Source: an uncultured Candidatus Saccharibacteria bacterium (GTDB lineage Bacteria > Patescibacteriota > Minisyncoccia > Phycocordibacterales > UBA9973). Taken from it: a DNA stretch of 64,000 nt. The number at the start of each line of letters is the position of its first letter. The first letter of the stretch is position 1. The position numbers were made by a program, and so were the translations under genes. The notes beneath the pieces are model-generated. The model saw only the letters and a program-made list of their open reading frames with translations. It ran no database searches and was not told the origin of the DNA. Location: assembly GCA_964606295.1 (NCBI GenBank), contig CAZSFR010000001.1, positions 56,504-120,503 of the forward strand. The letters are read 5' to 3'. Positions 1 to 64,000 of the stretch are shown here, piece by piece.

Positions 1-162
1 TGTATAGAAATCAAATTGTAATGATAGAAGTGCAACAATACAGAAACCAAGTCCCCATCCGATATCTGCTATATCATTTCTTTTGTTTATACTGGCGAAG
101 ATGAAAAGCAGGGTCATGTATATACCTATGAGAAAAGAAATGTAAAGAAAAACGTTTTCCAT
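1..162 (-). CDS. Partial CDS: the N-terminal 54 aa of a membrane protein that continues beyond the window start. Its N-terminus (…NDIADIGWGLGF…) resembles DUF1295 / steroid-reductase-like membrane proteins.
   Basis: Translated by hand from the minus strand: MENVFLYISFLIGIYMTLLFIFASINKRNDIADIGWGLGFCIVALLSLQFDFYT… ATG at 160-162. Below the ORF-track length cutoff. Confidence 0.3.
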   Translation of the reverse strand, partial: MENVFLYISFLIGIYMTLLFIFASINKRNDIADIGWGLGFCIVALLSLQFDFYT

Positions 163-163
163 T

Positions 164-898
164 CTATTGGAGCGTAAACGCCGCTTTCACAGTAATCATG
201 ACCTCCTTATTGATTTGTGATGTGTCGTACGAGCCGTAATCAGTAATTTCTGTCGAGTTGGATGAAAGAACCTGAACGACTCCTGAGGATGCGCTTTTTA
301 GTTTGCCTACATTCTTGCCTGACGCTTCTGCAAGAGCGTTGGCTCTAGCTTCTGCATCTTTTACTGCCTCACCGAGAAGTGACACGCGTAGTTCAGGCAA
401 TGTGGAAATATAGTATTCAAGCGAATTGGTCTGGAAGATAACTCCCTGTCCGATAAGCGCGTCAACATTTTTTGCTACTTGAGTTACTTTGTCTACGTCA
501 CTCGAGTTAACTGTCAGGCTCTGTGTAAGAATATACTCCTTTTCGTTGTAGCTCACTTGCTGACCGTAGCTATAATTTTCATAAAATGAAACAGCGGATA
601 TGGTGATTGCTTCTTCTGGAATTCCAGCAGTCGTTAAGAAATTTTTTACCTTTGTCAAATCAGATGCCATCTGTTGGTAGCCACCGCTAAGACTTGTTAC
701 TTTAGATGCGCGTGTAAACTGAGAGTTCCATTTTACTGTGTCTGATACAACAGAAGCCTTTGCACTTCCGGTAACGGAAAGAGTGTTATCAAGAGATCGA
801 ATCTTGTAAAACGTTACTCCAATTATTATAGAGGCGAGGATAATGGCACTCCCCATTATCGCTCCAAAAGGAATCATGAAGTTTTTGTTTGTTTCCAT
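164..898 (-). CDS. SIMPL-domain (DUF541, YggE-like) periplasmic/surface protein with an N-terminal membrane anchor.
   Basis: N-terminal TM helix, then the block pattern typical of SIMPL proteins (TGSAKASVVSDTVKW…, …ILTQSLTV…, C-terminal VMITVKAAF). 244 aa. Confidence 0.55.
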   Translation of the reverse strand: METNKNFMIPFGAIMGSAIILASIIIGVTFYKIRSLDNTLSVTGSAKASVVSDTVKWNSQFTRASKVTSLSGGYQQMASDLTKVKNFLTTAGIPEEAITISAVSFYENYSYGQQVSYNEKEYILTQSLTVNSSDVDKVTQVAKNVDALIGQGVIFQTNSLEYYISTLPELRVSLLGEAVKDAEARANALAEASGKNVGKLKSASSGVVQVLSSNSTEITDYGSYDTSQINKEVMITVKAAFTLQ

Positions 899-934
899 TG
901 TATTAGTATACGCTTCTTTATATAAATAAGAAAT

Positions 935-1975
935 CTATGTTTTGACACTGAAACTTTCACGGTACATGGAAAGAAGTGTGTGGAGCAAGCTAACTGTGAG
1001 TGGACCTAGGAGGATTCCTGCTGGGCCAAGAAGCGCAATACCGCCTAAAACAGCAAAGAGGATGACGAGTGGCGGAAGAGCCACTCCACGGCCAACGAAA
1101 TAAGGCGTAAGAATGTTGTCTACAAGTCCTACAATAATTGCTGACCACGCGATTAGTCCAAAAGCCTGCGGCTGACTTCCTGTTGCAAGTAGGAAGATGA
1201 CCGCCGGGATCCAAACAAGGCCAGTACCAATCATTGGAATTAGCGAGCCGAGTCCTGCCACTACTCCCCAGAGAGCAGGGTTGGGTACATTGAATATCCA
1301 GAGACCTATCCCCATCAGCACTCCCTGAAGGACAGCGACCAAAAGGTAGCCTTTCACAACACCATTTATTGTCTGCTTCATTCTCTCAAGTATTTTCATG
1401 TCATTAGAATCAGAGAGTGGAGAAAGTTCTATAAGAAATTTTCTCCAATGATCCCCATCTTTGAGAAAATAAAAAAGTGAGAGAGTCATAAGTAAAAGCG
1501 AAAGGACAGTGCCGAGCGTCGCAGTAAAAATATTTGCAACGTTCTCTGTAATGAATGCTACTATATCTGCTATCTTATCCTGAATGTTGAAAGTGGTCAC
1601 CCCAGGAAGTCTCTCATTAAACGAATTTGAGAGATTTAGAATGAAAGGATTGGCGCCACTATCTGTGGTGAGGGTTGTGTAAAGACTTTGTGATTGATGA
1701 AACACAAGTGTCCCTATTCCAAAGAGTGGACCACAAAGAACGACGAGAAATACAAGTACAGTCAAAAAGGCCGCAGGCCATTTATAACCGCGAGTTACCT
1801 TCTGAAGTAAATATGTATATAGCGGAGATATCGCGACAGCGATTGACGCGCTCAAGATGATAACAATGAAGAATGGTTTAATAATGAAAAATGCTAGAAC
1901 TGCAACTAAAAGGAGGAGTCCGAAAAAAAAATATCTTTCATTTAATTTACTTTGCATAGACGCAAAGTATAGCAT
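935..1975 (-). CDS. AI-2E family transporter (PerM/YhhT, UPF0118).
   Basis: Multi-TM protein carrying the family signature GIGLWIFNVPNPALWGVVAGLGSLIPMIGTGLVWIPAVIF. Confidence 0.8.
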   Translation of the reverse strand: MLYFASMQSKLNERYFFFGLLLLVAVLAFFIIKPFFIVIILSASIAVAISPLYTYLLQKVTRGYKWPAAFLTVLVFLVVLCGPLFGIGTLVFHQSQSLYTTLTTDSGANPFILNLSNSFNERLPGVTTFNIQDKIADIVAFITENVANIFTATLGTVLSLLLMTLSLFYFLKDGDHWRKFLIELSPLSDSNDMKILERMKQTINGVVKGYLLVAVLQGVLMGIGLWIFNVPNPALWGVVAGLGSLIPMIGTGLVWIPAVIFLLATGSQPQAFGLIAWSAIIVGLVDNILTPYFVGRGVALPPLVILFAVLGGIALLGPAGILLGPLTVSLLHTLLSMYRESFSVKT

Positions 1976-1988
1976 AGCGTACGAATAA

Positions 1989-2432
1989 CTATATGTTCAC
2001 CTTTCGATACTTTTTGTTCTTCCATTTGTCTGCCATTTTGACTCGAGTGAGCGATCGCTCGAGTTCGCCTTCAAATGCTTCGAAGTCCACGACTTCATTA
2101 CCGTCTTTAAGCTTCTTTAGCTCTTCTGCGCGGGCTTTTGCTTTTGCTAGCACTTCGTCAGATATGTCGGCTACGTGTTCTGCGAAGTCTGCGAGAATTT
2201 TTACGACATTTCCAGAGACTTCGATGAATCCTCCAGAGACTGCCATGGGGACCAATTCCCCATTTACTTTTGCTACCACATCGCCAGAAGCGAGTGTTGA
2301 TATAAGTGGAATATGATCGGGAAGGACGGTGATCTCCCCTTCACCTGTAGGCAAAGTCACCAAATCCACCATCTCGTCGAGGACTATGCGTTCTGGTGTA
2401 ATTATTTTGAGTTGTAATTGTTTAGTCGCCAT
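1989..2432 (-). CDS. atpC: F1 ATP synthase epsilon subunit.
   Basis: 147 aa. N-terminal beta-sandwich motif (LQLKIITPERIVLDEMVDLVTLPTGEGEITVLPDH) and a C-terminal helical tail. Last gene of the atp operon. Confidence 0.85.
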   Translation of the reverse strand: MATKQLQLKIITPERIVLDEMVDLVTLPTGEGEITVLPDHIPLISTLASGDVVAKVNGELVPMAVSGGFIEVSGNVVKILADFAEHVADISDEVLAKAKARAEELKKLKDGNEVVDFEAFEGELERSLTRVKMADKWKNKKYRKVNI

Positions 2433-2439
2433 TTAAATA

Positions 2440-3798
<1,359 letters not shown>

Positions 3799-3820
3799 CT
3801 AGTATTACTGATAATATAAT

Positions 3821-4099
3821 TTATAATTTACTCTCTCTGTATATAAGCATTCGTAGATCGTCATCATTCCTTGCTAGAAGTCCTTTAACTTCATATCTTA
3901 ATTTTTTTAATCTTAATATTTCTCTTGAGACTCCTTCTTCATTATTTCTTTTTTGAAAAGACTCCCCTTTTTTCCATCCATCGTTTATCAAATTTTGACT
4001 TAAGATTATTTGTTTATTTTCATCCAAAATAAAACTTTCACTTATATAAGCAAGTCTACCGAGTTCAGTCTGATTATAATTTTTGTCCGGTGTATTCAT
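3821..4099 (-). CDS. Hypothetical 92-aa protein inserted between atpG and atpD.
   Basis: ORF sitting in a 314-bp AT-rich spacer inside the atp operon. No recognisable domain. Confidence 0.3.
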   Translation of the reverse strand: MNTPDKNYNQTELGRLAYISESFILDENKQIILSQNLINDGWKKGESFQKRNNEEGVSREILRLKKLRYEVKGLLARNDDDLRMLIYRESKL

Positions 4100-4106
4100 A
4101 ATACTT

Positions 4107-5012
4107 TTAACTCACACTTGCCATTCCGGCGCTAATTTCTGATATTTCTTTTGTAATTGCTGCCTGACGGGCTTTGTTGAATGCTAGCGTCAAGTCGTCA
4201 ATCATCTCCCCTGCCGCTTCTGACGCATTCTTCATTGCCATCATACGACTCGACTGCTCTGAAGCTGAGGATTCGAGGATCATCTGGTAGACCTGAGAAC
4301 GTGCGATTTTTTCGACGAGCTTTGACATGAGTGCGTCGTAACCGGGTTCGAAAGTGTAGGAAGTAGCATTTGACTTTTGACCATTGACGTTTGACTCAGC
4401 ATTCTCACCCAATGTTTCTACACTCTTTTCAACTTCACTTATCGAGACAGGAAGTATAGGGCGGATAGCTGGTTTGGAAACGAGAGCGGAGATGAAGTCG
4501 GTGTAAGCAATGTAGACTTTGTCGTATGTGCCGTTTGCGTAGTCTGCCATGATTAGATTTCCTATCGGCAGAACATCGCGAAATGTTGCGTTGTCTGGAA
4601 GCTCTGTAAATGATGCGACTATGTTTTGTCCGAGTCTGCGGAGTGCTGCTTCCCCCTTCTTCCCTACTGCAACAAAAGAAATTTGTTTTCCGTCATTTTC
4701 CTTAATCATTTTCATCACAGCACGGATTATCTGTGCATTGTATGCTCCACAAAGTCCGCGATTGGAAGTGATGAGGACGACGAGGACGTTTTTCACCTCG
4801 CGCTTCTTGAGAAGAGCGTGCTCACTTTCGCCACCTGATTGTGAGAGCGATTCGAGAATCTCCCAAGATGCTTGTGCGTATGGGCGAGATGCGAGGGTCG
4901 CTGTTACAGCCCGCTTCATTTTGGAAGCAGAAACAAGCTCCATGGCTTTGGTTATCTTTTTCGTGTTCTTGACACTCTTTATTCGTCTTTTTATATCAAG
5001 TGATCCTGCCAT
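4107..5012 (-). CDS. atpG: F1 ATP synthase gamma subunit.
   Basis: 301 aa. N-terminal MAGSLDIKRRIKSVKNTKKITKAMELVSASKMKRA and C-terminal …LTLAFNKARQAAITKEISEI are typical AtpG ends. Confidence 0.9.
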   Translation of the reverse strand: MAGSLDIKRRIKSVKNTKKITKAMELVSASKMKRAVTATLASRPYAQASWEILESLSQSGGESEHALLKKREVKNVLVVLITSNRGLCGAYNAQIIRAVMKMIKENDGKQISFVAVGKKGEAALRRLGQNIVASFTELPDNATFRDVLPIGNLIMADYANGTYDKVYIAYTDFISALVSKPAIRPILPVSISEVEKSVETLGENAESNVNGQKSNATSYTFEPGYDALMSKLVEKIARSQVYQMILESSASEQSSRMMAMKNASEAAGEMIDDLTLAFNKARQAAITKEISEISAGMASVS

Positions 5013-5018
5013 AAATTA

Positions 5019-5357
5019 TTAAATAAATTTTAGTAGAATAACAAATACAAAGAAACCTATACTGAAACAGAAAAGAATATTCGATGTCCGCTTGAGCTTT
5101 TTGCATAGAAAAACGTTTGCGGGATCATTTAGTTGTTCTAACTTTTGCGCACGGAGTAACCCTGAGACTCCAAAAACAAAAGAGATGATAAGAAGAATAA
5201 ATGAAGAAAAATATAAGATAATCATCGCTTTGATGAGTAGCGAGCTTTGCGAATCTATTCCCAGAAGGAAGACTATTGATACAGCAACCCAAATTCCAAT
5301 CAATACCTGATTGATTCGTAACACGGCCTTTGCTGTTGTTATAGTTTTCTGATCCAT
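5019..5357 (-). CDS. Hypothetical small membrane protein (3-4 TM) inserted between atpA and atpG.
   Basis: 112-aa hydrophobic ORF in a 348-bp spacer inside the atp operon. Confidence 0.35.
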   Translation of the reverse strand: MDQKTITTAKAVLRINQVLIGIWVAVSIVFLLGIDSQSSLLIKAMIILYFSSFILLIISFVFGVSGLLRAQKLEQLNDPANVFLCKKLKRTSNILFCFSIGFFVFVILLKFI

Positions 5358-5360
5358 ACC

Positions 5361-6866
5361 CTATAAATTAAACGTACTCTTAAAACTCTCAATAGTTTCC
5401 TTCAACTTCGCTTCGCTTGCATCTTCCCACATTTTCTTTTCCCTTACATCAGCCACAAACTCTTTGCAGTTTGCTTCGACATAGTCGATAAGTCCTGCTT
5501 CGAATTCCTTGATCTTTGCTACAGGAATGGAGTCCATAAATCCTCGTGAGAGTGCGTAGAGAGAGATCACTTGGTGCTCGACAACCATCGGCGAGTATTG
5601 TGTTTGCTTCAAGAGCTCGACAGCGCGACGTCCGCGTTCGATCTGGTTGCGAGTTGCGACATCGAGGTCAGAACCGAATTGTGAAAACGCTTCGAGTTCA
5701 CGAAACTGCGCGAGGTCGAGTTTGAGTGTGCCCGCCACTTTCTTCATGGCTTTGATCTGAGCAGATGAGCCAACACGAGACACGGAGAATCCGACGTTTA
5801 CCGCAGGACGTACACCTTTGTAGAAGAGATCAGTCTCGAGGAATATCTGTCCGTCTGTGATAGAGATCACGTTTGTCGGGATGTAGGCAGAGATGTCGCC
5901 CGCTTGGGTCTCGATGATAGGAAGAGCTGTGATAGAACCACCGCCGAAGTCTGCGTTCTTGCGACATGCACGTTCGAGCAAACGTGAGTGGAGATAGAAG
6001 ACGTCTCCAGGATACGCTTCGCGTCCCGGTGGACGGCGAAGAAGAAGTGAGATTTCACGATAGGCGACTGCGTGCTTGGAGAGATCATCGTAGATGATGA
6101 GCACGTCTTCACCTTTGTCCATGAAATATTCAGCTACTGACACTCCAGCGTAGGGAGCGAGGTACTGCATCGGAGATGGATCAGATGCTCCAGCAGACAC
6201 GATGACTGTGTATTCCATTGCACCAGCTTCACGTAGACGAGTTTCGAGTGCGCGGAGCTTTGAATCTTTTTGTCCGATCGCAACATACACACATTTCATG
6301 TTCTGACCTTTTTGGTTCAAGATAGTGTCGATAGCGATAGCAGTTTTTCCAGTCTGACGATCCCCGATCAGAAGCTCGCGCTGTCCTCGTCCGATCGGCA
6401 CGAGAGCATCGATAGCTTTGATACCAGTTTGCACAGGCTGATCCACTGACTGACGCGTAATAACGCCAGATGCTACACGTTCGATAGGAAGTGTCTTTGT
6501 AGACTTTATATCACCCTTGCCGTCAAGCGGTACACCGAGAGGGTTTACCACACGGCCAAGGATCGCGTCCCCTACTGGGATTTCGAGAATACGACCTGTG
6601 AGACGAACTTCCTGACCTTCTTTGATACTGCCGTACTCACCGAGGATGATGATACCGACAGTGTCTTCTCCAAGGTTGAGCGCAACTCCCGTCTCACCAC
6701 CTGCAAAGGTGACCATTTCAGACGCCTTGACTCCACGAAGTCCAGATACCTGTGCGATACCATCTCCGACTTCGAGAACTGTCCCGATTTCTTCGCGTGT
6801 TGTTCCGCCAGAAAAACCAGCGATTTCATTCTTTAACTCTTCTATTATGTGTTGTGTTGAAGCCAT
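5361..6866 (-). CDS. atpA: F1 ATP synthase alpha subunit.
   Basis: P-loop GDRQTGKT and strong overall similarity to AtpA. 501 aa. Confidence 0.95.
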
Positions 6867-6877
6867 GTGTAATTTGT

Positions 6878-7282
6878 CTATTTGGTAAGTGTTGTTTTCA
6901 ATCTATCGAGCCGACCTTTCAAACTTGCGTCTATGAGATATTCGTCTGTCCTCACTCTCCATCCTCCGATCAGTGTCTCATCCATTTTTTCTTCGAGCAC
7001 TATTTCTTTCGTATGAAATAATTTCTTTACAGCGCTTTCTATCTCTTTTCTTTCGCTCTCACTGAGCTTTGCCGCAACCCCTATCGTTCCTCTCACTCTT
7101 CCTTCTTTCTTGTCTATCAATCTCTCGTAAGCTTTTCGTATATCGTCTATCATACCTGCCGCTTTGTGCTTTACAAGAAAGCCTGAGAAAACTTTGAGCG
7201 CGGCCTTCGCCTCTGTATCGCTTTTCCCTTCAGTCAGAGCGGAGAGGATTTCTGCGTATTCAGTTGTTCCTAGTTTTCTCAT
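6878..7282 (-). CDS. atpH: ATP synthase delta (OSCP) subunit.
   Basis: 134 aa. Sits between atpF and atpA. The C-terminal …[26 protein letters not shown] is the OSCP signature. Confidence 0.8.
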
Positions 7283-7291
7283 GTGTGATGT

Positions 7292-7786
7292 TTATACTTC
7301 TTTATTTGCGCTCGTAACAATCTTTGCCTTCAATTCTGCATCGACAACACTGCCAAGGACTTTTTCTGTGCTCGCGATAACGAGACCTGCAAGTTCACGC
7401 CTTGCATCTGTTAGCATCTTTGAATTTTCAGCCAAAAGCTCTGCCTTGCCGCTCTCTACAATCTTCTTTGCATCTTCGTCAGCCTTTTCAATAAGTGCTA
7501 CGCGCACTTTCTCAGCATCTTTCTTCGCAATGCCAATTAATTCCTGTGACTCTTTGCGGGCTTCTGCTATCACTTTCTTGTATTCCGTTTCTGTTTCAGA
7601 AAGTAACTCCTTATGCTTTTTCGCATCAGTAAGCCCGCCTGCAATCTTTTCGCTTCGCTCATTCATGAGCTTGCCGAGCGGCTTGATTGCAAATTTGTAC
7701 AAAACGATGATGACGATCGCAAAGTTCACCATCTGCGCGATGATGAGTCTCCAATCTATGTGAAATGTGTCGATAAGTGAATCCAT
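7292..7786 (-). CDS. atpF: Fo ATP synthase b subunit.
   Basis: N-terminal TM helix followed by a long charged coiled coil. Position between atpE and atpH. Confidence 0.8.
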   Translation of the reverse strand: MDSLIDTFHIDWRLIIAQMVNFAIVIIVLYKFAIKPLGKLMNERSEKIAGGLTDAKKHKELLSETETEYKKVIAEARKESQELIGIAKKDAEKVRVALIEKADEDAKKIVESGKAELLAENSKMLTDARRELAGLVIASTEKVLGSVVDAELKAKIVTSANKEV

Positions 7787-7835
7787 GACAAAGTTAAAAG
7801 TTCTTATAATTTATAAAGTTGAAAGTGTTTCAAAT

Positions 7836-7910
7836 GCACTTAACATTTGACATTTAACATTTGACGCATGCAATGCACGGTCAAATGTCAATGGTCAAAA
7901 GCCAAATGTC
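7836..7910 (-). promoter_or_regulatory. Long imperfect inverted repeat in the atpE-atpF intercistronic region. It has a perfect 9-bp core (ACATTTGAC / GTCAAATGT) and contains repeated TTGACA hexamers. On the transcribed strand it would form an RNA stem-loop.
   Basis: Read directly from the sequence: core arms at 7857-7865 and 7880-7888, with extended imperfect pairing outward from there. Confidence 0.4.
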
Positions 7911-7917
7911 TTGACTG

Positions 7918-8148
<231 letters not shown>

Positions 8149-8221
8149 TTACCTAATAATTGCTCCACAGTATGTGGCTGCGATCCTTGTACGAGAACTC
8201 TCGTGCAAAGATCGCAAACAC

Positions 8222-9169
8222 CTACACCGTAAGACGCTTCAACTCGTCTACTAACTCTTCTGTTGGAGTTTCTTCGTGATGTGACCCCTCGTGCTCAGAA
8301 TGATCCTGTGCAGAAATCGTGAAGTAGACAAGTGTTAGCATTGCAAAGATAAGCGCCTGAATCACGCCGACTAGAATTTCGAGGAAAAGAAACGGCACGG
8401 GCACAAAGTATGCAATGATGGCGGCCATTGATGCCAAAAGCACTTCGCCAGCAAATACGTTTCCAAAGAGACGAAATGAGAGCGATGCAACCTTTGCGAA
8501 TTCTCCGATGATCTCCAAGAGTCCAACAAAGAACGTAATCGGGGCAATGAGTATCACCGTCGGCTCCTTGCGAATCTTGGTGAATATCTCCCCGAGCACC
8601 TTCAAATTAACATATTTATTAAACATTTTCCATCCACCTATGGTGATAATGCCGAAAACGTTTGCACCTACAACAGCTATTATTGCGAGCGCCAGGGTTG
8701 TATTTATATCCGCAGTTCCTCCTCGCAAGAATGGCACGAGCACGCTTTCACCATCGTGACCTACTACTTGCCCTATCGTCCCGCTACCCGGCAATATTCC
8801 AAGCCAGTTGTTGAAAAGGACAAAGAAGAAAATCGATATCGAGAGAGGAAAAATCTTTAGTGTCAGCTTGCGGTCATTTGTAACTTGATCGGCAAGGCTC
8901 AATCCCCCTTCAACTATTATTTCAAAAATATTTTGCAGTTTACCTGGAATTTCTTTGAGACCACGTCTTAGAAAAAAAGCTAGTACTACTAATATAAGTA
9001 CAGCTCCCCATGCGGTTACCAATGAGTTTGTAATTGGAAATTCTCCAATGTAGGCAAGTGGTTCGGCAAAAAGAGTTATCTCGTGAACAATCTCATGCGT
9101 CGAAACATCTCCTTGAGAAGTTTCTATGAGTCCGTGTTCTGTTGTTGTTTCTTCAAATGCTTCTACCAT
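8222..9169 (-). CDS. atpB: Fo ATP synthase a subunit, with a short His/Glu-rich C-terminal extension.
   Basis: Multi-TM protein with the conserved Arg-containing helix motif (…FRLFGNVFAGEVLL…). Sits upstream of atpE. Confidence 0.85.
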   Translation of the reverse strand: MVEAFEETTTEHGLIETSQGDVSTHEIVHEITLFAEPLAYIGEFPITNSLVTAWGAVLILVVLAFFLRRGLKEIPGKLQNIFEIIVEGGLSLADQVTNDRKLTLKIFPLSISIFFFVLFNNWLGILPGSGTIGQVVGHDGESVLVPFLRGGTADINTTLALAIIAVVGANVFGIITIGGWKMFNKYVNLKVLGEIFTKIRKEPTVILIAPITFFVGLLEIIGEFAKVASLSFRLFGNVFAGEVLLASMAAIIAYFVPVPFLFLEILVGVIQALIFAMLTLVYFTISAQDHSEHEGSHHEETPTEELVDELKRLTV

Positions 9170-9170
9170 A

Positions 9171-9437
9171 CTATTCTTTGATTACATCTACATTCTTCTC
9201 AGGTGTCTCAAGTGCGGTCATTGCTTTTCTTGATTCTTTGACTATCCCTATCATTGAAACAATGAATGCTATACCTGTCAGTCCAAGAAAGACAATCGGT
9301 TCAGAATCAAATTTTCGATCAAGCGATTTCCCTACTATTAATGATGCAACTATTGGAAGTGCAATCCATCCTGAAATTTTTAGAAAAAGGAAGAGTGCCG
9401 GTTGCCATGATTTTTTGTTACTATTTTTATTTTCCAT
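9171..9437 (-). CDS. AtpZ/AtpI-like small membrane protein; first gene of the atp operon.
   Basis: 88-aa, two-TM basic protein immediately upstream of atpB. This is the usual position of atpI/atpZ. Confidence 0.45.
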   Translation of the reverse strand: MENKNSNKKSWQPALFLFLKISGWIALPIVASLIVGKSLDRKFDSEPIVFLGLTGIAFIVSMIGIVKESRKAMTALETPEKNVDVIKE

Positions 9438-9488
9438 AACTTATGTGAGAAAGAATCCCTTCTCGCTTATGCCGAGGTTTGCAGGCAA

Positions 9489-9512
9489 GGAACTTTCGGC
9501 TTCTGTCTTACC
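9489..9512 (-). repeat. Partial copy (21 of 23 nt) of the tRNA-Ile internal segment (anticodon 3' stem, variable loop, T-stem 5' side), 30 bp downstream of the intact tRNA.
   Basis: Minus-strand GTAAGACAGAAGCCGAAAGTTCC versus tRNA ATAAGACAGAGGCCGAAAGTTCG. Confidence 0.6.
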
Positions 9513-9541
9513 GCGCCCCGTCGCAATGTTGAAAACTAAGT

Positions 9542-9613
9542 GCGTGTGGAAAGAATCGAACTTTCGGCCTCTGTCTTATCAGGACAGCGTTCTACCACTG
9601 AACTACACACGCA
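9542..9613 (-). tRNA. tRNA-Ile (anticodon GAU). No encoded CCA.
   Basis: Hand-folded cloverleaf. Acceptor stem GCGUGUG/CACACGC with 7 of 7 bp, D-arm GUUC…GAAC, anticodon stem CUGUC/GACAG with loop CUGAUAA, 5-nt variable region, T-arm GAAAG-UUCGAUU-CUUUC, discriminator A. Confidence 0.8.
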
Positions 9614-9680
9614 CTTAATTTTCAAAGCATTACATTGCGACTGGGGTCAGGATCCTAGAATCAAAACAAGTTTGGTACGG

Positions 9681-9705
9681 GACACATCAACGTTCTACCA
9701 CTGAA
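9681..9705 (-). repeat. Exact 25-nt copy of the tRNA-Ile 5' end (acceptor 5' strand plus D-arm), 67 bp upstream of the intact tRNA. No matching 3' half follows it.
   Basis: GCGTGTGTAGTTCAGTGGTAGAACG is present twice, at 9589-9613 and at 9681-9705, both on the minus strand. Confidence 0.7.
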
Positions 9706-9770
9706 CTACACACGCAAAAATGAGCTTTCAGGGCAAGCTCGCGGTCATATAGTAGCAAAATAAGGCTCAT

Positions 9771-9811
9771 TTCGCAAATAAAATAGCCGGTGAACATCAT
9801 TCACCGGCTAT
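9771..9811 (-). terminator. Rho-independent terminator downstream of the 152-aa ORF.
   Basis: Perfect 12-bp stem ATAGCCGGTGAA/TTCACCGGCTAT with a 5-nt loop, followed by a U-rich run on the minus strand. Confidence 0.55.
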
Positions 9812-9816
9812 GAGCA

Positions 9817-10275
9817 TTATGCTCGGTTCTTTATGGCTGTTTTGTGTGTACGTTTTACGTACACACGCTGTTTGAACTTTCTTTGGGGAGTTTGAAATCC
9901 CTCCCCATCAAAAGGTACTTTTTCAACAATTTCGCACCATTCGGGCAAATCGATCGAAAAGCGGATCAAAGCACGAGATTCTTTCGAACCTGCATGTGCA
10001 TCATAATCCCAGCTTAAACGATAAAACTTATGTCCGTTCTTCAGGAGTTTCAAACACCATTCGAAAGGAGCAATGATAATAGGGATCTCCCTGTTCTTTA
10101 TTGCTTTTTCGAACCGCGTTCGGAATTCCTCCCAAGATTTATGTCGCTTCTTTTTTGATGGTAAAATGACCGTATCTTTGCCAAAATGTTTGGTAATGAG
10201 GAATTTTTCTTTTGGCAACAACTCATGTTGTGATAAAAAAACAACATGAGGAAAATCGTCTGTTTTCGAACACAT
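9817..10275 (-). CDS. Hypothetical basic 152-aa protein.
   Basis: Clean ORF ending just before a terminator. No recognisable motif. Confidence 0.45.
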   Translation of the reverse strand: MCSKTDDFPHVVFLSQHELLPKEKFLITKHFGKDTVILPSKKKRHKSWEEFRTRFEKAIKNREIPIIIAPFEWCLKLLKNGHKFYRLSWDYDAHAGSKESRALIRFSIDLPEWCEIVEKVPFDGEGFQTPQRKFKQRVYVKRTHKTAIKNRA

Positions 10276-10371
10276 CTTTCTGTTTGTTTTCGTTAAAAAA
10301 ATTGTTTGTTGTTTTGTTTTTTGGCAAGTCCTCCTATGGCTTGCTTTTATGTTGTTAGAAATTTTGTTTTG

Positions 10372-10935
10372 TTATAAGCATAGCCTCTTGCGCTCGAAGC
10401 TAAAATTAACTTCGCTGATTCGATGAGGTGAAATATATAGACACGGAATGTTCTCATCCGCCTCGTCGAAATCAATTTCTGCATCGTCGGGATTCAAGCA
10501 ATTGAGAACAATCTGGTTCATCTCTGCGTCAGGCTCGATTGAAACTCTGATTGAATCTGTAATCTGCCCGTCTGCAGTATAAAACTGATGTTTGCCGGAG
10601 AATTCTGTTTCTGTAAACAAAACATCTCTTCCTGCAAAAATCTCAACATAAAACGAGATGGATGTAATCACTGGTTGAACATAGTGGTTCCCAATGACAA
10701 ACATCGTTCGTGTCCAATGCATCATCCTCAAAATATCCTCTGCCTCAGAAGAATGGAGTACATTCGCCCTTACTGCAAGTGTGCATGTCTCGTTGTTTAT
10801 ACCAAAATCAAAATTTGTGTCTCTCAGACTTCGGACCAGCGCTTTCACGCTGTCGAAAATCTCTTCTTGATCTGGAACGTCATCTGCAACCTCTCTTAAC
10901 CTAAAGAAAGGAAGTTCGCCTATTAAGTTTTTCAT
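10372..10935 (-). CDS. Hypothetical acidic 187-aa protein.
   Basis: Clean ORF. No recognisable motif. Confidence 0.45.
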   Translation of the reverse strand: MKNLIGELPFFRLREVADDVPDQEEIFDSVKALVRSLRDTNFDFGINNETCTLAVRANVLHSSEAEDILRMMHWTRTMFVIGNHYVQPVITSISFYVEIFAGRDVLFTETEFSGKHQFYTADGQITDSIRVSIEPDAEMNQIVLNCLNPDDAEIDFDEADENIPCLYISPHRISEVNFSFERKRLCL

Positions 10936-10986
10936 GTCAAAAAATTTTTGTGATTATGAAATCTATCTTGCCTCAACTATACCAGT

Positions 10987-12648
10987 CTAAAGAGCCTTGT
11001 CAATCGAGAGAGTGAGTGCGAATGTCGAGCCTTTGCCCACACCAGCTGAATCAGCTGAAAGCGTGCCTTTGTGAGCTTCTACTATCTGCTTGGCAAGGTA
11101 GAGACCGAGACCTGAACCACCAGAGTTCACCTTGGCGCCTTCGCCTCTTGCGAATTTACCGAACAAGGCCGTTTTGGTTTCTGGGCTCATGCCGATACCT
11201 GTATCTGTGATTGTGAGGATTACCTTTCTGCTTGCAGTATGCTGAACGAGCTTTATCTTGATTGTCCCCTCCTTCGTATATTTGATTGAATTATCTATCA
11301 AGTTGAGGATGACTTGGCGGAGTTTCTCCATATCTCCGTAGACGATATATGGTGCGAGATCGTCGTCTTCGTATGTCATGACAAGCCTATTGTTTGTAGC
11401 AGTGATAGAGAGATCGGCGACAATATCAGTTACTGCCTTTTTCATATCGAATTGATTCATTTCGAAACTCAACCCGCCTTGCTCGATTTTGGAAACATTC
11501 AAAAGATCTTCCACGACTTTGACTAGATGATTGGTTGATTCGAAAATGCGGTGTAATGGCTCGCTCTGCTTTTCCCCAAGCTCTCCAAAACTTCCCTCGA
11601 TAAGCATTGAGGAGTAGCCTTTGATTGCGGTCAGCGGACTCCTGAGTTGGTGTGACGCAAGCGAGAGGAATTCGGTCTTGAGTCGATCCTTTTGCTTCAA
11701 ACTTTCGTTAAGTATTTGTAAACGGTCAGAAAATGATTCGAGTTGCTTACGTTGCTCGACCTCTCTCTTTACGCTTTTGATTAGTAAGTATCCAAAGAAC
11801 ATTGAAAGCAGGAGCGTGATTGTGACCAAAACAACAGCAGTTTTTGATTCAATAAACAAATATTCTGAGCCAATCAAGAATATAAGAGCAGCAAACAACA
11901 TCTGAGCACTCAATAACTTTATGTTAAAAAGCTGAAACCGAACTATAAGAATTGAGAGCGCAGAAATAAAGACAACAATGCCGAAGAGTCCATATGATTC
12001 ATACGTATATACACCAGTTAGATCAGAAATATATCCCGTTGCCAAGAAAGAAAAGAGGAATCCTATAATTCCTATGGACAAAATAACAATAAGTTTTTTG
12101 GAAATATTGGTGCTTCGTAAAAATTCTCTACCTAGATAAAAAAGCGTTAGAGCAGTGAAAAAGATTTTCAAGCCAAATACGTAATTTAAAAAAAGAGGAT
12201 TCTCTATTGCTACACATTCAGGCAGATCATATAGGGCAAGATTCAACTTTGTGGGCGCAGCAACAATAAGAGGCACGATGATGCCTATAAAAAATAATTT
12301 AGCTCTTGAGCTAAGATCACGCTGGTGCAAGAAAACAAAAGTAAAATAAAATGTCAGTGCAAACATGATTACTGCCATGAGCTCAATGACTGACCATGCG
12401 GTCATAACGATTGAACTATGTGCATAACCGAGCCAAATCAAAAGATTACAAACCACCCAAACGCTAAAAAATATTGATAGTCCTAAAAGTATATTCGCCA
12501 ATCGAGAATGTTTTGCTTGTGAACGAACGAACATAGCAACAACAAGTGTCATGACGGCTGCTGGTATATGACAATACAGCAAAACCGTCTTGAGTGAGTC
12601 GACAAATTCTTTACAATATGCGAGGTTTGCTGGAAAATTGAAGTCCAT
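10987..12648 (-). CDS. Sensor histidine kinase with an N-terminal multi-TM (7-8 helix) sensor domain. No cognate response regulator is adjacent.
   Basis: HisKA phospho-acceptor box LSLASHQLRSPLTAIKGYSSML. HATPase_c N, G1 and G2 boxes (…DNSIKYT…, …DTGIGM…, …GSGLGL…). About 8 predicted TM helices in the first 300 aa. Confidence 0.85.
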   Translation of the reverse strand: MDFNFPANLAYCKEFVDSLKTVLLYCHIPAAVMTLVVAMFVRSQAKHSRLANILLGLSIFFSVWVVCNLLIWLGYAHSSIVMTAWSVIELMAVIMFALTFYFTFVFLHQRDLSSRAKLFFIGIIVPLIVAAPTKLNLALYDLPECVAIENPLFLNYVFGLKIFFTALTLFYLGREFLRSTNISKKLIVILSIGIIGFLFSFLATGYISDLTGVYTYESYGLFGIVVFISALSILIVRFQLFNIKLLSAQMLFAALIFLIGSEYLFIESKTAVVLVTITLLLSMFFGYLLIKSVKREVEQRKQLESFSDRLQILNESLKQKDRLKTEFLSLASHQLRSPLTAIKGYSSMLIEGSFGELGEKQSEPLHRIFESTNHLVKVVEDLLNVSKIEQGGLSFEMNQFDMKKAVTDIVADLSITATNNRLVMTYEDDDLAPYIVYGDMEKLRQVILNLIDNSIKYTKEGTIKIKLVQHTASRKVILTITDTGIGMSPETKTALFGKFARGEGAKVNSGGSGLGLYLAKQIVEAHKGTLSADSAGVGKGSTFALTLSIDKAL

Positions 12649-12651
12649 ACA

Positions 12652-13455
12652 TTAAAGCAGATTTTTTACATCACTATTGTACCACAACCATTCATTTGCA
12701 AGTTCACTTCTCAGTGGGAGCAAGGGTATGATAAGGGGGCGTACACCAAAGTACTCTTCAACTTTTTTAAAACTTGGCAGTACTTTTGTACAAAAAAATT
12801 CATACTCATCTGGATCCTGAGAAAAATAGTTTTCAAAAAGTATGCCGTGGACAACAAATAAAGTAAAAAAAGCAAAATAATACTCATTGTTTGAATTTTT
12901 GGTTATATCAAACCATTCCGCAAAATCATGAATGTGTGAGTATGAATCAGGAAAAACACTTTTGAAGAGTCTATGATGAAGGTCGACGACGGATTCGCCG
13001 GTATACGTCTGTATGTCTTTAAACATTTTCCCCTCTGTGGCATTAAAATCGATAATATTTTTTTTCTCCGATATAAATCTATGCCCATCCCGCTTGGTCA
13101 CGAAGTACATTTTTCCCAAAAGATATTTTTCGGAATTCATATTCACGAACTTTCCTGGATACTCAAGTATAAGAGGATCAAGTCCTACCATCTTGCTCAT
13201 TTCCAGAAAATACTTCATTTCAAAGTTTGGAGTTGCGATACAACGAGAGATAATTGCTCTCAACTCGCCCACCAACGGTTCAGGAATGCCATGTAAAGCA
13301 AAAAAATCCGAGACCTTGGTCTGGAGTTCTAGATCATGTTGTCGTTCTTTCAATGTTCGTAAAGCTTCTGAAAAAGGTGTGTATACACTTTCTACAAGAT
13401 CAGATCTCTGGCTAGCGGTAAGAGACTCGTAATCCATACCTACAAAAGATCGCAA
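12652..13455 (-). CDS. Hypothetical 267-aa cytoplasmic protein. Overlaps the upstream Cys-rich ORF by 16 nt.
   Basis: Clean ORF. No motif I can assign. Confidence 0.45.
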   Translation of the reverse strand: MRSFVGMDYESLTASQRSDLVESVYTPFSEALRTLKERQHDLELQTKVSDFFALHGIPEPLVGELRAIISRCIATPNFEMKYFLEMSKMVGLDPLILEYPGKFVNMNSEKYLLGKMYFVTKRDGHRFISEKKNIIDFNATEGKMFKDIQTYTGESVVDLHHRLFKSVFPDSYSHIHDFAEWFDITKNSNNEYYFAFFTLFVVHGILFENYFSQDPDEYEFFCTKVLPSFKKVEEYFGVRPLIIPLLPLRSELANEWLWYNSDVKNLL

Positions 13456-13826
13456 CTATTTTCTGTTTCGAGCATACTAATATTCTCTTCTGTGCATTCA
13501 AAAAGCAGACACCCCCCGCTTTCACATAGGTCAGTTATGCAGTCAGCACTTTGACACATGCTTGCATCCTTTGCATTAAAATACGCAAACTGGAAGTAAG
13601 CATCGATGCCGTCGTAGGAATACTCAAGACATCGAATATCATCCTCAGCGCATACTTCGGTAAAGCAATTCGAAACGAAAGGATCACAGGAGACTTTGCC
13701 GTACAAGGTATAGTTTTTGTTCACACTATAAGAAATGATTGAGTTTGCAATACATGCGATAATTGCAATCGCGAAAAGAATAATTGAGAGGATGTTCGTT
13801 TGCTTAGACTTTTCAGAATTTTCCAT
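13440..13826 (-). CDS. Small membrane-anchored cysteine-rich protein (12 Cys in about 90 extracytoplasmic residues).
   Basis: N-terminal TM helix (ILSIILFAIAIIACIANSII), then a domain dense in Cys with CxxxC/CxxC spacing. Confidence 0.45.
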   Translation of the reverse strand: MENSEKSKQTNILSIILFAIAIIACIANSIISYSVNKNYTLYGKVSCDPFVSNCFTEVCAEDDIRCLEYSYDGIDAYFQFAYFNAKDASMCQSADCITDLCESGGCLLFECTEENISMLETENSCDLL

Positions 13827-13844
13827 AATACTAAGTATATCAAA

Positions 13845-13870
13845 CTACAGAATTCTGTACAGAATTCTAA
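13845..13870. promoter_or_regulatory. Tandem palindromic motif ACAGAATTCTGT-ACAGAATTCT, immediately upstream of the Cys-rich/267-aa gene pair. Operator-like.
   Basis: Perfect 12-bp palindrome followed by a second 10-bp copy. Confidence 0.35.
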
Positions 13871-14794
13871 TTAGCTGAACACTATTAATGTGCCTATAAA
13901 CATGATACCTATGGCGAGTAGTTTGGGAGCTAAAGACTTAAAATTAAACTTCTCATTTACTATATGTGGGGCATAAAGCGTACAATAATATGTTAAGAGC
14001 AACACAATTACAGGTTGAAATGAATAGTTGACTATATAGACCAAGGTGATAGGCACCAGCAGTGTAGCAAAACTATTCATGAAATTTGCACCAATTGTGA
14101 TAAATTCGCTTGCAATATTTACCCCCAGAATAGTTCTTCCGTCATTTCGAATCATACCAAGGAAGGATGCGCGATAACGCTTGTGAAAAACAAATATCAC
14201 AATACCTGCAACCCCAAGACCAAGATATTGCCAAAATGTTGAAATCCAAAAGGTATATTCTGTAGTGACGAGTTTAAACAAGATACTGCTGAGCCCAACA
14301 ATGAAGCATGTAAAAAGCATTAGCAGTGCGACTTTCTTCTTAAATCGGAGTTCTGTATGAATCACTGTAAAATCAATTGAATGCACAAGTCCTCCTAATA
14401 CTATAACGACTCCACCAATTATTTGATTTCGTGTCAAAACTTCACCTAAAATAAGATATCCCAAGATGAAGGAAAACACAGGAATAGTGAAAAACCATAC
14501 CACCACATGAGAGATGTCTTCTATTTCAATGGCTCGTAAGTAAAAAATAATCCAAACTATTGTAATTACTCCAACAAGGAGTAGAAGCAACTTATCTGTA
14601 TTTGGTATCGAAAAGATATTACCTGCAAAAATAAATATTCCAAGGGCTACAATTATACCAACAAGACTCGAAAAAAGAGCGAGCGCGCCCACTGAGTGTT
14701 CGCTTTTTTTATGCTTCTTAACAAGATATTGATCTGCAATACTAACAAGTGCCCCAAGAAAAGGTGCACCAATCGCAAGAAGAAACCAATTCAT
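13871..14794 (-). CDS. EamA/DMT-superfamily transporter (10 TM).
   Basis: 307-aa polytopic protein with the two-repeat 5+5 TM architecture typical of EamA. Confidence 0.55.
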   Translation of the reverse strand: MNWFLLAIGAPFLGALVSIADQYLVKKHKKSEHSVGALALFSSLVGIIVALGIFIFAGNIFSIPNTDKLLLLLVGVITIVWIIFYLRAIEIEDISHVVVWFFTIPVFSFILGYLILGEVLTRNQIIGGVVIVLGGLVHSIDFTVIHTELRFKKKVALLMLFTCFIVGLSSILFKLVTTEYTFWISTFWQYLGLGVAGIVIFVFHKRYRASFLGMIRNDGRTILGVNIASEFITIGANFMNSFATLLVPITLVYIVNYSFQPVIVLLLTYYCTLYAPHIVNEKFNFKSLAPKLLAIGIMFIGTLIVFS

Positions 14795-14799
14795 ACAAT

Positions 14800-15864
14800 T
14801 TAAATTCCCTCTTCAGCTAACTTCTGTACTAGATCTTTGCCTTTATGAGAGAGTTTCTTGGGAAATATTATATCAACCTTGACCAACATATCTCCGCGCT
14901 TTCCTTTTCCATTTGGAATTCCCTTTTCTCGCAGGCGAAGCATTTCTCCGTGAACAATGCCTTCTGGAATTTTGATCGATAGTGGTCCGTCGAGCGTACC
15001 CACTGTATATGAAGCACCCAGGAGCGCATCAGAAAGCTTGATTTTCAAATGTGTAACGATGTTTGAACCCTCACGTATATAATTGGGATCTCGCGTCACA
15101 TTGATTTTGATATACAAATCTCCCGCGACACCTTGTGAAACCGCTTCTCCCATAGATGTCATACGTATCATCTGTCCGTCATCGATACCTGCAGGGATGG
15201 CAACGGTAATCTCCTCCTGCTTTTTTCTGATCCCAAGCCCGTGGCATTCCTTACAGAGTTTCTCCGGAATCTCTCCACGGCCATTGCATGTCGTACACAC
15301 ATGTTCTACGGTAAATGATCCCAAGATAGTACGTTTTGATTCATGAACTCTTCCTTTCCCATTACATTTTGTACATTGCTTGAATGCACTGTGGAGCTCT
15401 CCGCCACGTCCTTCGCACGCGTCGCATGTGCCAACTTTTGAAATAAGAATCTTGCGTTCAACACCAAAGACAGCCTCCTTAAATGAAATTGTTATTTCTG
15501 TAGAAATATCACGACCGCGCCTTGTTTGACTTTGTCTTCCACCAAAAAAGTCTGAAAAAATATCGCCCATGTCGCCCATATCGAATCCTTCCTGATTCTG
15601 ATAGCCACCCCAGTCAAATCCAAATCCTGCACCGTTGGCACCAGCTCCGCCGTTTGCAAATGTCTCGCCGTAGCGGTCGTACTCAGCACGCTTTCTCTCG
15701 TCTGAAAGTATTTGATATGCTTCGTTTACCTCTTTGAACTTGGCGTCATCTCCGTTGTTTTTATCAGGATGGTATTTGTGAGCAAGTTTGTGAAATGCCT
15801 TTTTTATATCGTCCTTTGTCGACGATTTGGTGACGCCGAGCATGTTGTAGTAGTCCTTTGCCAT
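14800..15864 (-). CDS. dnaJ: Chaperone DnaJ. True start is MAKDYY at 15864, directly preceded by a TTGTATAAT extended -10 element.
   Basis: J domain with HPD (KAFHKLAHKYHPDKN), Gly/Phe-rich linker, four CxxCxGxG zinc-finger repeats, and a C-terminal domain. Confidence 0.9.
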   Translation of the reverse strand: MAKDYYNMLGVTKSSTKDDIKKAFHKLAHKYHPDKNNGDDAKFKEVNEAYQILSDERKRAEYDRYGETFANGGAGANGAGFGFDWGGYQNQEGFDMGDMGDIFSDFFGGRQSQTRRGRDISTEITISFKEAVFGVERKILISKVGTCDACEGRGGELHSAFKQCTKCNGKGRVHESKRTILGSFTVEHVCTTCNGRGEIPEKLCKECHGLGIRKKQEEITVAIPAGIDDGQMIRMTSMGEAVSQGVAGDLYIKINVTRDPNYIREGSNIVTHLKIKLSDALLGASYTVGTLDGPLSIKIPEGIVHGEMLRLREKGIPNGKGKRGDMLVKVDIIFPKKLSHKGKDLVQKLAEEGI

Positions 15865-15900
15865 ATCGCGATTATACAACAAAATTGTATTTTTGCAAAA

Positions 15901-16527
15901 CTAATTTACTACAAAAAAACCCAAGGTCAGTGCTGCATAATTGAGGATTGCGTGAGCCACGCTGACGAGGATAAGATTTGGCATCTTGTGGTATATCGCC
16001 GCAAAAAATACTCCACCAATGAACACAAGTGGGATGACGAAAAGTTGATGGGGGTAGATAACGTGAAGAAGTGCAAAAAGAGTTGCGTTCACAAGTATGA
16101 TTGTGTGAGTTTCGCTTTTGAAAATCTGTTTAAGCATTTTCATAAGAAATCCACGGTACAAAAATTCTTGGAACAGTGACACCGGCAAAAACGTGAGAAT
16201 CAGTTTGAGTTCTGCGTTTTTGCCACCAAGGACGTGGAGCGTTGGTAGGTTGAGCACGTTTGCATAGAGAATGAGAAGAATCAACCCTCCCGCAGTAAAA
16301 AGTGTATACGTAGGTAAAGCCTTTTTTATGTTGTCAAAACGAATTCCAACATCTTCTGCCTTCCATCTCTCTCGAGTGATGATTATTCCGACGGCAATGA
16401 CTCCGAGTGTTAGTAGTAGAAGACGAACAGACTCAGGCAAAATTCCGAATTTAATAAGAAGGATTGGTAGAAGAAAAATAAGGAGAATCTCTACCAAAAA
16501 CTTTTGCTCGACATCGACGTATTTCAT
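15901..16527 (-). CDS. CPBP-family intramembrane metalloprotease (CAAX protease / Abi domain).
   Basis: EExxxR-like motif (FQEFLYRGF) and FxxxH motif (LFALLHVIYP) in a multi-TM protein. Confidence 0.65.
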   Translation of the reverse strand: MKYVDVEQKFLVEILLIFLLPILLIKFGILPESVRLLLLTLGVIAVGIIITRERWKAEDVGIRFDNIKKALPTYTLFTAGGLILLILYANVLNLPTLHVLGGKNAELKLILTFLPVSLFQEFLYRGFLMKMLKQIFKSETHTIILVNATLFALLHVIYPHQLFVIPLVFIGGVFFAAIYHKMPNLILVSVAHAILNYAALTLGFFVVN

Positions 16528-17073
16528 TTATTTCCTTTCGTAAAGACCTGTAAGTGATGTTTCTCCCAATACATGTCCTTCTATCGCAGAGACTAAGTCA
16601 CTTTTGACGGCAGTACTATCCAATGACAACTGTGAATCAAGAGCGTATAGTTTGAAATTGTAATGATGAGTACCGTTTGGTGGACATGGACCACTCCAAC
16701 TAGACTTACCAAAACTAGTTGTGCCCATAGTCGAGCTCGGCGGTATATCAGTTTCATTAATAGAATTTACTGTCTCTGGTATATTCCATATTAGGAAATG
16801 TACCCAGTCTCCGCCGAGGGCATCAGGGTCGTCGACAACGATTGCTATTGAAGATGTATCTTCCGGAATACCGCCCCAAGAAAGCTCCGGCATTTTGTTT
16901 GTACCGTCACAGGTATAATCAGCAGGTATAAAATCATTATTCAAAAAGGCAGAGCTTTCAAATGTCATAAATGATTCAACTTGAGTTACTTGTTCTTTGT
17001 GTCTGGTCAAAATAACGGCCAAGAAAATCCCTACAGCAAGGAATGTTGCAATAAACCAGAAAATCTTGTTCAT
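16528..17073 (-). CDS. YbhB/YbcL-family PEBP (phosphatidylethanolamine-binding) protein with an N-terminal anchor.
   Basis: VVDDPDALGGDWVHFLIWNIP and HHYNFKLYALD match the PEBP signatures. Confidence 0.7.
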   Translation of the reverse strand: MNKIFWFIATFLAVGIFLAVILTRHKEQVTQVESFMTFESSAFLNNDFIPADYTCDGTNKMPELSWGGIPEDTSSIAIVVDDPDALGGDWVHFLIWNIPETVNSINETDIPPSSTMGTTSFGKSSWSGPCPPNGTHHYNFKLYALDSQLSLDSTAVKSDLVSAIEGHVLGETSLTGLYERK

Positions 17074-17106
17074 ACACCAAAGTATAGTACCAAAGGATAG
17101 GAAATG

Positions 17107-18045
17107 CTACCTATCCCAATTGAAATCTCTCCCGTAATGGCCCCAACCAGACGTCTGTTGAAATATGACGTCTTTTAATTTCAAGGTTTCTCTGATGCCA
17201 CGTGGTGAGAGATCGTAGCCTTCAATATTCATTTGTATTCCATCCACAACAGCCACAGCCATGACAGGTTCTGATTTGCCGATAGCGTACGCTAGCTTCG
17301 TGAAGACTTCTTTTGCCTCAAACTTTTTCAAATAATCAACAGCTATTTTGCGAGCCATATACGCACCTGAACGGTCAACCTTTGTGAAATCTTTGCCAGA
17401 GTATGAGCCACCGCCTATTGGGATTTCGGGGCCGTAGTTATCGACAATGAGTTTTCTTCCAGAGAGTCCTGTGTCTGCATCGAACCCACCTTGAGTCCAT
17501 TCACCTGCAGGATTAATAAAATACTCTTCAGCGACAATAATGCTTTGGACAAGGGGTAGCAAATCTTCATTCTTTGTATTCTGAAAACTACAGACTACAG
17601 TTTTTACATTCCCGTCCGCGAGCGTTACTTGTGTTTTGCCGTCATAAGGATACACTTGAAAGACTTTCTCACAGATTTCTCTTGCAAGCTCATACTCTCT
17701 TGGCAAAAGACTTTTTGTTTCATTAGTTGCATAGCCTTTCATTATACCTTGATCTCCCGCACCGCCAGTATCCACGCCTTGCGCAATTTGTAGACTTTGT
17801 TTTGCAATATTCACTATTACTTTATAGTCCCTGCCGACTATTGTCTCAATGATATTTTCAATATTTGGACTTGCGTTTGATGTGACTTCCCCATTGATGG
17901 TGATCAGATGATGCCCTCCCATCACCTCAACAGCGACACGAGAATCTCTATCCCCCAGAAGATACGCATCGAGTATCGCATCTGCAATAGAGTCACATAT
18001 TTTATCGGGATGCATTGGACTGACAAATTCTGCTGTTTTATTCAT
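17107..18045 (-). CDS. metK: S-adenosylmethionine synthetase, compact 312-aa form.
   Basis: HPDKICDSIADAILDA at the N-terminus, GAGDQGIMKGYA, and GGGSYSGKDFTKVDRSGAYMAR. Confidence 0.9.
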   Translation of the reverse strand: MNKTAEFVSPMHPDKICDSIADAILDAYLLGDRDSRVAVEVMGGHHLITINGEVTSNASPNIENIIETIVGRDYKVIVNIAKQSLQIAQGVDTGGAGDQGIMKGYATNETKSLLPREYELAREICEKVFQVYPYDGKTQVTLADGNVKTVVCSFQNTKNEDLLPLVQSIIVAEEYFINPAGEWTQGGFDADTGLSGRKLIVDNYGPEIPIGGGSYSGKDFTKVDRSGAYMARKIAVDYLKKFEAKEVFTKLAYAIGKSEPVMAVAVVDGIQMNIEGYDLSPRGIRETLKLKDVIFQQTSGWGHYGRDFNWDR

Positions 18046-18106
18046 ACAATTTGAACATTATGCTCTAGCTTTAGATAAGAAGCTGAAGACTAGACAGATA
18101 ATTAAT

Positions 18107-18250
18107 AAAAAATCACCCCAAAGGGTGAACAGTTCGAAGTGCATCACCCAATTGGGTCTTGATTGGAGCACCGTTTCAGAGTAGCTTACTTTGAATGGTT
18201 GCCGGCGGATCGTTGAGTCAAGCCTCTATCCGCACTCTTGATACTTATTT
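18107..18250 (-). ncRNA. SAM-I (S-box) riboswitch in the metK leader, with an intrinsic terminator expression platform (hairpin UCACCC-UUUG-GGGUGA followed by UUUUUUAUU at 18107-18128).
   Basis: Minus-strand RNA reads …UAUCAAGAGUGCGGAUAGAGGCUUGACUCAACGAUCCGCCGGCAACC…AACGGUGCUCCAAUC…GGGUGAUGC…. This matches S-box conserved blocks (AUCAAGAG, GGCAACC, GGUGC.AAUYC), and P1 is closed by GUAUCA/UGAUGC. Confidence 0.6.
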
Positions 18251-18294
18251 GATTGTAAAAAGAGTATATCACAATAAAAAATAGGAGCAATGTA

Positions 18295-18765
18295 TTACAC
18301 GGCTCCTCTCTTGTATGTATTAATTTTTTTGCGTTCCGATCCGAGTACGTTGTCTTGCGGTGGTTCAAATTTATTTTTTTTATGTTTTGAAAATTTCTTA
18401 ATCTTCCTCCATCTTACATAAATCACACTTTGTGTTGTAAGACTAAGTAGTATCAATCCAACAAAGATTGCATTGTTTACAGAAAGTAGACCTTCGCCGT
18501 CGCTGATGATGATATACCACGCCCATCCACCGGTAATTACTTTACTTAATACCGATATAATTAAAAAAATCGGTAGGATTCCCTTCTTCTTCGGATCAAT
18601 ATCTTCGAAAAGAGTGGTTGCTTGTGACACGTAATCATTCTCGATTCTTTGATACTTGTGTGTCAACAAATACCAATTGAGCCTCGTCTGCCGTAGCAAT
18701 CCCTTTAGTAATCCCATAATAAGAATATTTGAGAGAATTAAACCACTGCACAAATAAAAAAGCAA
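18295..18765 (-). CDS. Hypothetical membrane protein. The annotated start is a TTG lying inside the upstream terminator hairpin; a start at Met17 (18717) is more plausible.
   Basis: Hydrophobic ORF with a Lys-rich C-terminus. Start codon uncertain. Confidence 0.35.
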   Translation of the reverse strand: MLFYLCSGLILSNILIMGLLKGLLRQTRLNWYLLTHKYQRIENDYVSQATTLFEDIDPKKKGILPIFLIISVLSKVITGGWAWYIIISDGEGLLSVNNAIFVGLILLSLTTQSVIYVRWRKIKKFSKHKKNKFEPPQDNVLGSERKKINTYKRGAV

Positions 18766-18784
18766 CCGTCAAAAAAACGGTTGC
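18751..18784 (-). terminator. Rho-independent terminator (GCAACCG-UUUUUUUGA-CGGUUGC plus a U-run) downstream of the 146-aa membrane protein gene.
   Basis: 7-bp GC-rich stem followed by TTTTTTATTTG on the minus strand. Confidence 0.5.
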
Positions 18785-18961
18785 GAATAATATACTGTTA
18801 CAAAATTGTTTTAATGATTTATAACAAAGGATAAAACGACAAGGTGTCTGTCCTATTTGCAAATTCAAAACACTATCAAACTTAATCGCCCTATTGAGAC
18901 TTGGTTTCCCTATTTTGAAAGTGCCGTTCTGCGTTTATCCTAATTCCGATACGATTAAGAT

Positions 18962-19402
18962 TTATGGATGTCCTGCAAGTGCGGATATTCTTTCAATATA
19001 GCTCTTCTCAAACTTTTTCTTGAGCTCGGCAAATCGATAGTAGTGTCTAAACAACATCTTTACAACTGGTGTCAATGAAAACGTCATAATGCAATATATA
19101 ATAAATTGCTTCAACCACGATTCCTGTATTGCTAAAGCAAAAACAGAGTAGTCTCTTCCCTGAGAGTTCAGTAGGAATACTGTGACTGGTATGCCCCAAA
19201 CGAAAATACAAACGAGCAATAAAATGAGAACAGTTGTAAAAAGCGGTATCGGCCTTTCTCTGTTCAACAGATAGTTTTTAATTAGATTACTATCGATGTG
19301 CTTTTCGATAATAGTCTTTGTGCGGTTACTTGTAATGATGGTTGCTGCCAAAGTCCATTTGGCTACCAAAATAATCTGAGCAACAAATTCTTTTGTTTTC
19401 AT
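18962..19402 (-). CDS. Hypothetical membrane protein (3-4 TM).
   Basis: 146-aa hydrophobic ORF downstream of dnaK. Confidence 0.45.
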   Translation of the reverse strand: MKTKEFVAQIILVAKWTLAATIITSNRTKTIIEKHIDSNLIKNYLLNRERPIPLFTTVLILLLVCIFVWGIPVTVFLLNSQGRDYSVFALAIQESWLKQFIIYCIMTFSLTPVVKMLFRHYYRFAELKKKFEKSYIERISALAGHP

Positions 19403-19478
19403 TATAGCTATTTTCTATACTAAAACATTTTCCAAAGAAAAAGGCAACCATTTTTGGTTGCTTTTTTCAAGCTTGATT

Positions 19479-21374
19479 TTACTGGGCTTTTTGCTCTTCT
19501 TCAGGTTTATCACCTTCCTCTGCGTCTCGAATATTGGTGTCATCGGCTGGCTTTGCTTCGTCTGGATTTGGAGAAGCATTCGCCATTGCTTCACCGATCT
19601 TCGACATATTTTGTGAAAGCTCCTGTGTCGCAAGCTTAATCTTCTCGACATCCGTACCATCCTTGACTTCACGAAGTGCTTTGATGCGGTCTTCGACAAG
19701 TGTTTTGACATCTGCTGGTACTTTGTCGCCTGCATCAGTCAATCCTTTTTCGGCAGTATAGAGAGTCATTTCTGCTACATTTTTCACTTCAGCAAGCTCC
19801 TGCTTTTTCTTGTCTTCGTCTGCATGAGTTTCGGCTTCACTTTGCATACGTTTGATATCTTCATCAGTAAGACCAGAAGATGCCTCAATACGAATGGACT
19901 GCTCTTTGCCAGATGCTTTATCTTTTGCTTTCACATTCAAAATACCGTTGGCGTCCACATCGAATGTGACTTCGACTTGTGGAATTCCTCGAGGCGCTGG
20001 TGGCACTCCATCGAGAATGAATTGTCCAAGAGATTTGTTGTCCTGTGCCATTGGTCGCTCACCTTGAGTTATGTGTATTTCGACTGATGTTTGATTGTCA
20101 GCTGCTGTTGAGAAAATCTGAGATTTAGATGAAGGTATGGTCGTGTTTCTTTCAACGAGTTTTGTGGATACACCACCTAGAGTTTCAATGCCAAGAGAAA
20201 GCGGTATAACGTCAAGCAAAAGAACGTCACGGACATCACCTCTGAGCACACCACCCTGAACAGCAGCTCCGAGTGCCACTACTTCGTCTGGATTGATTGA
20301 GAGGTTTGCTGGTTTGCCAGAAATCTTTTCTACTTCAGCAATAAGTTTTGGCATACGCGTCTGTCCTCCGACGAGAATCACTTGATTGATATCATTCCAT
20401 GAAAAAGATGAGGCCTCCATCGCACGCTTCGTGATTTCAATCGAACGTTTGATAAATGGTTCAGAAATTTCCTCAAGCTTTGCACGGGTCAATTTCATCA
20501 AAAGGTGTTTTGGTCCAGATGCATCAGATGTGATGAATGGAATATTGATTTCAGATTCCAAAGTCGTCGAAAGTTCAATCTTGGCCTTTTCCGCAGCTTC
20601 ATCAAGTCTCTGAAGTGCAAGTGGGTCCTTGGTCACATCAATACCGGATTCCTTCTTATATTCATCTGCAATCCATTCAATGATCTTCTTGTCGATATCG
20701 CGTCCACCAAGATGATGATCACCGTCGGTAGATTTGACTTCGATTACATCGTTGCCAACTTCGAGCACCGACACGTCGAACGTACCTCCCCCAAAGTCGT
20801 AGACCACGATCTTCTCATCCTTCTTCGTGTTAAATCCGTACGCTAGAGCTGCTGCGGTCGGCTCGTTGATGATACGCATAACGTTTAGTCCCGCAATCGC
20901 TCCAGCATCCTTCGTAGCTTTGCGTTGTGCATCATTGAAATATGCAGGTACGGTAATGACTGCTTCAGTCACTTTCTCACCGAGCTTGGCTTCGACGTCG
21001 GCTTTGATTTTCGCAAGTATCATCGCAGAGATTTCTTCTGGTCGATATGATTTGTTGCCGATGTTTGCCATGACTCCTCCGTCTTCACCTTTTTCAATTT
21101 TAAATGATGCAGTTTTTTTGTCTGAATCGAGCTCTGCGTCATCAAAACGATGTCCCATGAATCGTTTGATTCCATAGACAGTGTTTTGAGGATTGGTAAC
21201 AGCCTGACGCTTGGCAAGAAGCCCAACAAGCCTTTCGCCACTTTTTGAAATGGCGACGATCGAAGGAGTCGTACGATTACCTTCGATATTTTCGATTATT
21301 TTTGGCTGGCCTCCCTCAATGATGGCAACAGCTGAGTTCGTAGTTCCTAAGTCGATTCCAATGATTTTTGACAT
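19479..21374 (-). CDS. dnaK: Chaperone DnaK (Hsp70).
   Basis: [26 protein letters not shown], and strong overall Hsp70 similarity. 631 aa. Confidence 0.95.
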
Positions 21375-21501
21375 ATGTATGTATTTTATTACTTATAATT
21401 GATTACTGGATACATTATATATCATTCAGATTTTTTGACAAGTATTTCGTGGTCGCGAGTTGGACGTTGAATTACTAGTTCCGATCTGCTATTATTCATA
21501 T

Positions 21502-22035
21502 ATGCAAAAGAAGCCTGATTTTTCACATAGAATACTGAAAATCCTGTCCGAGAAGCCTGCTGTTTCGCTTGCAGAGCTGACGGAACGTGTGAATGAGTCC
21601 AAATACGACCACAAGCCTGTCTATGCACTTACGCGCTCATTGAAGGGTCTTAAGGAGGCTGGTTTTGTGGAGTCACGCTCATCCGGACAAAATGACTATG
21701 CTCGCCTGACCAAATCCGGTCGTGTTAAAGCTAACAGCGCAAAGCTTGTAGCTAGAAGCTCTTTGGTTTCTTCTTCTTGGGATGGTAAATGGCGAATCAT
21801 ACTTCTCGACCTTCCTGAGAATCGGAAGTCTGAGAGGGAAAGCCTTCGTTACCTACTCAAGAAAGCTGGATTTGTCTGTCTCAAGAATTCTGCTTGGATT
21901 TCTCCATATCCTTTTGAGCATTTGTTCGGAAATATAAAAAAAGATCTCGGGCTTTCGACCGAGATGATCATCGTAGTAACAAGCGATGTCGACGATGAAA
22001 CAAAAAAAGTTCTGTTTGAAATGTTTGGAAAATAA
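21502..22035 (+). CDS. PaaX-family-like winged-helix transcriptional regulator (177 aa from Met at 21502). Divergent from dnaK and convergent with grpE.
   Basis: The N-terminal wHTH region plus the motif SWDGKWRIILLDLPEN match the PaaX hallmark AWDGKWLLLL at the same relative position. Confidence 0.55.
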   Translation: MQKKPDFSHRILKILSEKPAVSLAELTERVNESKYDHKPVYALTRSLKGLKEAGFVESRSSGQNDYARLTKSGRVKANSAKLVARSSLVSSSWDGKWRIILLDLPENRKSERESLRYLLKKAGFVCLKNSAWISPYPFEHLFGNIKKDLGLSTEMIIVVTSDVDDETKKVLFEMFGK

Positions 22036-22038
22036 CAA

Positions 22039-22611
22039 TTAAATTTGCTCAAACACTTTTACTCTAGCCGGTCGCAATATTTTCTCTCCAGCACTATAGC
22101 CAGACTGAATAATTTCGGCAATAGTATTCTCGGCAGACTTATTTTCAGTCTGAATTGATTCAATTGACTCGTGAAGCATCGGGTTGAACGTATCGCCTAC
22201 CTTTACTTGAATCGGAGTGACACCTTCATCAGTAAGCACTTTCAGAAGTTGAGCGTGAATGTACTCTACTCCCGTACGCCAATTCTTCTCCACCTTCTCC
22301 CACGCTTCCCTATTTGCAAATGCCATATCGTACGCATCCAAAACTGGAAGAAGTGATTCGACAAATTGCTCCACAACAATTTCCTTTACACGGGCAAGTC
22401 GTAGTATTTCATCTTTTTTATAGTTGACGAAATCAGCTCGCTCCCTCTGCCAATTGGCGAGGAATTCTTCCTTTTCTTTCTTTGCTTCCTTAACATCCTT
22501 CCGGAATTTCTTGAGTGTCGCCTTCAGGTCTTCTTCTCCATCATTGTTGAATACGAATTCAACAACGTCGTCTTCTATATCTATTTCCTTATCTTCATTT
22601 TCATTAGTCAT
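22039..22611 (-). CDS. grpE: Nucleotide exchange factor GrpE. True start is MTNENEDKEID at 22611; the longer ORF overlaps rpsI and is rejected.
   Basis: C-terminal GrpE domain …VGDTFNPMLHESIESIQTEN…EIIQSGYSAGEKILRPARVKV preceded by a coiled coil. Confidence 0.85.
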   Translation of the reverse strand: MTNENEDKEIDIEDDVVEFVFNNDGEEDLKATLKKFRKDVKEAKKEKEEFLANWQRERADFVNYKKDEILRLARVKEIVVEQFVESLLPVLDAYDMAFANREAWEKVEKNWRTGVEYIHAQLLKVLTDEGVTPIQVKVGDTFNPMLHESIESIQTENKSAENTIAEIIQSGYSAGEKILRPARVKVFEQI

Positions 22612-22646
22612 ACGTGTCGTATTATACCCAGTTCGATTCAAAATGC

Positions 22647-22676
22647 AAAAACACTCACAGTGTTGTGAGTGTTTTT
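22647..22676 (-). terminator. Perfect 13-bp-stem hairpin (AAAAACACUCACA-GUGU-UGUGAGUGUUUUU) between rpsI and grpE. It serves as a terminator for the rpsI operon. Its core CACTC-N10-GAGTG resembles a CIRCE half-site pair.
   Basis: Read directly from the sequence. A-run and T-run flank the stem, so it could terminate in both directions. Confidence 0.55.
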
Positions 22677-22681
22677 TGAAA

Positions 22682-23098
22682 TTAACGTTTTGACCACTGT
22701 GGAGATTTGCGAGCTTTTTTGAGTCCGAACTTACGGCGTTCTTTTGCTCTTGGATCGCGCTTGAGAAGTCCAGCTTTCTTGAGTTTGCTTCGTCGTTCTT
22801 CGTCACCCTTCATCTCCTCCACGAGCCCACGAGAGATACCGTGACGGATAGCTTCTGCTTGCGAATGAATACCTCCCCCTTGAACGTGCACTGACACAGA
22901 AAATTTGTTTTCAATTTTTGTTTTCTTAAAAGGTTCTTCGAGAATAGCTTGCAATTTGTCAGTTGCAAAATAATCCTTCAACGCTTTGTCGTTGATGATG
23001 ATAGAAAACTTTGTTGCTGGCTCCATGCGCACACGAGCAGTCGATGTCTTCCGACGACCAATAGTTTCAATATACTGTTTTGCTGATTTTGTTACCAT
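22682..23098 (-). CDS. rpsI: Ribosomal protein S9.
   Basis: C-terminal …RRKFGLKKARKSPQWSKR. Confidence 0.9.
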   Translation of the reverse strand: MVTKSAKQYIETIGRRKTSTARVRMEPATKFSIIINDKALKDYFATDKLQAILEEPFKKTKIENKFSVSVHVQGGGIHSQAEAIRHGISRGLVEEMKGDEERRSKLKKAGLLKRDPRAKERRKFGLKKARKSPQWSKR

Positions 23099-23100
23099 AA

Positions 23101-23451
23101 TTATTCAGATATAGTTAGTTGCTTCATGAGTGTCGTGTGGAGTTTGTTGTGTGGGATCATTCCTGCTACGGCGTGCTTTACAAGCTCTCTCTTGCCTTTG
23201 CGAAGAGCGACGTGGCTCATTTTCTCCTCTGTGAGACCTCCCGGGTATCCTGAATAACGCTTGTGAGTTTCAGTATCAAGCTTCTTTGCACGCATAGTAA
23301 GCTTTCCTGCATTTTCTACGTGTACCTTGATGACTTCTTTTTTATTGCGCTCAAACCTTGGGCTCATTTTACCCAAAAGAAACTTAGCTGCTTCGCTTGC
23401 AACTCGTCCTAGTGATTTGCCTGTGGCATCGATTGTGTGGATTTCTGACAT
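23101..23451 (-). CDS. rplM: Ribosomal protein L13 (short, 116-aa form).
   Basis: Similarity to L13. Sits immediately upstream of rpsI. Confidence 0.85.
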   Translation of the reverse strand: MSEIHTIDATGKSLGRVASEAAKFLLGKMSPRFERNKKEVIKVHVENAGKLTMRAKKLDTETHKRYSGYPGGLTEEKMSHVALRKGKRELVKHAVAGMIPHNKLHTTLMKQLTISE

Positions 23452-23456
23452 ATTGA

Positions 23457-23810
23457 TTATACAAATTCTATTAAGGCCATTTTGCTACTGTCAGCTTTTC
23501 GTGGTGGAAGTTTAATAACACGCGTATATCCACCTTTTCGTTCTTTGTACTTCGGTGCTATATCCTGAATAAGTTTTGTTGTTGCTTCCTTAGAATTACG
23601 AAGTGTCGCCAATATCTGTCGGTGCTTCGCAAGGCTAAGATCTCGAGCCTTTGTAACGAGCTTTTCCATATAAGGCCGAAGTGCTTTAGCTTTCGCTTCA
23701 GTTGTCTCGATTCTGCCCTGCAATATCAAACTACGAGCAAGACTCTGCATGAGTGCGACTCGCTGGTTCTTCTCTCGTCCGAATTTTTTTACTTTGTTGT
23801 GATGTCTCAT
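23457..23810 (-). CDS. rplQ: Ribosomal protein L17.
   Basis: MRHHNKVKKFGREKNQRVALMQSLARSLILQGRIETT. Confidence 0.9.
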   Translation of the reverse strand: MRHHNKVKKFGREKNQRVALMQSLARSLILQGRIETTEAKAKALRPYMEKLVTKARDLSLAKHRQILATLRNSKEATTKLIQDIAPKYKERKGGYTRVIKLPPRKADSSKMALIEFV

Positions 23811-23833
23811 AAAGGCAACCTATCCTACTATAC

Positions 23834-24805
23834 TTATGCTTTCAGTACAATACCGAATGCACTGAGCTCCTTTCTAATTTCTTGTATACCCTTGTCTCCT
23901 ATGCCCTCAACCTCCAAAAGGTCTTCCTCGCGTTTGCGAGCTAGTCCACCTAAAGTGCGAATATTTGCGTTGTTGAGAGAATTGAGAGTTCTAGTAGAGA
24001 GGCCTAGTGAATCAATACGTGTCTTCATAAGATCTGTCATTTCCTCTTCTTTCACACCTTCCTCCACTTTTTCTTCATCTTCTTCTTTCGAGGCTTTCAC
24101 AGATGCGACTACGTCGTCTTTGACACCCACCATAGCCTTCAATTGCTCGAGCATGATGATTATTGAGTTATCCAATGCTTCTCGTGGAGAGATAGTACCG
24201 TCTGTTTCGATAATGATGCGAAGTCTGTTGTGGTTTGTCTTATCTCCAACACGCATGTTTTCAACTTCGTAAGCAACACGACGGATAGGCGTAAAAACTG
24301 CGTCAACAGCAATAGTGCCGATATCAACCTTGTCTTTTTGATGAAGTTCTTTTGGTACGAATCCCATACCACGTTCAAGTACTATTTCGATAGTGACTGA
24401 AGTTTTTCCTGTGATTTCAAAGAGGTACTCATCTTTTGTAAGGACTTCTACTTGTCCGTCAGTTTCGATATCCTGTGAGTGTATTTTTCCGGGGCCTTTG
24501 ACAGTGAATGAAAAGGAGTGCGAGTCAACACCAGTCAGCTTGAAACGAACTTTCTTGAGATGAAGCATTATCGTGACTACATCTTCACGCACATTTTCGA
24601 TAGTCGAAAATTCGTGTGATACACCACCTATCTTGATAGATGTAATCGCAACACCAGGAAGTGACGAAAGAATGATTCGACGAAGAGAGTTACCGAGAGT
24701 ATGTCCATACCCAGGGTAGAGATTGTCGATTTCATATGTACCTTTGTTGCCTTCTTCTTTTGCAACACGGGGCGCGGAAGGGAGAAGTATTGTGTGGTCT
24801 CGCAT
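23834..24805 (-). CDS. rpoA: DNA-directed RNA polymerase alpha subunit.
   Basis: N-terminal dimerisation domain, an acidic linker, and the C-terminal domain (…LGLSTRTLNSLNNANIRTLGGL…). Confidence 0.95.
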   Translation of the reverse strand: MRDHTILLPSAPRVAKEEGNKGTYEIDNLYPGYGHTLGNSLRRIILSSLPGVAITSIKIGGVSHEFSTIENVREDVVTIMLHLKKVRFKLTGVDSHSFSFTVKGPGKIHSQDIETDGQVEVLTKDEYLFEITGKTSVTIEIVLERGMGFVPKELHQKDKVDIGTIAVDAVFTPIRRVAYEVENMRVGDKTNHNRLRIIIETDGTISPREALDNSIIIMLEQLKAMVGVKDDVVASVKASKEEDEEKVEEGVKEEEMTDLMKTRIDSLGLSTRTLNSLNNANIRTLGGLARKREEDLLEVEGIGDKGIQEIRKELSAFGIVLKA

Positions 24806-24858
24806 AAATTAAATTACTTATTGTATAAGTGATTAATACTAATAATGAACAAATAAAT

Positions 24859-25461
24859 TTATCTGCTGTAGAATTCGAGCACCGTGTCTATATTGAAGAA
24901 TTCTTGCGTGTATACTGGTGTACCAAGTACTTTTCCTGTCAGTGCGCCCGGATCGAATGACACCCACTTTGGCATCTGATATGTTTTCATTTTTTCAGAA
25001 AGTTGCTGGAAAAGAGGGCTCGCCTTGCTTCCTTCGCGAATTACAATCACGTCATCTTTTTTGACTTCATATGACGGGATAGTCACACGTCTTCCGTTGA
25101 CAACGATATGTCCGTGAGAAACCATTTGACGTCCAAGTGCGCGTGTTGAAGCTATACCCATACGATAGACGGTATTGTCTAAACGTCGCTCGAGTCTCTC
25201 GTAAAGAAGTGACGGTGTGTTGGATTGCTTTGATTCGACAGCGTCATTGACATATCGTGACAATTGGCGCTCTGTGACACCATAGGAGTAACGAATCTTT
25301 TGTTTTTCTAAAAGCTGTTCACCAAAGCCTGAGAGAGCCTTTGGTCGGCTTTTCTTTTTACCTCGACGAGCTTCGGATGCAGCAAACTTAGGTGTCTGGC
25401 ACTTTTCGTACACACCCGCACCCAATCTTCGTCCTATTTTGTATTTTGGTTTAGAAAGCAT
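24859..25461 (-). CDS. rpsD: Ribosomal protein S4.
   Basis: S4 domain and N-terminal KxxRRLG. Confidence 0.9.
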   Translation of the reverse strand: MLSKPKYKIGRRLGAGVYEKCQTPKFAASEARRGKKKSRPKALSGFGEQLLEKQKIRYSYGVTERQLSRYVNDAVESKQSNTPSLLYERLERRLDNTVYRMGIASTRALGRQMVSHGHIVVNGRRVTIPSYEVKKDDVIVIREGSKASPLFQQLSEKMKTYQMPKWVSFDPGALTGKVLGTPVYTQEFFNIDTVLEFYSR

Positions 25462-25480
25462 AGTTTATTATTGAAATTTA

Positions 25481-25909
25481 TTAAACGCGTCTCGGCTTCT
25501 TGGCCTTCGGTCCATTGTGAGGTACTGGTGTCTCATCGCGAACCCCCGTCAATTCATAACCACGAGCAATAAAAGCTCTAATCGTCGGTTCACGCCCGCT
25601 ACCGACACCGCGGACAACAACGTCTATATCTTTGAGACCAAGCGCTTCAGCCTTTTCTGCTAGCACTTCACCTACCTTGGAGGCTGCGAACGGTGTTCCC
25701 TTCTTTGCTCCTTTGAAACCAAGAGCACCAGATGAACTTGAGAGTACTGCATTTCCAGCCTTATCGGTCAAAACTGCCTTTGTATTATTAAATGTGGCTT
25801 GGACGTGGAGAGTTCCTGAAATAAGCTTCTTTTTAGAAACTTTGTTTGATGCACTTCCTGATGTTCCTGCATCTGATGATCCTTTTTTTACAATTCGTTT
25901 TTTTCCCAT
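25481..25909 (-). CDS. rpsK: Ribosomal protein S11.
   Basis: C-terminal …GVRDETPVPHNGPKAKKPRRV. Confidence 0.9.
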   Translation of the reverse strand: MGKKRIVKKGSSDAGTSGSASNKVSKKKLISGTLHVQATFNNTKAVLTDKAGNAVLSSSSGALGFKGAKKGTPFAASKVGEVLAEKAEALGLKDIDVVVRGVGSGREPTIRAFIARGYELTGVRDETPVPHNGPKAKKPRRV

Positions 25910-25969
25910 TTTGTTTTATGTTATGTGTTTGGTTTCTATCACCTATATACTCCAGACTATTTGCTCGCT

Positions 25970-26350
25970 CTAAGTCTTCTCAACCTTTCGGCGACCGCTT
26001 GCCATAGTCTTTCTCACATTACCTCTCATTGTTCGGGAATTTGTTTTTGTTCTTTGTCCGCGAGTAGGAAGCTTTTTGGTATGGCGACTACCTCGGTAGC
26101 TTTTGATATCTTTCAATCGTTTGATGTTACCAGAAATTTCACGCTTAAGCACACCTTCAACTTTCATTCCTTCGATAAGTGCTCGGATTCTGTTCTCATC
26201 CTCCACACTGAGGTCTGCCGGCTTCTTGTTACTGTCTACTTTTGCGCTAGTCAAAACTTTCTTTGCTATACTGCGTCCAACACCGTACACAGCAGTGAGG
26301 CCGACTGCTAGCTTCTTTTCGTTTGGAATTGTTATACCTGAAATACGCAT
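25970..26350 (-). CDS. rpsM: Ribosomal protein S13.
   Basis: MRISGITIPNEKKLAVGLTAVYGVGRSIAKKV…. Confidence 0.9.
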   Translation of the reverse strand: MRISGITIPNEKKLAVGLTAVYGVGRSIAKKVLTSAKVDSNKKPADLSVEDENRIRALIEGMKVEGVLKREISGNIKRLKDIKSYRGSRHTKKLPTRGQRTKTNSRTMRGNVRKTMASGRRKVEKT

Positions 26351-26353
26351 GGA

Positions 26354-26464
26354 TTATTGTTTTTGCTTGTGCTTAGGATTTTCACAAATCACAAATAAAT
26401 GGTTTTTTCTTTTAACCATTTTGCAACTTGCACAAATTTTTTTCACAGCTGATTTGATTTTCAT
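26354..26464 (-). CDS. rpmJ: Ribosomal protein L36 (36 aa). Not present in the ORF track.
   Basis: Hand translation of the minus strand: [36 protein letters not shown]. It has the C-x2-C…C-x4-H zinc ribbon, and its stop lies 3 nt before the rpsM start. Confidence 0.85.
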
Positions 26465-26480
26465 TATATAAAAGGCGCTA

Positions 26481-26509
26481 CTACAAAAAATAAGTCCGTT
26501 TACACGGAC
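26481..26509 (-). terminator. Hairpin GUCCGUGUAAACGGAC plus U-run between infA and rpmJ. Intrinsic terminator or attenuator.
   Basis: 5-bp GC stem with a 6-nt loop, followed by TTATTTTTTG on the minus strand. Confidence 0.4.
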
Positions 26510-26523
26510 ACGCGAATTGCATC

Positions 26524-26754
26524 CTAACTCATTTTGAGTCTTTTGACAATGCGCGCCTTGCCCTGATATGGGTCGAGAATGAGGTCAACTTTGTCTCCGA
26601 CCAATACCTTTATTCTGTTGAATCTCATCTTTCCAGCTAAGTAGGCGAGAACAACGTTCCCACTCTCGAGCTCTACACGGAACAAAGTGTTCGGTAAGGC
26701 TTCGACAACTAGGCCAGATACTGTAGAATCAACTTCTTTTCCTCCTTCACTCAT
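26524..26754 (-). CDS. infA: Translation initiation factor IF-1. Start is at MSEGGKE.
   Basis: S1-like OB fold: …[57 protein letters not shown]. Confidence 0.85.
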
Positions 26755-26812
26755 TTTTTGCAAGTGATGAGATAATAACAAAATCAACTATATAAGTCAA
26801 GTAATACATATG

Positions 26813-28291
26813 TTAATCAGCCAGAATGACATTTATGTGTTCTGTCTTGTCTGGGAAACTCCTGTGCCACAGTGGGTGCATGGCGACTTTGGCGGATAGA
26901 ATGCTAGGGTAGTTCAAAAGTATAGTATCAACATCTCTTACTTTTCTTGTGATCAAAGACTTCACGAATGAATCTATGTCAATTATCGCATTAGCCTTGC
27001 CTTCCCCTGTTAGTGTGAAGCTTATCTTGCTAGCAGTGTTTGGTAGTATTAGATCCTTGCTATCAAGCTTGAATGTGAAATCTTCAAGATTTGGAATATC
27101 AAATTTTTTGTCTGTGTGTGTTGCAAGCGTTGTTCGTGTACCAATAGTTGAAATGAGGGCATCCTTCGAAAACATAAAGGCAGTTACTTTGAGGGTAACA
27201 ACTATTGGAATTGATACTTCCTTCGACTGCAATGAGTTGACTGTGCTCGACTGTTCATAAAAAACTGCATCATCAAAAACTATGTAGCCAGCGGGCACCT
27301 CTGCCATGACTTGTGTTATTGCCTTCTCTTTCAGCGACTCAATAATAAGATTTTCTTGTTCAGAACGCTCCTCAGGTGTAATCGTATACACTAGCCCAGT
27401 ACTCCCTCCCTCAATTGCAGTTTTGGAACGACCATAGAATTTCGCATATTTATCTGCCTGTGTTTTGAAACCAACAAATTTGAAGTCCGTCATTCCAGTA
27501 TTATAAGTTTCACCACTTTCAGTTGCGTGGACACCTACTTCGAGCTGTCCTGGAACCACCGTCTCTCCCTTCTTCGTGTAGCCGGGAATTGAAACCGCAA
27601 TGTCGGTCATATAGATTTTGCCATTCGTGGCTTCGAGACGAGTGTTGATGAGAAGATTTTGCTTGCTTGTACTATATGCATTGTAAAGAATGACTTTACC
27701 TGTCGCGAGCTTATCACTCGTTGTACTGCCGGTTGAAACAACATCTGCTTTGTCGCTCATATCAACTGCCATAACTGAGAATGGAAGTCCTGTACTTGCG
27801 TCTTTGTTTGCCTCAAATTTTTCATCAATAGAAAGAGGTTCGCTGTACGGCGTGACTGTGACCGTTGCTCTCACAAACACAAAAGAAAGAGCGTAGACAA
27901 GGGCAATAAGACAGATGGTCGCAAATACCCATACACCTTTTCCACTTTTGCTACCACCGTCTCTGTTTATTTTTCGAAACGTTTCCTTTGGTGTGCTTGG
28001 CAATTTTAGTTCTGAAACAGTTGCAACGTTTGGAGTACGTACTTCCGGCATATCAGACTCTTGTGTGACAGCGTGCCTCGCGTAGCGCATGAGAAAAGGA
28101 TTGGTATCAATCTCTCTATTTGCATTCAAAAGTTCAGTTTCTTCCGAGCTGGTGAGTTCTTCTCGAGGAACAAGTATATCCCTATTCAATCGATTTGTAT
28201 CAGATTGAACTACCTTTTTATCCAACCTTACTGGTCTTTCGGGCTCATTATTTGGAGAGACTATGTCTTGAATGAAATTATTATTTGCCAT
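26813..28291 (-). CDS. Hypothetical bitopic membrane protein: about 120-aa cytoplasmic N-terminus, one TM helix, about 350-aa extracytoplasmic domain.
   Basis: Single TM helix (GVWVFATICLIALVYALSFVFV). No recognisable domain. Confidence 0.4.
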   Translation of the reverse strand: MANNNFIQDIVSPNNEPERPVRLDKKVVQSDTNRLNRDILVPREELTSSEETELLNANREIDTNPFLMRYARHAVTQESDMPEVRTPNVATVSELKLPSTPKETFRKINRDGGSKSGKGVWVFATICLIALVYALSFVFVRATVTVTPYSEPLSIDEKFEANKDASTGLPFSVMAVDMSDKADVVSTGSTTSDKLATGKVILYNAYSTSKQNLLINTRLEATNGKIYMTDIAVSIPGYTKKGETVVPGQLEVGVHATESGETYNTGMTDFKFVGFKTQADKYAKFYGRSKTAIEGGSTGLVYTITPEERSEQENLIIESLKEKAITQVMAEVPAGYIVFDDAVFYEQSSTVNSLQSKEVSIPIVVTLKVTAFMFSKDALISTIGTRTTLATHTDKKFDIPNLEDFTFKLDSKDLILPNTASKISFTLTGEGKANAIIDIDSFVKSLITRKVRDVDTILLNYPSILSAKVAMHPLWHRSFPDKTEHINVILAD

Positions 28292-28305
28292 ATTTTGATA
28301 CTGAA

Positions 28306-29553
28306 TTAACTTTCTGTTCGGCGTGTAATGTATAGAGCCAACATTCCCATATACACATCATAAGTTGCGCCGGGAATATATGTTAGCCATTCCTTGAACA
28401 AAGGAAGCTTTATAACTATAACATTAAATTTCTCTCCTGCAATTTGGTAAGGCATCAGTGCTTCATCGTCAAGGGCTCCCTTTACCCACTTTTCATGATT
28501 TTCATCAACAAGTACAAAGATAGTCGGTGGAATAAATATATCACTTGAAAGTGTCGCTAGTGCTTGAGAGAATGATTTGATCCAGACAGACTCAGCTTTG
28601 AGAACTGCTTTCTCCATACCAGCAACTAGATTTGATTCGAGAGTATTGTCTCTGTAAAGCGAAAGCATTGCTTCGGCTTCGTCTTTAGATTTACCCAACT
28701 CTTCTGTTACTATGCGCGCAAAGTGATTTCTCCCGCAGGGAAATGAAGCATTCTCCAAAATAACATCGGCCTCGATAAATGATATGTCCGTCAACTCTCC
28801 ATCAACATCGACTATGAGAAAATCTTTTGTATCTGCGAATGTGTCACGCATCGTTGTAAAAACAGAAAAGATAGACGTGTGAAAATGTACTGTTGATCGA
28901 TGGCTTGCACTTTGTACAGAAGATTCGATTTTCGAAAGCACTTCTTTTGGTGACATACTTATAAAAAGTGAGAGTTCGACAGATGAAGCTGATTTACCAT
29001 CTGGCGAAAGAACTGAGTAGCCATTTAGTCGTGCGCTCATGGTGTTTGACTCAACGATGACGACATCTTCTCCAAGTGAGCCAAATTTTGTTTTATACTC
29101 TTCTTCAAATGCTCGCAATTCCTTTTCCAAGAGTTCGTCATGGAGTTTCTGTGTAAAAGTGAATGGTGTCATTTTGGAAAGCGTGACGACACGTGTTTGT
29201 GATGCGTGCCAAGGCGAAGAAATAATGACATGTATGTTGTGGGGAATGTTTTTTTCACCAGTGACTAAATGCTCGACACACTTTTTGACAGATACAAGCG
29301 TGCCCTCAAGCAATGTCGCAAATGAAATATTATCTTTGACAACGATAGGCATCCGAAACGTTTTTTCCATAGTAGGGTGCGCAGGAATTCCTTCCTTCTG
29401 TGGACATGAAATAATAGAGCCACCGACGGTGCCGGAGCCTACGTCAAGAACAATAACTCGCCTTGCATTGTTTTTCTTATGAAAAAGTTGCATGTCTATA
29501 TAGTATACAGCATGATTAGTCGTTTTCCTTAATTCTTTTGCCTTCTGCGTCAT
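28306..29553 (-). CDS. Actin-like ATPase (ASKHA superfamily; FtsA/PilM/Ppx-GppA-like).
   Basis: N-terminal phosphate-1 motif VIVLDVGSGTVGGSII, and a second motif, LIVDVDGELTDISFI, at the duplicated RNaseH-fold position. Confidence 0.45.
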   Translation of the reverse strand: MTQKAKELRKTTNHAVYYIDMQLFHKKNNARRVIVLDVGSGTVGGSIISCPQKEGIPAHPTMEKTFRMPIVVKDNISFATLLEGTLVSVKKCVEHLVTGEKNIPHNIHVIISSPWHASQTRVVTLSKMTPFTFTQKLHDELLEKELRAFEEEYKTKFGSLGEDVVIVESNTMSARLNGYSVLSPDGKSASSVELSLFISMSPKEVLSKIESSVQSASHRSTVHFHTSIFSVFTTMRDTFADTKDFLIVDVDGELTDISFIEADVILENASFPCGRNHFARIVTEELGKSKDEAEAMLSLYRDNTLESNLVAGMEKAVLKAESVWIKSFSQALATLSSDIFIPPTIFVLVDENHEKWVKGALDDEALMPYQIAGEKFNVIVIKLPLFKEWLTYIPGATYDVYMGMLALYITRRTES

Positions 29554-29899
29554 AGGTCACATAAACATCCTTGTTGGTCGGCTTTTTTTGTATTGCTATC
29601 CTACCTTTCATTTGTCTCATTGAATTGACCACGATGCGAATAATAACAAAGAGAATACCATTCAAAATAAGCAGTATCCAAAATATGAACCTAGCAAAGC
29701 CTGAGTCTCCGCCGAAAACATTTGTATATCCCCATAGAAAGCAAAGAATCATGAGTATTCCACCAGGAGCAAAGAGAAGTCCCAAAATCTCCACTAGAAT
29801 ATCCCTAGCTCTACTAAAAGAAAATCCATTTGGATTATTAAATCCTCTCTCTATACCGTCAACTCGATCCCTGACGCTGAAGAATTCAAACATATGCAA
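29516..29899 (-). CDS. Hypothetical small membrane protein.
   Basis: 127-aa ORF with 2-3 TM helices. Overlaps the downstream gene by 38 nt. Confidence 0.35.
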   Translation of the reverse strand: MHMFEFFSVRDRVDGIERGFNNPNGFSFSRARDILVEILGLLFAPGGILMILCFLWGYTNVFGGDSGFARFIFWILLILNGILFVIIRIVVNSMRQMKGRIAIQKKPTNKDVYVTYDAEGKRIKEND

Positions 29900-29921
29900 A
29901 TTTTAGCATAAAATTATGGAT

Positions 29922-31658
29922 TTATAGCAGAACAGCTTTGATACGTCGTACACCCTGTGAAGATGCTTCCTCTTTCTGAATTTTGAAAGTCCCGAGTTCA
30001 CTAGTATTTGCTATATGTGGACCACCACAGAATTCTTTTGAAATCGCATTTTTGTTCTCATCCTCTATCATATATACTGAAACCATATCTGGATATTTTG
30101 CACCGAACTCCATCTCAGCCCCTATCTTTTCGGCTTCTTCTCGTGGCATTTCACATTTCACTACAGCGAGTCCTTTTGCAATATTTCCATTTACAATATC
30201 CTCCACTCGCTTCTTCTCTTCATCTGTCATCTTCCTGTCAAAAGCAAAGTCCATGCGAAGCCTTTCTTCGGTAATATTGCTTCCCCGTTGTTTTACATCT
30301 TTGCCTAGTACGTGCTTTAGTGCAGAGAGTAATAAGTGGTGTGCAGTATGCAGTTTGATGGTTTGTTCATTGTGATTTGCAAGTCCGCCTTTGAACATGC
30401 CAGCAGATGAGGTGCGAGAAAGAGATTGATGTTCTGCCATTTTTTTATCAAAATCTACTCTGTCTATTTTTATTCCTTTTTCTTGCGCGAGTTCTTCCGT
30501 AAGTTCTATTGGAAATCCATATGTTGTAGCTAGTGTAAAAGCATCAGCACCTTTTTCAAATTCTTTTATCCCAGATTCCAAAGTTTTCTGAAATTTAAGT
30601 AATTCTTCTTGTAAAATCTCGTGAACTATGTTTTCACCTATTTGAGGATAAATATCTGAATATATTTTTTTGTAAATACCTACTCTTAAAACCAAAAGCT
30701 GTCCTATGTCTATATGACTTTGTTTTGCGCGAACCATCGCCCTCCTTATTAGGCGTCTCAAAATATACCCTTTATCTTTATTGTCAGGGACAACACCGTC
30801 TGAAATCATAAAAATTGCTGTTCTGATATGATCTGCAATTATCCTTAGAAATTTTTTATTCGGAATAAAACCAAGTTCAGCGCTTTTACTCATTGAACTC
30901 TGTTCTCTGAGATACTGGATTGCGTCGGCAAATATATCCGTATCATAAACACTCTCCACATTCTGCACTGTCGCAAGAAGCCGTTCAAATCCCATTCCTG
31001 TATCGATTCCCAAAGTTTCTGCTTTTGTAAGTTTTGCCTCGCCTTTATCGAGTGCTTCGCGAGATCCATCACAAGTGTATTCATTGAAAACGATATTCCA
31101 GACTTCTACGTCGTCGCCGTTTGCGTTTTTACAATATATTTCTGTCGTTGGTCCACATGGTCCGCCGAGTCCTGTAGGCCCCCAAAAAACATCCGCTCCA
31201 TCTTCACGGATATCTGCTACTCCCAGTGATTCCCAGACCGCACGAGAATCTTCATCTTTTGGAACAACTCCTTCCCCTTTGTAGAAAGTTACATACGAAA
31301 TAGTGAGCTTTAATACTTCCGTTATGAATTCGTGTGCATATTCAATAGCTTCGCGTCGTCCATATCCACCAAAAGAAAAGTTACCGAGCATTTCGAAAAA
31401 TGTCAGATGAGTTGCGTCGCCAACCTCGTCGATGTCGCCTGTGCGAACACATTTTTGACTTGTTGTAATGTTTACGCTGCCGAAGTCTTTGATAGCATTC
31501 TCTGGAGCCCCGTAGTACTGCTTGAACTGCTGCATACCAGCAGTTGTGAAAAGCACCGACGGATCGTTCTCGGGCACAAGCGAGGAAGAAGGCAAAATCT
31601 TGTGCCCTTTTGATTCGAAGAATTTAAGAAAAGCTTCTCTGACTTCATCGGATTTCAT
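29922..31658 (-). CDS. alaS: Alanyl-tRNA synthetase, truncated 578-aa form (catalytic plus editing domains; no C-terminal C-Ala domain).
   Basis: N-terminal EVREAFLKFFESKGHKILPSSSLVPENDPSVLFTTAGMQQFK. Editing-domain HxxxH (HTAHHLLLSALKHVLG) and CGGPH zinc motif. Confidence 0.85.
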   Translation of the reverse strand: MKSDEVREAFLKFFESKGHKILPSSSLVPENDPSVLFTTAGMQQFKQYYGAPENAIKDFGSVNITTSQKCVRTGDIDEVGDATHLTFFEMLGNFSFGGYGRREAIEYAHEFITEVLKLTISYVTFYKGEGVVPKDEDSRAVWESLGVADIREDGADVFWGPTGLGGPCGPTTEIYCKNANGDDVEVWNIVFNEYTCDGSREALDKGEAKLTKAETLGIDTGMGFERLLATVQNVESVYDTDIFADAIQYLREQSSMSKSAELGFIPNKKFLRIIADHIRTAIFMISDGVVPDNKDKGYILRRLIRRAMVRAKQSHIDIGQLLVLRVGIYKKIYSDIYPQIGENIVHEILQEELLKFQKTLESGIKEFEKGADAFTLATTYGFPIELTEELAQEKGIKIDRVDFDKKMAEHQSLSRTSSAGMFKGGLANHNEQTIKLHTAHHLLLSALKHVLGKDVKQRGSNITEERLRMDFAFDRKMTDEEKKRVEDIVNGNIAKGLAVVKCEMPREEAEKIGAEMEFGAKYPDMVSVYMIEDENKNAISKEFCGGPHIANTSELGTFKIQKEEASSQGVRRIKAVLL

Positions 31659-31686
31659 ACAAGAAATATAGCTTATTTTTGAGAAT

Positions 31687-31716
31687 AAAAAAAGCCTTCT
31701 ACTGAAGGCTTTTTTT
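31687..31716 (-). terminator. Bidirectional intrinsic terminator (AGCCUUC-UACU-GAAGGCU flanked by an A-run and a T-run) just after the MgtC stop.
   Basis: Read directly from the sequence. Confidence 0.55.
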
Positions 31717-32182
31717 ATTGCTGGTCGGCTTTATTATTGTACTTTCTGACTCGTTGCTCAAAATAGAACATGATGACGTAGATGAAAAGGGTGAGAAGCG
31801 TTGCTAAAATAGCAATACTGTAAAGCCCGAAACCTGCGGCCATGCCGATACCTGCTGACACCCAGATACCCACGGCTGTTGTCACGCCTTGTAAATGTTC
31901 ATTATGATAGATTATAAGTCCTGCACCAAGGAATCCGATACCGGTAACGATCTGAGACGCAACTCGTAATGGATCAAAATCGAATGTACCCATGTAAGCA
32001 GAGGTCACCATGAGCGATATAACAACGAAAAGAGCAGAGCCCATCGAAACAAGTGCGTAAGTACGAACACCTGCCATTTTGTTGGCCATGATTCTCTCTG
32101 TTCCTATGAGAACTCCACAAAGCATCGCCACTACAAGTCGTATGAACATGTCTATTGTGCTGAGGTCTTGAAATATTTCCAT
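31715..32182 (-). CDS. MgtC/SapB-family membrane protein.
   Basis: …RLVVAMLCGVLIGTERIMANKMAGVRTYALVSMGSALF… matches the MgtC N-domain. Confidence 0.7.
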   Translation of the reverse strand: MEIFQDLSTIDMFIRLVVAMLCGVLIGTERIMANKMAGVRTYALVSMGSALFVVISLMVTSAYMGTFDFDPLRVASQIVTGIGFLGAGLIIYHNEHLQGVTTAVGIWVSAGIGMAAGFGLYSIAILATLLTLFIYVIMFYFEQRVRKYNNKADQQ

Positions 32183-32213
32183 ACAAGAATTGTACTAGGT
32201 TGTCGCATTAACT

Positions 32214-33368
32214 TCAAGCTTCCGCGACGACACCTCCTCCACAACATGTATCATTGTCGTAGAAAACTATTGATTGGCCGACAGCGACCGCTGGTTTTGA
32301 ATCAAGAAATGTCAGAACATACTTCGCTTTTACACTCACAAGTTTTGCCTTGTATCTTTCCCCATGATAGCGAATATTCACATCTATAGTTTCAGGCAAT
32401 AACGAAATTATGTTCACATCTTCTAGAAAAATTTGCCCACTGTTTTCACCTTTGTCTGGATGAGTGTCAGAAACTGTGATTGTGTTTTGCTCAACATCTT
32501 TAGCGACAACAAACATCCTTCCAGCATCAGTTTTTCTCTTTTGAAGTGTGAATCCGTGTCTCTCGCCAAGTGTGTAGAACAGCGCGCCGATGTGCTTGCC
32601 GATGACTTCGCCGCCAATATCCAAAACATCTCCCTCCTTTTGATCCATGTAATGCGAAAGAAATTCTTTCATATCTATCGGACCGATGAAACAAACACCT
32701 TGGCTATCCTTCTTTTCTGCAGTTGGAATACCAACCTTCCGCCCAATGTCTCTGACTTCGTTTTTATTCAAATGTCCAACAGGAAACAAAACATGAGCAA
32801 GATCATCATGTTTGAGAGTCCACAAGAAGTAACTTTGATCCTTAGCTGGATCGATGCCAGCTAATAAATGATAATTTTTAGTTTTGAGTTCATGGCTTTC
32901 GACTGCTCGCGTCGCCTTTGCGACGCGAGCATAGTGTCCTGTCGCTATAAAATCCGCCCCTCTCTCTTCTGCAAATTGCCAAAAAACACCAAACTTCACT
33001 TCTCTGTTGCACATGACATCGGGGTTCGGAGTATTTCCTTTCTTGTATTCCTCTATCATATAGTCAGCAACACCCTTTTTGTAAGCCTCTTCTGCGTCGC
33101 ATTCAAGAAATGGTATGTCGAGAAATGACGCTATGCGCATGGCATCGCGTCTCTCATCTCGCCATGTACACTCAGCGAATTCAGGTTGCCATGTACGAAT
33201 AAACACTCCCGTGACGTCGTAGCCCTTAAACCCCTCTGGTGTCGGACGATCAAATAATTTTTCAAAGTTATTTGGTGTAGCTGTTTTCAGCAGATAAGCG
33301 CTCACTGAGGAATCCACGCCACCAGAGAGACCAATAAAAACCTTTTGTTTCTTATTCTTCACAATCAT
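32214..33368 (-). CDS. mnmA: tRNA-specific 2-thiouridylase.
   Basis: PP-loop VFIGLSGGVDSSVSAYLL, catalytic Cys residues, and a C-terminal beta-barrel. Confidence 0.9.
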   Translation of the reverse strand: MIVKNKKQKVFIGLSGGVDSSVSAYLLKTATPNNFEKLFDRPTPEGFKGYDVTGVFIRTWQPEFAECTWRDERRDAMRIASFLDIPFLECDAEEAYKKGVADYMIEEYKKGNTPNPDVMCNREVKFGVFWQFAEERGADFIATGHYARVAKATRAVESHELKTKNYHLLAGIDPAKDQSYFLWTLKHDDLAHVLFPVGHLNKNEVRDIGRKVGIPTAEKKDSQGVCFIGPIDMKEFLSHYMDQKEGDVLDIGGEVIGKHIGALFYTLGERHGFTLQKRKTDAGRMFVVAKDVEQNTITVSDTHPDKGENSGQIFLEDVNIISLLPETIDVNIRYHGERYKAKLVSVKAKYVLTFLDSKPAVAVGQSIVFYDNDTCCGGGVVAEA

Positions 33369-33399
33369 GTTCTACACAATCCAGTCAATTCACGCAAGC

Positions 33400-33945
33400 T
33401 TAAAGTATCATCAACTTCTGATATATCTCAAAAAGTGCCCGCGCGTCTGAAAGTGCCGTATGTGCATTTGAATTTTTGATACCAAAATGTCCACAGAGAG
33501 AGTACAAGGAGTAACGCAAGTCCTCAGTGTTGTGAAGCTTCGCAAACGCAAGCGAGATGGTATCAATTCGCGGATAATGCATTGAATTTGGAACTCCCGA
33601 CTGACGAAATGCCTTATCCATGAACGATGCATCAAAGGAGAGGTTGTGCGAGACAAAAATGCAGTCCTTTGTCTTTTTCGCAAATTCCCCCATTGCCTCA
33701 GAGAGACTATATGCAAATACCCAATCAGCTTCGTTGTAGCCGTTGACACGTAGCGCTTGCGGGTCTGCTGTTTCTATATGAGTTGGCTTGATTTTGATTT
33801 CAAATTCATCAAGTTGTGTCAGAACGAGCTTTCCTGAAGACCAATCCTGTGATGCAATAACACAACCAATAGACACGAGCTCGTGTCTATCAAAATCAAG
33901 TCCTGTTGTTTCTGTATCAACAAATGCTAAGTTGTGTTTTTTCAT
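33400..33945 (-). CDS. DEDDh 3'-5' exonuclease (DnaQ/epsilon-like).
   Basis: Exo I FVDTETTGL, Exo II HNLSFD, Exo III HTALSDARA. Confidence 0.8.
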   Translation of the reverse strand: MKKHNLAFVDTETTGLDFDRHELVSIGCVIASQDWSSGKLVLTQLDEFEIKIKPTHIETADPQALRVNGYNEADWVFAYSLSEAMGEFAKKTKDCIFVSHNLSFDASFMDKAFRQSGVPNSMHYPRIDTISLAFAKLHNTEDLRYSLYSLCGHFGIKNSNAHTALSDARALFEIYQKLMIL

Positions 33946-34904
33946 TTCAAGTAAAGAGATTTATTTCTTTTATGTTCTTCAAACGTATTTGCGTAGTGTA
34001 TTGTACCATTCTCATCGTGGAGATAGTAAAGGTACGATGTCTGTGTGGGATGAAGAACTGCAGAAAGTGAGACTAATCCTGGATTCCCTATTGGGCCAGG
34101 CGGAAGTCCCTTGTGGATATAGGTGTTGTAAGGAGAATCAGTCTTGAGATCGCTAAGAGAAAGAGGCTCACCCAACTTTAAAAGAGCGTATGCAACAGTG
34201 GCATCTATCTGAAGAGGCATTCCGATACGAAGTCTGTGTGCGATAATACCTGCAATCATCTCTCTGTCATCGTTGCCGTTCGTTTCGGCTTCAATAAGCG
34301 ACGCTACGATGACAATATCGCTTTTGGAAATGGCACTCTTAGCTATGTCGTCTGCGAGACTTCTGGTTTTCGTTTCAAAATTTTTGAGAAGCGTTGAGAC
34401 AATCTCTTCTGTCGAAACTGCAGGAAAAAAGAAATATGTATCAGGGAAAAGGTACCCTTCTTTCTCTTTTGTCAGTTCAGCAAATTTCAACGGGTCAAAA
34501 TTTTTGTATGCCTTGTCCATAATAATCTCGATTTCTTTGTTAGTGAGTCCTTCTGGAATTGTTACTTTCTTATAGGAAATATTGAAATCATGTCCGACAA
34601 GTTGCTTTGCTATCGCCAGGGCTCCGATAGGTTTTTCAAAATAATACTCTCCGTACGCTATGGACTCTTCTCCTCCAACTATGACAACAAGAAACTCGAA
34701 TATAAATCTAGATCGTATAAGATTTTCTTTCTCAAGACGTGCACTGACTAGTCGCAGTCCGTCGCCCTTCTCAACCGTAAGAGTATGCTCTTTTGGGAAA
34801 CTACGTGGAGGAAGTGACGCCATAAGAAACGTAACAAGAAAAAGCAAAACAAGAAGCGATGTTATGGTGTAGCGTTTTCCACCTTTGCCAAAAAGCTTTG
34901 CCAT
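33942..34904 (-). CDS. mltG: Endolytic murein transglycosylase MltG (YceG family).
   Basis: N-terminal TM anchor and YceG-like domain with the conserved …ASLIEAET… and Y…DTYFF motifs. Confidence 0.75.
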   Translation of the reverse strand: MAKLFGKGGKRYTITSLLVLLFLVTFLMASLPPRSFPKEHTLTVEKGDGLRLVSARLEKENLIRSRFIFEFLVVIVGGEESIAYGEYYFEKPIGALAIAKQLVGHDFNISYKKVTIPEGLTNKEIEIIMDKAYKNFDPLKFAELTKEKEGYLFPDTYFFFPAVSTEEIVSTLLKNFETKTRSLADDIAKSAISKSDIVIVASLIEAETNGNDDREMIAGIIAHRLRIGMPLQIDATVAYALLKLGEPLSLSDLKTDSPYNTYIHKGLPPGPIGNPGLVSLSAVLHPTQTSYLYYLHDENGTIHYANTFEEHKRNKSLYLK

Positions 34905-34907
34905 AGA

Positions 34908-36191
34908 CTAGAAAGGTAGGTTTGCCGGAGGCTTAGATGTACGAGTTTCGATACGCTCGATAGTTGGTGTTTCAGTGCTACGTGATGGGAAGTGCCAGAT
35001 CGTTGCAAGCTCTTCAGTATTCAATACGAAATACTCCGGTTTTTGGGACGGGAAAATATATGACCAGATCGGATACTCGTACGAGAGCCAAAACGGCGGA
35101 AAAAAGAGCGTGCGGAGTTTGTAGTACATGAGCATGCGGTTTTTGAGTTTGTATAGTGGTATATCGTAGGGGTTTTGCCACGGATAGTCGTATTGAGTTG
35201 ATCTGACGCGTTTGAAACCGTTTAGGTTGGGACTACTGTATTGTCTCCACATGGTACGAAAACCGCGACGTGTATTGTTATCCCACGCTTCCTTCGTTGC
35301 CACGTACATCGTGCGAATGCCGACATCAAAAGGAATCTTATCTGCGGATCTTTTGATTGCTTCGATCTCTGTCTTCAAATAATCCGGAGTTCTTGCTTCT
35401 TTTGACAAAATATTTCCATCATCATCCCTTGAAACTTTAGTGTACGGTAACAATAATTCTTTCATCAAACGCATTACTTCATCATAGTATCCGTGGTGCT
35501 TAAACAAAGTCCCGTGTGTATGCCATGTTTTGAATGATGCACGGATAATAATCTGCAACCAAAGCTGTTCACCTTTTTTGATTGAGCCCATGTATTCCAG
35601 AACTCCTGTGATAGGGTCATTGCGATACTCATCCTTTGGGTCCTTGTCAAGTCCGAAGTCAACATATGTTTTGATAGGATACGGGTCTTCCTTTGCAAGT
35701 ACCCATTCACATCCCCACGCGTTGTACGGTCCATCTTTGACTAGAGGAGGAATCCTGTGAGAGTAATCCTCTACTTTGGTCAGCTCTACCTGAGGAAAGT
35801 GTGCGTAGAGCTGAGATTCAACTAAATTGCGTAGACGAGACGGTACACGAATAAAGTAGTGTACTTGTCCGTCAATCGAAGCAAGCTCGAGTGAAAACCA
35901 AAACCACGTTGCTCCTTGGATATATATTTCCCATATTCCCTTGTCTGTTTTTTGGTAAAGAGCGTTTGTGATAAAAAGCTCCATTGCAAGTGGACTCTTT
36001 AGCATGTCACGAGGAACTTTGATTTCAATCAAATCCCATTGTATTCCTGCGATAAATCTCTCCGCAACATAGTGGTGCCAAAAAAATTCAGCAAGTATAA
36101 ATAAAATAAGTGGCGCCCAAATAACCCAGAGATCAAAAATGATGAATCCGATGATGCGCCCAAACCATGATGCTAAAAATTCGCCTTCCAT
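34908..36191 (-). CDS. Hypothetical 427-aa protein with an N-terminal TM hairpin. Trp/Tyr-rich.
   Basis: Clean ORF. No assignable domain. Confidence 0.45.
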   Translation of the reverse strand: MEGEFLASWFGRIIGFIIFDLWVIWAPLILFILAEFFWHHYVAERFIAGIQWDLIEIKVPRDMLKSPLAMELFITNALYQKTDKGIWEIYIQGATWFWFSLELASIDGQVHYFIRVPSRLRNLVESQLYAHFPQVELTKVEDYSHRIPPLVKDGPYNAWGCEWVLAKEDPYPIKTYVDFGLDKDPKDEYRNDPITGVLEYMGSIKKGEQLWLQIIIRASFKTWHTHGTLFKHHGYYDEVMRLMKELLLPYTKVSRDDDGNILSKEARTPDYLKTEIEAIKRSADKIPFDVGIRTMYVATKEAWDNNTRRGFRTMWRQYSSPNLNGFKRVRSTQYDYPWQNPYDIPLYKLKNRMLMYYKLRTLFFPPFWLSYEYPIWSYIFPSQKPEYFVLNTEELATIWHFPSRSTETPTIERIETRTSKPPANLPF

Positions 36192-36195
36192 AATT

Positions 36196-36705
36196 TTAGT
36201 ATTTTACATCTCGCTTATAAGTACGTGAGGAATCATCAGCATTTCTAAACAACAGATATCCTGACAAAGATGATGTCGTGTCTGGGTACACTAGTGTCGT
36301 AACAAAACTAGTCGTTGTCGTTGTGCCTCCTCCCAAAACAGAAACTGGAATTTCAGTCGTTAGCGGTGTGCCTGATGCGGAATAAAGTCCGACATAGGCA
36401 ATGCCGTTGGATGAAGCCTGCCAACCGCAACCGTTCACGTATCCTTGTATAACGAGAGGGCTCGATATGGATTGGTTATCTGCCGGAGTTTCTACAATGA
36501 TTCCACACACAATGTCGTTTGCTGTGGGACTGTCTGTGTCTGCTGAAACTATTACATCATCTGGAATAGGGACTGTTGGATTGACGGGTTCATATGCATG
36601 CTTGATATTCTGACTAAAGAATCCTATCAAGACCAAACACAATATTAGCCCGATAATCAAAAGAAGTGGCGCAATAAATCCCTTTTGAGATGTCGATTGA
36701 TTCAT
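36196..36705 (-). CDS. Hypothetical secreted or anchored 169-aa protein with a Thr-rich C-terminus.
   Basis: N-terminal TM/signal (FIAPLLLIIGLILCLVLIGFF). Confidence 0.4.
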   Translation of the reverse strand: MNQSTSQKGFIAPLLLIIGLILCLVLIGFFSQNIKHAYEPVNPTVPIPDDVIVSADTDSPTANDIVCGIIVETPADNQSISSPLVIQGYVNGCGWQASSNGIAYVGLYSASGTPLTTEIPVSVLGGGTTTTTSFVTTLVYPDTTSSLSGYLLFRNADDSSRTYKRDVKY

Positions 36706-36727
36706 ACTACTAGTATACCGAAAAGTA

Positions 36728-36770
36728 GGAAAAGTAACAAAAGAACCCAGACATATGTCCGGGTTCTTTT
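36728..36770 (-). terminator. Intrinsic terminator hairpin (AGAACCCGGACAT/ATGTCTGGGTTCT with one mismatch) after the sigma-region-4 gene.
   Basis: 13-bp stem with a U-rich tail on the minus strand. Confidence 0.5.
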
Positions 36771-36779
36771 GTGTTTGTT

Positions 36780-37814
36780 TTATCCTGCGAGTGAGTACAA
36801 TCCGTTCTTATTCTTTTTGAAGTACTTTGCATTCTGGAGATTTACTAAAATAGTGTTTCGCTTGAGATATCTCTCTTTGAGAACTTTGTCGATAATATCA
36901 TCTTTTGCTAGAGGACCATCTTTCTTCAAAATATCTTTGATAACTTCCCTAACAACTCCGGACTTATATCCCCATTCACGAAGTGCGTACATACCGCGAC
37001 CGACGAGAACAAAACGTGAATCCTTGATAAGTTCGTTGTGGCAGGTTGCAACATGAGTCTTCTTCCCAAATGTTGCCTCTATAGCTTTTGCAACTTCTCT
37101 AAAATGCATTGGTGAGCCATGTTTTCGCATGACAAGGTAGGCAAAATCTTTTACACCACGAGTTTTCACACTTGATGATGTTGATTTACCCCACTCTCCA
37201 AGAGGGTTTCGAGAAATACCCTTTGATAGATATAGCCATCTCTTCGCCAACTCCTCGTTTTTGTATTCACTTGAAAGATCTTTCAAGTGTGAGATGAATC
37301 TATTGACCATGTCAGGTTCGGTTACGAGCTCATCGTCAGAAAGTGAACCGTAAAGATTTTTGAGAGCAATATGAACAGATTCTGCAACTTCATGTTTGAC
37401 ACTCCATCGCGCTTTGAAATGTTCATCCTCCTTGTGTTTGCTAAAGGCGTCTCCAAGAACTAGATAGAAGTGTACGTGATTCTGGGCAACTTTGTCCTTT
37501 GCGATAGACGTAAGGAAATCCTCTTCTGAAACTATGGCTCCCATATTGTGAATCATTGCTTCGAGTTCATCAAATATTTCTTTCTCCTTTCTATAAGAAT
37601 CTGATTTGCGAATTGCAATAAGTGCGGCATTTTCTATCTGACGAACACGCTCTCGTGTAATACCATATTTTTCACCAATAGTTTCAAGTGTTTTTCTGTC
37701 GTCTTCTTGAAGACCAAAACGGCCCGTTATAACCTCGTGAGCCCTCTCCTGTAAATCATTTAATAGTCTCTTCGTTACTTGCTTTGGTTTGAATGAAATT
37801 TGCTTATTTGACAT
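36780..37814 (-). CDS. Sigma-70 region-4 domain protein fused to a C-terminal HARE-HTH-like domain. Not a complete sigma factor. Start is at MSNKQIS.
   Basis: N-terminal RFGLQEDDRKTLETIGEKYGITRERVRQIENAALIAIRK matches RpoD region 4.2. C-terminal HFREVAKAIEATFGKKTHVATCHNELIKDSRFVLVGRGMYALREWGY resembles the RpoE-delta/HARE-HTH fold. Regions 1.2 to 3 are absent. Confidence 0.55.
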   Translation of the reverse strand: MSNKQISFKPKQVTKRLLNDLQERAHEVITGRFGLQEDDRKTLETIGEKYGITRERVRQIENAALIAIRKSDSYRKEKEIFDELEAMIHNMGAIVSEEDFLTSIAKDKVAQNHVHFYLVLGDAFSKHKEDEHFKARWSVKHEVAESVHIALKNLYGSLSDDELVTEPDMVNRFISHLKDLSSEYKNEELAKRWLYLSKGISRNPLGEWGKSTSSSVKTRGVKDFAYLVMRKHGSPMHFREVAKAIEATFGKKTHVATCHNELIKDSRFVLVGRGMYALREWGYKSGVVREVIKDILKKDGPLAKDDIIDKVLKERYLKRNTILVNLQNAKYFKKNKNGLYSLAG

Positions 37815-37923
37815 ATAGTGAGTTTGTTTCGGATTGATTAAATTTAAATTCTTTGAATATTTCCATAATATCACGACATCAAACAATAGTCAAATGTGGA
37901 TAACTATTAGTATTTTGACAAGT

Positions 37924-39705
37924 CTATTTAGTTCTTATTGCTTTGTTCCTATCTATTTCCGTGAGATATTTCTTGCGTAAACGTACATTGTGAGGCGTAA
38001 TTTCCAAATATTCATCTTCATTCATCACCTCAAGTCCACGTTCGATTGAGAGTGTCCATGGAGGAACGAGATTGATCGCTTCATCTGTACCAGATGCACG
38101 AACGTTGGTAAGCTGTTTACCTTTGACTGGATTGACGGACATTTCCTCACCTTTTGATGTATTTCCAAGTACCATTCCTTCGTATACTTCTGTAGCTGGC
38201 CCGATGTAGAGCACTCCTCTTTCTTGCAAATTCCAAAGTGCGTATCCTGCCGTTTTGCCGGCAATCATTGTCACCATAGACCCAACATCTTTTTTCTTTA
38301 TCTCACCTGCATGTGCCATAAATCCTGTCACACGAGCAGAGAGAATTCCCTCGCCTTTTGTATCAATAACAAACTGTCCACGATAACCCAAAAGTCCACG
38401 TGTTGGCATTTCGAAAACAATACGTGTCACACCATCTTTCTCCTTCATTTCAAGCATTGATGCGCGACGACGAGTTAGCTTTTCGATCACAGCACCTGAG
38501 TATTCACTTGGTACATCAACAATAACTTCTTCAAATGGTTCAGATTTTACCCCGTCTACATTCTTGATTATAACTTTGGGTTGAGATACTTGTAACTCGT
38601 ATCCCTCTCGGCGCATGTTTTCCAAAAGTATTGCAATGTGTAGTTCACCACGTCCTGAGACAATATATGTTTCGTCAGTGAAATCTACCCGTAAACCAAC
38701 GTTGATTTCAAGTTCTTTCTCAAGTCTTTCACGAATTTGACGTCCAGTTACAAATTTTCCTTCACGACCGGCAAAAGGAGAATCATTAACGAGAAACTGA
38801 AGCGAGATGGTTGGCTCGTCAATAGCGATAGCGCCCTTTGGCTCTACGCTTTGATCAACACCGATTGTTTCCCCTATATAAATGTCTGGTATGCCCGCAA
38901 CGAGCGCAATATCACCAGTGACCAATTCTTTGACTTCTTCGCGTGCAAGCCCGTTGAAATTCATGAGTTTTGTGATTCGGCCATTTCGTGATGTGCCGTC
39001 TGGCTTTTTGACAACAACAATACTACCGGTCGCTATTTTGCCAGCATAGACACGGACGAGTGCTAAACGTCCGAGAAAATTGTCGTACGCTAGGTTAAAT
39101 ACTTGCGAAACAAATGGCGCGTTTGTGTCACCAGATGCGAGTGCGACTTTTTCTAATATGAAGTCCAAAAGAGGTTCTAACGTCGTGGATTCTTCGTCCA
39201 ATGTTCGCTTTGCTATTCCCTGACGTCCGATAGCATAAAGAGTCTCAAAATTAAGTTGTTCGTCCGTTGCACCAAGTTCCATGAAAAGTTCAAAGACTTC
39301 ATCGTGAACTCGTTTTGGGTCAGACTGTGGTTTGTCTATCTTGTTGATGATGACAATTGGTTTTAGTCCTAGTTCAAGTGACTTTTTGAGTACAAATCGA
39401 GTCTGAGGCATCGGACCTTCAACGGCGTCAACCAAAAGTAAGACTGCGTCGATAGCACGAAGGACGCGTTCAACCTCAGAGCCGAAGTCTGCGTGACCAG
39501 GGGTGTCGACTATGTTTATCTTAGTCCCCTTAAAAATGACAGATGTGTTTTTGGAGTAAATAGTGATTCCTCGTTCCTTTTCGAGATCGTTTGAGTCCAT
39601 CGAAGCACCTTCTGGCAACATGTTGCAGAATTTCATAAGTGCATCGGTAAGAGTTGTCTTGCCGTGGTCGACGTGTGCGATTATTGCGATGTTTCTGATT
39701 TCCAT
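37924..39705 (-). CDS. typA: Ribosome-associated GTPase TypA/BipA. Start is at MEIRNIAIIAHVDHGKTTL.
   Basis: G1 AHVDHGKTT, G3 DTPGHADF, NKID. C-terminal domains as in BipA. Confidence 0.9.
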   Translation of the reverse strand: MEIRNIAIIAHVDHGKTTLTDALMKFCNMLPEGASMDSNDLEKERGITIYSKNTSVIFKGTKINIVDTPGHADFGSEVERVLRAIDAVLLLVDAVEGPMPQTRFVLKKSLELGLKPIVIINKIDKPQSDPKRVHDEVFELFMELGATDEQLNFETLYAIGRQGIAKRTLDEESTTLEPLLDFILEKVALASGDTNAPFVSQVFNLAYDNFLGRLALVRVYAGKIATGSIVVVKKPDGTSRNGRITKLMNFNGLAREEVKELVTGDIALVAGIPDIYIGETIGVDQSVEPKGAIAIDEPTISLQFLVNDSPFAGREGKFVTGRQIRERLEKELEINVGLRVDFTDETYIVSGRGELHIAILLENMRREGYELQVSQPKVIIKNVDGVKSEPFEEVIVDVPSEYSGAVIEKLTRRRASMLEMKEKDGVTRIVFEMPTRGLLGYRGQFVIDTKGEGILSARVTGFMAHAGEIKKKDVGSMVTMIAGKTAGYALWNLQERGVLYIGPATEVYEGMVLGNTSKGEEMSVNPVKGKQLTNVRASGTDEAINLVPPWTLSIERGLEVMNEDEYLEITPHNVRLRKKYLTEIDRNKAIRTK

Positions 39706-39848
39706 ATTTTTGATATGAGACAAAATAAAAATCTGCGCTTCCGCAGAAAGTAACAAATGTATGATAACAGAAAATCGTAAATTGTCAAAATTTATATTGA
39801 ACTAGCAAATATGCCAAATTTACCGTATGCTTAATTCAAACCTTAACT

Positions 39849-40178
39849 ATGAAGAAACAAACAAAGCAACAGAGGGTAATCACCTTTGTCGCACTTATCG
39901 GGTTTATTGTATTGCAAATCTCGACACATTCTTTGAAGCTTCTGCTCTGGCAGGAAATTCTATTTGGAATCATTATTGTTATCTGGATTAGGTCAATCAA
40001 CACTCCCTTGTGGCATATGTACTTATTGATACTGATTCTGCATGTTCTTGCCATACTCATATCCGGTTTTGCGGTTGAGTCTTATGAGAAACTTATGCTT
40101 GGCTATTGGATATATCTTTTTCTCTGCGCTATACCAGTTTGCCTCGGGTATCTCATTAGCTACTATGCAAGAAAATAA
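39849..40178 (+). CDS. Hypothetical small membrane protein (3 TM).
   Basis: 109-aa hydrophobic ORF. Ends at a convergent bidirectional terminator. Confidence 0.4.
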   Translation: MKKQTKQQRVITFVALIGFIVLQISTHSLKLLLWQEILFGIIIVIWIRSINTPLWHMYLLILILHVLAILISGFAVESYEKLMLGYWIYLFLCAIPVCLGYLISYYARK

Positions 40179-40182
40179 TTTG

Positions 40183-40224
40183 AAAAAATTTGCTTCACCG
40201 TTTTCCTACGGTGAAGTTTTTAAT
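40183..40224. terminator. Bidirectional intrinsic terminator (CUUCACCGU-UUUCCU-ACGGUGAAG) between the convergent small membrane ORF and rseP.
   Basis: 9-bp perfect stem flanked by an A-run and a T-run. Confidence 0.55.
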
Positions 40225-40232
40225 ATCCTAAA

Positions 40233-41327
40233 CTAAAAGAGGTGTACTATGTCACGCACAGTAACAAGAAGCATAAGCGCAATCAAAACATAAAATCCAA
40301 TCGCATTTGTCAGAGAAAATATTCTGGGAGGAATTTGCTTTTTTGTGATAGCCTCAATACCAACAAAAAGGAGTCGTCCTCCATCTAGTGCTGGAAAAGG
40401 GACGAGGTTGATGACAGCAAGATTGAGTGAAATAATGGCTGTCAAAGACAGGAGATGGGTAAATCCGAAACTTGCGGCGTCTCCGACTATGCTAACGATA
40501 CCAACAGGGCCGGTCACACTGCCTAGATCAGTTGAGCCTGTAAATATTCCTCCAAGTCCTTGCGCCACTGCTTTTGTCATATTGACCGTCGCGCTGAAAC
40601 CAGTTCCGATAGAAGCAAAGAAAGGCAGTCTGAGCACTCCCACCATATCCATACTAATCCCTATACCAGCATGACCGTCGACTATATTGTCTTTTGGGGT
40701 GACGACTACCTCACGGTTACCCCCTTCACCGTTCACTGTAAAAACTATTTCTTCGTTTGAGTGACTCTTGATAAATCCCTGCAACAATTCAGGTGTTGGA
40801 GCATCAATGACAGTTTGATTTTTGTCCTCTATTTTGAGCACTGTGTCTCCAGCGACAAGCCCTGCTAGTGCAGCAGGAGAATCAGCTGTCACACCCAAAA
40901 CAGTCAGCGTAGGTTCTTGTATAAATTTGCCTTTATCTATTCCCTCTCCAGCAGATGTCGGAAGTCCAACCATAAAACCTATAGAAATCAGAAACCACGC
41001 TAACAAAAAGTTCATCGCCACCCCTGCAACCAACACCAATGCTTGAATATATTTAGGCTTGGAAACAAAGCTGTCAGGTTTTGTCTCGGTTTTGCCTTCG
41101 AGCTGGTCTTCGTAGTTTTCACCGTGGATTTTGACAAATCCCCCAAATGGAATCCAATTTAGAGTATAGTCAGTACCATTTTTATGAAACAATTTCTTTG
41201 CACGCGGTGGAAAGCCGATACCAAATTCATCAACGCGTATACCAGCCCGCTTTGCCACAATAAAATGTCCTAGTTCGTGAACAAGGATAAGGACAAATAG
41301 GATTATAATGAAAATGATTATGTTCAT
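40233..41327 (-). CDS. rseP: Site-2 (RIP) zinc metalloprotease RseP with a PDZ domain.
   Basis: HELGH at the N-terminus, an internal PDZ domain, and an LDG motif in a C-terminal TM helix. Confidence 0.85.
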   Translation of the reverse strand: MNIIIFIIILFVLILVHELGHFIVAKRAGIRVDEFGIGFPPRAKKLFHKNGTDYTLNWIPFGGFVKIHGENYEDQLEGKTETKPDSFVSKPKYIQALVLVAGVAMNFLLAWFLISIGFMVGLPTSAGEGIDKGKFIQEPTLTVLGVTADSPAALAGLVAGDTVLKIEDKNQTVIDAPTPELLQGFIKSHSNEEIVFTVNGEGGNREVVVTPKDNIVDGHAGIGISMDMVGVLRLPFFASIGTGFSATVNMTKAVAQGLGGIFTGSTDLGSVTGPVGIVSIVGDAASFGFTHLLSLTAIISLNLAVINLVPFPALDGGRLLFVGIEAITKKQIPPRIFSLTNAIGFYVLIALMLLVTVRDIVHLF

Positions 41328-41332
41328 ATTAT

Positions 41333-41887
41333 TTAATTGTTCATGATTTCATTTTGCTTTATTTCAAAAAGAGATTCGAGTTTTGCGTTCGTATCATCAA
41401 CTCGTTTTTGTAACTCTTCTTTCGAACGGAACTTATCATCCTCTGACATCTCACCGTTCTTTTCTTTTTCTTCTATTTCCTTCTGTGTCTTCTCTCGAAC
41501 AGCGCGCACGCGAATACGAGCTTCCTCCATTCTTTCTTTCAAAACTTTTACCATTCTTTCCCTATTCTCTGTTGTTAACATTGGAAAAATCACACGCAAA
41601 CCAATCTCATCTGTTGCCGTTGAAAGCCCGAGATTTGCAGCACCTATAGCTTTCTCGATTTCCTTTACCTGAGACTTATCCCAAGGAGACACGCGTAGTG
41701 TTTTGGGATCTTCTATTGATATTGAGGCTATATTCTTAATCGGCATCATCGCTCCATAGTTTTCTACTTGGATAGAATCCAGAAAAATAGGGCTAGCCTT
41801 TCCGCTATGTAGTGTCATGTACTCATTTTTGAGCCAGTCTGCTACCTTTTGGAATTCTTCGTTTGCTTGATTGAACTGATATGACAT
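41333..41887 (-). CDS. frr: Ribosome recycling factor.
   Basis: Similarity to RRF throughout. 184 aa. Confidence 0.9.
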   Translation of the reverse strand: MSYQFNQANEEFQKVADWLKNEYMTLHSGKASPIFLDSIQVENYGAMMPIKNIASISIEDPKTLRVSPWDKSQVKEIEKAIGAANLGLSTATDEIGLRVIFPMLTTENRERMVKVLKERMEEARIRVRAVREKTQKEIEEKEKNGEMSEDDKFRSKEELQKRVDDTNAKLESLFEIKQNEIMNN

Positions 41888-42026
41888 TTGCCAATTATAC
41901 CGCGATGCGATAATTTCTCATAATATATATTCTTAGGCTATAGTTTGGAAGACTATTGCAGTATCAAAACTTGCTCCAATACACAGACAAGGCCTGTATA
42001 TTTCACGTGCGGTGAAGAAAGGGTCA

Positions 42027-42713
42027 TCAATCAGTGGAAGGAATGGTCAGCGCGAGAGATTCGAGGAGCATCTTGGTCATTGCGCCTCGGTCTCTTAGAT
42101 ATGATTTTGTTTCAAGAAGCTTTCTCATACTATCAGCACTCACACTTCCATTTTTCATTTTTTCATACATATATTGCTCGAGTGCATCGACAAGCAATAG
42201 TGCTTCTGCTCTGAAAACACTTTCCTCTTTGTTTTTCTTTTTTTTTGCATTCATTTTTTCAATAATAACTATCCGCTCACTCGAACTTGCTTTCAAAAAG
42301 CTTTTTGCTTCTGCGACATACGTCTCTACTCTGTGAATATCTTTGTATATAGTAAATCGTGAGAGAAATGTGTCTGGAAATTGGACATAAGGAGATGCAA
42401 AAAAGAAAAAACGAGTTTTGTCTCCTGGTTCTTCTACCATTTTCAATATTGTTTGCACTGCTTCATAGTTGACACCGCCAAAGGAAGCAAAAATGAGTCT
42501 TTCTCTGGTATCGTTTGGCATGAGCGAAAGTGAAGCACGAAGTTCTCGTGCTTCGTCTATAGTGAGCATATCAAAATTGTATTCTTCGACAGCAAAATTA
42601 TTTTCACCATTGTTCTGGATCAATTCTCTCGCCTGCGACAAGAGTTTCTCTCTTTCTCCAATCAAAAGATATGCGTGATGAGTAAATGGTGTCTGCAAAA
42701 ATTTTTCCATCAA
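42027..42713 (-). CDS. holB: DNA polymerase III delta-prime-like clamp-loader subunit (AAA+ fold without a P-loop).
   Basis: HAYLLIG…IDEAR…MVEEPGDKTRFFFFA resembles the delta-prime sensor/box motifs. No GxxGxGK. Confidence 0.5.
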   Translation of the reverse strand: MMEKFLQTPFTHHAYLLIGEREKLLSQARELIQNNGENNFAVEEYNFDMLTIDEARELRASLSLMPNDTRERLIFASFGGVNYEAVQTILKMVEEPGDKTRFFFFASPYVQFPDTFLSRFTIYKDIHRVETYVAEAKSFLKASSSERIVIIEKMNAKKKKNKEESVFRAEALLLVDALEQYMYEKMKNGSVSADSMRKLLETKSYLRDRGAMTKMLLESLALTIPSTD

Positions 42714-42725
42714 ATATATGCGACT

Positions 42726-43739
42726 TTATCGTTTGCTTAAAATTGACTTCTTGTATGTGTCCAAGTGTTCAAGTGCGATACCTGTGCCTTTGACGACACA
42801 ATAAAGAGGATCCTCAGCAAGTCGAGCACGCACGCCAGTTTTTCGGAAAACCAAATCGGTTAGATTGCGAAGGGATGATGTTCCTCCTGTCATAATGATA
42901 CCTTGGTCAATAATGTCAGATGCGAGTTCGGGGGGTGTTTCTGTTAGAACATCTTTGATCGCACGAATGATTTGCTTCAATTCACCATCAATAGCTTTGA
43001 CAACTTCGTTCGTCGAAATATTTGCTGAACGTGGAAGACCTTGGATAAAATCTCGCCCTTTGATAACGACTGTGAGTTCTTCTTCTACGGCAATAGCAGC
43101 ACCTATTTTAATCTTCACCAATTCTGCGGTACGGTCACCTATCGAAAGGTTGTATGTTTTCTTGATGTAATCCGCGATCGCCTGATCGATTTTGTTACCA
43201 GCGCACTTTACAGAAGTCGAAGCGACAATACCGCCAAGAGAAATCACCGCAACGTCTGTGGTTCCTCCGCCAATATCCACCACCATATGTCCACGCGACT
43301 CATGTATCGGAATTCCTGCTCCGATAGCCGCAAGGATAGGCTCCTTCACGACGTATGCATTCTTTGCTCCCGCGCGAATAGTCGCTTCCACGACCGCACG
43401 TCGCTCTGTCGAAGTGATACCTGCAGGCACCGATACCATGACATCAGGTCTGAAGAAACCGTACTTACCGAGCGCTTTCCTGATGAAGTAGCGAAGCATC
43501 GCTTCTGTCACTCTATAATCTGCGATCACGCCGTCTTTCATAGGACGATACGCAATGATGTTCTCTGGTGTCTTCCCTACCATTTCTTTTGCCTCGACAC
43601 CGATAGCGAGCACTTTGTTATCTTCTTCAGATACAGCGACGACTGATGGCTCGTTGAGCACAATACCCTTTCCCGGCACATACACGAGAGTGTTTGCCGT
43701 TCCCAAATCTATTCCCAATTTCTTCGAGAAAAATCCCAT
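42726..43739 (-). CDS. mreB: Rod-shape-determining actin homolog MreB.
   Basis: GIDLGTANTLVY…, DIGGGTTDVAV, and overall MreB similarity. Confidence 0.9.
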   Translation of the reverse strand: MGFFSKKLGIDLGTANTLVYVPGKGIVLNEPSVVAVSEEDNKVLAIGVEAKEMVGKTPENIIAYRPMKDGVIADYRVTEAMLRYFIRKALGKYGFFRPDVMVSVPAGITSTERRAVVEATIRAGAKNAYVVKEPILAAIGAGIPIHESRGHMVVDIGGGTTDVAVISLGGIVASTSVKCAGNKIDQAIADYIKKTYNLSIGDRTAELVKIKIGAAIAVEEELTVVIKGRDFIQGLPRSANISTNEVVKAIDGELKQIIRAIKDVLTETPPELASDIIDQGIIMTGGTSSLRNLTDLVFRKTGVRARLAEDPLYCVVKGTGIALEHLDTYKKSILSKR

Positions 43740-43793
43740 ATATTGAGCATACTACCATAGAACGAGGACATGTGAAAAAGAAATATTTTAGCT

Positions 43794-43822
43794 TTGACAA
43801 CAATGAAATTTAGATGTAATGT
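43794..43822 (+). promoter_or_regulatory. Candidate sigma-70-type promoter for pyrE: TTGACA, 17-bp spacer, TAATGT.
   Basis: -35 at 43794-43799 and -10 at 43817-43822. pyrE ATG at 43846. Confidence 0.4.
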
Positions 43823-43845
43823 GTAAATGAACTAAAAGAAATTCA

Positions 43846-44805
43846 ATGAAAAAAATAAAAGAATATGCGGAACTTCTCGCAAAGGCTTCCCTTGAAATCG
43901 GGAGCATACAACTACGGCCAAATGATCCATTCATTTGGGCAAGTGGGACTCGTAATCCTATATACAATGATAACAGAATGCTTCTAGCTGAGTACGAACA
44001 TCGCATGCTAGTGACAAAGTCACTCATTGATGTTCTTGCTGAAAACGAAATTGGGCTACAGCACGTAGACTACATCTGCGGAACATCGCTCTCCGGCATC
44101 GGACCAGCGTCAACTCTCGCCGACATCCTTCACAAGAAAATGCTTATATTTGTAGATGATACTCCATACGAGTTCTCCTCTGTGATGAATTTACCGATTG
44201 GAAATTCGTACAATAGAAGCATTGTATCGTCTGCACCATTTGGCATACCACTTGGCGTGCTGTTTGCAAACATGTACAAACTTCGATTTTCGTACGTTCG
44301 CCCAGCAGTAAAAAAACATGGATTAAAGAAGTCGATCGAGGGAGCGGATGTAGTGAACGAAGATTTCGATTTAATCAACGTTGGCGATGATCAGGCTAAG
44401 TCGAACTGTTTATCAGCACTAAGCAATCAAGATCTACATTGCAAAACAGTGACCCATTACTCGCCTGAAAATATTTTTCAAAAAGCAGAGCTTTCAAACA
44501 AATGTGTGATTGTTGTAGAAGACTTGATATCTACAGGAGCTTCATTTGCAAAGGAGGCAGACGCATGTAAAAAGGCAGGCGCAGAGGTACTATGCGTACT
44601 AACTATATTCAATTACGAGCTAGAAAGCTCAAAGGAATTGATAGCAAAAGCTGGGTATGAAGTATATTCAGCACTCACGTACCAACAGTTACTTCAGACA
44701 GCTGTTGAATTAAAATTTGTTGATGAGAATCAACTAAAAGTGCTGAAGGAATGGCGGGAGGATCAACCCAATTGGGGAGATAAGCATGGTTTTCCAGTAA
44801 AATAA
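43846..44805 (+). CDS. pyrE: Orotate phosphoribosyltransferase, with an inserted segment of about 100 aa (319 aa total).
   Basis: N-terminal OPRTase block (…IGSIQLRPNDPFIWASGTRNPIYNDNR…) and PRPP-binding motif VIVVEDLISTGAS. Confidence 0.7.
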   Translation: MKKIKEYAELLAKASLEIGSIQLRPNDPFIWASGTRNPIYNDNRMLLAEYEHRMLVTKSLIDVLAENEIGLQHVDYICGTSLSGIGPASTLADILHKKMLIFVDDTPYEFSSVMNLPIGNSYNRSIVSSAPFGIPLGVLFANMYKLRFSYVRPAVKKHGLKKSIEGADVVNEDFDLINVGDDQAKSNCLSALSNQDLHCKTVTHYSPENIFQKAELSNKCVIVVEDLISTGASFAKEADACKKAGAEVLCVLTIFNYELESSKELIAKAGYEVYSALTYQQLLQTAVELKFVDENQLKVLKEWREDQPNWGDKHGFPVK

Positions 44806-44846
44806 ATAAAAACGTGGTGCAAATATTTGCACCACGTTATTTTTTT
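44806..44846. terminator. Perfect bidirectional intrinsic terminator shared by convergent pyrE and pyrF (ACGUGGUGCAAA-UAU-UUUGCACCACGU, A-run on one side and T-run on the other).
   Basis: 12-bp perfect stem. The T-run overlaps the pyrF stop. Confidence 0.7.
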
Positions 44847-45697
44847 TAATATGCTGTTAGTAATCGTCTTTTGCATCTCCTGATCTCTTCATCAAGTTTC
44901 AGAGCCTCTCGTCCTGCAGCCTCCGCAAAATCACCTCCAGAGCTTGCAAAAATGATTCCACGTGATGAATTTATGATGAATCCGACGCCCTCGCTATTGG
45001 CAGCAGCTCTCACTGATTTTTCCAAATCACCGCCCTGCGCTCCGATGCCGGGCACAAGGAGATTAATGTCATCTCCAACAATTTCTCTGATGCGAACAAT
45101 AGTGTCCTCTGGCTGTGTTGCACCTGTCACCAGATTGCAATTGCCATATATGTTCCATCCATTTTCTACATTTAGCGCAATCTTCTCGTAAAGATACATT
45201 CCGGATTCTTGCCCTCTTTCATCACTTTGAAATTCCTCTGCACCCTTGTTCGATGTTGCACAAAGGGCGAATGCACCTTTTTCTGAATCGGAAAGAAAAG
45301 TCATATTGGCCGTACCACCCATGAACGGAGCAATCGTGATCGCGTCAACCCCAAGCTGATGAAAAGCATAATCAACGTAGCCAAGATTGGTATTATCGAT
45401 ATCACCCCATTTTGCATCCAAAATGATAATCGCATCAGTTTGTTTTCTGATATACAAAACTGTTTCCTCAAGTGCACGCATTCCATTGATACCTGCACCA
45501 AGATAGAATGCGAAATTGGGTTTGTAGAATCCGGCAATATTCTTGGTTGCATTAATGATATCGTGGTTGAACGCGAACTGCGGAAACTCACTTCTCCAGA
45601 TTCCCGAAGGAAGTTTGCTTTTGTCACTGTCAAGTCCAACGCAAACATGTTTGCCGTCAGACTTTTGCTTTTCCATAACTCTTTGATTAAATCTCAT
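44846..45697 (-). CDS. pyrF: Orotidine-5'-phosphate decarboxylase, type 2 (long form).
   Basis: 283 aa. N-terminal …CVGLDSDKSKLP… and a KxxD-type catalytic region typical of type-2 ODCase. Confidence 0.75.
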   Translation of the reverse strand: MRFNQRVMEKQKSDGKHVCVGLDSDKSKLPSGIWRSEFPQFAFNHDIINATKNIAGFYKPNFAFYLGAGINGMRALEETVLYIRKQTDAIIILDAKWGDIDNTNLGYVDYAFHQLGVDAITIAPFMGGTANMTFLSDSEKGAFALCATSNKGAEEFQSDERGQESGMYLYEKIALNVENGWNIYGNCNLVTGATQPEDTIVRIREIVGDDINLLVPGIGAQGGDLEKSVRAAANSEGVGFIINSSRGIIFASSGGDFAEAAGREALKLDEEIRRCKRRLLTAY

Positions 45698-45777
45698 AAA
45701 AAAAATTTTGTTTGAAAATAAATTTATCTCAATGAAATTACCACATACTTCGACTCTTGTAAACTAAAACATCTGAG

Positions 45778-47715
45778 GTGGTCGGAATGCTATACTCTTC
45801 ATATATGTACGTCCTCGATGTTATCGTCATTGCCAAAGGCATACAGAAGGAAACCCTTACTTACTTCTCACTCAAGGAAGCACTGCCAGGGACGCTTGTT
45901 CGTGTGCCTGTGCGAAGCAAGATCTACCCGGCTCTTGTCGTTTCGATGAAGGACGCAGTCGATGTCAAAAGCGAAATCAAAAATTCTCCATTTGGATTCA
46001 AGAGAATAGAGAGCATTGTAGGAAACGCGCCTTTTCGCAAGGAGTCCGTGCAAGTTGCGCAGATTCTTGCTGACTATTACCTGACCGAGACAGGGGCGAT
46101 CCTCGACCTTTTCGTGCCAGAAGCAATACTTGACGAGAAAATGCCTGAGGCCAAGAAACATGAACAACGTAAGTTTACTAGTGTTCGAAACGAAAAGCTT
46201 ATTTTCCAAGCATCATTTGATGACCGAATATCTTATTACAAAACATTCATACGAGAGGCCTTTGCGCGAAAGGAATCGATTGCCCTCATTGTGCCAACCA
46301 TCAACGACGCAACCCTTTTTTATGAGCATCTCTCAAAGGGAATCGAGGAGAACGTCGTTTTACTCACAAGCAATCTCACGTCGAAGAAAACTCAGACAAC
46401 TTGGAGAAAGGTTCTTGACGAATCTCACGTCAAACTGATTATTTCAACTCCACTTTTTCTGTCACTTCCACGCACAGATGTGAGTATTCTTATTATTGAA
46501 AGAGAATCCTCGAGTGCATATACTTCACGAACGCGTCCTCATGTCGACCAGAGACTCTACGCGGAAGTGCTGGCAACAAAGCTCGATATGAAAATTATAT
46601 TTGCAGATACTTTGCTTCGTGTTGAGACGATTGCACGACGTGAGCAAGGAGAATTCGACGAAGTCATGCCGACATCATTTCGCTTACCGCCAGTTCGCGA
46701 TTTGCAGATTATTTCTATGATTGATAATGCAAACAAAACACCTCTTTCTCCGTATTTCTCACCACAATTGATTGATCACATAACGCGTTCGCTTTCATCA
46801 AAACAAAATGTATTCTTGTTCGCTCTTCGCCACGGCATCGCAACGAAGATTACTTGCGCGGATTGCGGACTTGTTGTCTTGTGTGATAAATGCAACGTGC
46901 CATTCACTCTCTTTGAAAAGGACAAAAAGCGAATTCTTATATGCAAAAATTGTAAACTGGAGAAAATCGCACCAACTCATTGTCAGTCTTGCGAAAGTTG
47001 GCGACTCCTCCCGCTTGGTGTTGGTGTCGAAGCACTTGCAGAAAGTGCAAGAATACTTTTCCCCGAAGTACAAATATTTCGAATTGATAGCACGCAGAAT
47101 AAATCACCAAAGAGCGCCACTCTAATTGCGAAATCATTTGAGGAATCCGGTGGAGCTATACTTGTTGCTACAGAAATGGCATTTGGTTATCTCACGTCCC
47201 CGGTTTCATCTTGTGCGGTTATTTCATTCGACACACTACTTTCACTTCCACATTTTGACCGCGAAGAGCGACTGGCGCAACTACTTGGAACACTATCCCT
47301 CGTTGCGGACAGGTCACTCATTGTTCAAACCCGACATCCAGACAGTCACCTGCTCGTGAGCATGCAGGGTGGTTCAATGCTCGATTGGTATAGAAAGGAA
47401 ATTCAAAGCAGGAAGGATGCCAACTACCCTCCTTTTGCCCGTCTTATACGACTCTCGTATGTAGGACCAAGGGAAAAGGAAGAAGACCTTCGCCGTTACG
47501 CAGAATCTCTTCTCATTGGTTATCACCCACACTCCTATCGCGGACCTCATCACGGCATATTCAGAGAAACTCCATATCTTCTTCTTCAGTTAGCACCGAC
47601 TCTTTGGAGTACAAATAAAGACGTGGCACATCGCGACAATGTCTTGCTCCCTATACTACTGCGACTAAAGGGTGTCTGGGATATAGAAATAGACCCGAAG
47701 AACCTATACAACTAA
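45778..47715 (+). CDS. priA: Primosomal protein N' (PriA) homolog with a Cys4-Cys4 zinc-binding region but degenerate Walker A and Walker B motifs. The true start may be Met10 at 45805.
   Basis: The PriA zinc region CADCGLVVLCDKCNVPF…ICKNCKLEKIAPTHCQSCES is present. The N-terminal 3'-binding/WH region is PriA-like. At the Walker A position the sequence is RISYYKT rather than GSGKT, and at the DEEH position it is IIERESS. Confidence 0.7.
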   Translation: MVGMLYSSYMYVLDVIVIAKGIQKETLTYFSLKEALPGTLVRVPVRSKIYPALVVSMKDAVDVKSEIKNSPFGFKRIESIVGNAPFRKESVQVAQILADYYLTETGAILDLFVPEAILDEKMPEAKKHEQRKFTSVRNEKLIFQASFDDRISYYKTFIREAFARKESIALIVPTINDATLFYEHLSKGIEENVVLLTSNLTSKKTQTTWRKVLDESHVKLIISTPLFLSLPRTDVSILIIERESSSAYTSRTRPHVDQRLYAEVLATKLDMKIIFADTLLRVETIARREQGEFDEVMPTSFRLPPVRDLQIISMIDNANKTPLSPYFSPQLIDHITRSLSSKQNVFLFALRHGIATKITCADCGLVVLCDKCNVPFTLFEKDKKRILICKNCKLEKIAPTHCQSCESWRLLPLGVGVEALAESARILFPEVQIFRIDSTQNKSPKSATLIAKSFEESGGAILVATEMAFGYLTSPVSSCAVISFDTLLSLPHFDREERLAQLLGTLSLVADRSLIVQTRHPDSHLLVSMQGGSMLDWYRKEIQSRKDANYPPFARLIRLSYVGPREKEEDLRRYAESLLIGYHPHSYRGPHHGIFRETPYLLLQLAPTLWSTNKDVAHRDNVLLPILLRLKGVWDIEIDPKNLYN

Positions 47716-47762
47716 GTCGTTTCCATTTGCAAAATGAAATTTGTTGTGTTAATCTAACGTTT

Positions 47763-47993
47763 ATGGCAACAATCCAAATCAATGTTCAAAAGAATTCAGG
47801 AGAGACAAGCGCAAGCGTGCTTCGTCGATTCACAAAGAAAGTTCAGGAGACTAGAATTATTCAGAAAGTAAAAGGACAGCGTTACAACACCCGCCCAAAA
47901 TCCTCACTAGTTCGCAAGAAGGGTGCTCTCCGACGAATCGCAAAACTCAAAGAAACTGATCGTCTAAAGAAGCTCGGCAAAATCAAGGAATAG
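47763..47993 (+). CDS. rpsU: Ribosomal protein S21.
   Basis: …ASVLRRFTKKVQETRIIQKVKGQRYNTRPKSSLVRKKGALRRIAKLKE matches the S21 pattern. Confidence 0.65.
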   Translation: MATIQINVQKNSGETSASVLRRFTKKVQETRIIQKVKGQRYNTRPKSSLVRKKGALRRIAKLKETDRLKKLGKIKE

Positions 47994-47994
47994 T

Positions 47995-48468
47995 ATGTAC
48001 AGAGAGTTTGGTAACGTTTCAATAAAAAGAGAGACATATGGTAAGCTCCCCAGCTTGCCATATTTTTCTATTAAAAATAAAGTCCTTGGAAAAAAATATG
48101 AGCTTTCGATTCTTTTTGCCACTCCCCAAAATGCTCAAAAGCTAAATCATCTCTATAGAAAGAAATCATACACACCCAATATTCTTTCTTTCTCACTTAA
48201 TAAAAGTTCTGGTGAACTTGTTCTGTGTCTCGGTACAATCCGCTCCCAAGCAAAAAGTTTTGAGATGTCATACCAAGATTTTCTCTCATACCTCTATATT
48301 CATGGTCTTTTGCATTTGAAAGGAATCGAACATGGTAGTACAATGGAGAGAGAGGAAAACGCCATCTTCAAAAAGTTTTTTGGCGACGATCTACCACATG
48401 GCACGAACCATACTCACAGGCATCGACATAGGAACATCTCACACTCGCGTCGTCATCGTCGAGTATAA
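47995..48468 (+). CDS. ybeY: rRNA maturation endoribonuclease YbeY.
   Basis: Zinc-binding motif HGLLHLKGIEH (H-x3-H-x5-H). Confidence 0.75.
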   Translation: MYREFGNVSIKRETYGKLPSLPYFSIKNKVLGKKYELSILFATPQNAQKLNHLYRKKSYTPNILSFSLNKSSGELVLCLGTIRSQAKSFEMSYQDFLSYLYIHGLLHLKGIEHGSTMEREENAIFKKFFGDDLPHGTNHTHRHRHRNISHSRRHRRV

Positions 48469-49564
48469 AAAAAACGACTCAGAGCCAACACTTATCGGTG
48501 CTGGTATCGCTCTTTCTGGTGGTGTGCGAAAAGGCTACATCGTCAATTCCAACCTCGCGATTGCATCTGTCCGTGACGCAGTATCACAAGCTGAAAAGCA
48601 GGCCGGTATCAAGATCAAGAAAGCATCTCTTTCTGTTGGTGGCATCGGTCTATCGACAGATACTGCGATTGGTACAGCTACTTCCACACGTGTCGACAAC
48701 ACAATCACAGAACTCGATGTTGAAAGGACAATGCGGGCATGCGAAGAAGCGCTGAAAGATAGGAACAAAAAGGTTGTTCATCGTATCCCTCTGGCGTACA
48801 AATTGGATGCAAAGCCTGTCCTCGGTGACCCTGTCGGTATGAAAGGAAAAAAACTCGAAGGAAAGGCTCTTTTTATTACTTGTTTGTCTCAACACATTGA
48901 ACGACTCGTCGAAACAGTGACTACGGCTGGTATCGAAGTAACAAGCATCATTGCTTCTCCTGTTGCAGTCGCAACAGTTGTACTCAATGAACGAGAGAAA
49001 ATCGCAGGCTCAATGCTCGCACACATAGGCGCAGAAACCGTCGGTACTGTCGTTTATGAAGATGGAAATATCCTTTCTCTCTCAATGATTCAGATTGGCT
49101 CTGCAGATATTACCAACGATATTGCTCTTGGTCTCAAAACATCTTTAGAGGAGGCGGAAGGAATCAAAGTAGGAACAGTCATATCAAGCACGTCAAAGAA
49201 GAAAATAGACGAGATCATTGAAGCACGACTGACAGATATTTTCGAATTAATAGAAAAGCATTTGAAGAAAATCGGACGCAGTGCACTCTTACCTGCCGGC
49301 ATTATATTTACTGGAGGTGGTTCACATCTTGGAAATTTGACTGACCTAGCAAAGCGCGAGCTCAAACTTCCCTCACGGATTGGTTTTATAAACGAGAGAT
49401 TTGATGGCAAGATGAAACTCAAAGATTCTGCATGGTTCCCCGCATATGGTTCATGTGTCTGCGAACACTCGTCGCCTTTTCCAGACGATGAATCTCGTGT
49501 TCCTCCATCAGATGGCGCTTTCAAAGAAACTTTCTTGGGATTTCTAAGACAATTGCTCCCATAA
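48398..49564 (+). CDS. ftsA: Cell division protein FtsA. Start is at MARTILTGIDIGTSH.
   Basis: Actin-fold phosphate motifs (GIDIGTSHTRVV…, …FTGGGSHL…). Sits immediately upstream of ftsZ. Confidence 0.8.
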   Translation: MARTILTGIDIGTSHTRVVIVEYKKNDSEPTLIGAGIALSGGVRKGYIVNSNLAIASVRDAVSQAEKQAGIKIKKASLSVGGIGLSTDTAIGTATSTRVDNTITELDVERTMRACEEALKDRNKKVVHRIPLAYKLDAKPVLGDPVGMKGKKLEGKALFITCLSQHIERLVETVTTAGIEVTSIIASPVAVATVVLNEREKIAGSMLAHIGAETVGTVVYEDGNILSLSMIQIGSADITNDIALGLKTSLEEAEGIKVGTVISSTSKKKIDEIIEARLTDIFELIEKHLKKIGRSALLPAGIIFTGGGSHLGNLTDLAKRELKLPSRIGFINERFDGKMKLKDSAWFPAYGSCVCEHSSPFPDDESRVPPSDGAFKETFLGFLRQLLP

Positions 49565-49740
49565 TAAAATATCCTCAACCTACAGTGGAAAGAGGCATCG
49601 CGCAAGCAGTTTTTTCTTACAAGTGAAGGCAATCGAAATCAAGCCGTGACTACTTTCCTTTTTTTTAGTTTCTGGTATTATGGTATCCGTAATTTAACGG
49701 CCGAAACTTAACCCAATCTATTAATTAGCCCAACACATAT

Positions 49741-50916
49741 ATGCCAAAAGTCAATCCTACTATCGAATCTTTCGCTCGTATCAAAGTTATCGGAATCGGT
49801 GGCTCTGGCAAAAACGCCTTGAACCACATGATCAACTCCAAAGTTCGTGGAGTTGAATTCATCGCAATGAATACCGACACACAGGATTTGCACAATTCAC
49901 TTGCAGAGAAAAAGATTCACATTGGCAAGAATCTTACCAAAGGACTCGGCGCAGGGATGAACCCTGAAATCGGTCGCAAAGCTGCTGAGGAAACAAAAAC
50001 AGAAATCCAAGACGTTATCAAAGGTGGCGAGATGGTATTCATAGCATGTGGTATGGGTGGAGGTACGGGTACGGGAGCAGCGCCTACAGTTGCTCGAGCA
50101 GCAAAAGAAAGCGGTGTACTCACTGTAGGTGTTGTCACAAAACCATTTTCATTTGAAGGACGCGAGAGAATGCGTCTAGCAGAAGAAGGTCTTGCCGAAT
50201 TAGAAAAAGAGGTTGACGCAATCATTATAATTCCGAACGACAGACTGCTCTCAATCACAAGTAAAGAAACAAGTTTGAAAAATGCTTTCTCAATGTGCGA
50301 CGAAGTCTTGCGACAAGCCGTCGAAGGAATCTCTGACTTGATTACAATTCCTGGTGACATCAACGTAGACTTCAACGATATCAAAACAATTATGGCAAAT
50401 GCTGGAACAGCACTCATGGGTATCGGTACGGCGACGGGAGACAAGCGAGCAGAAAAATCTGCATTTGATGCAATCAACTCTCCCCTTCTTGAAGTTTCTA
50501 TAAATGGAGCAAAAGGTATCCTGCTTTCGATTGCAGGTGGAGATGATCTCACTCTACATGAAGTTGCTGAGGCTGCGAAGATAGTTACGGAATCTGCAGA
50601 TAAGGACGCAAAAGTCATATTCGGTACATGCAAAGACGAACGTCTCAAGAAGGGAGAGATGAAAGTCACTGTCATCGCTACTGGCTTCCCTACCGCAAGT
50701 GGATCCGTTCAAAAGAAGTCACTTTTTGAAAAGCCAATTATTTCTGCTTCAACGTCACATCTAGAGGAGCGCAAGGAAATTCACAACACTCTTCCTGATG
50801 CAAATTTGGAAAAAAGAATAGCAACGGCTGAAATCATCGAAGACGATTCACTTTTGGGAGGTGACGATACAGACGATTGGAGCGCAGTTCCTGCATTCTT
50901 GCGAAGAAAGAAATAA
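49741..50916 (+). CDS. ftsZ: Cell division GTPase FtsZ.
   Basis: Tubulin signature GGGTGTGAAP, T7 loop, and overall FtsZ similarity. Confidence 0.95.
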   Translation: MPKVNPTIESFARIKVIGIGGSGKNALNHMINSKVRGVEFIAMNTDTQDLHNSLAEKKIHIGKNLTKGLGAGMNPEIGRKAAEETKTEIQDVIKGGEMVFIACGMGGGTGTGAAPTVARAAKESGVLTVGVVTKPFSFEGRERMRLAEEGLAELEKEVDAIIIIPNDRLLSITSKETSLKNAFSMCDEVLRQAVEGISDLITIPGDINVDFNDIKTIMANAGTALMGIGTATGDKRAEKSAFDAINSPLLEVSINGAKGILLSIAGGDDLTLHEVAEAAKIVTESADKDAKVIFGTCKDERLKKGEMKVTVIATGFPTASGSVQKKSLFEKPIISASTSHLEERKEIHNTLPDANLEKRIATAEIIEDDSLLGGDDTDDWSAVPAFLRRKK

Positions 50917-50968
50917 GTTTACTCACAAAAGGCCTCGATTTTCCGAGGCTTTTGTTTTGTGTTATGAT

Positions 50969-51916
50969 ATGACAACTATGGAACAAACAACCTACGATCT
51001 CATCATCATCGGCGGAGGGCCTGCAGGTGCTGCAGGCGCTGTCTATGCGTCACGCAAGAGACTAAAAACTCTTCTTATTACATATACTTTTGGTGGACAA
51101 TCCACTGATTCGTCTGACATCCAAAACTGGATCGGAACACCATCTATTTCAGGTGCTGACCTTGGCAAATCCCTTGAGACTCATATCAAAGCTTATGCAG
51201 ACGATGTCCTCACTATCGTCGAGGGAGAGAACGTGACAAAAGTAAAAGGAATTGAAAATTCATTCACTGTCTCAACTGATGCAGGTAAAGAGTATGAGGG
51301 AAAAACTATCCTTGTCACATCAGGTTCAGGCCGTAGAAAACTCGCAATACCTGGAGCAGACGTACTCGAACACAAAGGTATTACCTACTGCGCGTCATGC
51401 GACGGACTTTTGTTTCAAGGTATGGATGTCGCTGTCATAGGAGGAGGCAATGCAGGATTTGAAACTGCAGCACAACTTCTTGCCTATACCAAGAGCGTGA
51501 CTCTTTTCAATCGCGCGGATACTTTCAAGGCGGACGAAATCACTGTGGAGAAAGTTCTTTCTCATCCCTACATGACAGCTCTCAAAAATGTAGATTTGGT
51601 GTCAGTTGAGGGAGACAAGTTTGTATCTGGTTTGAAATACAAGGATATGACAACAAATGAGGAGAAACTTCTCCCTGTGCAAGGCATTTTTGTCGAAATC
51701 GGCCAGATTCCAAATACAGCTCTTGTAAAGGATTTTTTAACTCTCGATCAATACGGAAAAGTAGTAACCGATCCTATGACCCAAAGAACCTCAGTCAAGG
51801 GCGTATGGGCTGCAGGAGACTGCACAGACGGACTCTATCACCAAAACAACATCGCCGCTGGCGATGCTGTAAAAGCGCTTGAGGATATCTATCTCTATAT
51901 CCACGCAGGTAAATAA
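50969..51916 (+). CDS. trxB: Thioredoxin-reductase-like FAD/NAD(P) oxidoreductase. Start is at MTTMEQ.
   Basis: GGGPAG FAD motif, redox-active CASCDG, and a second dinucleotide motif GGGNAG. Confidence 0.7.
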   Translation: MTTMEQTTYDLIIIGGGPAGAAGAVYASRKRLKTLLITYTFGGQSTDSSDIQNWIGTPSISGADLGKSLETHIKAYADDVLTIVEGENVTKVKGIENSFTVSTDAGKEYEGKTILVTSGSGRRKLAIPGADVLEHKGITYCASCDGLLFQGMDVAVIGGGNAGFETAAQLLAYTKSVTLFNRADTFKADEITVEKVLSHPYMTALKNVDLVSVEGDKFVSGLKYKDMTTNEEKLLPVQGIFVEIGQIPNTALVKDFLTLDQYGKVVTDPMTQRTSVKGVWAAGDCTDGLYHQNNIAAGDAVKALEDIYLYIHAGK

Positions 51917-53677
51917 CTACTTTATCTTCTTATCAACATCATCGATTTCCTTTTCTATGATGTTTCCTGCTACGGACAGATCATTTCTCAATTTTGTTAG
52001 GAATGCTTGCTCATGTACTGAAAGAGGTTCTCCTGCTCTTACTTTTTTCAAGATTTCAATCTCATCTACTACTTCTTGATCAATAATCTTCATAGATTGA
52101 GCTGTAACTTCTTTTGCTTGCCCAACTTGAATGTGTAGCATTTTTTTATATTTTCTCCATCCTCTCAGTATAAGAATCCCAATCACAAATAAAAGTAGCA
52201 CTGCAATCAGTATTGGTATAATCGGTAGTATAATCCTCAAAGCCATATTCATAAATTTACCGAACACTCCTGGTAACACGGAGACGGAATAACTTTCTGT
52301 GAGAGTACTCTCAGCTCCGTTGTCCAAACGTGCTTTTGCAACAAAGTGATACTCACCGACTTTCCAGGCAGTTTTCATTGTGAAGTCGAAAGTACCATTC
52401 GGGTTGACTTTGACAATATTTTCATCACTTATTTTATTTTTACTGAATATTCTACCAATCCATGTTTCATTTTCCTTTTTGAAGTCAAATACTACATACG
52501 AATTTGCTATCGCAGTACCACTTGCTCTGAACACCGTGCCTCCATCAAGCTCTTGAGTGTAACTCAGTATAACCGGGACGCTAATTCCCTCGTATGTAAA
52601 ATAAACAACATTCACAATGTCATTTCCTGCATAATCATTGGCTCTTACAACCAACTGATGTTGGCCAAGAGAAAGCACCCCCGTGCTGTAAAGTGATTCT
52701 TCCGTTGTTTTCTGCCATATTACAGGATTCGAAGCATCTATACTTATTTCATAATTCTCTATACCAGACGTTGCATCAGTAGCGTTTAGTAAAAAATGTG
52801 TCGAGCCATCTTCGGGTTCTTTTTCGACTTTCGTAATGGTAAAATCACTTGGCTTCGTCTTATCGACATTAATTTTGAAATGCGTCGTCCCCCCCCAGCC
52901 GTAGCTATTTTTTAGTCTCAAGTGAAAGTACCACGTACCGTCTGTTATCTCTGCACTGGTATATGAAGAAGTTAATCCTTTGTCTTGCGTTGGAGTAGTT
53001 GTCGCATTTTTGTCGAGAACAAAGCTAACTGAGGTAGCATCAGTAGGGACTTGCCACTCAAACTGAGGCACAGATATCGCAAACCAGTCATTTGGGTCTG
53101 GGTGCGTTGGAGAGGTCACCAGAGGAGGTAGTGGAGAATTTGTTCCGGACATCGACGGTGTTGTGACTATTCCACCGCTTTGACCAATCGTGACAATAGA
53201 TTTTGGCAGTGAACCAGAGAGTATGTTGGTACCCTCCCCGTCGTTTGCCAGTATAGATGCTTGAGTCAATTCAAATGTAGCAATACCTGTACCTTCCGTC
53301 TTCCAACTAACTGTAAAAAGTTTGCCTCCAGTACCACTGAAACCAGGATTCAAAACCAATCCTTCAAATCTAACAGCCCCTGCTTCACTCGAAGGTTGTA
53401 TTGTCCAGAAATTTACAATGGTTCCGGATGTATTTATAGTTGGCGCACTCAACAAATTTGTTGGGTAATAGATACGTCCAGAAAAAGCATTTATGGCTTG
53501 ACTGGTACTGGATACTGAAACCGTCAATGTGATTGTCTCTCCTGTGTCTATGTTTGCTGTAGCAGGACTCACAGAGAATGTAGCTGCTTCAACGCCATGA
53601 AACGATACAGCAAAGAAGGCCGTTACAACAAGGAATTTCAATACAAATTGTTTGAAGTTTATAGAATAAAAATGCAT
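51917..53677 (-). CDS. Surface protein: signal peptide, N-terminal cohesin-like domain, Ig-like middle region, C-terminal TM anchor and cytoplasmic tail.
   Basis: ATFSVSPATANIDTGETITLTVSVSS…AINAFSGRIYYPTNLL…GKLFTVSWKTEGTGIATFEL follows the cohesin pattern. C-terminal TM LRIILPIIPILIAVLLLFVIGILIL. Confidence 0.5.
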   Translation of the reverse strand: MHFYSINFKQFVLKFLVVTAFFAVSFHGVEAATFSVSPATANIDTGETITLTVSVSSTSQAINAFSGRIYYPTNLLSAPTINTSGTIVNFWTIQPSSEAGAVRFEGLVLNPGFSGTGGKLFTVSWKTEGTGIATFELTQASILANDGEGTNILSGSLPKSIVTIGQSGGIVTTPSMSGTNSPLPPLVTSPTHPDPNDWFAISVPQFEWQVPTDATSVSFVLDKNATTTPTQDKGLTSSYTSAEITDGTWYFHLRLKNSYGWGGTTHFKINVDKTKPSDFTITKVEKEPEDGSTHFLLNATDATSGIENYEISIDASNPVIWQKTTEESLYSTGVLSLGQHQLVVRANDYAGNDIVNVVYFTYEGISVPVILSYTQELDGGTVFRASGTAIANSYVVFDFKKENETWIGRIFSKNKISDENIVKVNPNGTFDFTMKTAWKVGEYHFVAKARLDNGAESTLTESYSVSVLPGVFGKFMNMALRIILPIIPILIAVLLLFVIGILILRGWRKYKKMLHIQVGQAKEVTAQSMKIIDQEVVDEIEILKKVRAGEPLSVHEQAFLTKLRNDLSVAGNIIEKEIDDVDKKIK

Positions 53678-53689
53678 TTTAGAACTCTC

Positions 53690-54601
53690 TTATTGTACCT
53701 TTATTTTCTTAAATTTTCTAGGAACGAAGAAGATAACAAATGCAAAAATAGCAGTAACTATGAGAAGTGGTATCACCAAAATCGATACCGGAAAAAATTG
53801 CTCAGAATGTATTTGGGCTATACGTACGTTGCCAGCATTATCAATGGCCTTTACGCGTACTAGCGACCTCATAGATTGATCCTCTAGAAGATACGGGCTT
53901 TCTGCAACTTTCCAATCAGAATTGCCCTCCTTTACCTCAAAACGACTAATCCCAGACTCTTTGTCAGTTGTAGAAAATATCAAAAAATATTTTCCATCAA
54001 AAATGTATTGATTACTGGATATTTGTGGATAGAAAACCAAAGGTCTTTCAATGTCACTCGCGAAATTAGTACCGACTTCGCCCGTTTCGGAGGAAATCAC
54101 CCTAAATGGATATAGCAAAGTGGGAGCTTTGGTGCCAAGCCCATCATTAAAATACGCTTGCCCTGTTGTAAGGTACAACTCGGATGTAGAAATGGACTTT
54201 GTGGTAAAAATTGCAGAAAATAGTTTACCATCGAGATATGTCTGGTCTAGTGGGTTGATCGTGCCTCCAAATCCTCCAACCATTATCCCTGAAAATTTGA
54301 CACTCGATCCATTTGCTTTTGGTCTCTCAATCCACGAGGTAACAACAGAACTACCATCTCTAATACCAACCAACTCCAAGTGTTCATCGTCAAAAACCAA
54401 CTCTCCCTCGACTGCATTTATCAATTCTTCACTGGAATTTATAAAGACAGTGACTTCAAATTCAGCATTCGCTAGTACGGGGAATTTTTGATCTGATTGA
54501 AAGTAAATAGTCGCAGCATTAGCTTGCTTGTGTCCCAGAAAAAGCATGCTAAGAGTCACGAGGAGAATAAAAGTACATTTTTTTGAAAATAAATTGATCA
54601 T
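53690..54601 (-). CDS. Surface protein with an N-terminal cohesin-like domain and a C-terminal TM anchor.
   Basis: ATIYFQSDQKFPVLANAEFEVTVFINSSEELINAVEGELVFDDEHLELVGIRDGS… is a cohesin-like block. C-terminal TM plus KFKK tail. Confidence 0.5.
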   Translation of the reverse strand: MINLFSKKCTFILLVTLSMLFLGHKQANAATIYFQSDQKFPVLANAEFEVTVFINSSEELINAVEGELVFDDEHLELVGIRDGSSVVTSWIERPKANGSSVKFSGIMVGGFGGTINPLDQTYLDGKLFSAIFTTKSISTSELYLTTGQAYFNDGLGTKAPTLLYPFRVISSETGEVGTNFASDIERPLVFYPQISSNQYIFDGKYFLIFSTTDKESGISRFEVKEGNSDWKVAESPYLLEDQSMRSLVRVKAIDNAGNVRIAQIHSEQFFPVSILVIPLLIVTAIFAFVIFFVPRKFKKIKVQ

Positions 54602-54606
54602 ATGAT

Positions 54607-55545
54607 TTATCCAGTCCAGTAATATGCCAATATAGAGAAATCGACAAGCGTAATACGGCCATCTCCTGACAAATCTAGTTCAAGTGGCGCTCCCAATCTC
54701 CCGTACCAATACGCCAATATAGAAAAGTCTGTGATATTCACTCTGCAGTCTCCTGTGAAGTCTCCTTTTGGCGGACAACCTGAATTTAGAACAGTCTCAT
54801 TACCAACAGTAAATCCAACTATACTAGAATAAGATGTTACTTCTGCTCCGAGTGTTGACAACGACCTTGTGCTATGTGAGCCAAGTTCCAATACACCCGT
54901 ATTGAACCTATAGAGATATGCACCATAGTCGTCAGATGTCGTAGACAAAAAATACGGAACCAATGAATTAACATTGATAGTTATCGAAGCGTTTGGTGCA
55001 CTTTCCCCGAGTATAGTGATCGTTTCTCCTTTTGCAACAACAGTCTTATCGATAGATATAGTAGGGGCAATATAGATACCAGAAATAGTAGTCGATATAT
55101 TTTCTGTTACTACAATAGGAAATGTGAAGAGTGTTGACCTTCTCTCTTCACTATCCTCAGCCAAAACAGAAAACGTATACGAACCAGCTGGTAAATCAGA
55201 GATTGTTAGTGTAAATTTTGCATCAAGTCCAGCTGTAGTTTGTGCAATCTCAACTCCGTCTTGCAAAAATATTACTGCGGAGAAGGGATAAGCTCTGCCG
55301 GAGAACGTGACAGATGAATCTCCATCGTTCTGACCTCCTCCACCACCGCCCCCACCACCTCCTGCTCCTCCAGGATCGCCCACAGCAACAGTTGCAGTTA
55401 TGGTGACGTCTTCACTTACAGCACCCAACTCTCTTGGAGTTGAATCGTAAAAGATTCCTACTCCGAGAATGATAATTACAGATAAAATGCACCTGAATGA
55501 TTTATATAAATCATTCTTACTAAACTTTAGGAGTGGAAGTTTCAT
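54607..55545 (-). CDS. Secreted protein with a poly-Gly run (GGAGGGGGGGGGGQ), Ig-like domains and a C-terminal type-I-like dockerin (two Ca-binding repeats).
   Basis: C-terminus GDFTGDCRVNITDFSILAYWYG…DLSGDGRITLVDFSILAYYW is two D-x-x-G-D-x-x-V/I-N/T-x-x-D-F-x-x-L repeats. Confidence 0.55.
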   Translation of the reverse strand: MKLPLLKFSKNDLYKSFRCILSVIIILGVGIFYDSTPRELGAVSEDVTITATVAVGDPGGAGGGGGGGGGGQNDGDSSVTFSGRAYPFSAVIFLQDGVEIAQTTAGLDAKFTLTISDLPAGSYTFSVLAEDSEERRSTLFTFPIVVTENISTTISGIYIAPTISIDKTVVAKGETITILGESAPNASITINVNSLVPYFLSTTSDDYGAYLYRFNTGVLELGSHSTRSLSTLGAEVTSYSSIVGFTVGNETVLNSGCPPKGDFTGDCRVNITDFSILAYWYGRLGAPLELDLSGDGRITLVDFSILAYYWTG

Positions 55546-56566
55546 TCATTTCTTTCTTTAGCTCCTCCTTAATCTCAGAGCGCAATGACTCCTTCAAATT
55601 TCTTCGATAATGCGTCTTTGCACGCTTCATAATATTTATAAACAAGAACAATCCAACTACTATAACAATAAGAAGGTGCCAAGGCACTACAAAAAATCCA
55701 GTTTTTGCAGTTGATGTCTGGTCACTTTCAGCTCCGTACGCTAGCGATATATTTGCAGTATAGTATCCGAAAGCAAAATTCTTCCATTCATACACAACTT
55801 TTTTGAAAAATCCTAGATTTTCAATATTTGCAACATCACTTGATCCTCTGCTTGATTGCCAAGTAGCTTCAAATCTTCTTGTCTGTGATGGTAATACGTT
55901 ACCTTGAGCGGAGTTTGCAAGAACTTTTGCCCTCACAAAACCAAACATATGTCTGATGACTATATCTCCATCTGGCTTTATCCTATCTCCGCCTGAATTT
56001 TGGAATCTGTAATAAAAAGAAACCGGGAGTGCAGTAAAAAAATTCTTATTGTCAATTGTGCCGTATTCAATAATACCTCCTTCTTCATCTACATCTCCGT
56101 TTACACGGAGCAACACCAAAACACCAGTTTTTGCACCAATTGCTATAGATCCTTCCCCGCTAACTTCAGGATTATTTGTACCCCAAAATACTGCAGCGAA
56201 ATACCCACCAGGCTCAGCTATTTCTGGTATATCGATTGTGACTGGAACTATCTTACTTGTGCCAGGTGCAAGTATTACCATGGAGTCTGTTTGCATCCAT
56301 GTTCCCAGCCCATCTACAGGAGTTACGAAACTTGGACTTCCCGTCTCCCCTTGTGCTTCAAAGTTTGAGAATGAAGAGTAAAATGTTTGACTTGTGTCTC
56401 TATCGTTTATAAGTGTAATCTCACTTTCAATAGTAGCTCCAGGGTCTCCGCTTAATTCTATGAGAACTGGCGTAAGTGTCAGAGCGTGCGCTTTGCTGAC
56501 AAAACTAGATGAAAAAATTATGACTGAGCAAAGTATAACCGCTAGTGTTGTTATTTTTTTTTGCAT
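55520..56566 (-). CDS. Bitopic surface protein: signal peptide, about 260-aa beta-rich ectodomain, C-terminal TM, basic cytoplasmic tail. The architecture is reminiscent of DUF916/DUF3324 proteins from Gram-positive WxL/Csc surface loci.
   Basis: Signal MQKKITTLAVILCSVIIFSSSFVSKAHA, TM FFVVPWHLLIVIVVGLFLFINIM, tail KRAKTHYRRNLKE… The gene begins with an A9 homopolymer. Confidence 0.45.
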   Translation of the reverse strand: MQKKITTLAVILCSVIIFSSSFVSKAHALTLTPVLIELSGDPGATIESEITLINDRDTSQTFYSSFSNFEAQGETGSPSFVTPVDGLGTWMQTDSMVILAPGTSKIVPVTIDIPEIAEPGGYFAAVFWGTNNPEVSGEGSIAIGAKTGVLVLLRVNGDVDEEGGIIEYGTIDNKNFFTALPVSFYYRFQNSGGDRIKPDGDIVIRHMFGFVRAKVLANSAQGNVLPSQTRRFEATWQSSRGSSDVANIENLGFFKKVVYEWKNFAFGYYTANISLAYGAESDQTSTAKTGFFVVPWHLLIVIVVGLFLFINIMKRAKTHYRRNLKESLRSEIKEELKKEMNETSTPKV

Positions 56567-56579
56567 TATATTTTATGTA

Positions 56580-57677
56580 TTAGAAATTCCCCGTCGCTAT
56601 ATATGTAACATCTGTCGAGTATGAACCCGCTTCTGTTGTTGTCGCGATGTTTGCGATGTATTGAACGTCGATTGTTTCAGTTGCAGTAGCTATTGTTTCA
56701 GATGCGATGGTGGTTGTAGTGCCGGCAACAAACGCGTAGCTATTTGTTCCCGCAAGTTCGTATGCGGATGCTATCGTCACGTTACCTCCGTTATCGTCGA
56801 TACCTAGAGCAAACTGCTCTGATGCTGGGGTGCCGTCTGCGTCTGATGCAATAGTCGCTACGTTTATAGTGTTCGCTCCACTTGTGAGAGTGGCACCGAA
56901 GTATGTGATCGAGTATCCAGATGCAGCGTTTGTGGCAATAGTCATTTCGTGCGCCCCAGTTGTATCACCTGGTAGAACTCCTGTACCAGTTGCATCTGCT
57001 GTCGCATATCGTGCAGCGGTTGCATCGAGAGCTCCGAACCCTATCGCTACGTCAGATATTGTGAAAGTGATTGTTGGGCTCACCGTTGCAGTGATGTTGA
57101 CTGAGTCGTCTGCGATGATGTCGATAGCGATTGTTCCTGTGTCTCCGAATCCACCAGTGAACACGATAGTGTCGTCGTCATCAGCCGAACCGTTGGTTAC
57201 CGTACTCGCTGAACCTGTCGCACCAGTCGTCGCTGCTGTACCCCAGACAAGGCGCATACAGAATCCTGCTGTTAGGGTCTGATCTGTTTCTGGTGAAAGA
57301 GTAATTACATTACCCGTTACGTCCACTCCCCAGTCTGTAGCTGATGCAGTAGTAGCAACTACTTCATCTGTATATACAGCAGATGAACATGTTGCACTAT
57401 CTCCTAACTCGACGTCAAAATTGTTTACGTCTTCAGCTGCAAGAGTAAAGTCTGCACTGAAAGTAAGTATGATAGTATCACCTCCCACTTGGATACCTGT
57501 CGGGGTGGCAAATTGAACTGTTCCAGAACTGTTTGCTGTTGAAGCTTCTATTCTCCCTAGTGTTGCTGTCGCATTGGTCACCGAGGCAGCCATAGCCTTG
57601 CTTGGGAGCAGAGTTATAATTCCAGTTGCAGTGACGATAAATACAAAAACAAAAAGAGATGTTGCGAATTTTTTCAT
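56580..57677 (-). CDS. Secreted Thr/Ala/Gly-rich protein (365 aa), paralog A. Sec signal with A-M-A cleavage site. Conserved C-terminal ~170-aa domain ending in …SYSTDVTYIATGNF.
   Basis: Signal MKKFATSLFVFVFIVTATGIITLLPSKAMA|ASVT. The 3' 480 bp are identical to paralog B. Confidence 0.6.
   Translation of the reverse strand: MKKFATSLFVFVFIVTATGIITLLPSKAMAASVTNATATLGRIEASTANSSGTVQFATPTGIQVGGDTIILTFSADFTLAAEDVNNFDVELGDSATCSSAVYTDEVVATTASATDWGVDVTGNVITLSPETDQTLTAGFCMRLVWGTAATTGATGSASTVTNGSADDDDTIVFTGGFGDTGTIAIDIIADDSVNITATVSPTITFTISDVAIGFGALDATAARYATADATGTGVLPGDTTGAHEMTIATNAASGYSITYFGATLTSGANTINVATIASDADGTPASEQFALGIDDNGGNVTIASAYELAGTNSYAFVAGTTTTIASETIATATETIDVQYIANIATTTEAGSYSTDVTYIATGNF
56590..57070. 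repeat. About 480-bp segment 100 % identical to 57820-58300: the shared 3' halves of the two tandem paralog genes.
   Basis: Direct comparison of the two stretches. The plus-strand shadow ORFs 56830.. and 58060.. share identical first 77 residues. Confidence 0.8.
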
Positions 57678-57809
57678 AATCTTAGTAAGGACGTATTATC
57701 TATTATTTTATATGGATATATTATAACATTTTTACTAAAAATTGCCTCGCACATCGTCTGTGGATAACTTATCTGAACAGCTCAACCCCAGAAACAGAAT
57801 CAATCTATA

Positions 57810-58910
57810 TTAGAAATTACCAGTTGCTATATATGTAACATCTGTCGAGTATGAACCCGCTTCTGTTGTTGTCGCGATGTTTGCGATGTATTGAACGTCG
57901 ATTGTTTCAGTTGCAGTAGCTATTGTTTCAGATGCGATGGTGGTTGTAGTGCCGGCAACAAACGCGTAGCTATTTGTTCCCGCAAGTTCGTATGCGGATG
58001 CTATCGTCACGTTACCTCCGTTATCGTCGATACCTAGAGCAAACTGCTCTGATGCTGGGGTGCCGTCTGCGTCTGATGCAATAGTCGCTACGTTTATAGT
58101 GTTCGCTCCACTTGTGAGAGTGGCACCGAAGTATGTGATCGAGTATCCAGATGCAGCGTTTGTGGCAATAGTCATTTCGTGCGCCCCAGTTGTATCACCT
58201 GGTAGAACTCCTGTACCAGTTGCATCTGCTGTCGCATATCGTGCAGCGGTTGCATCGAGAGCTCCGAACCCTATCGCTACGTCAGATATAGAAAAGGTGA
58301 TTGTTGGGCTCACGGTTGCAGTGATGTTGACTGAGTCGTCCGTTATGATATCTATTGCGATAGTTCCTGTGTCTCCGAATCCACCAGTTATTGCAACGGA
58401 ATCATCATCATCTGCTCCACCGTTTGCCATAGTACTGGCTGAACCCGTACCTCCAGTTGTTGCAGCTGTACCCCAGACGAGACGCATACAGAATCCTGCA
58501 GTGAGGGTTTCGTCTGTGTCTGGCGAAAGAGTAAGGACATCCCCTGTGACATCTATTCCCCATTCCGTTCCAGAAGCATTAAGAGCAACTGTTTTATCGG
58601 TATAAACTGCAGTAGAGCACGTTGCACTGTCGCCGAGCTCTATATCAAAGTTTACCGCGGATTCTCCAACGAGTACGAAATCAGAACTAAAAGTAAGTAT
58701 GATTGTATCTGCGCCTCCTGTTTGAATGCCTGTCGGAGTCGCAAATTGAATAGTACCGGAATCGTTTGCACCTGTAGCTTCTATTCGTCCGAGTGTTGCA
58801 CTCGCGCTGGTCACCGAGGCAGCCATAGCCTTGCTTGGAAGCAAAGAAATAGCTCCGGTCGCTGTGACAATGAAGACAAGTACAAAAAGGGATGTTGCGA
58901 ATTTTTTCAT
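57810..58910 (-). CDS. Secreted Thr/Ala/Gly-rich protein (366 aa), paralog B. Tandem duplicate of paralog A with a diverged N-terminal half. Start is MKKFATSLFV at 58910.
   Basis: Same signal peptide and C-terminal domain as paralog A. Its upstream intergenic region is also related to that of paralog A. Confidence 0.6.
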   Translation of the reverse strand: MKKFATSLFVLVFIVTATGAISLLPSKAMAASVTSASATLGRIEATGANDSGTIQFATPTGIQTGGADTIILTFSSDFVLVGESAVNFDIELGDSATCSTAVYTDKTVALNASGTEWGIDVTGDVLTLSPDTDETLTAGFCMRLVWGTAATTGGTGSASTMANGGADDDDSVAITGGFGDTGTIAIDIITDDSVNITATVSPTITFSISDVAIGFGALDATAARYATADATGTGVLPGDTTGAHEMTIATNAASGYSITYFGATLTSGANTINVATIASDADGTPASEQFALGIDDNGGNVTIASAYELAGTNSYAFVAGTTTTIASETIATATETIDVQYIANIATTTEAGSYSTDVTYIATGNF

Positions 58911-59024
58911 AATCTTGATTAAGAGCACTTTCTCTATTAGTTTATGTATATTTATTATAGCACTTTTACAGAAAATCGTTATGCGGAACTTCTGTGGAAA
59001 GTTGATATGCATATCTCGCATTTA

Positions 59025-62000
59025 CTAAAAATTCCCCGTCATTATATATGTCAGATCTGTGGAGTATGTTCCAAATTCTGTGCCTGCCGCCATATTTGCA
59101 AGATACCGAATTGAATACGTAGTACTAAATCCATCTCCCTCTGTTTGAGTTGCAAAGGTATCGGCTGTAGTCGTGCCAGCATAGCCAAATCCTGCTCCAC
59201 TGTAAGTCGCATCAACTGCATCATAATAAGATACCCCAGAGAGGCTAGCACGGGCGCCGAATTGTTCGGTGCCTGTACTCGAAGCTGTATTTGTAGAGCC
59301 TATCTCATCTATTGTATCGCCTCCACTCGTCAAAGTATTTCCCGAAACTGTTATTGTATAACCTCCAGACGCACTCGTTGATCCGGTCATAGTATGCGCT
59401 TCTACTTCTGATGCGCTTCCCGTTGTATCGTCTGTCGCATACCTAGCAAGAGATGCGTCAAGTGATCCAAATCCAATAGTCGTATCAGATATCGCAAAAG
59501 AAATAGTTCTATCTTCTGGCTCAACCCACTGGATGCCTATCATCGCAAAGTCCCATTGGTTTACAGAATTACTAGCTGCGCCACCATCGACAGAAGTTCG
59601 AAGTCGATACCATGCCTCATCCCCTCCAGTGCTCACCAAATCTTCTGGATTTGTCATATAGCCGGCCATACCTCCAGAGGTATTTGTGGCCACTGTTATA
59701 TTGTCGGTATATACGAGGGCGGTAGTCGCCGACGCACCGAGTGCAATAAATCCTCCGATCGTAGCGGCAGCCGTGTTGTACCCCGAATAGTCCGCAATAC
59801 CGAGAGCAACTGTGCCGGCAACACCAGATAAAAATGAACTCGCAAAAAATATTCCTGTGATAGATCCATATGTTGGCTCTCCCATACTAAACTTCGTATG
59901 TGTTCCTGCCCCTTCTTCGTTGATTGTCGCGTCCATATCGACATCGAATGCATAGAAATCAAAAGCTGCGCCAGTCCCCCTGTTTGTAGATTCATTTTCA
60001 GTTGTTATCGTCCAAGCTGTTCCGTTATTTGTTGCACCTTCCAAGTTTACCGTACGCGTGGCAGTACAGTCATTTGTCGCAACTGTTCCAAACGATATAA
60101 AACACTTTGTTGCCCCATCATCAGAATTGGTTGTACCGAACATGAGATATGCCATGTCTATCTGTATCGCACCTGTGTCTGCTCCTGACGAGCGATAGAA
60201 TCGGAGCCTCGCTTCCCCTTCTGATACATAATCATCCATGGTGATGTTGTTTACCGCTCCAATACGGAACGTATCTGTCGTCGAACAAGATGCGATCTCA
60301 TTAATGATGTTCACCCACGCAGCTGTCGTAAAGTTATAAAGCGCCATTCTCACTTCCAGCGCAGTGCCTCCTACGGAACATGCAAATTCTGCGCGAGCAA
60401 GTATGGTATTCATACCAGGATACGTTTTTACATTTTTATACGATATATAACAATCGGGACCTCCAGTGGTACCGAGACACTGCAGGTCTATATTGTTCGA
60501 ACCCGCCTGCGTGACCGTATTTGCATTGGTGTAGTCGCCAGTAAAACTATTTGTAAGTGCTACAGCACCTGCTGGCTCATAGACTGGATTGATAACAGGA
60601 AAAATGCGCAGATAGTCAATCGCGAAGTTGCCCGCAGTTGTAGCGTTGGTCGTTGAATAATATCTAAAAAGGACACGCTTGTTCGCATCGGTTGTGACAA
60701 AATTGGTAAGTGGAGTGGAGATCGCTGTGTTTGAACCATTGGACCATTTGCCGTCATACACATTCCACGTATATGCTGTCGCTGTCGTTGGTGAAATAGT
60801 GGCGTCGCGTGAATTGAGTGTTCTCCACCCGCCTCCGGTGCAGTTTGCATCGGCCACATGGTCGACACTCGTCGTCGAAATCCAATCGCATATTTGTACC
60901 AACAGCACAGGTGCGGTCACGTCGGTGTCTATCTCTGACTGGACGATAATAGTATTCGCACCATTGAGCTTCACTCCATCGAGTTTTAGTTGGACATCAA
61001 TACCCGATGCTGTACCAGTAAGTTCCCAGTGTCTGTTGTCGTCTGCTGTTGTTCCTTTCCATGAACCGGTATTGGCACCGTTTGCTCCTGCTGCGATAAT
61101 ATTGTTTGCAGTAGTATCTGTTCCCGTAACGAGTGTTTGACCTGTAGGTATAAATGCATGGGTGACAGTTGGGTTGTAAGAATCCTCAACCCACTGTATC
61201 GATAGCATCACGAAATCCCACGCAGTTGTAGAGTTATCTGTCGTAGCACCTGAAGTAGATGTACGCAGGCGCATGTTCATAATGCCATCCACTGTATCGA
61301 CATAATTTTCTGGATTTAGTTGGAGTCCGTAGGCCAGTGCGCCCGTCGCAGACAGCGTATCTTGAAATGTTTGTGTCGTTGCGTTAACAGCAGAACCGAC
61401 ATCAGTCCAGCCACCAGTAATAGAAGTGAAACCAGAATAATCGTTAATACCATTTATCACTTGAGTTGTACCGATACTTCGAGATGTAGTACGACTAGCC
61501 CAATTGATACCAACAACTTGCGCATTTGCTGGCACGGTTATTGGTACTGATACATTTGCGGACACACCCTCTTCGGCTGTCACGTCTTGATCTGTGTCGA
61601 ACGGGTAAAATGAATTTGCTTCACCTGTTCCCATCGCTGCGGATTCGTCCTCGCCTGCGATATCGAACGACGTCGTAGATCCGTTTGTATCCATTCCGCG
61701 AGTATTCGTGCAGTTTGTCGCAGTTCCAGTTCCAAAAGAAATCTCACAGAGCGATGAGTCAGCGTTTACAGAGCCGAGCATTATGTACTGCCAGTCCAAT
61801 AGAATACCGTTGGTAATAGCAGAGGTACTTGCCCATCTGATACGAATCTCTCCATCTGAAATAAAGTCATTGAGAACAAATCCAGCATCCGAAACTGTGT
61901 TGTGTGCAATATAGTAACTCGTGTCCGTCGTTGAGCAGGTGATGTTCGCAGAGCCGAGTGCATCCCACGTTGACGTCGTGAAATCATAAATATAGGGCCT

Positions 62001-63032
62001 GATAGTTGGGGTACCGCTGTTGCAACTCACGGATGATGCGAGCATGATAGTGTTCATGCCAGTATATTGCTTCACATTTTTATATGACAAATAAAAATCA
62101 ACAACTTGAGAACTCGCGGCTACTCCCACACGGATGTTGTCGTTTGTGCCTACCGTCGTCACTGATGTAGCATTGTTTACCAGCGGAATCGAGTTTACAT
62201 ACACACCCACTTCTGCCCCGTCACCAGATACTTGATCGACATAATCCGCTGCATAATACACAGAATCTATATATGCAAATACGGTAAGGTAATCAATCGA
62301 TACAACAGATGTGGTATTTGTCGTTGAATAAAATCGGATTTTCAATTCACTGCTACTGTTTACAAAATTCGTAAGTGGAGTGTCGATAGGAGTGCCTGCA
62401 TCAGATGTTCCGTTAGAAAAAACACCATCGTATATTTGCCAGCGCAACTGGTCGTTTGCTGTATCTGTATACGCAACATCAGCATTGGCAGCTGTTTGTG
62501 TATTGATAGTACGCCATCCACCAGTTGTACAATTTGCATCTGCTACATTGTCGACGTTTGTCGAAGAAGTGAAGTCGCAGATCTGGAAAACCATACTAGG
62601 AACTGTCGCATCAAGGTCTATCTCAAGGCCTATATCTATTTTATTGGCACCATTTAGATTTACCCCTCCGACGGTCGTCACCAGTGAAATACCAGAGGCC
62701 GTAGAGGCAACAGTCCAATGAAAACTATCGTTACCTTGCATAGCTTGATATGAGCCGAGATTTGTACCTTCGACTGCTGCGATCGTCGCTGATGTCACTA
62801 TCTGTTCAGTACCCGTTTCCACAGTGGTAGCAGTAGGGAAAAATTGATACGTCGCAGCATCTGCTTTTGGGATATCTCGTACAATTTCTTTGCTCGAAGC
62901 AACACGAGAAAGTATTATCTCTGGAATACCACTGACTAAAAACAAAACTATCAAAACAAAAGATACAACTTTTTGAAATTCAATTGCACTTAGAGATTTC
63001 CTTATTTTATTTTTTAAAATTATAAAAAACAT
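59025..63032 (-). CDS. Giant (1335-aa) surface protein. It has an N-terminal signal/anchor, two ~500-aa internal tandem repeats with conserved Cys pairs, and a C-terminal ~170-aa domain homologous to paralogs A and B (…FGTYSTDLTYIMTGNF).
   Basis: Repeat blocks ICDFTSSTNVDNVADANCTTGGWRTIN / ICDWISTTSVDHVADANCTGGGWRTLN, LSYKNVKQYTGMNTIML / ISYKNVKTYPGMNTILA, WDFVMLSIQWVE / WDFAMIGIQWVE. Confidence 0.6.
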   Translation of the reverse strand: MFFIILKNKIRKSLSAIEFQKVVSFVLIVLFLVSGIPEIILSRVASSKEIVRDIPKADAATYQFFPTATTVETGTEQIVTSATIAAVEGTNLGSYQAMQGNDSFHWTVASTASGISLVTTVGGVNLNGANKIDIGLEIDLDATVPSMVFQICDFTSSTNVDNVADANCTTGGWRTINTQTAANADVAYTDTANDQLRWQIYDGVFSNGTSDAGTPIDTPLTNFVNSSSELKIRFYSTTNTTSVVSIDYLTVFAYIDSVYYAADYVDQVSGDGAEVGVYVNSIPLVNNATSVTTVGTNDNIRVGVAASSQVVDFYLSYKNVKQYTGMNTIMLASSVSCNSGTPTIRPYIYDFTTSTWDALGSANITCSTTDTSYYIAHNTVSDAGFVLNDFISDGEIRIRWASTSAITNGILLDWQYIMLGSVNADSSLCEISFGTGTATNCTNTRGMDTNGSTTSFDIAGEDESAAMGTGEANSFYPFDTDQDVTAEEGVSANVSVPITVPANAQVVGINWASRTTSRSIGTTQVINGINDYSGFTSITGGWTDVGSAVNATTQTFQDTLSATGALAYGLQLNPENYVDTVDGIMNMRLRTSTSGATTDNSTTAWDFVMLSIQWVEDSYNPTVTHAFIPTGQTLVTGTDTTANNIIAAGANGANTGSWKGTTADDNRHWELTGTASGIDVQLKLDGVKLNGANTIIVQSEIDTDVTAPVLLVQICDWISTTSVDHVADANCTGGGWRTLNSRDATISPTTATAYTWNVYDGKWSNGSNTAISTPLTNFVTTDANKRVLFRYYSTTNATTAGNFAIDYLRIFPVINPVYEPAGAVALTNSFTGDYTNANTVTQAGSNNIDLQCLGTTGGPDCYISYKNVKTYPGMNTILARAEFACSVGGTALEVRMALYNFTTAAWVNIINEIASCSTTDTFRIGAVNNITMDDYVSEGEARLRFYRSSGADTGAIQIDMAYLMFGTTNSDDGATKCFISFGTVATNDCTATRTVNLEGATNNGTAWTITTENESTNRGTGAAFDFYAFDVDMDATINEEGAGTHTKFSMGEPTYGSITGIFFASSFLSGVAGTVALGIADYSGYNTAAATIGGFIALGASATTALVYTDNITVATNTSGGMAGYMTNPEDLVSTGGDEAWYRLRTSVDGGAASNSVNQWDFAMIGIQWVEPEDRTISFAISDTTIGFGSLDASLARYATDDTTGSASEVEAHTMTGSTSASGGYTITVSGNTLTSGGDTIDEIGSTNTASSTGTEQFGARASLSGVSYYDAVDATYSGAGFGYAGTTTADTFATQTEGDGFSTTYSIRYLANMAAGTEFGTYSTDLTYIMTGNF

Positions 63033-63033
63033 T

Positions 63034-64000
63034 TTATTGTGTCAAAATATCTACGACTTCGAGTTGTTCATCATTTTTAATATCTTCATTGGCAGTAGTG
63101 TCAGTTTTCAATTGATTGAGCGCTTCTTCTTCCGCTATTTTCTCTTCGAGAGGGGTAACAATTTCAAGATTTGCTGGATCGATTGCAATCTCACTTACAT
63201 CTCCGTTTGGTTCCAAATATTTTACTTCAGATTCTAGAGAAGTACTAATACTTTGTGACGACATCCCTCCAGAAGCAGTATTGTATTGATTTATCGCAGT
63301 CTTATCTCGTGAAAGCCAGAAAATAATCGTGCCTGAAACATCAACAGGTGTTGCAATGTCTACAGTATCGCCTGATGCAACAAAATTCCATTCTAGTCCT
63401 TTTGCTCGTTCGGCTTGTATTTGTTCATCAGTATAGATTATAGGTATTACTCCAGGAACTATTTCTTCGGTAGTTGTAATAATAGGAATATTTTCATCGT
63501 CAAAATATTGTGTAGACTGCGGAATATTTTCATTTACAAAATTATTTATGATAATCACCCCTTCACCTGGTGTCGGCACAGAATCAAAATCAGACTGCGT
63601 ATTCTCTTCATTTATTTCTTGATCTTCAGAAGGAACTTCTTCATCAATATTCAAATCAAGTGACGATGATTCCGGATCTATATCAGTATTAGTATCAGTG
63701 TTGGCCTCAACCTCAGGCTCAGTAGAAGAATCCGAAGTGACACTGACTTCATCACCAGATGAGGACGAATCAGAAGTATCACCGCTCGTTTCAGTTGCTC
63801 CCTCTTCGGCATAGACTGGATGTAATCCAAATAATGATTTTATTTTATTTAAAACAGTCACTTCATTTGTCGAAGGTGTCACTATATCTTCTGTCACTGG
63901 AACCTCTTCTATGATTGGAGTAGGATCTTCTGTTATCGGATCCTCTTCTACGGCTGGGGCCGGATCTTCTGTCGTAACAGGAACATCTATCAAAATGTCT
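63034..64000 (-). CDS. Partial CDS (5' end beyond the window): extremely acidic, Thr/Glu/Asp/Pro-rich repetitive protein. Probably part of the same surface locus.
   Basis: The ORF continues in frame past position 64000. Sequence EDPAPAVEEDPITEDPTPIIEEVPVTED… is low complexity. Confidence 0.45.
   Translation of the reverse strand, partial: DILIDVPVTTEDPAPAVEEDPITEDPTPIIEEVPVTEDIVTPSTNEVTVLNKIKSLFGLHPVYAEEGATETSGDTSDSSSSGDEVSVTSDSSTEPEVEANTDTNTDIDPESSSLDLNIDEEVPSEDQEINEENTQSDFDSVPTPGEGVIIINNFVNENIPQSTQYFDDENIPIITTTEEIVPGVIPIIYTDEQIQAERAKGLEWNFVASGDTVDIATPVDVSGTIIFWLSRDKTAINQYNTASGGMSSQSISTSLESEVKYLEPNGDVSEIAIDPANLEIVTPLEEKIAEEEALNQLKTDTTANEDIKNDEQLEVVDILTQ

Follow-up and report, generated by a model that had tools for sequence, protein, structure and literature searches.

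Four adjacent minus-strand genes in the 64-kb window (i.e., the whole 64,000-nt stretch of DNA analyzed here) form a vertically conserved cassette that is widespread in Patescibacteria (CPR). In order, they encode an EamA-type transporter (13871-14794), a cysteine-rich membrane protein, E (13440-13826), a cytoplasmic protein, D (12652-13437), and a sensor histidine kinase, HK (10987-12648). A first-pass annotation of positions 9817-13870 had instead described an accessory block that starts with two other ORFs, A and B, and stops short of the transporter gene. All five minus-strand ORFs that it placed there are present at those positions, and so is a palindrome upstream of E, but the framing was mostly wrong. 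The block was drawn with the wrong limits, since the transporter gene just outside it goes with E-D-HK, while A and B do not. Nor is “accessory” borne out, given a gene order kept across many lineages and the recurrence of dnaJ and aminoacyl-tRNA synthetase genes nearby. From this context we infer a function for the cassette. The best explanation, in which we place moderate confidence, is that D is an enzyme, the transporter moves an amine compound, E is a co-sensor, and the kinase reports on the system.

Conservation was assessed with purpose-built HMMs in 79 species-level genomes or loci, mostly from Patescibacteria, whose sampling is biased because they were retrieved via two D peptide patterns. 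An orthologous multi-TM kinase gene directly follows D in 60 of the 70 loci with room for it. For the remaining counts, we used the 59 loci with at least 3.5 kb on both sides; these are raw co-occurrence counts, without phylogenetic correction. Both HK and E are present in 47 of these loci, HK only in 5, neither in 7, and E only in none. The slot upstream of E-D-HK is occupied by an EamA gene in 23 of the 59 and by a gene for an alternative membrane protein, F, in 30, with both in none. Thus, D and the cysteine-rich protein are strongly co-conserved in other genomes, as the first-pass annotation had proposed to check. Some cassettes have optional extras: a SET methyltransferase (as its own gene or in fusion with D), a pyruvoyl decarboxylase of the SpeD type, or a REC-only response regulator. 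The window contains the minimal four-gene form. Aminoacyl-tRNA synthetase genes are recurrent near the cassette, dnaJ is nearby in 15 loci, and in the closest relative (locus L003) EamA-E-D-HK is syntenic with dnaJ.

A and B are absent from all other cassette loci surveyed. B (10372-10935, minus strand) is an acidic ORFan of 187 aa with no family, PDB, or phage match, found only in contigs of the same species. A (9817-10275, minus strand) is a basic ORFan of 152 aa with no phage, viral, or PDB match; its Pfam matches are all sub-threshold (e.g., Tad2-like, E = 0.01 over 20 residues), and its single recorded variant is an in-frame one-codon deletion. The view that A, B, D, and E lack a recognizable family holds, with zero matches for any of them in Pfam, NCBIfam, PHROGs, or PADLOC. 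The two ORFans B and A, both lineage-specific, form a unit separate from the cassette. This unit lies between a strong sigma-70-like promoter motif in the 3′ end of the kinase gene, before B (TTGACA-16 nt-TG-TATAGT, 10976-11003, minus strand; 11 of 12 consensus matches plus the TG extension), and an intrinsic-terminator-like hairpin that closes it (9783-9811, minus strand; 13 pairs followed by TTTATTT).

These ORFans, a slight dip in GC content at 10-15 kb (0.36-0.38, versus about 0.42 elsewhere), and partial tRNA copies (5′ half and middle) flanking tRNA-Ile (9540-9612), beside the tRNA itself, could suggest that the block as a whole was acquired horizontally, as an accessory island inserted next to this tRNA. 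We consider this very improbable. The synteny with dnaJ in L003 and the proximity of dnaJ to the cassette in 15 loci argue against it, and no integrase-like ORF between 9.6 and 14.8 kb, no att-type 3′-tRNA repeat, and no phage or plasmid similarity was found. An element integrated at a tRNA would be recognized by an integrase gene and by a direct repeat, derived from the 3′ end of the tRNA, that bounds the insert; the region has neither. At most, B-A may be an insertion.

The first cassette gene encodes a 307-aa transporter with 10 TM helices. Pfam EamA (PF00892) matches residues 3-136 (8.9e-14), with the second repeat below threshold, and a crude hydropathy scan gives ~10 hydrophobic segments; the protein therefore has both the EamA repeat and the roughly 10 TM helices that define the EamA/DMT superfamily. 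The gene starts 5 nt past the stop codon of dnaJ, which makes co-transcription of the two genes probable. F, the alternative in this slot, is a new family of small (~188-aa) membrane proteins with no Pfam, NCBIfam, PHROGs, or PADLOC entry, no PDB match, and no mention in the literature searched.

E has 128 aa, with one N-terminal TM helix and a ~90-aa ectodomain, for which we infer a type II topology. It had been described as a 12-cysteine protein; the count is 11, with one cysteine in the membrane helix and 10 in the ectodomain. All 10 ectodomain cysteines and their spacing are invariant among 20 aligned homologues. The structure model is moderately confident (pLDDT 79) and matches no solved fold, and E is likewise without a PDB match or a mention in the literature searched. 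The adjacency and co-conservation of E and D would be consistent with the earlier suggestion that D is the maturation enzyme for E, itself secreted as a disulfide-rich effector or peptide product. This reading fits poorly and is highly unlikely: the long N-terminal helix (residues 4-36) is modelled as a membrane anchor, no conserved signal-peptidase motif was seen by eye in the aligned homologues, and the cysteines are invariant rather than hypervariable. Furthermore, D is found without E in several phyla outside Patescibacteria, and the protease or exporter typical of peptide-product clusters is not present.

E, D, and HK are closely packed, with gaps of 2-3 nt. The first-pass annotation had D as a 267-aa protein whose ORF overlaps that of E by 16 nt, suggesting translational coupling. 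This overlap requires a TTG start at 13455, which is unsupported; an ATG start at 13437 agrees with the database gene call (P0001, 261 aa) and with the N-termini of the closest homologues, and places the start of D 2 nt after the E stop codon (13440-13442).

The family of D is large and unannotated, with 919 cluster representatives. No Pfam, NCBIfam, or PDB entry matches D in sequence, Foldseek gave no match, and the family has no PHROGs or PADLOC entry and no mention in the literature searched. The structure model of D is confident (pLDDT 90) and has a class-I-aaRS/BshC-like Rossmann (HUP) fold, with the Rossmann-like parallel β-sheet core expected of this superfamily. D differs from HUP enzymes such as BshC, the catalytic domains of class I aaRSs, nucleotidyltransferases, ATP sulfurylase, and cyclodipeptide synthases in that the HIGH (or HxGH), KMSKS, and SGGxDS motifs are absent; there is no KMSKS-like loop after the last strand, and the family consensus after β1 is R-x-I-A-T-P-N-x-E. 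Two specific assignments were rejected. Cyclodipeptide synthases have a catalytic Ser in a G-x-S after β1 together with Y-x-x-x-E-x-P, a combination that D does not show. BshC is excluded because D falls outside its sequence family and does not have its ~540-aa coiled-coil architecture. Across 150 diverse members, about 21 positions of D are ≥90% conserved. The conserved polar residues R65, E73, N101, and K104 come after strands β1 and β2, at the canonical HUP active-site edge.

The genomic context of D suggests amine chemistry, based on its domain fusions and SpeD-like neighbors. D is repeatedly fused to catalytic domains (D-SET and GNAT-D), and separate SET genes are present in 16 loci. In 12 loci (~15%), genes of the AdoMetDC family (PF02675, SpeD-like) are found immediately upstream of the cassette; in the same position in L055, a saccharopine-dehydrogenase-family gene, judged by its N-terminus to be homospermidine-synthase-like, adjoins F-D. 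In Nitrospirae, Desulfobulbaceae, Verrucomicrobia, and others, D occurs without HK or E and is paired with F or with a SET, GNAT, or SpeD-like gene. The classical targets of SET and GNAT domains are lysines in proteins, and the target here could likewise be a protein instead of a metabolite. The window itself has no SpeD-like/AdoMetDC-family, SET, or GNAT gene. CPR homologues of SpeD have been shown to be ornithine decarboxylases that make putrescine and are clustered with hss (Li et al. 2023, PMC10407285). The AdoMetDC-family genes in 12 loci and the homospermidine-synthase-like gene in L055 resemble these clusters of SpeD-derived pyruvoyl ornithine/arginine decarboxylases, known from CPR and other bacteria (PMC10407285), although D, E, F, and the kinase do not feature in that paper and, with no SpeD-like gene in the window, the link is one of neighborhood only.

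The kinase (553 aa) has a sensor domain of ~8-9 TM helices followed by HisKA (PF00512, 1.4e-16, residues 324-391; H-box SLASHQLRSPLTAIKGY) and HATPase_c (PF02518, 2.6e-26), with visible DNSIKYT, DTGIGM, FGKF, and GGSGLGL motifs. It therefore has the H-box histidine and the N, G1, F, and G2 boxes of a HisKA-class histidine kinase. The earlier figure of 8 TM helices becomes about 9 hydrophobic segments in a crude hydropathy scan. HisKA_7TM (PF16927) does not match the window kinase at E ≤ 1, and for its L010 orthologue the precomputed match is no more than weak. The N-terminal membrane domain aligns with, and is orthologous to, that of the kinases that follow D at other loci; it has only short loops, and two conserved cysteines, C12 and C145, fall in predicted outside segments. 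The absence of a partner response regulator was confirmed for all ORFs of at least 60 aa in the window, none of which contains a REC domain (HMM made from 15 REC sequences). Just 9 related loci have a REC-only regulator after the kinase. The kinase is thus an orphan in that it has no adjacent response regulator, but not in a wider sense, as its partnership with D and E is conserved.

Some of these features could be explained by a three-component sensor without metabolism, in which D and E are purely regulatory accessory subunits of the kinase: E would sense redox or disulfide stress outside the cytoplasm, D would gate the kinase from the cytoplasm, and the transporter would be a co-sensor. Precedents are YycH/YycI with WalK and LiaF with LiaS, as well as BceAB for BceS. 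The tight packing of E, D, and HK, the failure to find E without HK, and the short kinase loops with two conserved outside cysteines are all consistent with this possibility, which we nevertheless regard as rather doubtful. Two observations on D argue against it: its occurrence with F, SET, GNAT, or SpeD-like genes in genomes where it lacks HK or E, and its polar conservation at the HUP active-site edge together with fusions to catalytic domains.

The 44-nt gap between EamA and E contains the sequence ACAGAATTCTGTACAGAATTCT at 13847-13868 (unstranded), exactly as first described, i.e., a tandem palindrome ACAGAATTCTGT-ACAGAATTCT. Its maximal perfect part is a 20-nt palindrome, AGAATTCTGTACAGAATTCT, at 13849-13868. 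It folds as an AU-rich hairpin of 8-9 bp within a −14.8 kcal/mol structure (z = −2.3) and overlaps a −35-like TGTACA. Closer to E, 7 nt upstream of its start codon, there is an extended −10-like element, TGATATACT (13834-13842, minus strand; 9 of 12 in a promoter scan, with TG), which may be the promoter of an E-D-HK transcript with a short leader or none. A TG-extended −10 within 4-12 nt of the start codon is found for 21 of 61 E genes, versus 7 of 86 D genes and 4 of 72 HK genes.

Given its perfect symmetry, its place at the −35 position of a promoter-like site immediately before E, and its presence in six contigs, the palindrome might be an operator through which a dimeric repressor controls E-D-HK, as originally suggested. 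We consider this unlikely. The six identical contigs are all of one population and are uninformative. The palindrome is absent from 46 other EamA/F-E intergenic gaps (other lineages), and L003, the closest relative, has a 4-nt overlap between its EamA and E gene calls. The window shows the palindrome only once, and copies of the 12-mer with up to 2 mismatches are not enriched there (7 seen versus 4.7 expected). No regulator or DNA-binding gene adjoins the site. An operator would be indicated by orthologous conservation or repeats across a regulon, plus a cognate DNA-binding protein; no such conservation, no further copy in the window, and no adjacent regulator gene was found. Lastly, the window contains five perfect palindromes of at least 20 nt versus 0.1 expected, all different in sequence and two or three of them inside ORFs, suggesting that long palindromes are a trait of this genome. 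The palindrome is better read as a species-specific hairpin at the −35 position than as a conserved component of the system. It may cause weak termination or insulation of the dnaJ-eamA transcript, or serve as a regulator-binding site.

In the explanation that we prefer, E-D-HK would be transcribed, with a very short leader or none, from the extended −10 promoter that immediately precedes E. D would be an enzyme working at the canonical site, the C-terminal edge of the HUP-fold sheet, on a primary amine of the polyamine or lysine type. The DMT transporter or F would carry this compound across the membrane, either as such or linked to a lipid or to the envelope. E would be a disulfide-bonded co-sensor on the extracytoplasmic side, paired with the kinase through the latter's loop-poor membrane domain. 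The kinase would in turn report the state of the pathway or envelope to a receiver-only regulator whose gene lies at another genomic location. The first-pass label of a signalling or envelope-stress module is reasonable in general as regards signalling. A more speculative extension, which we rate as improbable, is a novel kind of Patescibacteria-wide circuit for sensing self or host. Here, D, as a HUP-fold synthase not described before, would produce a signal or an envelope modification derived from an amine, in some lineages fed by a SpeD-type decarboxylase and with the product tailored by a fused SET or GNAT domain; DMT/F would export or flip it, and E, as a new disulfide-rich surface receptor coupled to the 9-TM kinase, would read it out. 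Should this improbable circuit exist, it would be a candidate means by which ultra-small epibionts keep track of their host or of the state of their envelope.

Patescibacteria have tiny genomes and few signalling systems, so a sensor-kinase cassette kept in many lineages is probably central. D, E, and F are three undescribed protein families, and four “hypothetical proteins” and an “orphan kinase” can now be annotated as a defined, named unit. The SET/GNAT fusions and polyamine-gene neighborhood of D provide a concrete, testable biochemical lead, while the strict alternation of EamA and F, and the dependence of E on the kinase, lead to clear genetic predictions.

WalK-YycH/YycI, LiaF-LiaS, and BceAB-BceS are Firmicutes sensor kinases with membrane accessory proteins. 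They resemble the cassette in that a kinase operon includes a single-pass protein with an extracytoplasmic domain and a transporter, and in that the kinase itself has little extracytoplasmic sequence. However, YycH/I, LiaF, and BceAB have no detectable sequence or fold similarity to E, D, or F, and their kinases have 2 TM helices rather than about 9. The cassette also differs in having an enzyme-like cytoplasmic protein, D, between the accessory protein and the kinase, and in lacking an adjacent response regulator at most loci. A second comparison is with CqsA/CqsS and LuxM/LuxN of Vibrio, which pair a signal synthase with a multi-TM kinase. While D has no relationship to the PLP enzyme CqsA or to LuxM, and E and the transporter have no counterpart there, these systems share with the cassette the placement of a cytoplasmic enzyme gene directly beside the gene for a polytopic sensor kinase.

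All genes across 9.8–14.8 kb of the window lie on the minus strand, as judged from the ORF listing. First in transcription order is dnaJ (14800–15882), followed by a gene for an EamA/DMT transporter (EamA; 13871–14794) that starts 5 nt past dnaJ. A 44-nt gap separates EamA from E (13440–13826), which encodes a 128-aa, Cys-rich, membrane-anchored protein. The next gene, D (12652–13437), encodes a 261-aa cytoplasmic protein with an ATG start, and is followed with 3-nt spacing by HK (10987–12648), which encodes a 553-aa sensor histidine kinase. Two further minus-strand ORFs lie downstream: B (10372–10935; 187 aa) after a 51-nt gap, and A (9817–10275; 152 aa) after a gap of 96 nt. Beyond a terminator-like hairpin that follows A (9783–9811) are a minus-strand tRNA-Ile gene (9540–9612), the sole match in an Rfam scan of 9400–14000, and then the ATP synthase operon. 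The first-pass annotation described a 16-nt overlap between E and D, which requires that D start at a TTG codon (13455). The 261-aa database entry for this protein, P0001, and the N-termini of its closest homologues instead fit the ATG at 13437. With this start codon, the E/D junction reads TAG-GT-ATG, i.e., the genes are separated by 2 nt. E is indeed rich in cysteines, with 11 rather than the 12 originally counted: one in the membrane helix and 10 in the ectodomain.

EamA, E, D and HK form a cassette that is conserved in many other genomes. A word-indexed protein search recovered only 12 homologues of D and three of E, badly underestimating both families. An exhaustive profile search mended this, with 919 cluster representatives for the D family at E ≤ 1e-3, and 441 at ≤1e-30. 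On the contigs of the first homologues, a multi-TM kinase followed D each time, and a small Cys-rich ORF was located upstream. Using two D peptide patterns, we then scanned a single genome for each species and recruited 79 loci. Most are from Patescibacteria, with labels that include Falkowbacteria, Peribacteria, Paceibacterota, Moraniibacteriota, Nomurabacteria, Minisyncoccia and “Saccharibacteria”; a few are from MAGs labelled as Nitrospirae, Desulfobulbaceae, Verrucomicrobia or Bdellovibrionota. Neighbors were called by running HMMs built from the first loci on six-frame ORFs, and, in statistics not corrected for phylogeny, an orthologous HK follows D on the same strand at 60 of the 70 loci with ≥1.8 kb of downstream sequence. 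HK and E occur together at 47 of the 59 loci that have ≥3.5 kb of sequence to either side, confirming the suspected co-occurrence of D with a Cys-rich partner in other genomes; five have HK only, seven have neither, and E was never found without HK. At the same 59 loci, the upstream slot is occupied by EamA (23 loci) or by a small membrane protein, F (30 loci), never by both, and by neither in six cases. Optional members are SET-domain genes (16 loci, plus fusions), AdoMetDC-family genes (12 loci) and REC-only regulators (nine loci). At one locus, L024 (7001–8565), the kinase comes after a tandem pair of D paralogues, with three kinase-sensor-like ORFs nearby, and a single metagenomic contig, L007 (742–4674), has a gene for a 1310-aa RHS-repeat/YD-shell protein and then a small ORF upstream of F-E-D.

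F is a polytopic membrane family of ~188 aa with the motifs KKDWLGIE and DPFITT.Y.R.G. Members are found at L035 (5992–6555), L020 (5968–6513), L046 (7854–8372) and 36 other loci, and F pairs with D also outside Patescibacteria. For one member, Pfam gave a VTT/DedA-like match below threshold.

The region had been described as an accessory block. The recurrence of dnaJ near the cassette (15 loci), together with that of aminoacyl-tRNA synthetase genes, argues against this description: the cassette sits in conserved synteny with housekeeping genes, and is not an island. Integration at the tRNA gene was considered and rejected, with neither an integrase nor a 3′-end att repeat found. Partial copies of the tRNA-Ile gene lie on either side of it, one of its 5′ half (9688–9716; 29 nt, 97% identity) and one of an internal 21-mer (9490–9510; 95% identity), and long inverted repeats (9516–9548 with 9606–9645) lengthen its acceptor stem by ~30 bp; neither ARAGORN nor Rfam called a second tRNA within 9490–9716.

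B and A look like a separate transcription unit, because a near-consensus promoter motif (TTGACA-16 nt-TG-TATAGT; 11003–10976) is positioned just before B, and the hairpin after A has a T-run. Both remain ORFans. Their homologues are confined to contigs of the same species, neither matched the PDB, no copies in mobile elements were detected by tblastn against 50,697 phage records or by pattern scans of IMG/VR, and no plasmid-type lead was found. A single metagenome match to B, seeded by the exact 8-mer FDEADENI, was judged spurious, the matching sequence being a high-GC proteobacterial CorC gene. A natural variant of A carries an in-frame codon deletion, a weak sign of its translation.

Promoter-like sequences are also found within the cassette. 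A TG-extended −10 element is positioned 4–12 nt from an in-frame start codon for 21 of 61 E genes, 7 of 86 D genes and 4 of 72 HK genes. E may thus often be the first gene of a transcript with a short leader or none, a pattern that the window fits: a weak promoter match upstream of E has the extended −10 TGATATACT 7 nt before the ATG. Its −35 position overlaps a palindrome. The sequence ACAGAATTCTGTACAGAATTCT is present at 13847–13868, as first reported, and the perfect 20-nt palindrome within it (13849–13868) lies between the stop codon of EamA and the start codon of E. Several observations speak against the proposal that this is an operator for a dimeric repressor. First, no other good copy of the palindrome 12-mer is present in the window, where seven matches with ≤2 mismatches are not an enrichment over the 4.7 expected. 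Second, the window contains five perfect palindromes of ≥20 nt, where shuffling predicts ~0.1, and all five differ in sequence. The other four are 22–28 nt long: two are inside ORFs by the ORF list (33869–33890 and 37268–37289), one is at an ORF junction (55495–55516), and one is between convergent genes and resembles a bidirectional terminator (44811–44838). Third, the palindrome is absent from all 46 orthologous EamA/F–E gaps in other genomes; in the nearest relative, L003, the EamA and E genes as called overlap by 4 nt. The palindrome is identical in six contigs, all from one population, and this identity carries no information. As RNA, it would form an AU-rich hairpin of 8–9 bp. In our reading it is a hairpin, or possibly a regulatory site, that is peculiar to this species and lies outside the conserved system.

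As the first-pass annotation supposed, A, B, D and E belong to no recognized family: none has a match in Pfam, NCBIfam, PHROGs or PADLOC, and Pfam matched the D domain in 0 of 150 diverse members. An AF2 model of D made from 12 homologues is confident (pLDDT 90.3, pTM 0.89) and has a Rossmann fold of the HUP type, like class I aminoacyl-tRNA synthetases and BshC. Foldseek found no match to this model in the PDB, and profiles from 12- and 150-member alignments had no credible match among PDB sequences. D lacks the HIGH/HxGH and KMSKS signatures, and has a family motif after β1, R65-x-I-A-T-P70-N-x-E73. Also ≥90% conserved among the 150 members are R32, E92, N101, K104, T144, H154, Y187 and E211. 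Judging by the order of secondary structure elements, R65, E73, N101 and K104 would follow β1 and β2, the place where HUP proteins bind substrate.

The only additional domains that Pfam recognized among the 150 members are a C-terminal SET domain in five, and an N-terminal GNAT domain in two at E ≤ 0.001 or three at E ≤ 0.01. The fused SET domains look catalytically competent, since they retain the NHSC and (E)LxYDY motifs. P0154 (482 aa) represents yet another, third kind of fusion: it has a multi-TM N-terminal domain of ~220 aa with no Pfam match, and ties D physically to the membrane. In the window, metK, which encodes SAM synthetase, lies ~2.3 kb upstream of the cassette (17107–18045), as it does in L003, a 65%-identical relative. 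Since SET partners at other loci use SAM, this proximity may matter to the cassette, or it may be mere synteny.

HK has a complete H-box and complete N, G1, F and G2 boxes. It is a multi-TM sensor kinase, with about nine hydrophobic segments rather than the eight first proposed. Its membrane domain aligns over its full length with those of kinases from other loci, including conserved C12 and C145, which are in predicted outside segments provided that the N-terminus is outside. The reported lack of a partner response regulator holds, with no receiver domain detectable across the 64 kb. At other loci (L010:12560–13372, L065, L081, L070, L076, L066, L039 and L047), the cassette kinase is followed by a REC-REC (~270 aa) or single REC (~125 aa) protein with no output domain. 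This form suggests a phosphorelay or protein–protein output rather than direct control of transcription.

Outside Patescibacteria, HK and E are missing where D is found, and its companions there are F, SET, GNAT or a SpeD-like gene. At L055:4935–6356, from a Desulfobulbaceae MAG, F and D come directly after a gene for a 473-aa saccharopine-dehydrogenase-family protein. We take the N-terminus of this protein to be homospermidine-synthase-like; a search among the loci found homospermidine synthase homologues in L055 alone. In the work of Li et al. (2023; PMC10407285), SpeD homologues from CPR bacteria (Peribacteria, Kaiserbacteria) were shown to act as pyruvoyl ornithine decarboxylases, and their genes cluster with hss; that paper also notes a speDC gene cluster for the cable bacterium Ca. 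Electrothrix. Because SET, GNAT, SpeD-type decarboxylases and homospermidine synthase all act on or yield primary amines, D may work on a polyamine- or lysine-type substrate. The mutually exclusive EamA and F proteins would then move the compound on which D works, and E, being strictly dependent on the kinase, would belong to the sensing side. The main rival, in which D and E serve purely as regulatory subunits, is plausible though unlikely in our judgment. The cassette in the window consists of the minimal four genes only.

The cassette is clean, widely conserved and wholly uncharacterized, and a possible action of D on an amine substrate, drawn like the roles of its partners from neighborhood and fold, offers a biochemical lead that can be tested. 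No description of it was found in searchable literature on SET, HK, EamA, HisKA_7TM or polyamine genes with Patescibacteria or CPR. The parts D, E and F, the fixed order in which they occur and the way they are distributed across Patescibacteria are absent from curated libraries and the searchable literature. In overall architecture, the cassette belongs to a known kind of system, in which a sensor kinase shares its operon with genes for accessory membrane proteins and a transporter.

What the first reader, a model, noticed from the sequence alone, without database searches (positions are those of the whole stretch)
45778..47715. PriA homolog with intact zinc-binding and DNA-binding regions but degenerate Walker A and Walker B helicase motifs.
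The Cys4-Cys4 cluster and the N-terminal 3'-end-binding/WH region are PriA-like. At the P-loop position the sequence reads …DDRISYYKTFIR… instead of GxxGSGKT, and the DExH box is IIERESS. Loss of the P-loop glycines should abolish ATP hydrolysis. E. coli PriA K230 mutants still assemble primosomes, so this may be a naturally helicase-dead restart loader. That is of interest for how replication restart works in a reduced genome.
Basis: partly seen in the sequence, partly recalled or inferred. Interest (0 to 1): 0.5.

Follow-up and report, generated by a model that had tools for sequence, protein, structure and literature searches.

The report
Helicase-dead PriA of Parcubacteria
This gene encodes a replication-restart protein (PriA) that keeps its DNA-fork-binding parts but has lost every residue needed to burn ATP, and the same loss is shared by hundreds of related ultra-small (CPR/Parcubacteria) bacteria, so a natural "helicase-dead" PriA is far more common than the single published case suggests.

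Summary
The ORF at 45778-47715 (+) is real and is a PriA orthologue. Evidence: the PriA 3'BD Pfam hit passes its cutoff, PDB PriA matches at E=5e-34, and the AF2 model (pLDDT 88) matches E. coli PriA 8fak at TM 0.79. Motifs III and VI are also gone, and no P-loop exists anywhere else in the protein.

The state is clade-wide. Arg sits at the K230 position in 142/142 diverse representatives, in 81/81 species-genome copies and in 122/122 members of a deep sister subfamily, all Parcubacteria/Paceibacteria. The gene is under strong purifying selection (pN 0.22, pS saturated).

Retained parts: the 3'-end pocket (Y18, K61), the fork-wedge loop, motifs IV and V, eight Zn cysteines and the CTD. One detail is wrong: the winged-helix domain is absent.

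Best reading: an ATP-independent fork-recognition and helicase-loading scaffold, a natural analogue of E. coli priA300 (K230R). It resembles D. radiodurans PriA, the only characterised pseudohelicase. I call it a new variant of a known kind. No paper in the searched library describes it. ATPase loss is inferred, not assayed.

The parts
45778..47715 (+). priA-like ORF (645 aa from GTG 45778; likelier starts ATG 45787 or ATG 45805; stop TAA 47713-47715)
   Evidence: P0001 (636 aa) and P0100 (642 aa) are database versions of the same protein.
45808..46119 (+). 3'-DNA-binding domain (3'BD), residues 11-114. Pocket residues: Y29 (=Ec Y18), T28 (=D17), R46 (=G37), K75 (=K61).
   Evidence: Pfam PF17764 above cutoff. 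AF2 pLDDT about 90. Y29 is Y in 81/81, K75 is K/R in 81/81, R46 is R in 81/81.
46120..46194 (+). Short, low-confidence linker (residues 115-139) that takes the place of the missing winged-helix domain
   Evidence: pLDDT 65-66 with no secondary structure. 5/73 E. coli WH residues align. The clade's median linker is 31 aa.
46207..46230 (+). Former Walker A / motif I: QASFDDRI in place of GVTGSGKT (R150 = Ec K230)
   Evidence: Q144 and R150 are 81/81; R150 is 142/142 in representatives.
46486..46509 (+). Former Walker B / motif II: ILIIERES in place of VIVIDEEH (E241=D320, R242=E321, E243=E322, S244=H323)
   Evidence: E241 is 80/81 and E243 is 81/81. The catalytic-Glu position is H/R/K.
46510..46557 (+). 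Aromatic-rich/wedge loop (ARL) equivalent, residues 245-260. Y248, P254 and R259 are retained.
   Evidence: Y327=Y248 80/81, P333=P254 79/81, R338=R259 81/81. The loop wedges into the fork junction in 8fak (PMC10175261).
46603..46620 (+). Former motif III: ADTLLR in place of GSATPA
   Evidence: D277 is 80/81 and R281 is 79/81, both clade-specific.
46813..46836 (+). Motif IV retained (FLFALRHG; R351=R427, G353=G429)
   Evidence: R351 81/81, G353 81/81, position 352 K in 79/81.
46843..47013 (+). Cysteine-rich region (CRR), residues 356-412: four CxxC pairs (two Zn sites) plus clade-specific D362 and W408
   Evidence: All 8 Cys are present in at least 79/81. D362 and W408 are 81/81 and sit at the E. 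coli PriB-docking positions D438 and T482.
47161..47178 (+). Motif V, partly retained (LVATEM; T465=T539, E466 replaces Q540)
   Evidence: T465 81/81, E466 79/81.
47290..47313 (+). Former motif VI: TLSLVADR in place of QVAGRAGR (arginine finger R584 is V)
   Evidence: The columns are not conserved in the clade.
47440..47712 (+). C-terminal domain (residues 555-645)
   Evidence: AF2 pLDDT about 85-95 with a beta-alpha-beta fold. Whole-chain TM 0.79 to 8fak_H. The YPPF and DP motifs align to E. coli LPPW and DP.

Best explanation
The gene is the PriA orthologue of a Parcubacteria/Paceibacteria (CPR) bacterium, and it is a pseudohelicase. The two RecA-like lobes survive as a DNA-binding scaffold, but the nucleotide site has been rebuilt so that ATP can no longer be bound productively or hydrolysed. 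[quoted passage not shown] The lobe-1 wedge loop sits at the fork junction. The CRR, lobe 2 and CTD enclose single-stranded lagging-strand template. This marks an abandoned fork or D-loop and recruits the replicative helicase DnaB, either directly or through an unknown partner that may dock on the conserved D362/W408 face of the CRR. Without a motor it cannot strip a nascent lagging strand, so it should act only on forks or D-loops whose lagging arm is already single-stranded, or rely on another enzyme to clear it. Shown here: homology, fold, motif replacement, clade-wide fixation, purifying selection, retention of DNA-contact residues, and absence of the WH domain. Inferred: no ATPase activity, fork binding, DnaB recruitment, and the role of W408.
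For: Homology and fold. AF2 pLDDT 87.8, pTM 0.85. Foldseek gives 8fak_H E=2e-41 with TM 0.79/0.79; the next family (Mfd) is at E about 1e-9. Motif loss mapped on authentic E. coli PriA; no cryptic P-loop. Fixation: R at K230 in 81/81 species-genome copies, 142/142 50%-identity representatives and 122/122 sister-subfamily members. 242 GTDB species genomes were confirmed using the degenerate Walker A peptide as a search pattern. Selection: pN 0.22 against pS 0.82 (saturated) versus the 68%-identical orthologue; lobe 1 pN is 0.20, no higher than the other domains. Retained ATP-independent elements: Y18, K61, ARL Y/P/R, motif IV R-K-G, T539, 8 Cys. Orthology: conserved neighbourhood mreB<->priA-rpsU-ybeY-ftsA-ftsZ in most of 80 loci; the sister subfamily sits in the classical priA-def-fmt arrangement. 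[quoted passage not shown] K230A PriA loads DnaB in vitro, and ATPase is not needed for the PriA-PriB pathway (PMC10175261). D. radiodurans PriA has the same K->R change, lacks ATPase and helicase activity, and binds ssDNA, forks and DnaB (PMC4504706).
Against: The former nucleotide cleft is among the most conserved parts of the protein (Q144, R150, Y154, R159, E241, E243, D257, R259, D277, R281, E466), which could mean it still binds a ligand. TIGR00595 scores below its trusted cutoff (208 < 230). PriB, DnaT and PriC are not expected outside Proteobacteria, and no partner was identified. No DnaB, loader or SSB gene lies in the scanned part of the 64-kb window. I could not scan whole genomes for a second, canonical PriA. 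In E. coli, PriA must unwind a duplex lagging arm before the CRR switch occurs (PMC13594977 abstract), so a motor-less PriA has a narrower substrate range.
Confidence: 0.72

Rival explanations
1. Non-canonical ATPase or nucleotide sensor: the rebuilt cleft (R150, E241, E243, T465, E466 and others) still binds ATP or another nucleotide or ligand, either hydrolysing it by an unusual mechanism or using binding as a conformational switch.
For: The cleft residues are invariant or nearly so across two deep subfamilies. That is more conservation than a merely empty pocket needs. An acidic residue is kept at the Mg-binding D320 position. A second, weaker nucleotide site has been proposed for E. coli PriA (PMC5778457).
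Against: All three P-loop glycines are replaced (Q144, variable, D/E149). T231 becomes hydrophobic. The catalytic Glu becomes H/R/K. The motif VI arginine finger is lost. K230R alone kills E. coli PriA ATPase, and the K->R Deinococcus protein has no measurable ATPase. Acidic residues in the P-loop would repel phosphate.
Confidence: 0.1
2. Neofunctionalised PriA-derived DNA-binding protein that no longer works in replication restart, for example in chromosome segregation or division, given its conserved position upstream of ftsA-ftsZ and next to mreB.
For: The priA-rpsU-ybeY-ftsA-ftsZ arrangement, divergent from mreB, is conserved in most of 80 loci. The WH domain and ATPase are lost. New clade-specific invariant residues exist (W408, R46, D277).
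Against: The sister subfamily carries the same derived residues but sits in the classical priA-def-fmt context. The 3'-end-binding pocket Tyr and Lys and the wedge loop, which are specific to fork recognition, are conserved. The cluster also holds unrelated housekeeping genes (rpsU, ybeY, trxB), so the synteny carries little functional signal.
Confidence: 0.1
3. Redundant paralogue: the genome also has a canonical, ATP-hydrolysing PriA elsewhere, and this copy is an accessory or regulatory pseudoenzyme.
For: Only 64 kb of the genome is visible. Whole-genome checks were not possible with the capped scans.
Against: tblastn with four canonical PriAs finds only this locus in the window. None of the top 150 representatives or the 226 sister-family hits is canonical. 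None of the canonical PriAs recovered carried a Parcubacteria or Patescibacteria name. Genomes of about 0.7-0.85 Mb (contig sizes) rarely keep paralogues. The sister-family gene sits in the ancestral priA-def-fmt position.
Confidence: 0.06
4. Decaying gene or annotation artefact: the motif loss reflects relaxed selection in a reduced genome.
For: CPR genomes are reduced, and the query lineage shows a few extra deviations from the clade consensus (H197T, K249T, K352H, G464A).
Against: The ORF is intact in all 80 loci. pN 0.22 against saturated pS, with lobe 1 as constrained as the rest. The replacement residues are themselves invariant across more than 300 sequences. The AF2 model is confident.
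Confidence: 0.02

Closest known systems
Deinococcus radiodurans / Deinococcus-Thermus PriA pseudohelicase (Lopper, Boone & Morrow 2015, PMC4504706)
   Same: It is a PriA orthologue with poor matches to motifs I and II, and the Walker A lysine is replaced by arginine. The D. radiodurans protein lacks ATPase and helicase activity, still binds ssDNA and forks, and interacts with DnaB. The loss is phylum-wide rather than strain-specific.
   Different: The phylum is different (CPR/Parcubacteria). Here motifs III and VI are also replaced. The replacement residues form their own invariant signature (FQAxxx[DE]Rxxx Y[KR]T...R; E[HRK]ESS; DTLLR). The WH domain is missing. I could not obtain a Deinococcus sequence, so I made no direct alignment or tree; common origin versus convergence is untested.
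E. coli priA300 (PriA K230R) and K230A/K230D laboratory alleles
   Same: The same residue change occurs at the Walker A lysine. These alleles abolish ATPase, helicase and translocase activity yet assemble primosomes, load DnaB in vitro and support the PriA-PriB pathway in vivo (PMC5778457, PMC10175261).
   Different: Those are single-residue engineered mutants in an otherwise intact helicase that works with PriB, DnaT and DnaC. The natural protein has lost all ATP motifs and the WH domain, and it lives in genomes not expected to encode PriB or DnaT.
Canonical PriA (E. coli / K. pneumoniae; PDB 4nl4, 6dgd, 8fak)
   Same: It has the same domain order apart from the missing WH (3'BD, RecA lobe 1 with wedge loop, lobe 2 with an inserted two-zinc CRR, CTD). 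TM is 0.79 to 8fak_H. Y18, K61, ARL Y/P/R, motif IV, T539 and the 8 Cys are conserved.
   Different: There is no WH domain, no P-loop, no DEEH catalytic Glu or His, no motif III SAT, and no motif VI arginines. G37 becomes an invariant Arg, and Trp sits at the T482 position.
E. coli PriA winged-helix deletion protein (PDB 6dcr)
   Same: It is a WH-less PriA architecture. Foldseek TM is 0.69/0.70 and E=1e-34.
   Different: 6dcr is an engineered construct with an active ATPase core. I could not retrieve its phenotypes from the searchable library, so I make no functional inference from it.
Aminicenantes PriA (seen here)
   Same: The Walker A is degenerate, with Arg at the K230 position (G[PS]xE[KDR]RE[AS]VY), and motif VI is lost in all roughly 70 sequences inspected.
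   Different: These are full length (about 715 aa), still hit Pfam DEAD/Helicase_C, and keep DEE[QH] and most of GSAxPS. They are only about 24% identical to the query and score no closer to it than canonical PriAs do, so this is probably an independent loss.

Membership tests
PriA (primosomal protein N') family | N-terminal 3'-DNA-binding domain (PF17764) | tested here: met
   33.4 bits against a gathering cutoff of 22.7, residues 23-114. Y18-equivalent is 81/81.
PriA (primosomal protein N') family | Two-lobed SF2 RecA-like core with a Cys-rich two-zinc insertion in lobe 2, plus a C-terminal domain | tested here: met
   AF2 model pLDDT 87.8. Foldseek TM 0.79 to 8fak_H, with the nine top hits all PriA. 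All 8 Cys align to E. coli C436-C479.
PriA (primosomal protein N') family | Score above the curated equivalog cutoff (TIGR00595 / PRK05580 models) | tested here: not met
   TIGR00595 gives 208.4 bits against a cutoff of 230.35. NF0040xx models give 124-213 bits against cutoffs of 763-1249. This explains why most relatives are annotated 'hypothetical protein'.
PriA (primosomal protein N') family | Winged-helix DNA-binding domain between the 3'BD and the helicase core (E. coli residues 109-181) | tested here: not met
   5/73 residues align. The model shows a 25-residue disordered linker. The clade's median linker is 31 aa. NCBIfam has PriA models of 612 and 648 positions that align end to end with the query, so short PriA forms probably also exist among recognised PriAs; that is my inference.
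Active SF2 helicase (DExH-type) | Walker A GxxGxGK[ST] | tested here: not met
   QASFDDRI at the aligned position. No GK[ST] anywhere in the protein.
Active SF2 helicase (DExH-type) | Walker B DExH with a catalytic Glu | tested here: not met
   ERES at the aligned position. The catalytic-Glu position is R here and H/R/K in the clade.
Active SF2 helicase (DExH-type) | Motif III (SAT) and the motif VI arginine finger (QxxGRxGR) | tested here: not met
   DTL and TLSLVADR. The motif VI columns are unconserved in the clade.
Active SF2 helicase (DExH-type) | DNA-stimulated ATP hydrolysis and 3'-5' unwinding | not testable with these tools
   This needs a recombinant protein assay.
PriA pseudohelicase (sensu Lopper 2015) | Clear descent from PriA with loss of the catalytic Walker A/B residues, including K->R at the GKT lysine | tested here: met
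   R150 aligns to K230. The paper describes the same K->R change in Deinococcus-Thermus.
PriA pseudohelicase (sensu Lopper 2015) | Demonstrated absence of ATPase and helicase activity, with retained ssDNA/fork binding and DnaB interaction | not testable with these tools
   Biochemistry is required. Only sequence and structural proxies are available (retention of DNA-contact residues).
PriA pseudohelicase (sensu Lopper 2015) | Phylogenetic membership in the Deinococcus-Thermus PriA lineage | not tested
   No Deinococcus-Thermus sequence could be obtained. The candidate intermediate P0096 proved to be from Aminicenantes.

The most novel reading that the evidence does not exclude
Loss of the PriA motor is not a Deinococcus-Thermus oddity. 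It is a recurrent, ancient and very widespread evolutionary outcome, seen in all sampled Parcubacteria in two deep subfamilies, in Aminicenantes, and in at least one more def-fmt-linked lineage. It repeatedly uses the same K230->R substitution. In Parcubacteria the dead ATP cleft has been rebuilt into an invariant charged network. Together with an invariant Trp on the CRR face that docks PriB in E. coli, this would make a constitutively 'switched-on', ATP-independent fork sensor that recruits a still-unknown CPR-specific loading partner.
Probability: 0.3. Interest if true: 0.65.

Novelty: new variant of a known kind. Interest (0 to 1): 0.5.

Why it matters
PriA's helicase motifs are described in the literature as well conserved across bacteria, with Deinococcus-Thermus as the exception (PMC4504706; PMC5778457). 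Here, a whole major radiation of ultra-small bacteria carries a PriA with no ATP site and no WH domain. Up to about 1,900 of the 11,600 PriA-like 50%-identity clusters detectable with this query could belong to it; that figure is an upper bound. This gives a natural minimal PriA: 3'BD, dead RecA scaffold, CRR and CTD. It defines which parts suffice for the ATP-independent restart function. It also supports the genetic conclusion from priA300 that the motor is dispensable for core restart. Finally, it points to conserved surfaces (W408/D362, R46) for finding the unknown restart partners in bacteria that lack PriB, DnaT and PriC. On the practical side, these proteins fall below the curated PriA cutoffs and are mostly annotated 'hypothetical', so CPR genomes may be wrongly scored as lacking replication restart.

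Tried and rejected
Rejected. L-INS-i alignment with authentic E. coli PriA and 13 canonical PriAs places the degenerate strings exactly at motifs I and II, and no P-loop exists elsewhere.
- **DESH at 214-217 as the real DExH box.** Rejected. It lies about 25 residues upstream of the motif II column, aligns to E. coli residues about 293-296, and has no partner P-loop.
- **Pseudogene or relaxed selection.** Rejected.
- **P0096 as a Deinococcus-Thermus-type link.** Rejected. It is from Aminicenantes. I therefore could not compare directly with Deinococcus sequences.
- **First genome scan with the 44-sequence alignment.** It failed because no stretch was conserved enough. A 12-sequence alignment worked.
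- **Record titles.** Names such as 'uncultured Candidatus Saccharibacteria' or 'Pseudomonadales' on some TPA MAGs conflict with the Parcubacteria names of their close relatives. I did not rely on them.
- **Literature searches.** PriA combined with Patescibacteria, Parcubacteria or Candidate Phyla Radiation found nothing relevant.
- **Replication partners in the window.** Only holB-like and DnaQ-like genes turned up; no DnaB, loader or SSB.
- **Salt-bridge geometry of the dead cleft.** I could not inspect it, because the model's coordinates are not exposed to the scripting tool.
- **dN/dS as a ratio.** It could not be computed because synonymous sites are saturated.
Full report
**1. The observation**

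Two in-frame ATGs follow. ATG 45787 is preceded by GAGGTGG at a 7-nt spacing. ATG 45805 corresponds to a Met that is nearly invariant in relatives. Database versions of the protein use these starts, giving 642 and 636 aa.

The protein is a PriA relative by every test:
- Pfam PriA_3primeBD scores above its gathering cutoff at residues 23-114.
- All significant NCBIfam hits are PriA models, though all fall below their curated cutoffs; TIGR00595 gives 208 bits against 230.
- The solved K. pneumoniae and E. coli PriA structures match at E=5e-34 to 1e-29 over residues 153-555.

**2. Motif registration**

I took authentic E. coli K-12 PriA from NC_000913.3. I aligned it with the query, 23 close and distant relatives, and 13 canonical PriAs using L-INS-i, then mapped residue by residue.

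| E. coli PriA | Query |
|---|---|
| G224-VTGSG-K230-T231 (Walker A) | Q144-ASFDD-R150-I151 |
| D320-E-E-H323 (Walker B) | E241-R-E-S244 |
| S356-A-T-P (motif III) | D277-T-L-L |
| Q580-VAGRAGR587 (motif VI) | T505-LSLVADR512 |

The proposed refutation fails. The protein contains no GK[ST] or G[KR][ST] anywhere. The only DExH-like string (DESH 214-217) is not at the motif II column. The eight CRR cysteines align one to one with E. coli C436, 439, 445, 448, 463, 466, 476 and 479.

**3.

There is no winged-helix domain. E. coli WH is residues 109-181 (PMC5778457), and only 5 of those 73 residues have an aligned partner. The profile alignment to 4nl4 leaves about 35 positions where Klebsiella has about 126. 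The AlphaFold2 model is confident overall (pLDDT 87.8, pTM 0.85). It shows the 3'BD at residues 11-114, a 25-residue low-confidence linker, and then lobe 1 directly.

Foldseek finds only PriA structures at the top. The best is 8fak_H, E. coli PriA in the PriA/PriB/fork complex (E=2e-41, TM 0.79/0.79). The engineered WH-deletion PriA 6dcr scores TM 0.69/0.70. The next family, Mfd, is at E about 1e-9.

**4. It is a clade property, not an accident**

- The first homolog search split cleanly. About 68 relatives of 585-698 aa carried only the 3'BD Pfam domain; where named, they were Paceibacterota, Wolfebacteria, Kaiserbacteria or Patescibacteria. Canonical PriAs carried DEAD, Helicase_C, Zn_ribbon_PriA and PriA_C. 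A MAFFT alignment showed that all of the former share the replaced motifs.
- A scan of GTDB species genomes used the degenerate Walker A peptide itself ([ED][DE]R[IL]x[YF]YKT[FYL]) as one pattern. It confirmed relatives in 242 genomes. The 80 retrieved are almost all Parcubacteria, Nomurabacteria or Paceibacteria MAGs, several on contigs of 690-840 kb.
- In those 80 copies plus the query, Q144, R150, Y154, R159, E243, D257 and R259 are 81/81, E241 is 80/81, and the eight Cys are each at least 79/81.
- An exhaustive HMMER search of 1.84 billion 50%-identity representatives gave 11,636 hits at E<=1e-3 and 1,967 at E<=1e-30. The 150th best still scored 342 bits. Among the listed representatives, none has a P-loop and Arg occupies the K230 position in 142/142. 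The median linker from 3'BD to lobe 1 is 31 residues.
- A sister subfamily has 226 hits named Parcubacteria group, Paceibacterota or Minisyncoccia, a median length of 610 aa, and 26-28% identity to the query. It shares the derived states:

  | E. coli position | Residue in sister subfamily | Count |
  |---|---|---|
  | K230 | Arg | 122/122 |
  | E321 | Arg | 122/122 |
  | S356 | Asp | 122/122 |
  | Q540 | Glu | 122/122 |
  | T482 | Trp | 122/122 |
  | G37 | Arg | 121/122 |

  It has also lost the inner zinc site.

The loss therefore predates the split of two deep Parcubacteria lineages.

**5. It is under selection**

Against the 68%-identical orthologue in L001, synonymous sites are saturated (pS 0.82) while pN is 0.22. 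Lobe 1, which carries the dead motifs, has pN 0.20. That is lower than lobe 2 plus CRR (0.26) and the CTD (0.27). The replacement residues are themselves invariant. This rules out decay.

**6. What is kept**

The retained residues are the ones that do ATP-independent work in E. coli PriA.
- **3'BD pocket.** The review lists Asp17, Tyr18, Gly37 and Lys61 as the residues that hold the leading-strand 3' end.
  - Y18 is Y29 here (81/81).
  - K61 is K75 (76 K, 5 R).
  - D17 is T/S, as in 5 of 14 canonical PriAs.
  - G37 is an invariant Arg.

  The K61 mapping depends on the alignment (K68). K75 fits the predicted secondary structure.
- **Fork-bound structure.** In 8fak, a lobe-1 loop wedges into the fork junction. 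The CRR, lobe 2 and CTD form a pore around lagging-strand ssDNA. The WH domain is a mobile, poorly resolved contact 10-20 bp away on the parental duplex (PMC10175261).
- **Loop and motifs.** The loop residues Y327, P333 and R338 are conserved in the clade, as is K328 (though it is T249 in the query itself). So are motif IV R-R/K-G and motif V T539.

**7. Mechanism proposed**

I propose an ATP-independent fork or D-loop sensor and helicase-loading scaffold.

Experiments published for other PriA proteins:
- K230R (priA300) abolishes ATPase, helicase and translocase activity but supports restart.
- K230A PriA loads DnaB in vitro, and helicase activity is not needed for the PriA-PriB pathway.
- D. 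radiodurans PriA carries the same K->R change. It has no ATPase or helicase activity but binds ssDNA, forks and DnaB.

Inferred for this protein:
- It lacks ATPase activity.
- It binds forks.
- It recruits DnaB.

Because E. coli PriA must unwind a duplex lagging arm before its CRR switches (PMC13594977 abstract), a motor-less PriA should be restricted to substrates with a single-stranded lagging arm, or depend on another enzyme.

Two leads remain:
- D362 and W408 are near-invariant in both Parcubacteria subfamilies. They sit at E. coli D438 and T482, which are PriB-docking residues, and those positions vary among canonical PriAs. This is a candidate partner-docking face.
- The model resembles the fork-bound, CRR-rotated state (TMq 0.79) more than the apo crystal forms (0.63-0.69). 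This is only an AF2 tendency.

**8. Context**

The gene is chromosomal. In most of the 80 loci, priA heads a co-oriented run priA-rpsU-ybeY-ftsA-ftsZ-trxB. That run is divergent from mreB-holB-frr-M50 protease. The sister subfamily and another degenerate lineage (P0099) sit in the classical priA-def-fmt arrangement, which supports orthology with PriA. No second PriA lies in the window. No DnaB, loader or SSB lies among the window proteins scanned.

**9. Comparison with the known, and novelty**

The kind, a PriA pseudohelicase, is known from Deinococcus-Thermus. The same K->R change is the classic priA300 allele. This form differs in several ways: a different phylum, loss of motifs III and VI as well, a rebuilt and invariant cleft signature, no WH domain, and very wide distribution.

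Four full-text searches found no paper describing PriA in Patescibacteria or Parcubacteria. The one joint mention concerns phylum UBP6. I therefore rate it a new variant of a known kind.

In passing, all roughly 70 Aminicenantes PriAs inspected also lack the P-loop, with Arg at K230. Motor loss in PriA therefore seems recurrent.

**10. Limits**

- No biochemistry was possible.
- There was no whole-genome check for a canonical paralogue.
- I had no Deinococcus sequence for a direct comparison or tree.
- The figure of 1,967 at E<=1e-30 is an upper bound on clade size, because the best canonical PriAs score near that threshold.

Noticed in passing
P0096 and P0245-P0363; locus L083: All roughly 70 Aminicenantes PriAs inspected lack GxGKT. 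Their consensus is L[YF]G[PS]xE[KDR]RE[AS]VY, with Arg at the E. coli K230 position, and they lack motif VI. They keep full length (about 715 aa) and DEE[QH]. This is probably an unreported pseudohelicase lineage, alongside Deinococcus-Thermus and Parcubacteria.
   Followed up: partly
P0065-P0068 and P0364-P0481; locus L082 8001-9839: The sister Parcubacteria PriA subfamily (median 610 aa, priA-def-fmt synteny) keeps only the outer zinc site (C436, C439, C476, C479 equivalents, 122/122). The four inner cysteines are replaced by D, a gap, T/S and G. Two of the 81 sequences in the window's own subfamily show the same loss.
   Followed up: partly
window 43846-45697; L001: Two pyrimidine genes are inserted between mreB and priA only in the window and its 68%-identical relative L001, out of 80 loci. 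One is a pyrF (OMP decarboxylase, 44846-45697, minus strand). The other is a 319-aa orotate phosphoribosyltransferase-like gene (43846-44805, plus strand). Its N- and C-terminal halves match pyrE models, but they are separated by an insertion of about 100 residues, and it has no Pfam hit.
   Followed up: partly
window 42726-51916 and loci L001-L080: The neighbourhood is very stable across Paceibacteria: M50 protease, frr, holB-like and mreB on one strand, divergent from priA, rpsU, ybeY, ftsA, ftsZ and trxB on the other.
   Followed up: yes
window 47995-48468 / 48332-49564: The longest ftsA ORF overlaps the 3' end of ybeY by 137 nt, so the real ftsA start is probably an internal start codon. 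The ybeY product has a His/Arg-rich C-terminal tail (THRHRHRNISHSRRHRRV).
   Followed up: no
window 42027-42713 (-): The holB-like gene is short (228 aa) and matches delta-prime/clamp-loader models only weakly (Pfam DNA_pol3_delta2 31.6 bits; TIGR00678 31 bits against a cutoff of 180). This looks like a reduced clamp-loader subunit, conserved next to mreB in 66 of 80 loci.
   Followed up: no
window 53690-63032 (-), 26813-29553 (-), 34908-36705 (-): There are runs of large ORFs, including one of 1335 aa at 59025-63032, with no Pfam hit or only weak bacterial Ig-like hits. They may be lineage-specific surface or unknown proteins.
   Followed up: no
locus L084 8001-9866 / L085 (P0099, 621 aa): This is another short PriA-like protein with only a 3'BD Pfam hit and fully degenerate motifs (GQLFDPADKV at Walker A, LLFDSLSD at Walker B), in priA-def-fmt synteny. 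Its lineage is not identified. It suggests yet another motor-less PriA group.
   Followed up: partly
window 9540-9612 (-): A tRNA-Ile(GAT) is the only RNA gene detected in the 64 kb. There is no rRNA or other Rfam family at gathering thresholds.
   Followed up: yes
loci L001, L004, L006 and others (record titles): Many TPA co-assembly MAGs that carry this Parcubacteria-type priA and its conserved neighbourhood are titled 'uncultured Candidatus Saccharibacteria', and some 'Pseudomonadales' or 'Burkholderiales'. These are probably wrong or placeholder taxonomic labels in the public records.
   Followed up: no

Follow-up and report, generated by a model that had tools for sequence, protein, structure and literature searches.

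The window analysed here is a 64-kb stretch of DNA that ends in eight consecutive genes on the minus strand, as the preliminary description had reported, and an open reading frame check confirmed their coordinates (Table 1). Genes A to G are complete, and H is truncated at the window end. The reading frames are real genes; D has more than 630 homologues, B 95 and E 572. The mechanical reading frame of F extends to 59021, and the start at 58910 is favoured by the homology between the sequences that precede E and F. H stops 1 nt ahead of the start of G and has no match in Pfam, NCBIfam or PHROGs; its homologues all precede G-like tip genes, in the loci L009 and L081, the former encoding 847 aa with an N-terminal hydrophobic segment. 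Whether H belongs to the pilus system discussed below is uncertain.

Table 1 Genes of the minus-strand locus and the features within them
Feature	Length or residues	Position	Strand	Remarks
A	586 aa	51917-53677	-	long membrane anchor
A cohesin module	aa ~30-185	53123-53590	-	after signal peptide
B	303 aa	53690-54601	-	short membrane anchor
B cohesin module	aa ~28-175	54077-54520	-	after signal peptide
C	312 aa	54607-55545	-	proposed terminator/adaptor
C dockerin	aa 260-312	54610-54768	-	two Ca-loop and helix repeats, GDFTGDCRVNITDFSILAYWY and DLSGDGRITLVDFSILAYYW
C Gly-rich linker	aa 54-76	55318-55386	-	directly after N-terminal strand
C N-terminal strand	aa 47-53	55387-55407	-	VTITATV; same motif as pilin linker
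D	348 aa	55520-56566	-	predicted membrane-tethered PapD/WxLIP-like chaperone
E	365 aa	56580-57677	-	shaft pilin
E C-terminal (acceptor) domain	aa 200-365	56583-57080	-	W-free; ends TYIATGNF
E linker strand	aa 193-199	57081-57101	-	VNITATV; between N- and C-terminal domains; proposed donor strand
F	366 aa	57810-58910	-	shaft pilin paralogue of E
F linker strand	aa 194-200	58311-58331	-	VNITATV; proposed donor strand
G	1335 aa	59025-63032	-	proposed tip subunit
G C-terminal acceptor domain	aa ~1175-1335	59028-59510	-	from RTISFAISD..IGFG to TYIMTGNF
G repeat 2	aa 648-1171	59520-61091	-	similarity to repeat 1
G repeat 1	aa 85-616	61185-62780	-	38.6% identity to repeat 2 over 555 aa, E=1e-102
H		63034-64000	-	3' part of acidic low-complexity ORF; N-terminus outside window

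Pilin-type subunits and a predicted chaperone

E, F and G share a C-terminal domain that, as described previously, lacks tryptophan and ends in TGNF. The preliminary description could place this domain in no family; it belongs to NCBIfam NF058581 (CPR_Pam_pilin_C), whose curated cut-off of 55 bits is exceeded in E (70.4 bits), F (69.7 bits) and G (62.5 bits, spanning aa 1205-1335). Among orthologous pilins the same model matches 46 of 72 (best 1e-36), and among the C-termini of tip-class proteins 42 of 56 (best 2e-40); the family consensus for the ending is TG(T/N)F, of which the TGNF of these three proteins is one form. The region common to E and G exceeds the ~170 aa given earlier, with E77-365 aligning to G1085-1335 at 34% identity, and the spacer of the conserved motif has nine residues (YI-x9-GxYSTD) rather than six. 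E and F are 89% identical, and 464 nt at the 3' end of the E C-terminal domain (56596-57059) are identical to F 57826-58289.

The Pam pilus of Ca. Mycosynbacter amalyticus (Saccharimonadia), solved by cryo-EM in 2026, comprises the pilins PamA and PamB, the chaperones PamC and PamD, PamE, the tip PamT and the anchor PamR (Troman et al., bioRxiv 10.64898/2026.03.03.709456). Cryo-EM shows members of the NF058581 family forming donor-strand filaments, in which the linker and the groove are most conserved (10.64898/2026.03.03.709456). F is built from a signal peptide, an N-terminal domain, a linker strand and the Pam C-terminal domain, and the order of N-domain, V-x-I-x-A-x-V strand and C-domain in E and F is read from the sequence, not from a structure. 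Across an alignment of 72 pilins, V193 never varies and conservation at A197 and V199 reaches 90% or more, which places all three among the best-conserved residues of the whole pilin. The motif V-x-I-x-A-x-V, with a background rate of 0.35 per 1000 aa, stands at the junction of the two domains in 80 of 89 pilins but in none of 57 tip-class proteins, G included, even though G and all 57 retain the acceptor domain.

Tip-class proteins are encoded by the first gene of the conserved cassette in 63 loci. They range from 249 to 2636 aa, have unrelated N-terminal parts and do not reach the PamT equivalog NF058579 (31.8 bits against a cut-off of 240). G consists of an N-terminal hydrophobic segment, two repeats of ~530 aa and the C-terminal Pam pilin domain; repeat 1, which has no match in Pfam, PDB or PHROGs, presumably acts as the adhesin or binds the host.

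In 77 loci a pilin of ~360 aa is encoded immediately upstream of the chaperone gene, which is D in the present locus. D begins with a signal peptide, followed by two beta-sandwich domains (aa ~28-293); a TM helix (aa ~294-320) then leads to a short, basic helix in the cytoplasm, in agreement with the earlier description of D as bitopic. Its predicted structure (pLDDT 86.5) matches the chaperone-usher chaperones CfaA, CsuC, FimC, SafB, CupB2 and PapD, as well as WxLIP, which provides the top Foldseek match in the PDB, including the WxLIP-WxL complex 9i25. The modelled fold of D thus resembles both WxLIP and the PapD/CfaA chaperones, as do PamC and PamD, which are PapD-like with a C-terminal TM helix (10.64898/2026.03.03.709456). 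In the model D is at least as close to WxLIP, which belongs to a non-filamentous surface complex, as to the pilus chaperones, and this counts against a pilus. D has no significant sequence match to WxLIP or to pilus chaperones, and its family profile gives a non-significant E=0.37 against the WxLIP1 sequence. The suggested likeness to DUF916/DUF3324 proteins survives in the two tandem Ig-like domains, the TM helix and the structural match, but not in Pfam, where neither DUF916 nor DUF3324 matches D at E<=1.

Dockerin protein, cohesin anchors and the conserved cassette

The product of gene C starts with a signal peptide and a donor-like strand, continues through a poly-Gly linker into Ig domains (Big_6), and has its dockerin at the C-terminus. 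Against Pfam Dockerin_1 (PF00404) it scores 21.7 bits (E=2.3e-4), 1.2 bits below the cut-off of 22.9, while the model is matched by 57 of 62 orthologues with E<=0.01 (best 1.5e-8) and the PDB dockerin 2y3n_B matches C itself at E=0.008. The duplicated EF-hand-like Ca loop (D-x-N/D-x-D...D) with its helix is present, and both repeats are conserved among the orthologues, with the family consensus D.n.D..vNl.DFSi / vDln.D..i.LvDFSIlA. The two-repeat dockerin recognized earlier is accordingly genuine.

The strand motif of the pilins recurs at the other end of this protein. Of 76 dockerin proteins, 70 contain V-x-I-x-A-x-V in their first 130 aa, where 0.045 occurrences per protein would be expected, and in 53 poly-Gly comes after it. 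The six others comprise fragmentary or masked sequences, one variant and a hybrid in which the motif stands after a pilin N-domain. A51 and V53 of C are invariant in 62 orthologues, and A-x-V is invariant or nearly so in pilins and dockerin proteins alike.

Cohesin modules on the membrane anchors A and B were also correctly recognized in the preliminary description. In B the signal peptide and the cohesin module are followed by a small domain with a beta-barrel (aa ~190-265), and a TM helix (aa ~267-297) lies at the C-terminus; the beta-sandwich fold of cohesins is present. A has a signal peptide and an N-terminal module homologous to that of B (E=3e-11); Ig-like domains (Big_13, 29.4 bits; OmpL47-type barrel) come next, then a TM helix (aa ~475-508) and, in the cytoplasm, a helical tail of ~75 aa. 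Against the family cohesin HMM A scores 157.6 bits. Neither A nor B matches Pfam Cohesin (PF00963) at E<=1; 10 of 48 B homologues do match it (best 5.5e-7). A second cohesin anchor, variable in size, follows the first in 75 loci.

About 75 of 80 species-level Parcubacteria genomes carry the same six-gene cassette, in which a tip gene is followed by pilin(s), D, the gene of the dockerin protein and two cohesin-TM genes, with no additional conserved gene in the cassette and with flanking genes that are conserved in at most 18 of 80 loci. From the pilin to the last cohesin gene the median gaps are 15, -8, 3 and -4 nt, and therefore suggest translational coupling. Two variant loci rearrange the domains of the cassette and provide fusion ('Rosetta stone') evidence for the assembly proposed below. 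In L042, where dockerin and cohesin genes are absent, D is followed by a single protein that joins VNINATV, after a signal peptide, to an Ig domain and a TM helix at the C-terminus; this is the fused, PamR-like form. Similarly, the dockerin protein of L020 contains a pilin N-domain, DNDQVTISATV, poly-Gly, Ig domains and a dockerin, and is a pilin with the plug in place of its acceptor domain.

Proposed assembly and alternative readings

The cluster, which comes from an ultrasmall bacterium, most likely builds a thin Pam-type surface fibre. We consider it reasonably probable that the locus is a Parcubacteria-type CPR Pam pilus operon, whose products form an usher-less donor-strand fibre anchored through cohesin and dockerin. 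All products would be exported by Sec, to judge from their N-terminal hydrophobic segments. D, held in the membrane by its C-terminal helix, would cap the open groove of the C-terminal domain in freshly exported subunits, as its fold and the Pam model suggest, with assembly taking place at the outer surface of the cytoplasmic membrane. G, which has an acceptor domain and no donor strand, would start the fibre, its large, duplicated and lineage-variable N-terminal part presumably binding the host, and E and F would form the shaft, each placing its inter-domain strand into the groove of the previous subunit. C, with the same strand at its mature N-terminus, poly-Gly and no acceptor domain, would end polymerization. 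Its dockerin may plug Ca-dependently into the cohesins of B and/or A and so tether the fibre base to the cell, the trio of C, A and B standing in place of the single transmembrane PamR of Ca. M. amalyticus. The data themselves show what the domains are, how B and D fold, that the operon is conserved and where the strand motif occurs; we infer strand donation and cohesin-dockerin pairing from the distribution of the motif and by analogy, and with them the order of assembly, filament formation and the anchoring step.

Some observations count against this reading, among them the sub-threshold Pfam scores of A, B and C themselves and the presence of two cohesin anchors for one dockerin. The latter would fit a Pam-type pilus whose cohesin and dockerin proteins form an independent, co-transcribed scaffold, displaying C for example, with the fibre otherwise terminated or anchored, or shed. 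Pam pili of M. amalyticus are indeed easily untethered, and detached pili have been reported (10.64898/2026.03.03.709456). Furthermore, pilin and dockerin-protein strands from the same locus are no closer than those from different loci (3.85 versus 3.83 of 7 positions) and do not covary. Such a scaffold would, however, leave the pilin-type strand of those 70 dockerin proteins without a role, and the fused form in L042 and the hybrid in L020 link strand, Ig spacer and anchor. The genes also overlap the chaperone gene or adjoin within a few nucleotides, and the 64-kb window holds no further dockerin or cohesin, all of which makes an independent scaffold unlikely.

It is similarly doubtful that the locus encodes a non-polymeric complex of the WxL/Csc type, the cell-surface complex of the preliminary description, with D holding E, F and G singly by strand complementation and the cohesin-dockerin pair adding display sites. 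The founding members of NF058581 are cryo-EM filaments, and a strand kept in the pilins and missing from the tip class fits a capped polymer rather than one-to-one display. The locus contains no LPXTG protein, no WxL motifs and no Pfam match to the WxL domain, in addition to the missing DUF916 and DUF3324 matches. What speaks for such a complex is the WxLIP match of D, together with the prediction that WxLIP inserts a beta-hairpin into its partner (PMC10599100) and the occurrence, as in WxL clusters, of small and large proteins with a common C-terminal domain. An S-layer-like or other two-dimensional coat of E, F and G, cohesin-anchored, is very improbable: the secreted products look abundant and are rich in Thr, Ala and Gly, and 9 of 47 D-family members match NF033506 ("putative S-layer protein"), but these matches are weak (best E=7e-4) and fall on the D family rather than on the pilins, whose domain family forms filaments, and the asymmetry of tip, shaft and terminator would be meaningless in a lattice.

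The Pam-type fibre also bears on the earlier idea of an undescribed fibre, adhesin or S-layer system, which was to be abandoned if the C-terminal domain and its neighbours proved to belong to a characterized one. This has half come about, because NF058581 matches E, F and G and the Pam pilus was described in 2026. The fibre is supported and the S-layer is not; the undescribed part is apparently the coupling of a pilus cassette to a cohesin-dockerin pair.

Comparison with known systems

The locus shares with the Pam pilus the pilin C-terminal domain family, with HMM scores above the cut-off, and the lack of an usher. Two-domain pilins with a highly conserved strand between the domains, as read here from the sequence, and a putative acceptor-only tip-class protein would be further common features. 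In both, the operon also encodes a PapD-like chaperone that ends in a TM helix, and the host is a CPR bacterium in which all products are Sec-exported (predicted here). Pam filaments have been seen by cryo-EM, whereas those of the Parcubacteria cassette are predicted. The Pam pilus has two chaperones and the present locus one chaperone gene, and the single-domain tip PamT contrasts with the 1335-aa G and its duplicated module. In PamR a single protein starts with a strand, continues with two FnIII domains and ends in a TM helix (10.64898/2026.03.03.709456). The window contains no PamR-type protein, and in its place are a protein with strand, poly-Gly, Ig and dockerin and two cohesin-TM proteins. 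The Pam pilus paper mentions neither cohesin, dockerin nor Paceibacteria (10.64898/2026.03.03.709456).

The chaperone-usher pili of Gram-negative bacteria (Pap, Fim, CFA/I, Csu) resemble the locus in the PapD-like chaperone fold, but they use an usher and an outer membrane and the present locus has neither: no usher is matched in Pfam or NCBIfam among the eight products, and no PapD_N or PapD_C in Pfam. Their donor strand is an N-terminal extension, whereas the presumed donor here is internal, between two domains, and D, unlike their chaperones, is membrane-tethered. WxL/Csc surface clusters of Firmicutes carry WxLIP (DUF916-DUF3324-TM; Hassan et al. 2023, PMC10599100; PDB 9i1y, 9i25), and their complexes are not known to polymerize. 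The likeness lies in the two tandem Ig-like domains and C-terminal TM helix of D; the partner domain here, being W-free, differs in having no W-x-L.

Cellulosomes, one reference for the cohesin-dockerin pair, are anchored by SLH domains or sortase, whereas the anchor here is a C-terminal TM helix and the locus is without enzymes or CBMs. Other references are the non-cellulosomal C. perfringens 2vo8 and A. fulgidus 2xdh and the C. thermocellum OlpA/OlpC complexes. Unlike in cellulosomes, the dockerin partner here bears a strand of the pilin type, and the genes form part of a pilus operon.

Gene layout and the pilin domain

Eight consecutive minus-strand ORFs occupy positions 51917-64000, matching the coordinates of the preliminary description. 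The genes are tightly packed, with gaps of 12, 5, -26 and 13 nt for A/B, B/C, C/D and D/E; wider spacings precede E (132 nt) and F (114 nt). A hydrophobic N-terminal segment is present in every complete product, and A, B and D additionally end in a C-terminal hydrophobic helix. The genes are real: database searches returned more than 630 homologues of D, 95 of B and 572 of E. Nearly all of the homologues carry no protein name and come from Nomurabacteria, Paceibacterota or the 'Patescibacteria group'. Because promoter and terminator scans at the locus scored no better than shuffles, statements about transcription units are limited here to gene spacing.

Features of the locus, its surroundings and the related loci named in the text
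Feature	Position	Length	Strand	Description
A		586 aa	minus	cohesin protein with TM anchor
A, tail (aa ~509-586)	51917-52150	~75 aa	minus	charged helical cytoplasmic tail past the TM helix
B		303 aa	minus	cohesin protein with TM anchor
C		312 aa	minus	Ig and dockerin protein
D	55520-56566	348 aa	minus	bitopic chaperone-like protein
E		365 aa	minus	shaft pilin
E, 3' end	56596-57059	464 nt	minus	codes for the C-terminal domain
F	MKKFATS start at 58910	366 aa	minus	shaft pilin
F, 3' end	57826-58289	464 nt	minus	codes for the C-terminal domain
G		1335 aa	minus	proposed tip
H	63034-64000		minus	acidic ORF, cut by the window end
ftsA-like, ftsZ-like and thioredoxin-reductase-like ORFs	48332-51916		opposite	directly downstream of the locus
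tRNA-Ile(GAT)	9540-9612			sole RNA gene of the window
H homologue	L009:1103-3646	847 aa		N-terminal hydrophobic segment
H homologue	L081:2661-4385	574 aa		N-terminal hydrophobic segment
Hybrid dockerin protein	L020:4991-6355			pilin N-domain and dockerin
Fused anchor protein	L042:10964-11959			follows D
Atypical locus	L072:8757-13196			two pilin-chaperone pairs

The C-terminal domain shared by E, F and G, which had been called unplaceable, is recognized by the NCBIfam (release 20) model NF058581, 'CPR_Pam_pilin_C', at 70.4, 69.7 and 62.5 bits, respectively, against a curated cut-off of 55 bits. Weak matches to NF058579 (PamT) also turned up, while a Pfam search with the three proteins gave no match. 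In related loci, NF058581 matches 46 of 72 pilins (best E=1e-36) and the C-termini of 42 of 56 tip-class proteins, the G-like products of the first gene (best E=2e-40). The ending TGNF, described correctly for E, F and G, is a local variant of the family consensus ending LTYIATGTF. Sequence searches of the PDB with E, D, a pilin profile and the N-terminal part of G returned no useful match.

NF058581 derives from a 2026 preprint (10.64898/2026.03.03.709456) on the filament of the Saccharimonadia parasite Ca. Mycosynbacter amalyticus, in which cryo-EM identified two-domain pilins, PamA and PamB; each takes up the linker strand of its neighbour in a truncated-Ig C-terminal domain. The pam operon chaperones PamC and PamD are PapD/FimC-like, each with a C-terminal TM helix; PamT is an acceptor-only tip; and PamR, with an N-terminal strand, two FnIII domains and a TM helix, is the proposed fibre terminator and anchor. 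The system has no usher (10.64898/2026.03.03.709456).

The final 464 nt of E and F are 100% identical in DNA, whereas their 5' halves share only ~75-80% identity; the ~150-nt regions upstream of both genes are homologous. The pattern points to an acceptor domain subject to gene conversion or evolving in concert, although a recent partial duplication or assembly collapse could also have produced it.

H is acidic and of low complexity, its stop lies 1 nt ahead of the G start, and it matches no family. Its homologues occur only in loci with a G-like tip, and H may be a tip-associated accessory protein. A PHROGs search with A, E, G and H gave no match.

Conservation of the cassette

An alignment of D, used to scan one genome per GTDB species, yielded 80 loci that by title belong mostly to Nomurabacteria, Paceibacterota or Parcubacteria. 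Iterative HMM searches of all ORFs recovered one cassette in about 75 of the 80. It comprises, in order, a tip-class protein (249-2636 aa) whose N-terminal part varies and which bears the Pam C-domain; a pilin of ~360 aa in one to three copies; D; an Ig and dockerin protein of ~300 aa; a cohesin-TM protein of ~300 aa; and another cohesin-TM protein, whose size varies. Between the pilin and the final cohesin gene the median gaps are 15, -8, 3 and -4 nt, and the tip-pilin gap is 81 nt. No flanking gene proved to be conserved among the 80 loci, and the ATP synthase neighbourhood described in Saccharimonadia was likewise not found; the neighbours are housekeeping genes, and the commonest (gyrB, thrS, nusB-NUDIX and an SBP) flank at most 18 loci. 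Since the cassette is kept across these genomes with small gaps while its flanks are not, the six genes constitute an autonomous unit that is inherited together. A search of the 64-kb window located no further cohesin, dockerin or pilin C-domain beyond those in A, B, C, E, F and G.

A small tip subfamily of ~330 aa recurs in many loci (for example, L041, L043, L044, L047 and L056), with a conserved Cys-containing motif, …NC(T/S)GYDTT…AYT.K(V/I)CA…, just ahead of the acceptor domain. These proteins are unrelated to the N-terminal repeats of G, which indicates several exchangeable classes of tip. Host specificity may be determined by the variable tip protein.

Several MAG titles (L008, L035, L050, L074, L083 and many 'uncultured Candidatus Saccharibacteria') conflict with the content of the assemblies. 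The titles name Pseudomonadales, Gammaproteobacteria or Saccharibacteria, and the content is a Parcubacteria-type cassette 45-78% identical to that of the window. The taxonomic labels of such automated MAGs look unreliable.

Proposed donor strands and fibre base

At the junction of the pilin N- and C-domains lies the motif DD-x-V-x-(V/I)-(T/S)-A-(T/S)-V, represented in E and F by the linker strand VNITATV and followed directly by the first C-domain strand, (P/S)TITF-x-ISD..IGFG. V193 never varies, and A197 and V199 reach at least 90% conservation; few residues of the protein are as well conserved. This agrees with the Pam study, which notes that conservation in its pilins peaks in the donated linker (10.64898/2026.03.03.709456). 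Its hydrophobic residues alternate, as expected of an inserted beta-strand. Of the two strands, tip-class proteins such as G (…QWVEPEDRTISFAISD…) retain the second alone: the linker motif stands at the domain boundary in 80 of 89 pilins versus 0 of 57 tip-class proteins.

The same motif reappears in the dockerin proteins, a few residues past the signal peptide (VTITATV in C). It falls within the first 130 aa of 70 of the 76 proteins, against a background expectation of 0.045 per protein, and A51 and V53 of the strand are invariant. A poly-Gly run follows the motif in 53, and a small Cys-rich module in some others. The six exceptions are all accounted for, being ORF fragments, masked sequence, one variant (SVSIQAIV plus poly-Gly) and the L020 protein. 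The latter consists of a full pilin N-domain, DNDQVTISATV, poly-Gly, Ig domains and a dockerin; this hybrid is a pilin whose acceptor domain was swapped for a dockerin plug. In L042 (Staskawiczbacteria), dockerin and cohesin genes are absent, and a single protein has VNINATV behind its signal peptide, then a Cys-rich module and an Ig domain, and ends in a TM helix, a fused, PamR-like anchor form. The L020 and L042 architectures, taken together, connect the strand with the spacer and the membrane anchor.

On their own, A, B and C stay below Pfam thresholds: B has no match, and C reaches 21.7 bits against Dockerin_1 (cut-off 22.9), although it aligns with a solved dockerin (E=0.008). Among C orthologues, 57 of 62 match Dockerin_1 and 54 of 62 match Big_6, and both Ca-loop/helix repeats are strongly conserved in the family. 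Cohesin (Pfam) is matched by 10 of 48 B homologues (best 5.5e-7), and the N-terminal modules of A and B are homologous (E=3e-11). The long cohesin proteins in L052 and L065 terminate in tails similar to that of A (…AELAIIHKAK…KEIWDIE…), which hints at an intracellular partner or regulation.

In the polymer that these features suggest, G, acceptor-only, would cap one end and C, donor-only, the other, and the donor-only end would be the one joined to membrane sockets. We lean slightly towards anchoring through cohesin and dockerin. The chances are about even that the terminator strand enters the last pilin and the dockerin enters the membrane-anchored cohesins, forming a non-covalent socket for the base of a donor-strand-exchange pilus. 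A comparison of the pilin linker with the dockerin-protein strand gave no sign of within-locus covariation, similarity being no higher within than between loci, and the cassette has two cohesin proteins for a single dockerin.

Relation to known surface systems

D has no Pfam or NCBIfam match. In its AF2 model (47 homologues, pLDDT 86.5), a signal peptide precedes two beta-sandwich domains, and a long helix forms the C-terminus. Foldseek placed WxLIP first, including a WxLIP-WxL protein complex (E=4.7e-11), followed by CfaA (7.4e-9) and CsuC. WxLIP, with its DUF916-DUF3324-TM architecture, belongs to the WxL clusters of Firmicutes, and one of its hairpin strands is predicted to enter the partner protein (PMC10599100); the earlier likening of D to DUF916/DUF3324 proteins by architecture was thus accurate. 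A D profile reached WxLIP1 in the PDB at E=0.37 only, so that the sequence link is not significant. The D family numbers 9815 representatives at 50% identity (E<=1e-3), has neither a Pfam nor an NCBIfam model despite this size, and finds its best structural match in Firmicute WxLIP (PDB 9i1y, 9i25). From the modelled fold there is a hint that the WxL clusters of Firmicutes and the Pam pili of the CPR descend from one monoderm strand-complementation system.

As D resembles WxLIP as much as it does pilus chaperones, a WxL-like complex that displays its proteins without polymerising them still competes with the pilus as an explanation; the filament-forming nature of the C-domain family and the asymmetry of tip, shaft and terminator argue against it. 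Membership of other systems was rejected: WxL (no W, no Pfam matches), classical chaperone-usher (no usher) and a cellulosome-like enzyme scaffold (the cassette encodes neither enzymes nor CBMs). The S-layer-like system offered in the preliminary description is without support.

The CPR consists for its largest part of Parcubacteria/Paceibacteria, which are almost wholly uncultivated. The occurrence of the cassette in dozens of species-level genomes, along with a huge unmodelled chaperone family, points to a common, unannotated surface fibre. If the cohesin-dockerin socket is true, the main host-contact fibre of Parcubacteria would be defined (~9,800 chaperone clusters at 50% identity), and the cohesin-dockerin modules that are widespread in CPR bacteria outside cellulosomes would receive their first assigned role. 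Were the anchoring real, a protein-protein plug known from cellulosomes would extend to pilus biology. The presence or absence of one strand, separating tip, shaft and terminator, also provides annotation rules for thousands of 'hypothetical proteins'.

Full-text literature searches found no paper joining dockerin or donor strands to Parcubacteria, and the Pam preprint makes no mention of cohesin, dockerin or Paceibacteria (10.64898/2026.03.03.709456). The locus very probably works like the Pam pilus, and its identity as a pilus is well supported. The two share a pilin domain family; on the other hand, the PamR feature is missing from the window locus, which also does not reach the PamT equivalog, and the Pam study highlights other classes whereas this locus belongs to the Parcubacteria group. 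An atypical locus, L072, has a separate D-type chaperone after each of its two pilin-C-domain proteins, with no dockerin or cohesin genes detected nearby, a layout nearer to the two-chaperone arrangement of the Pam operon.
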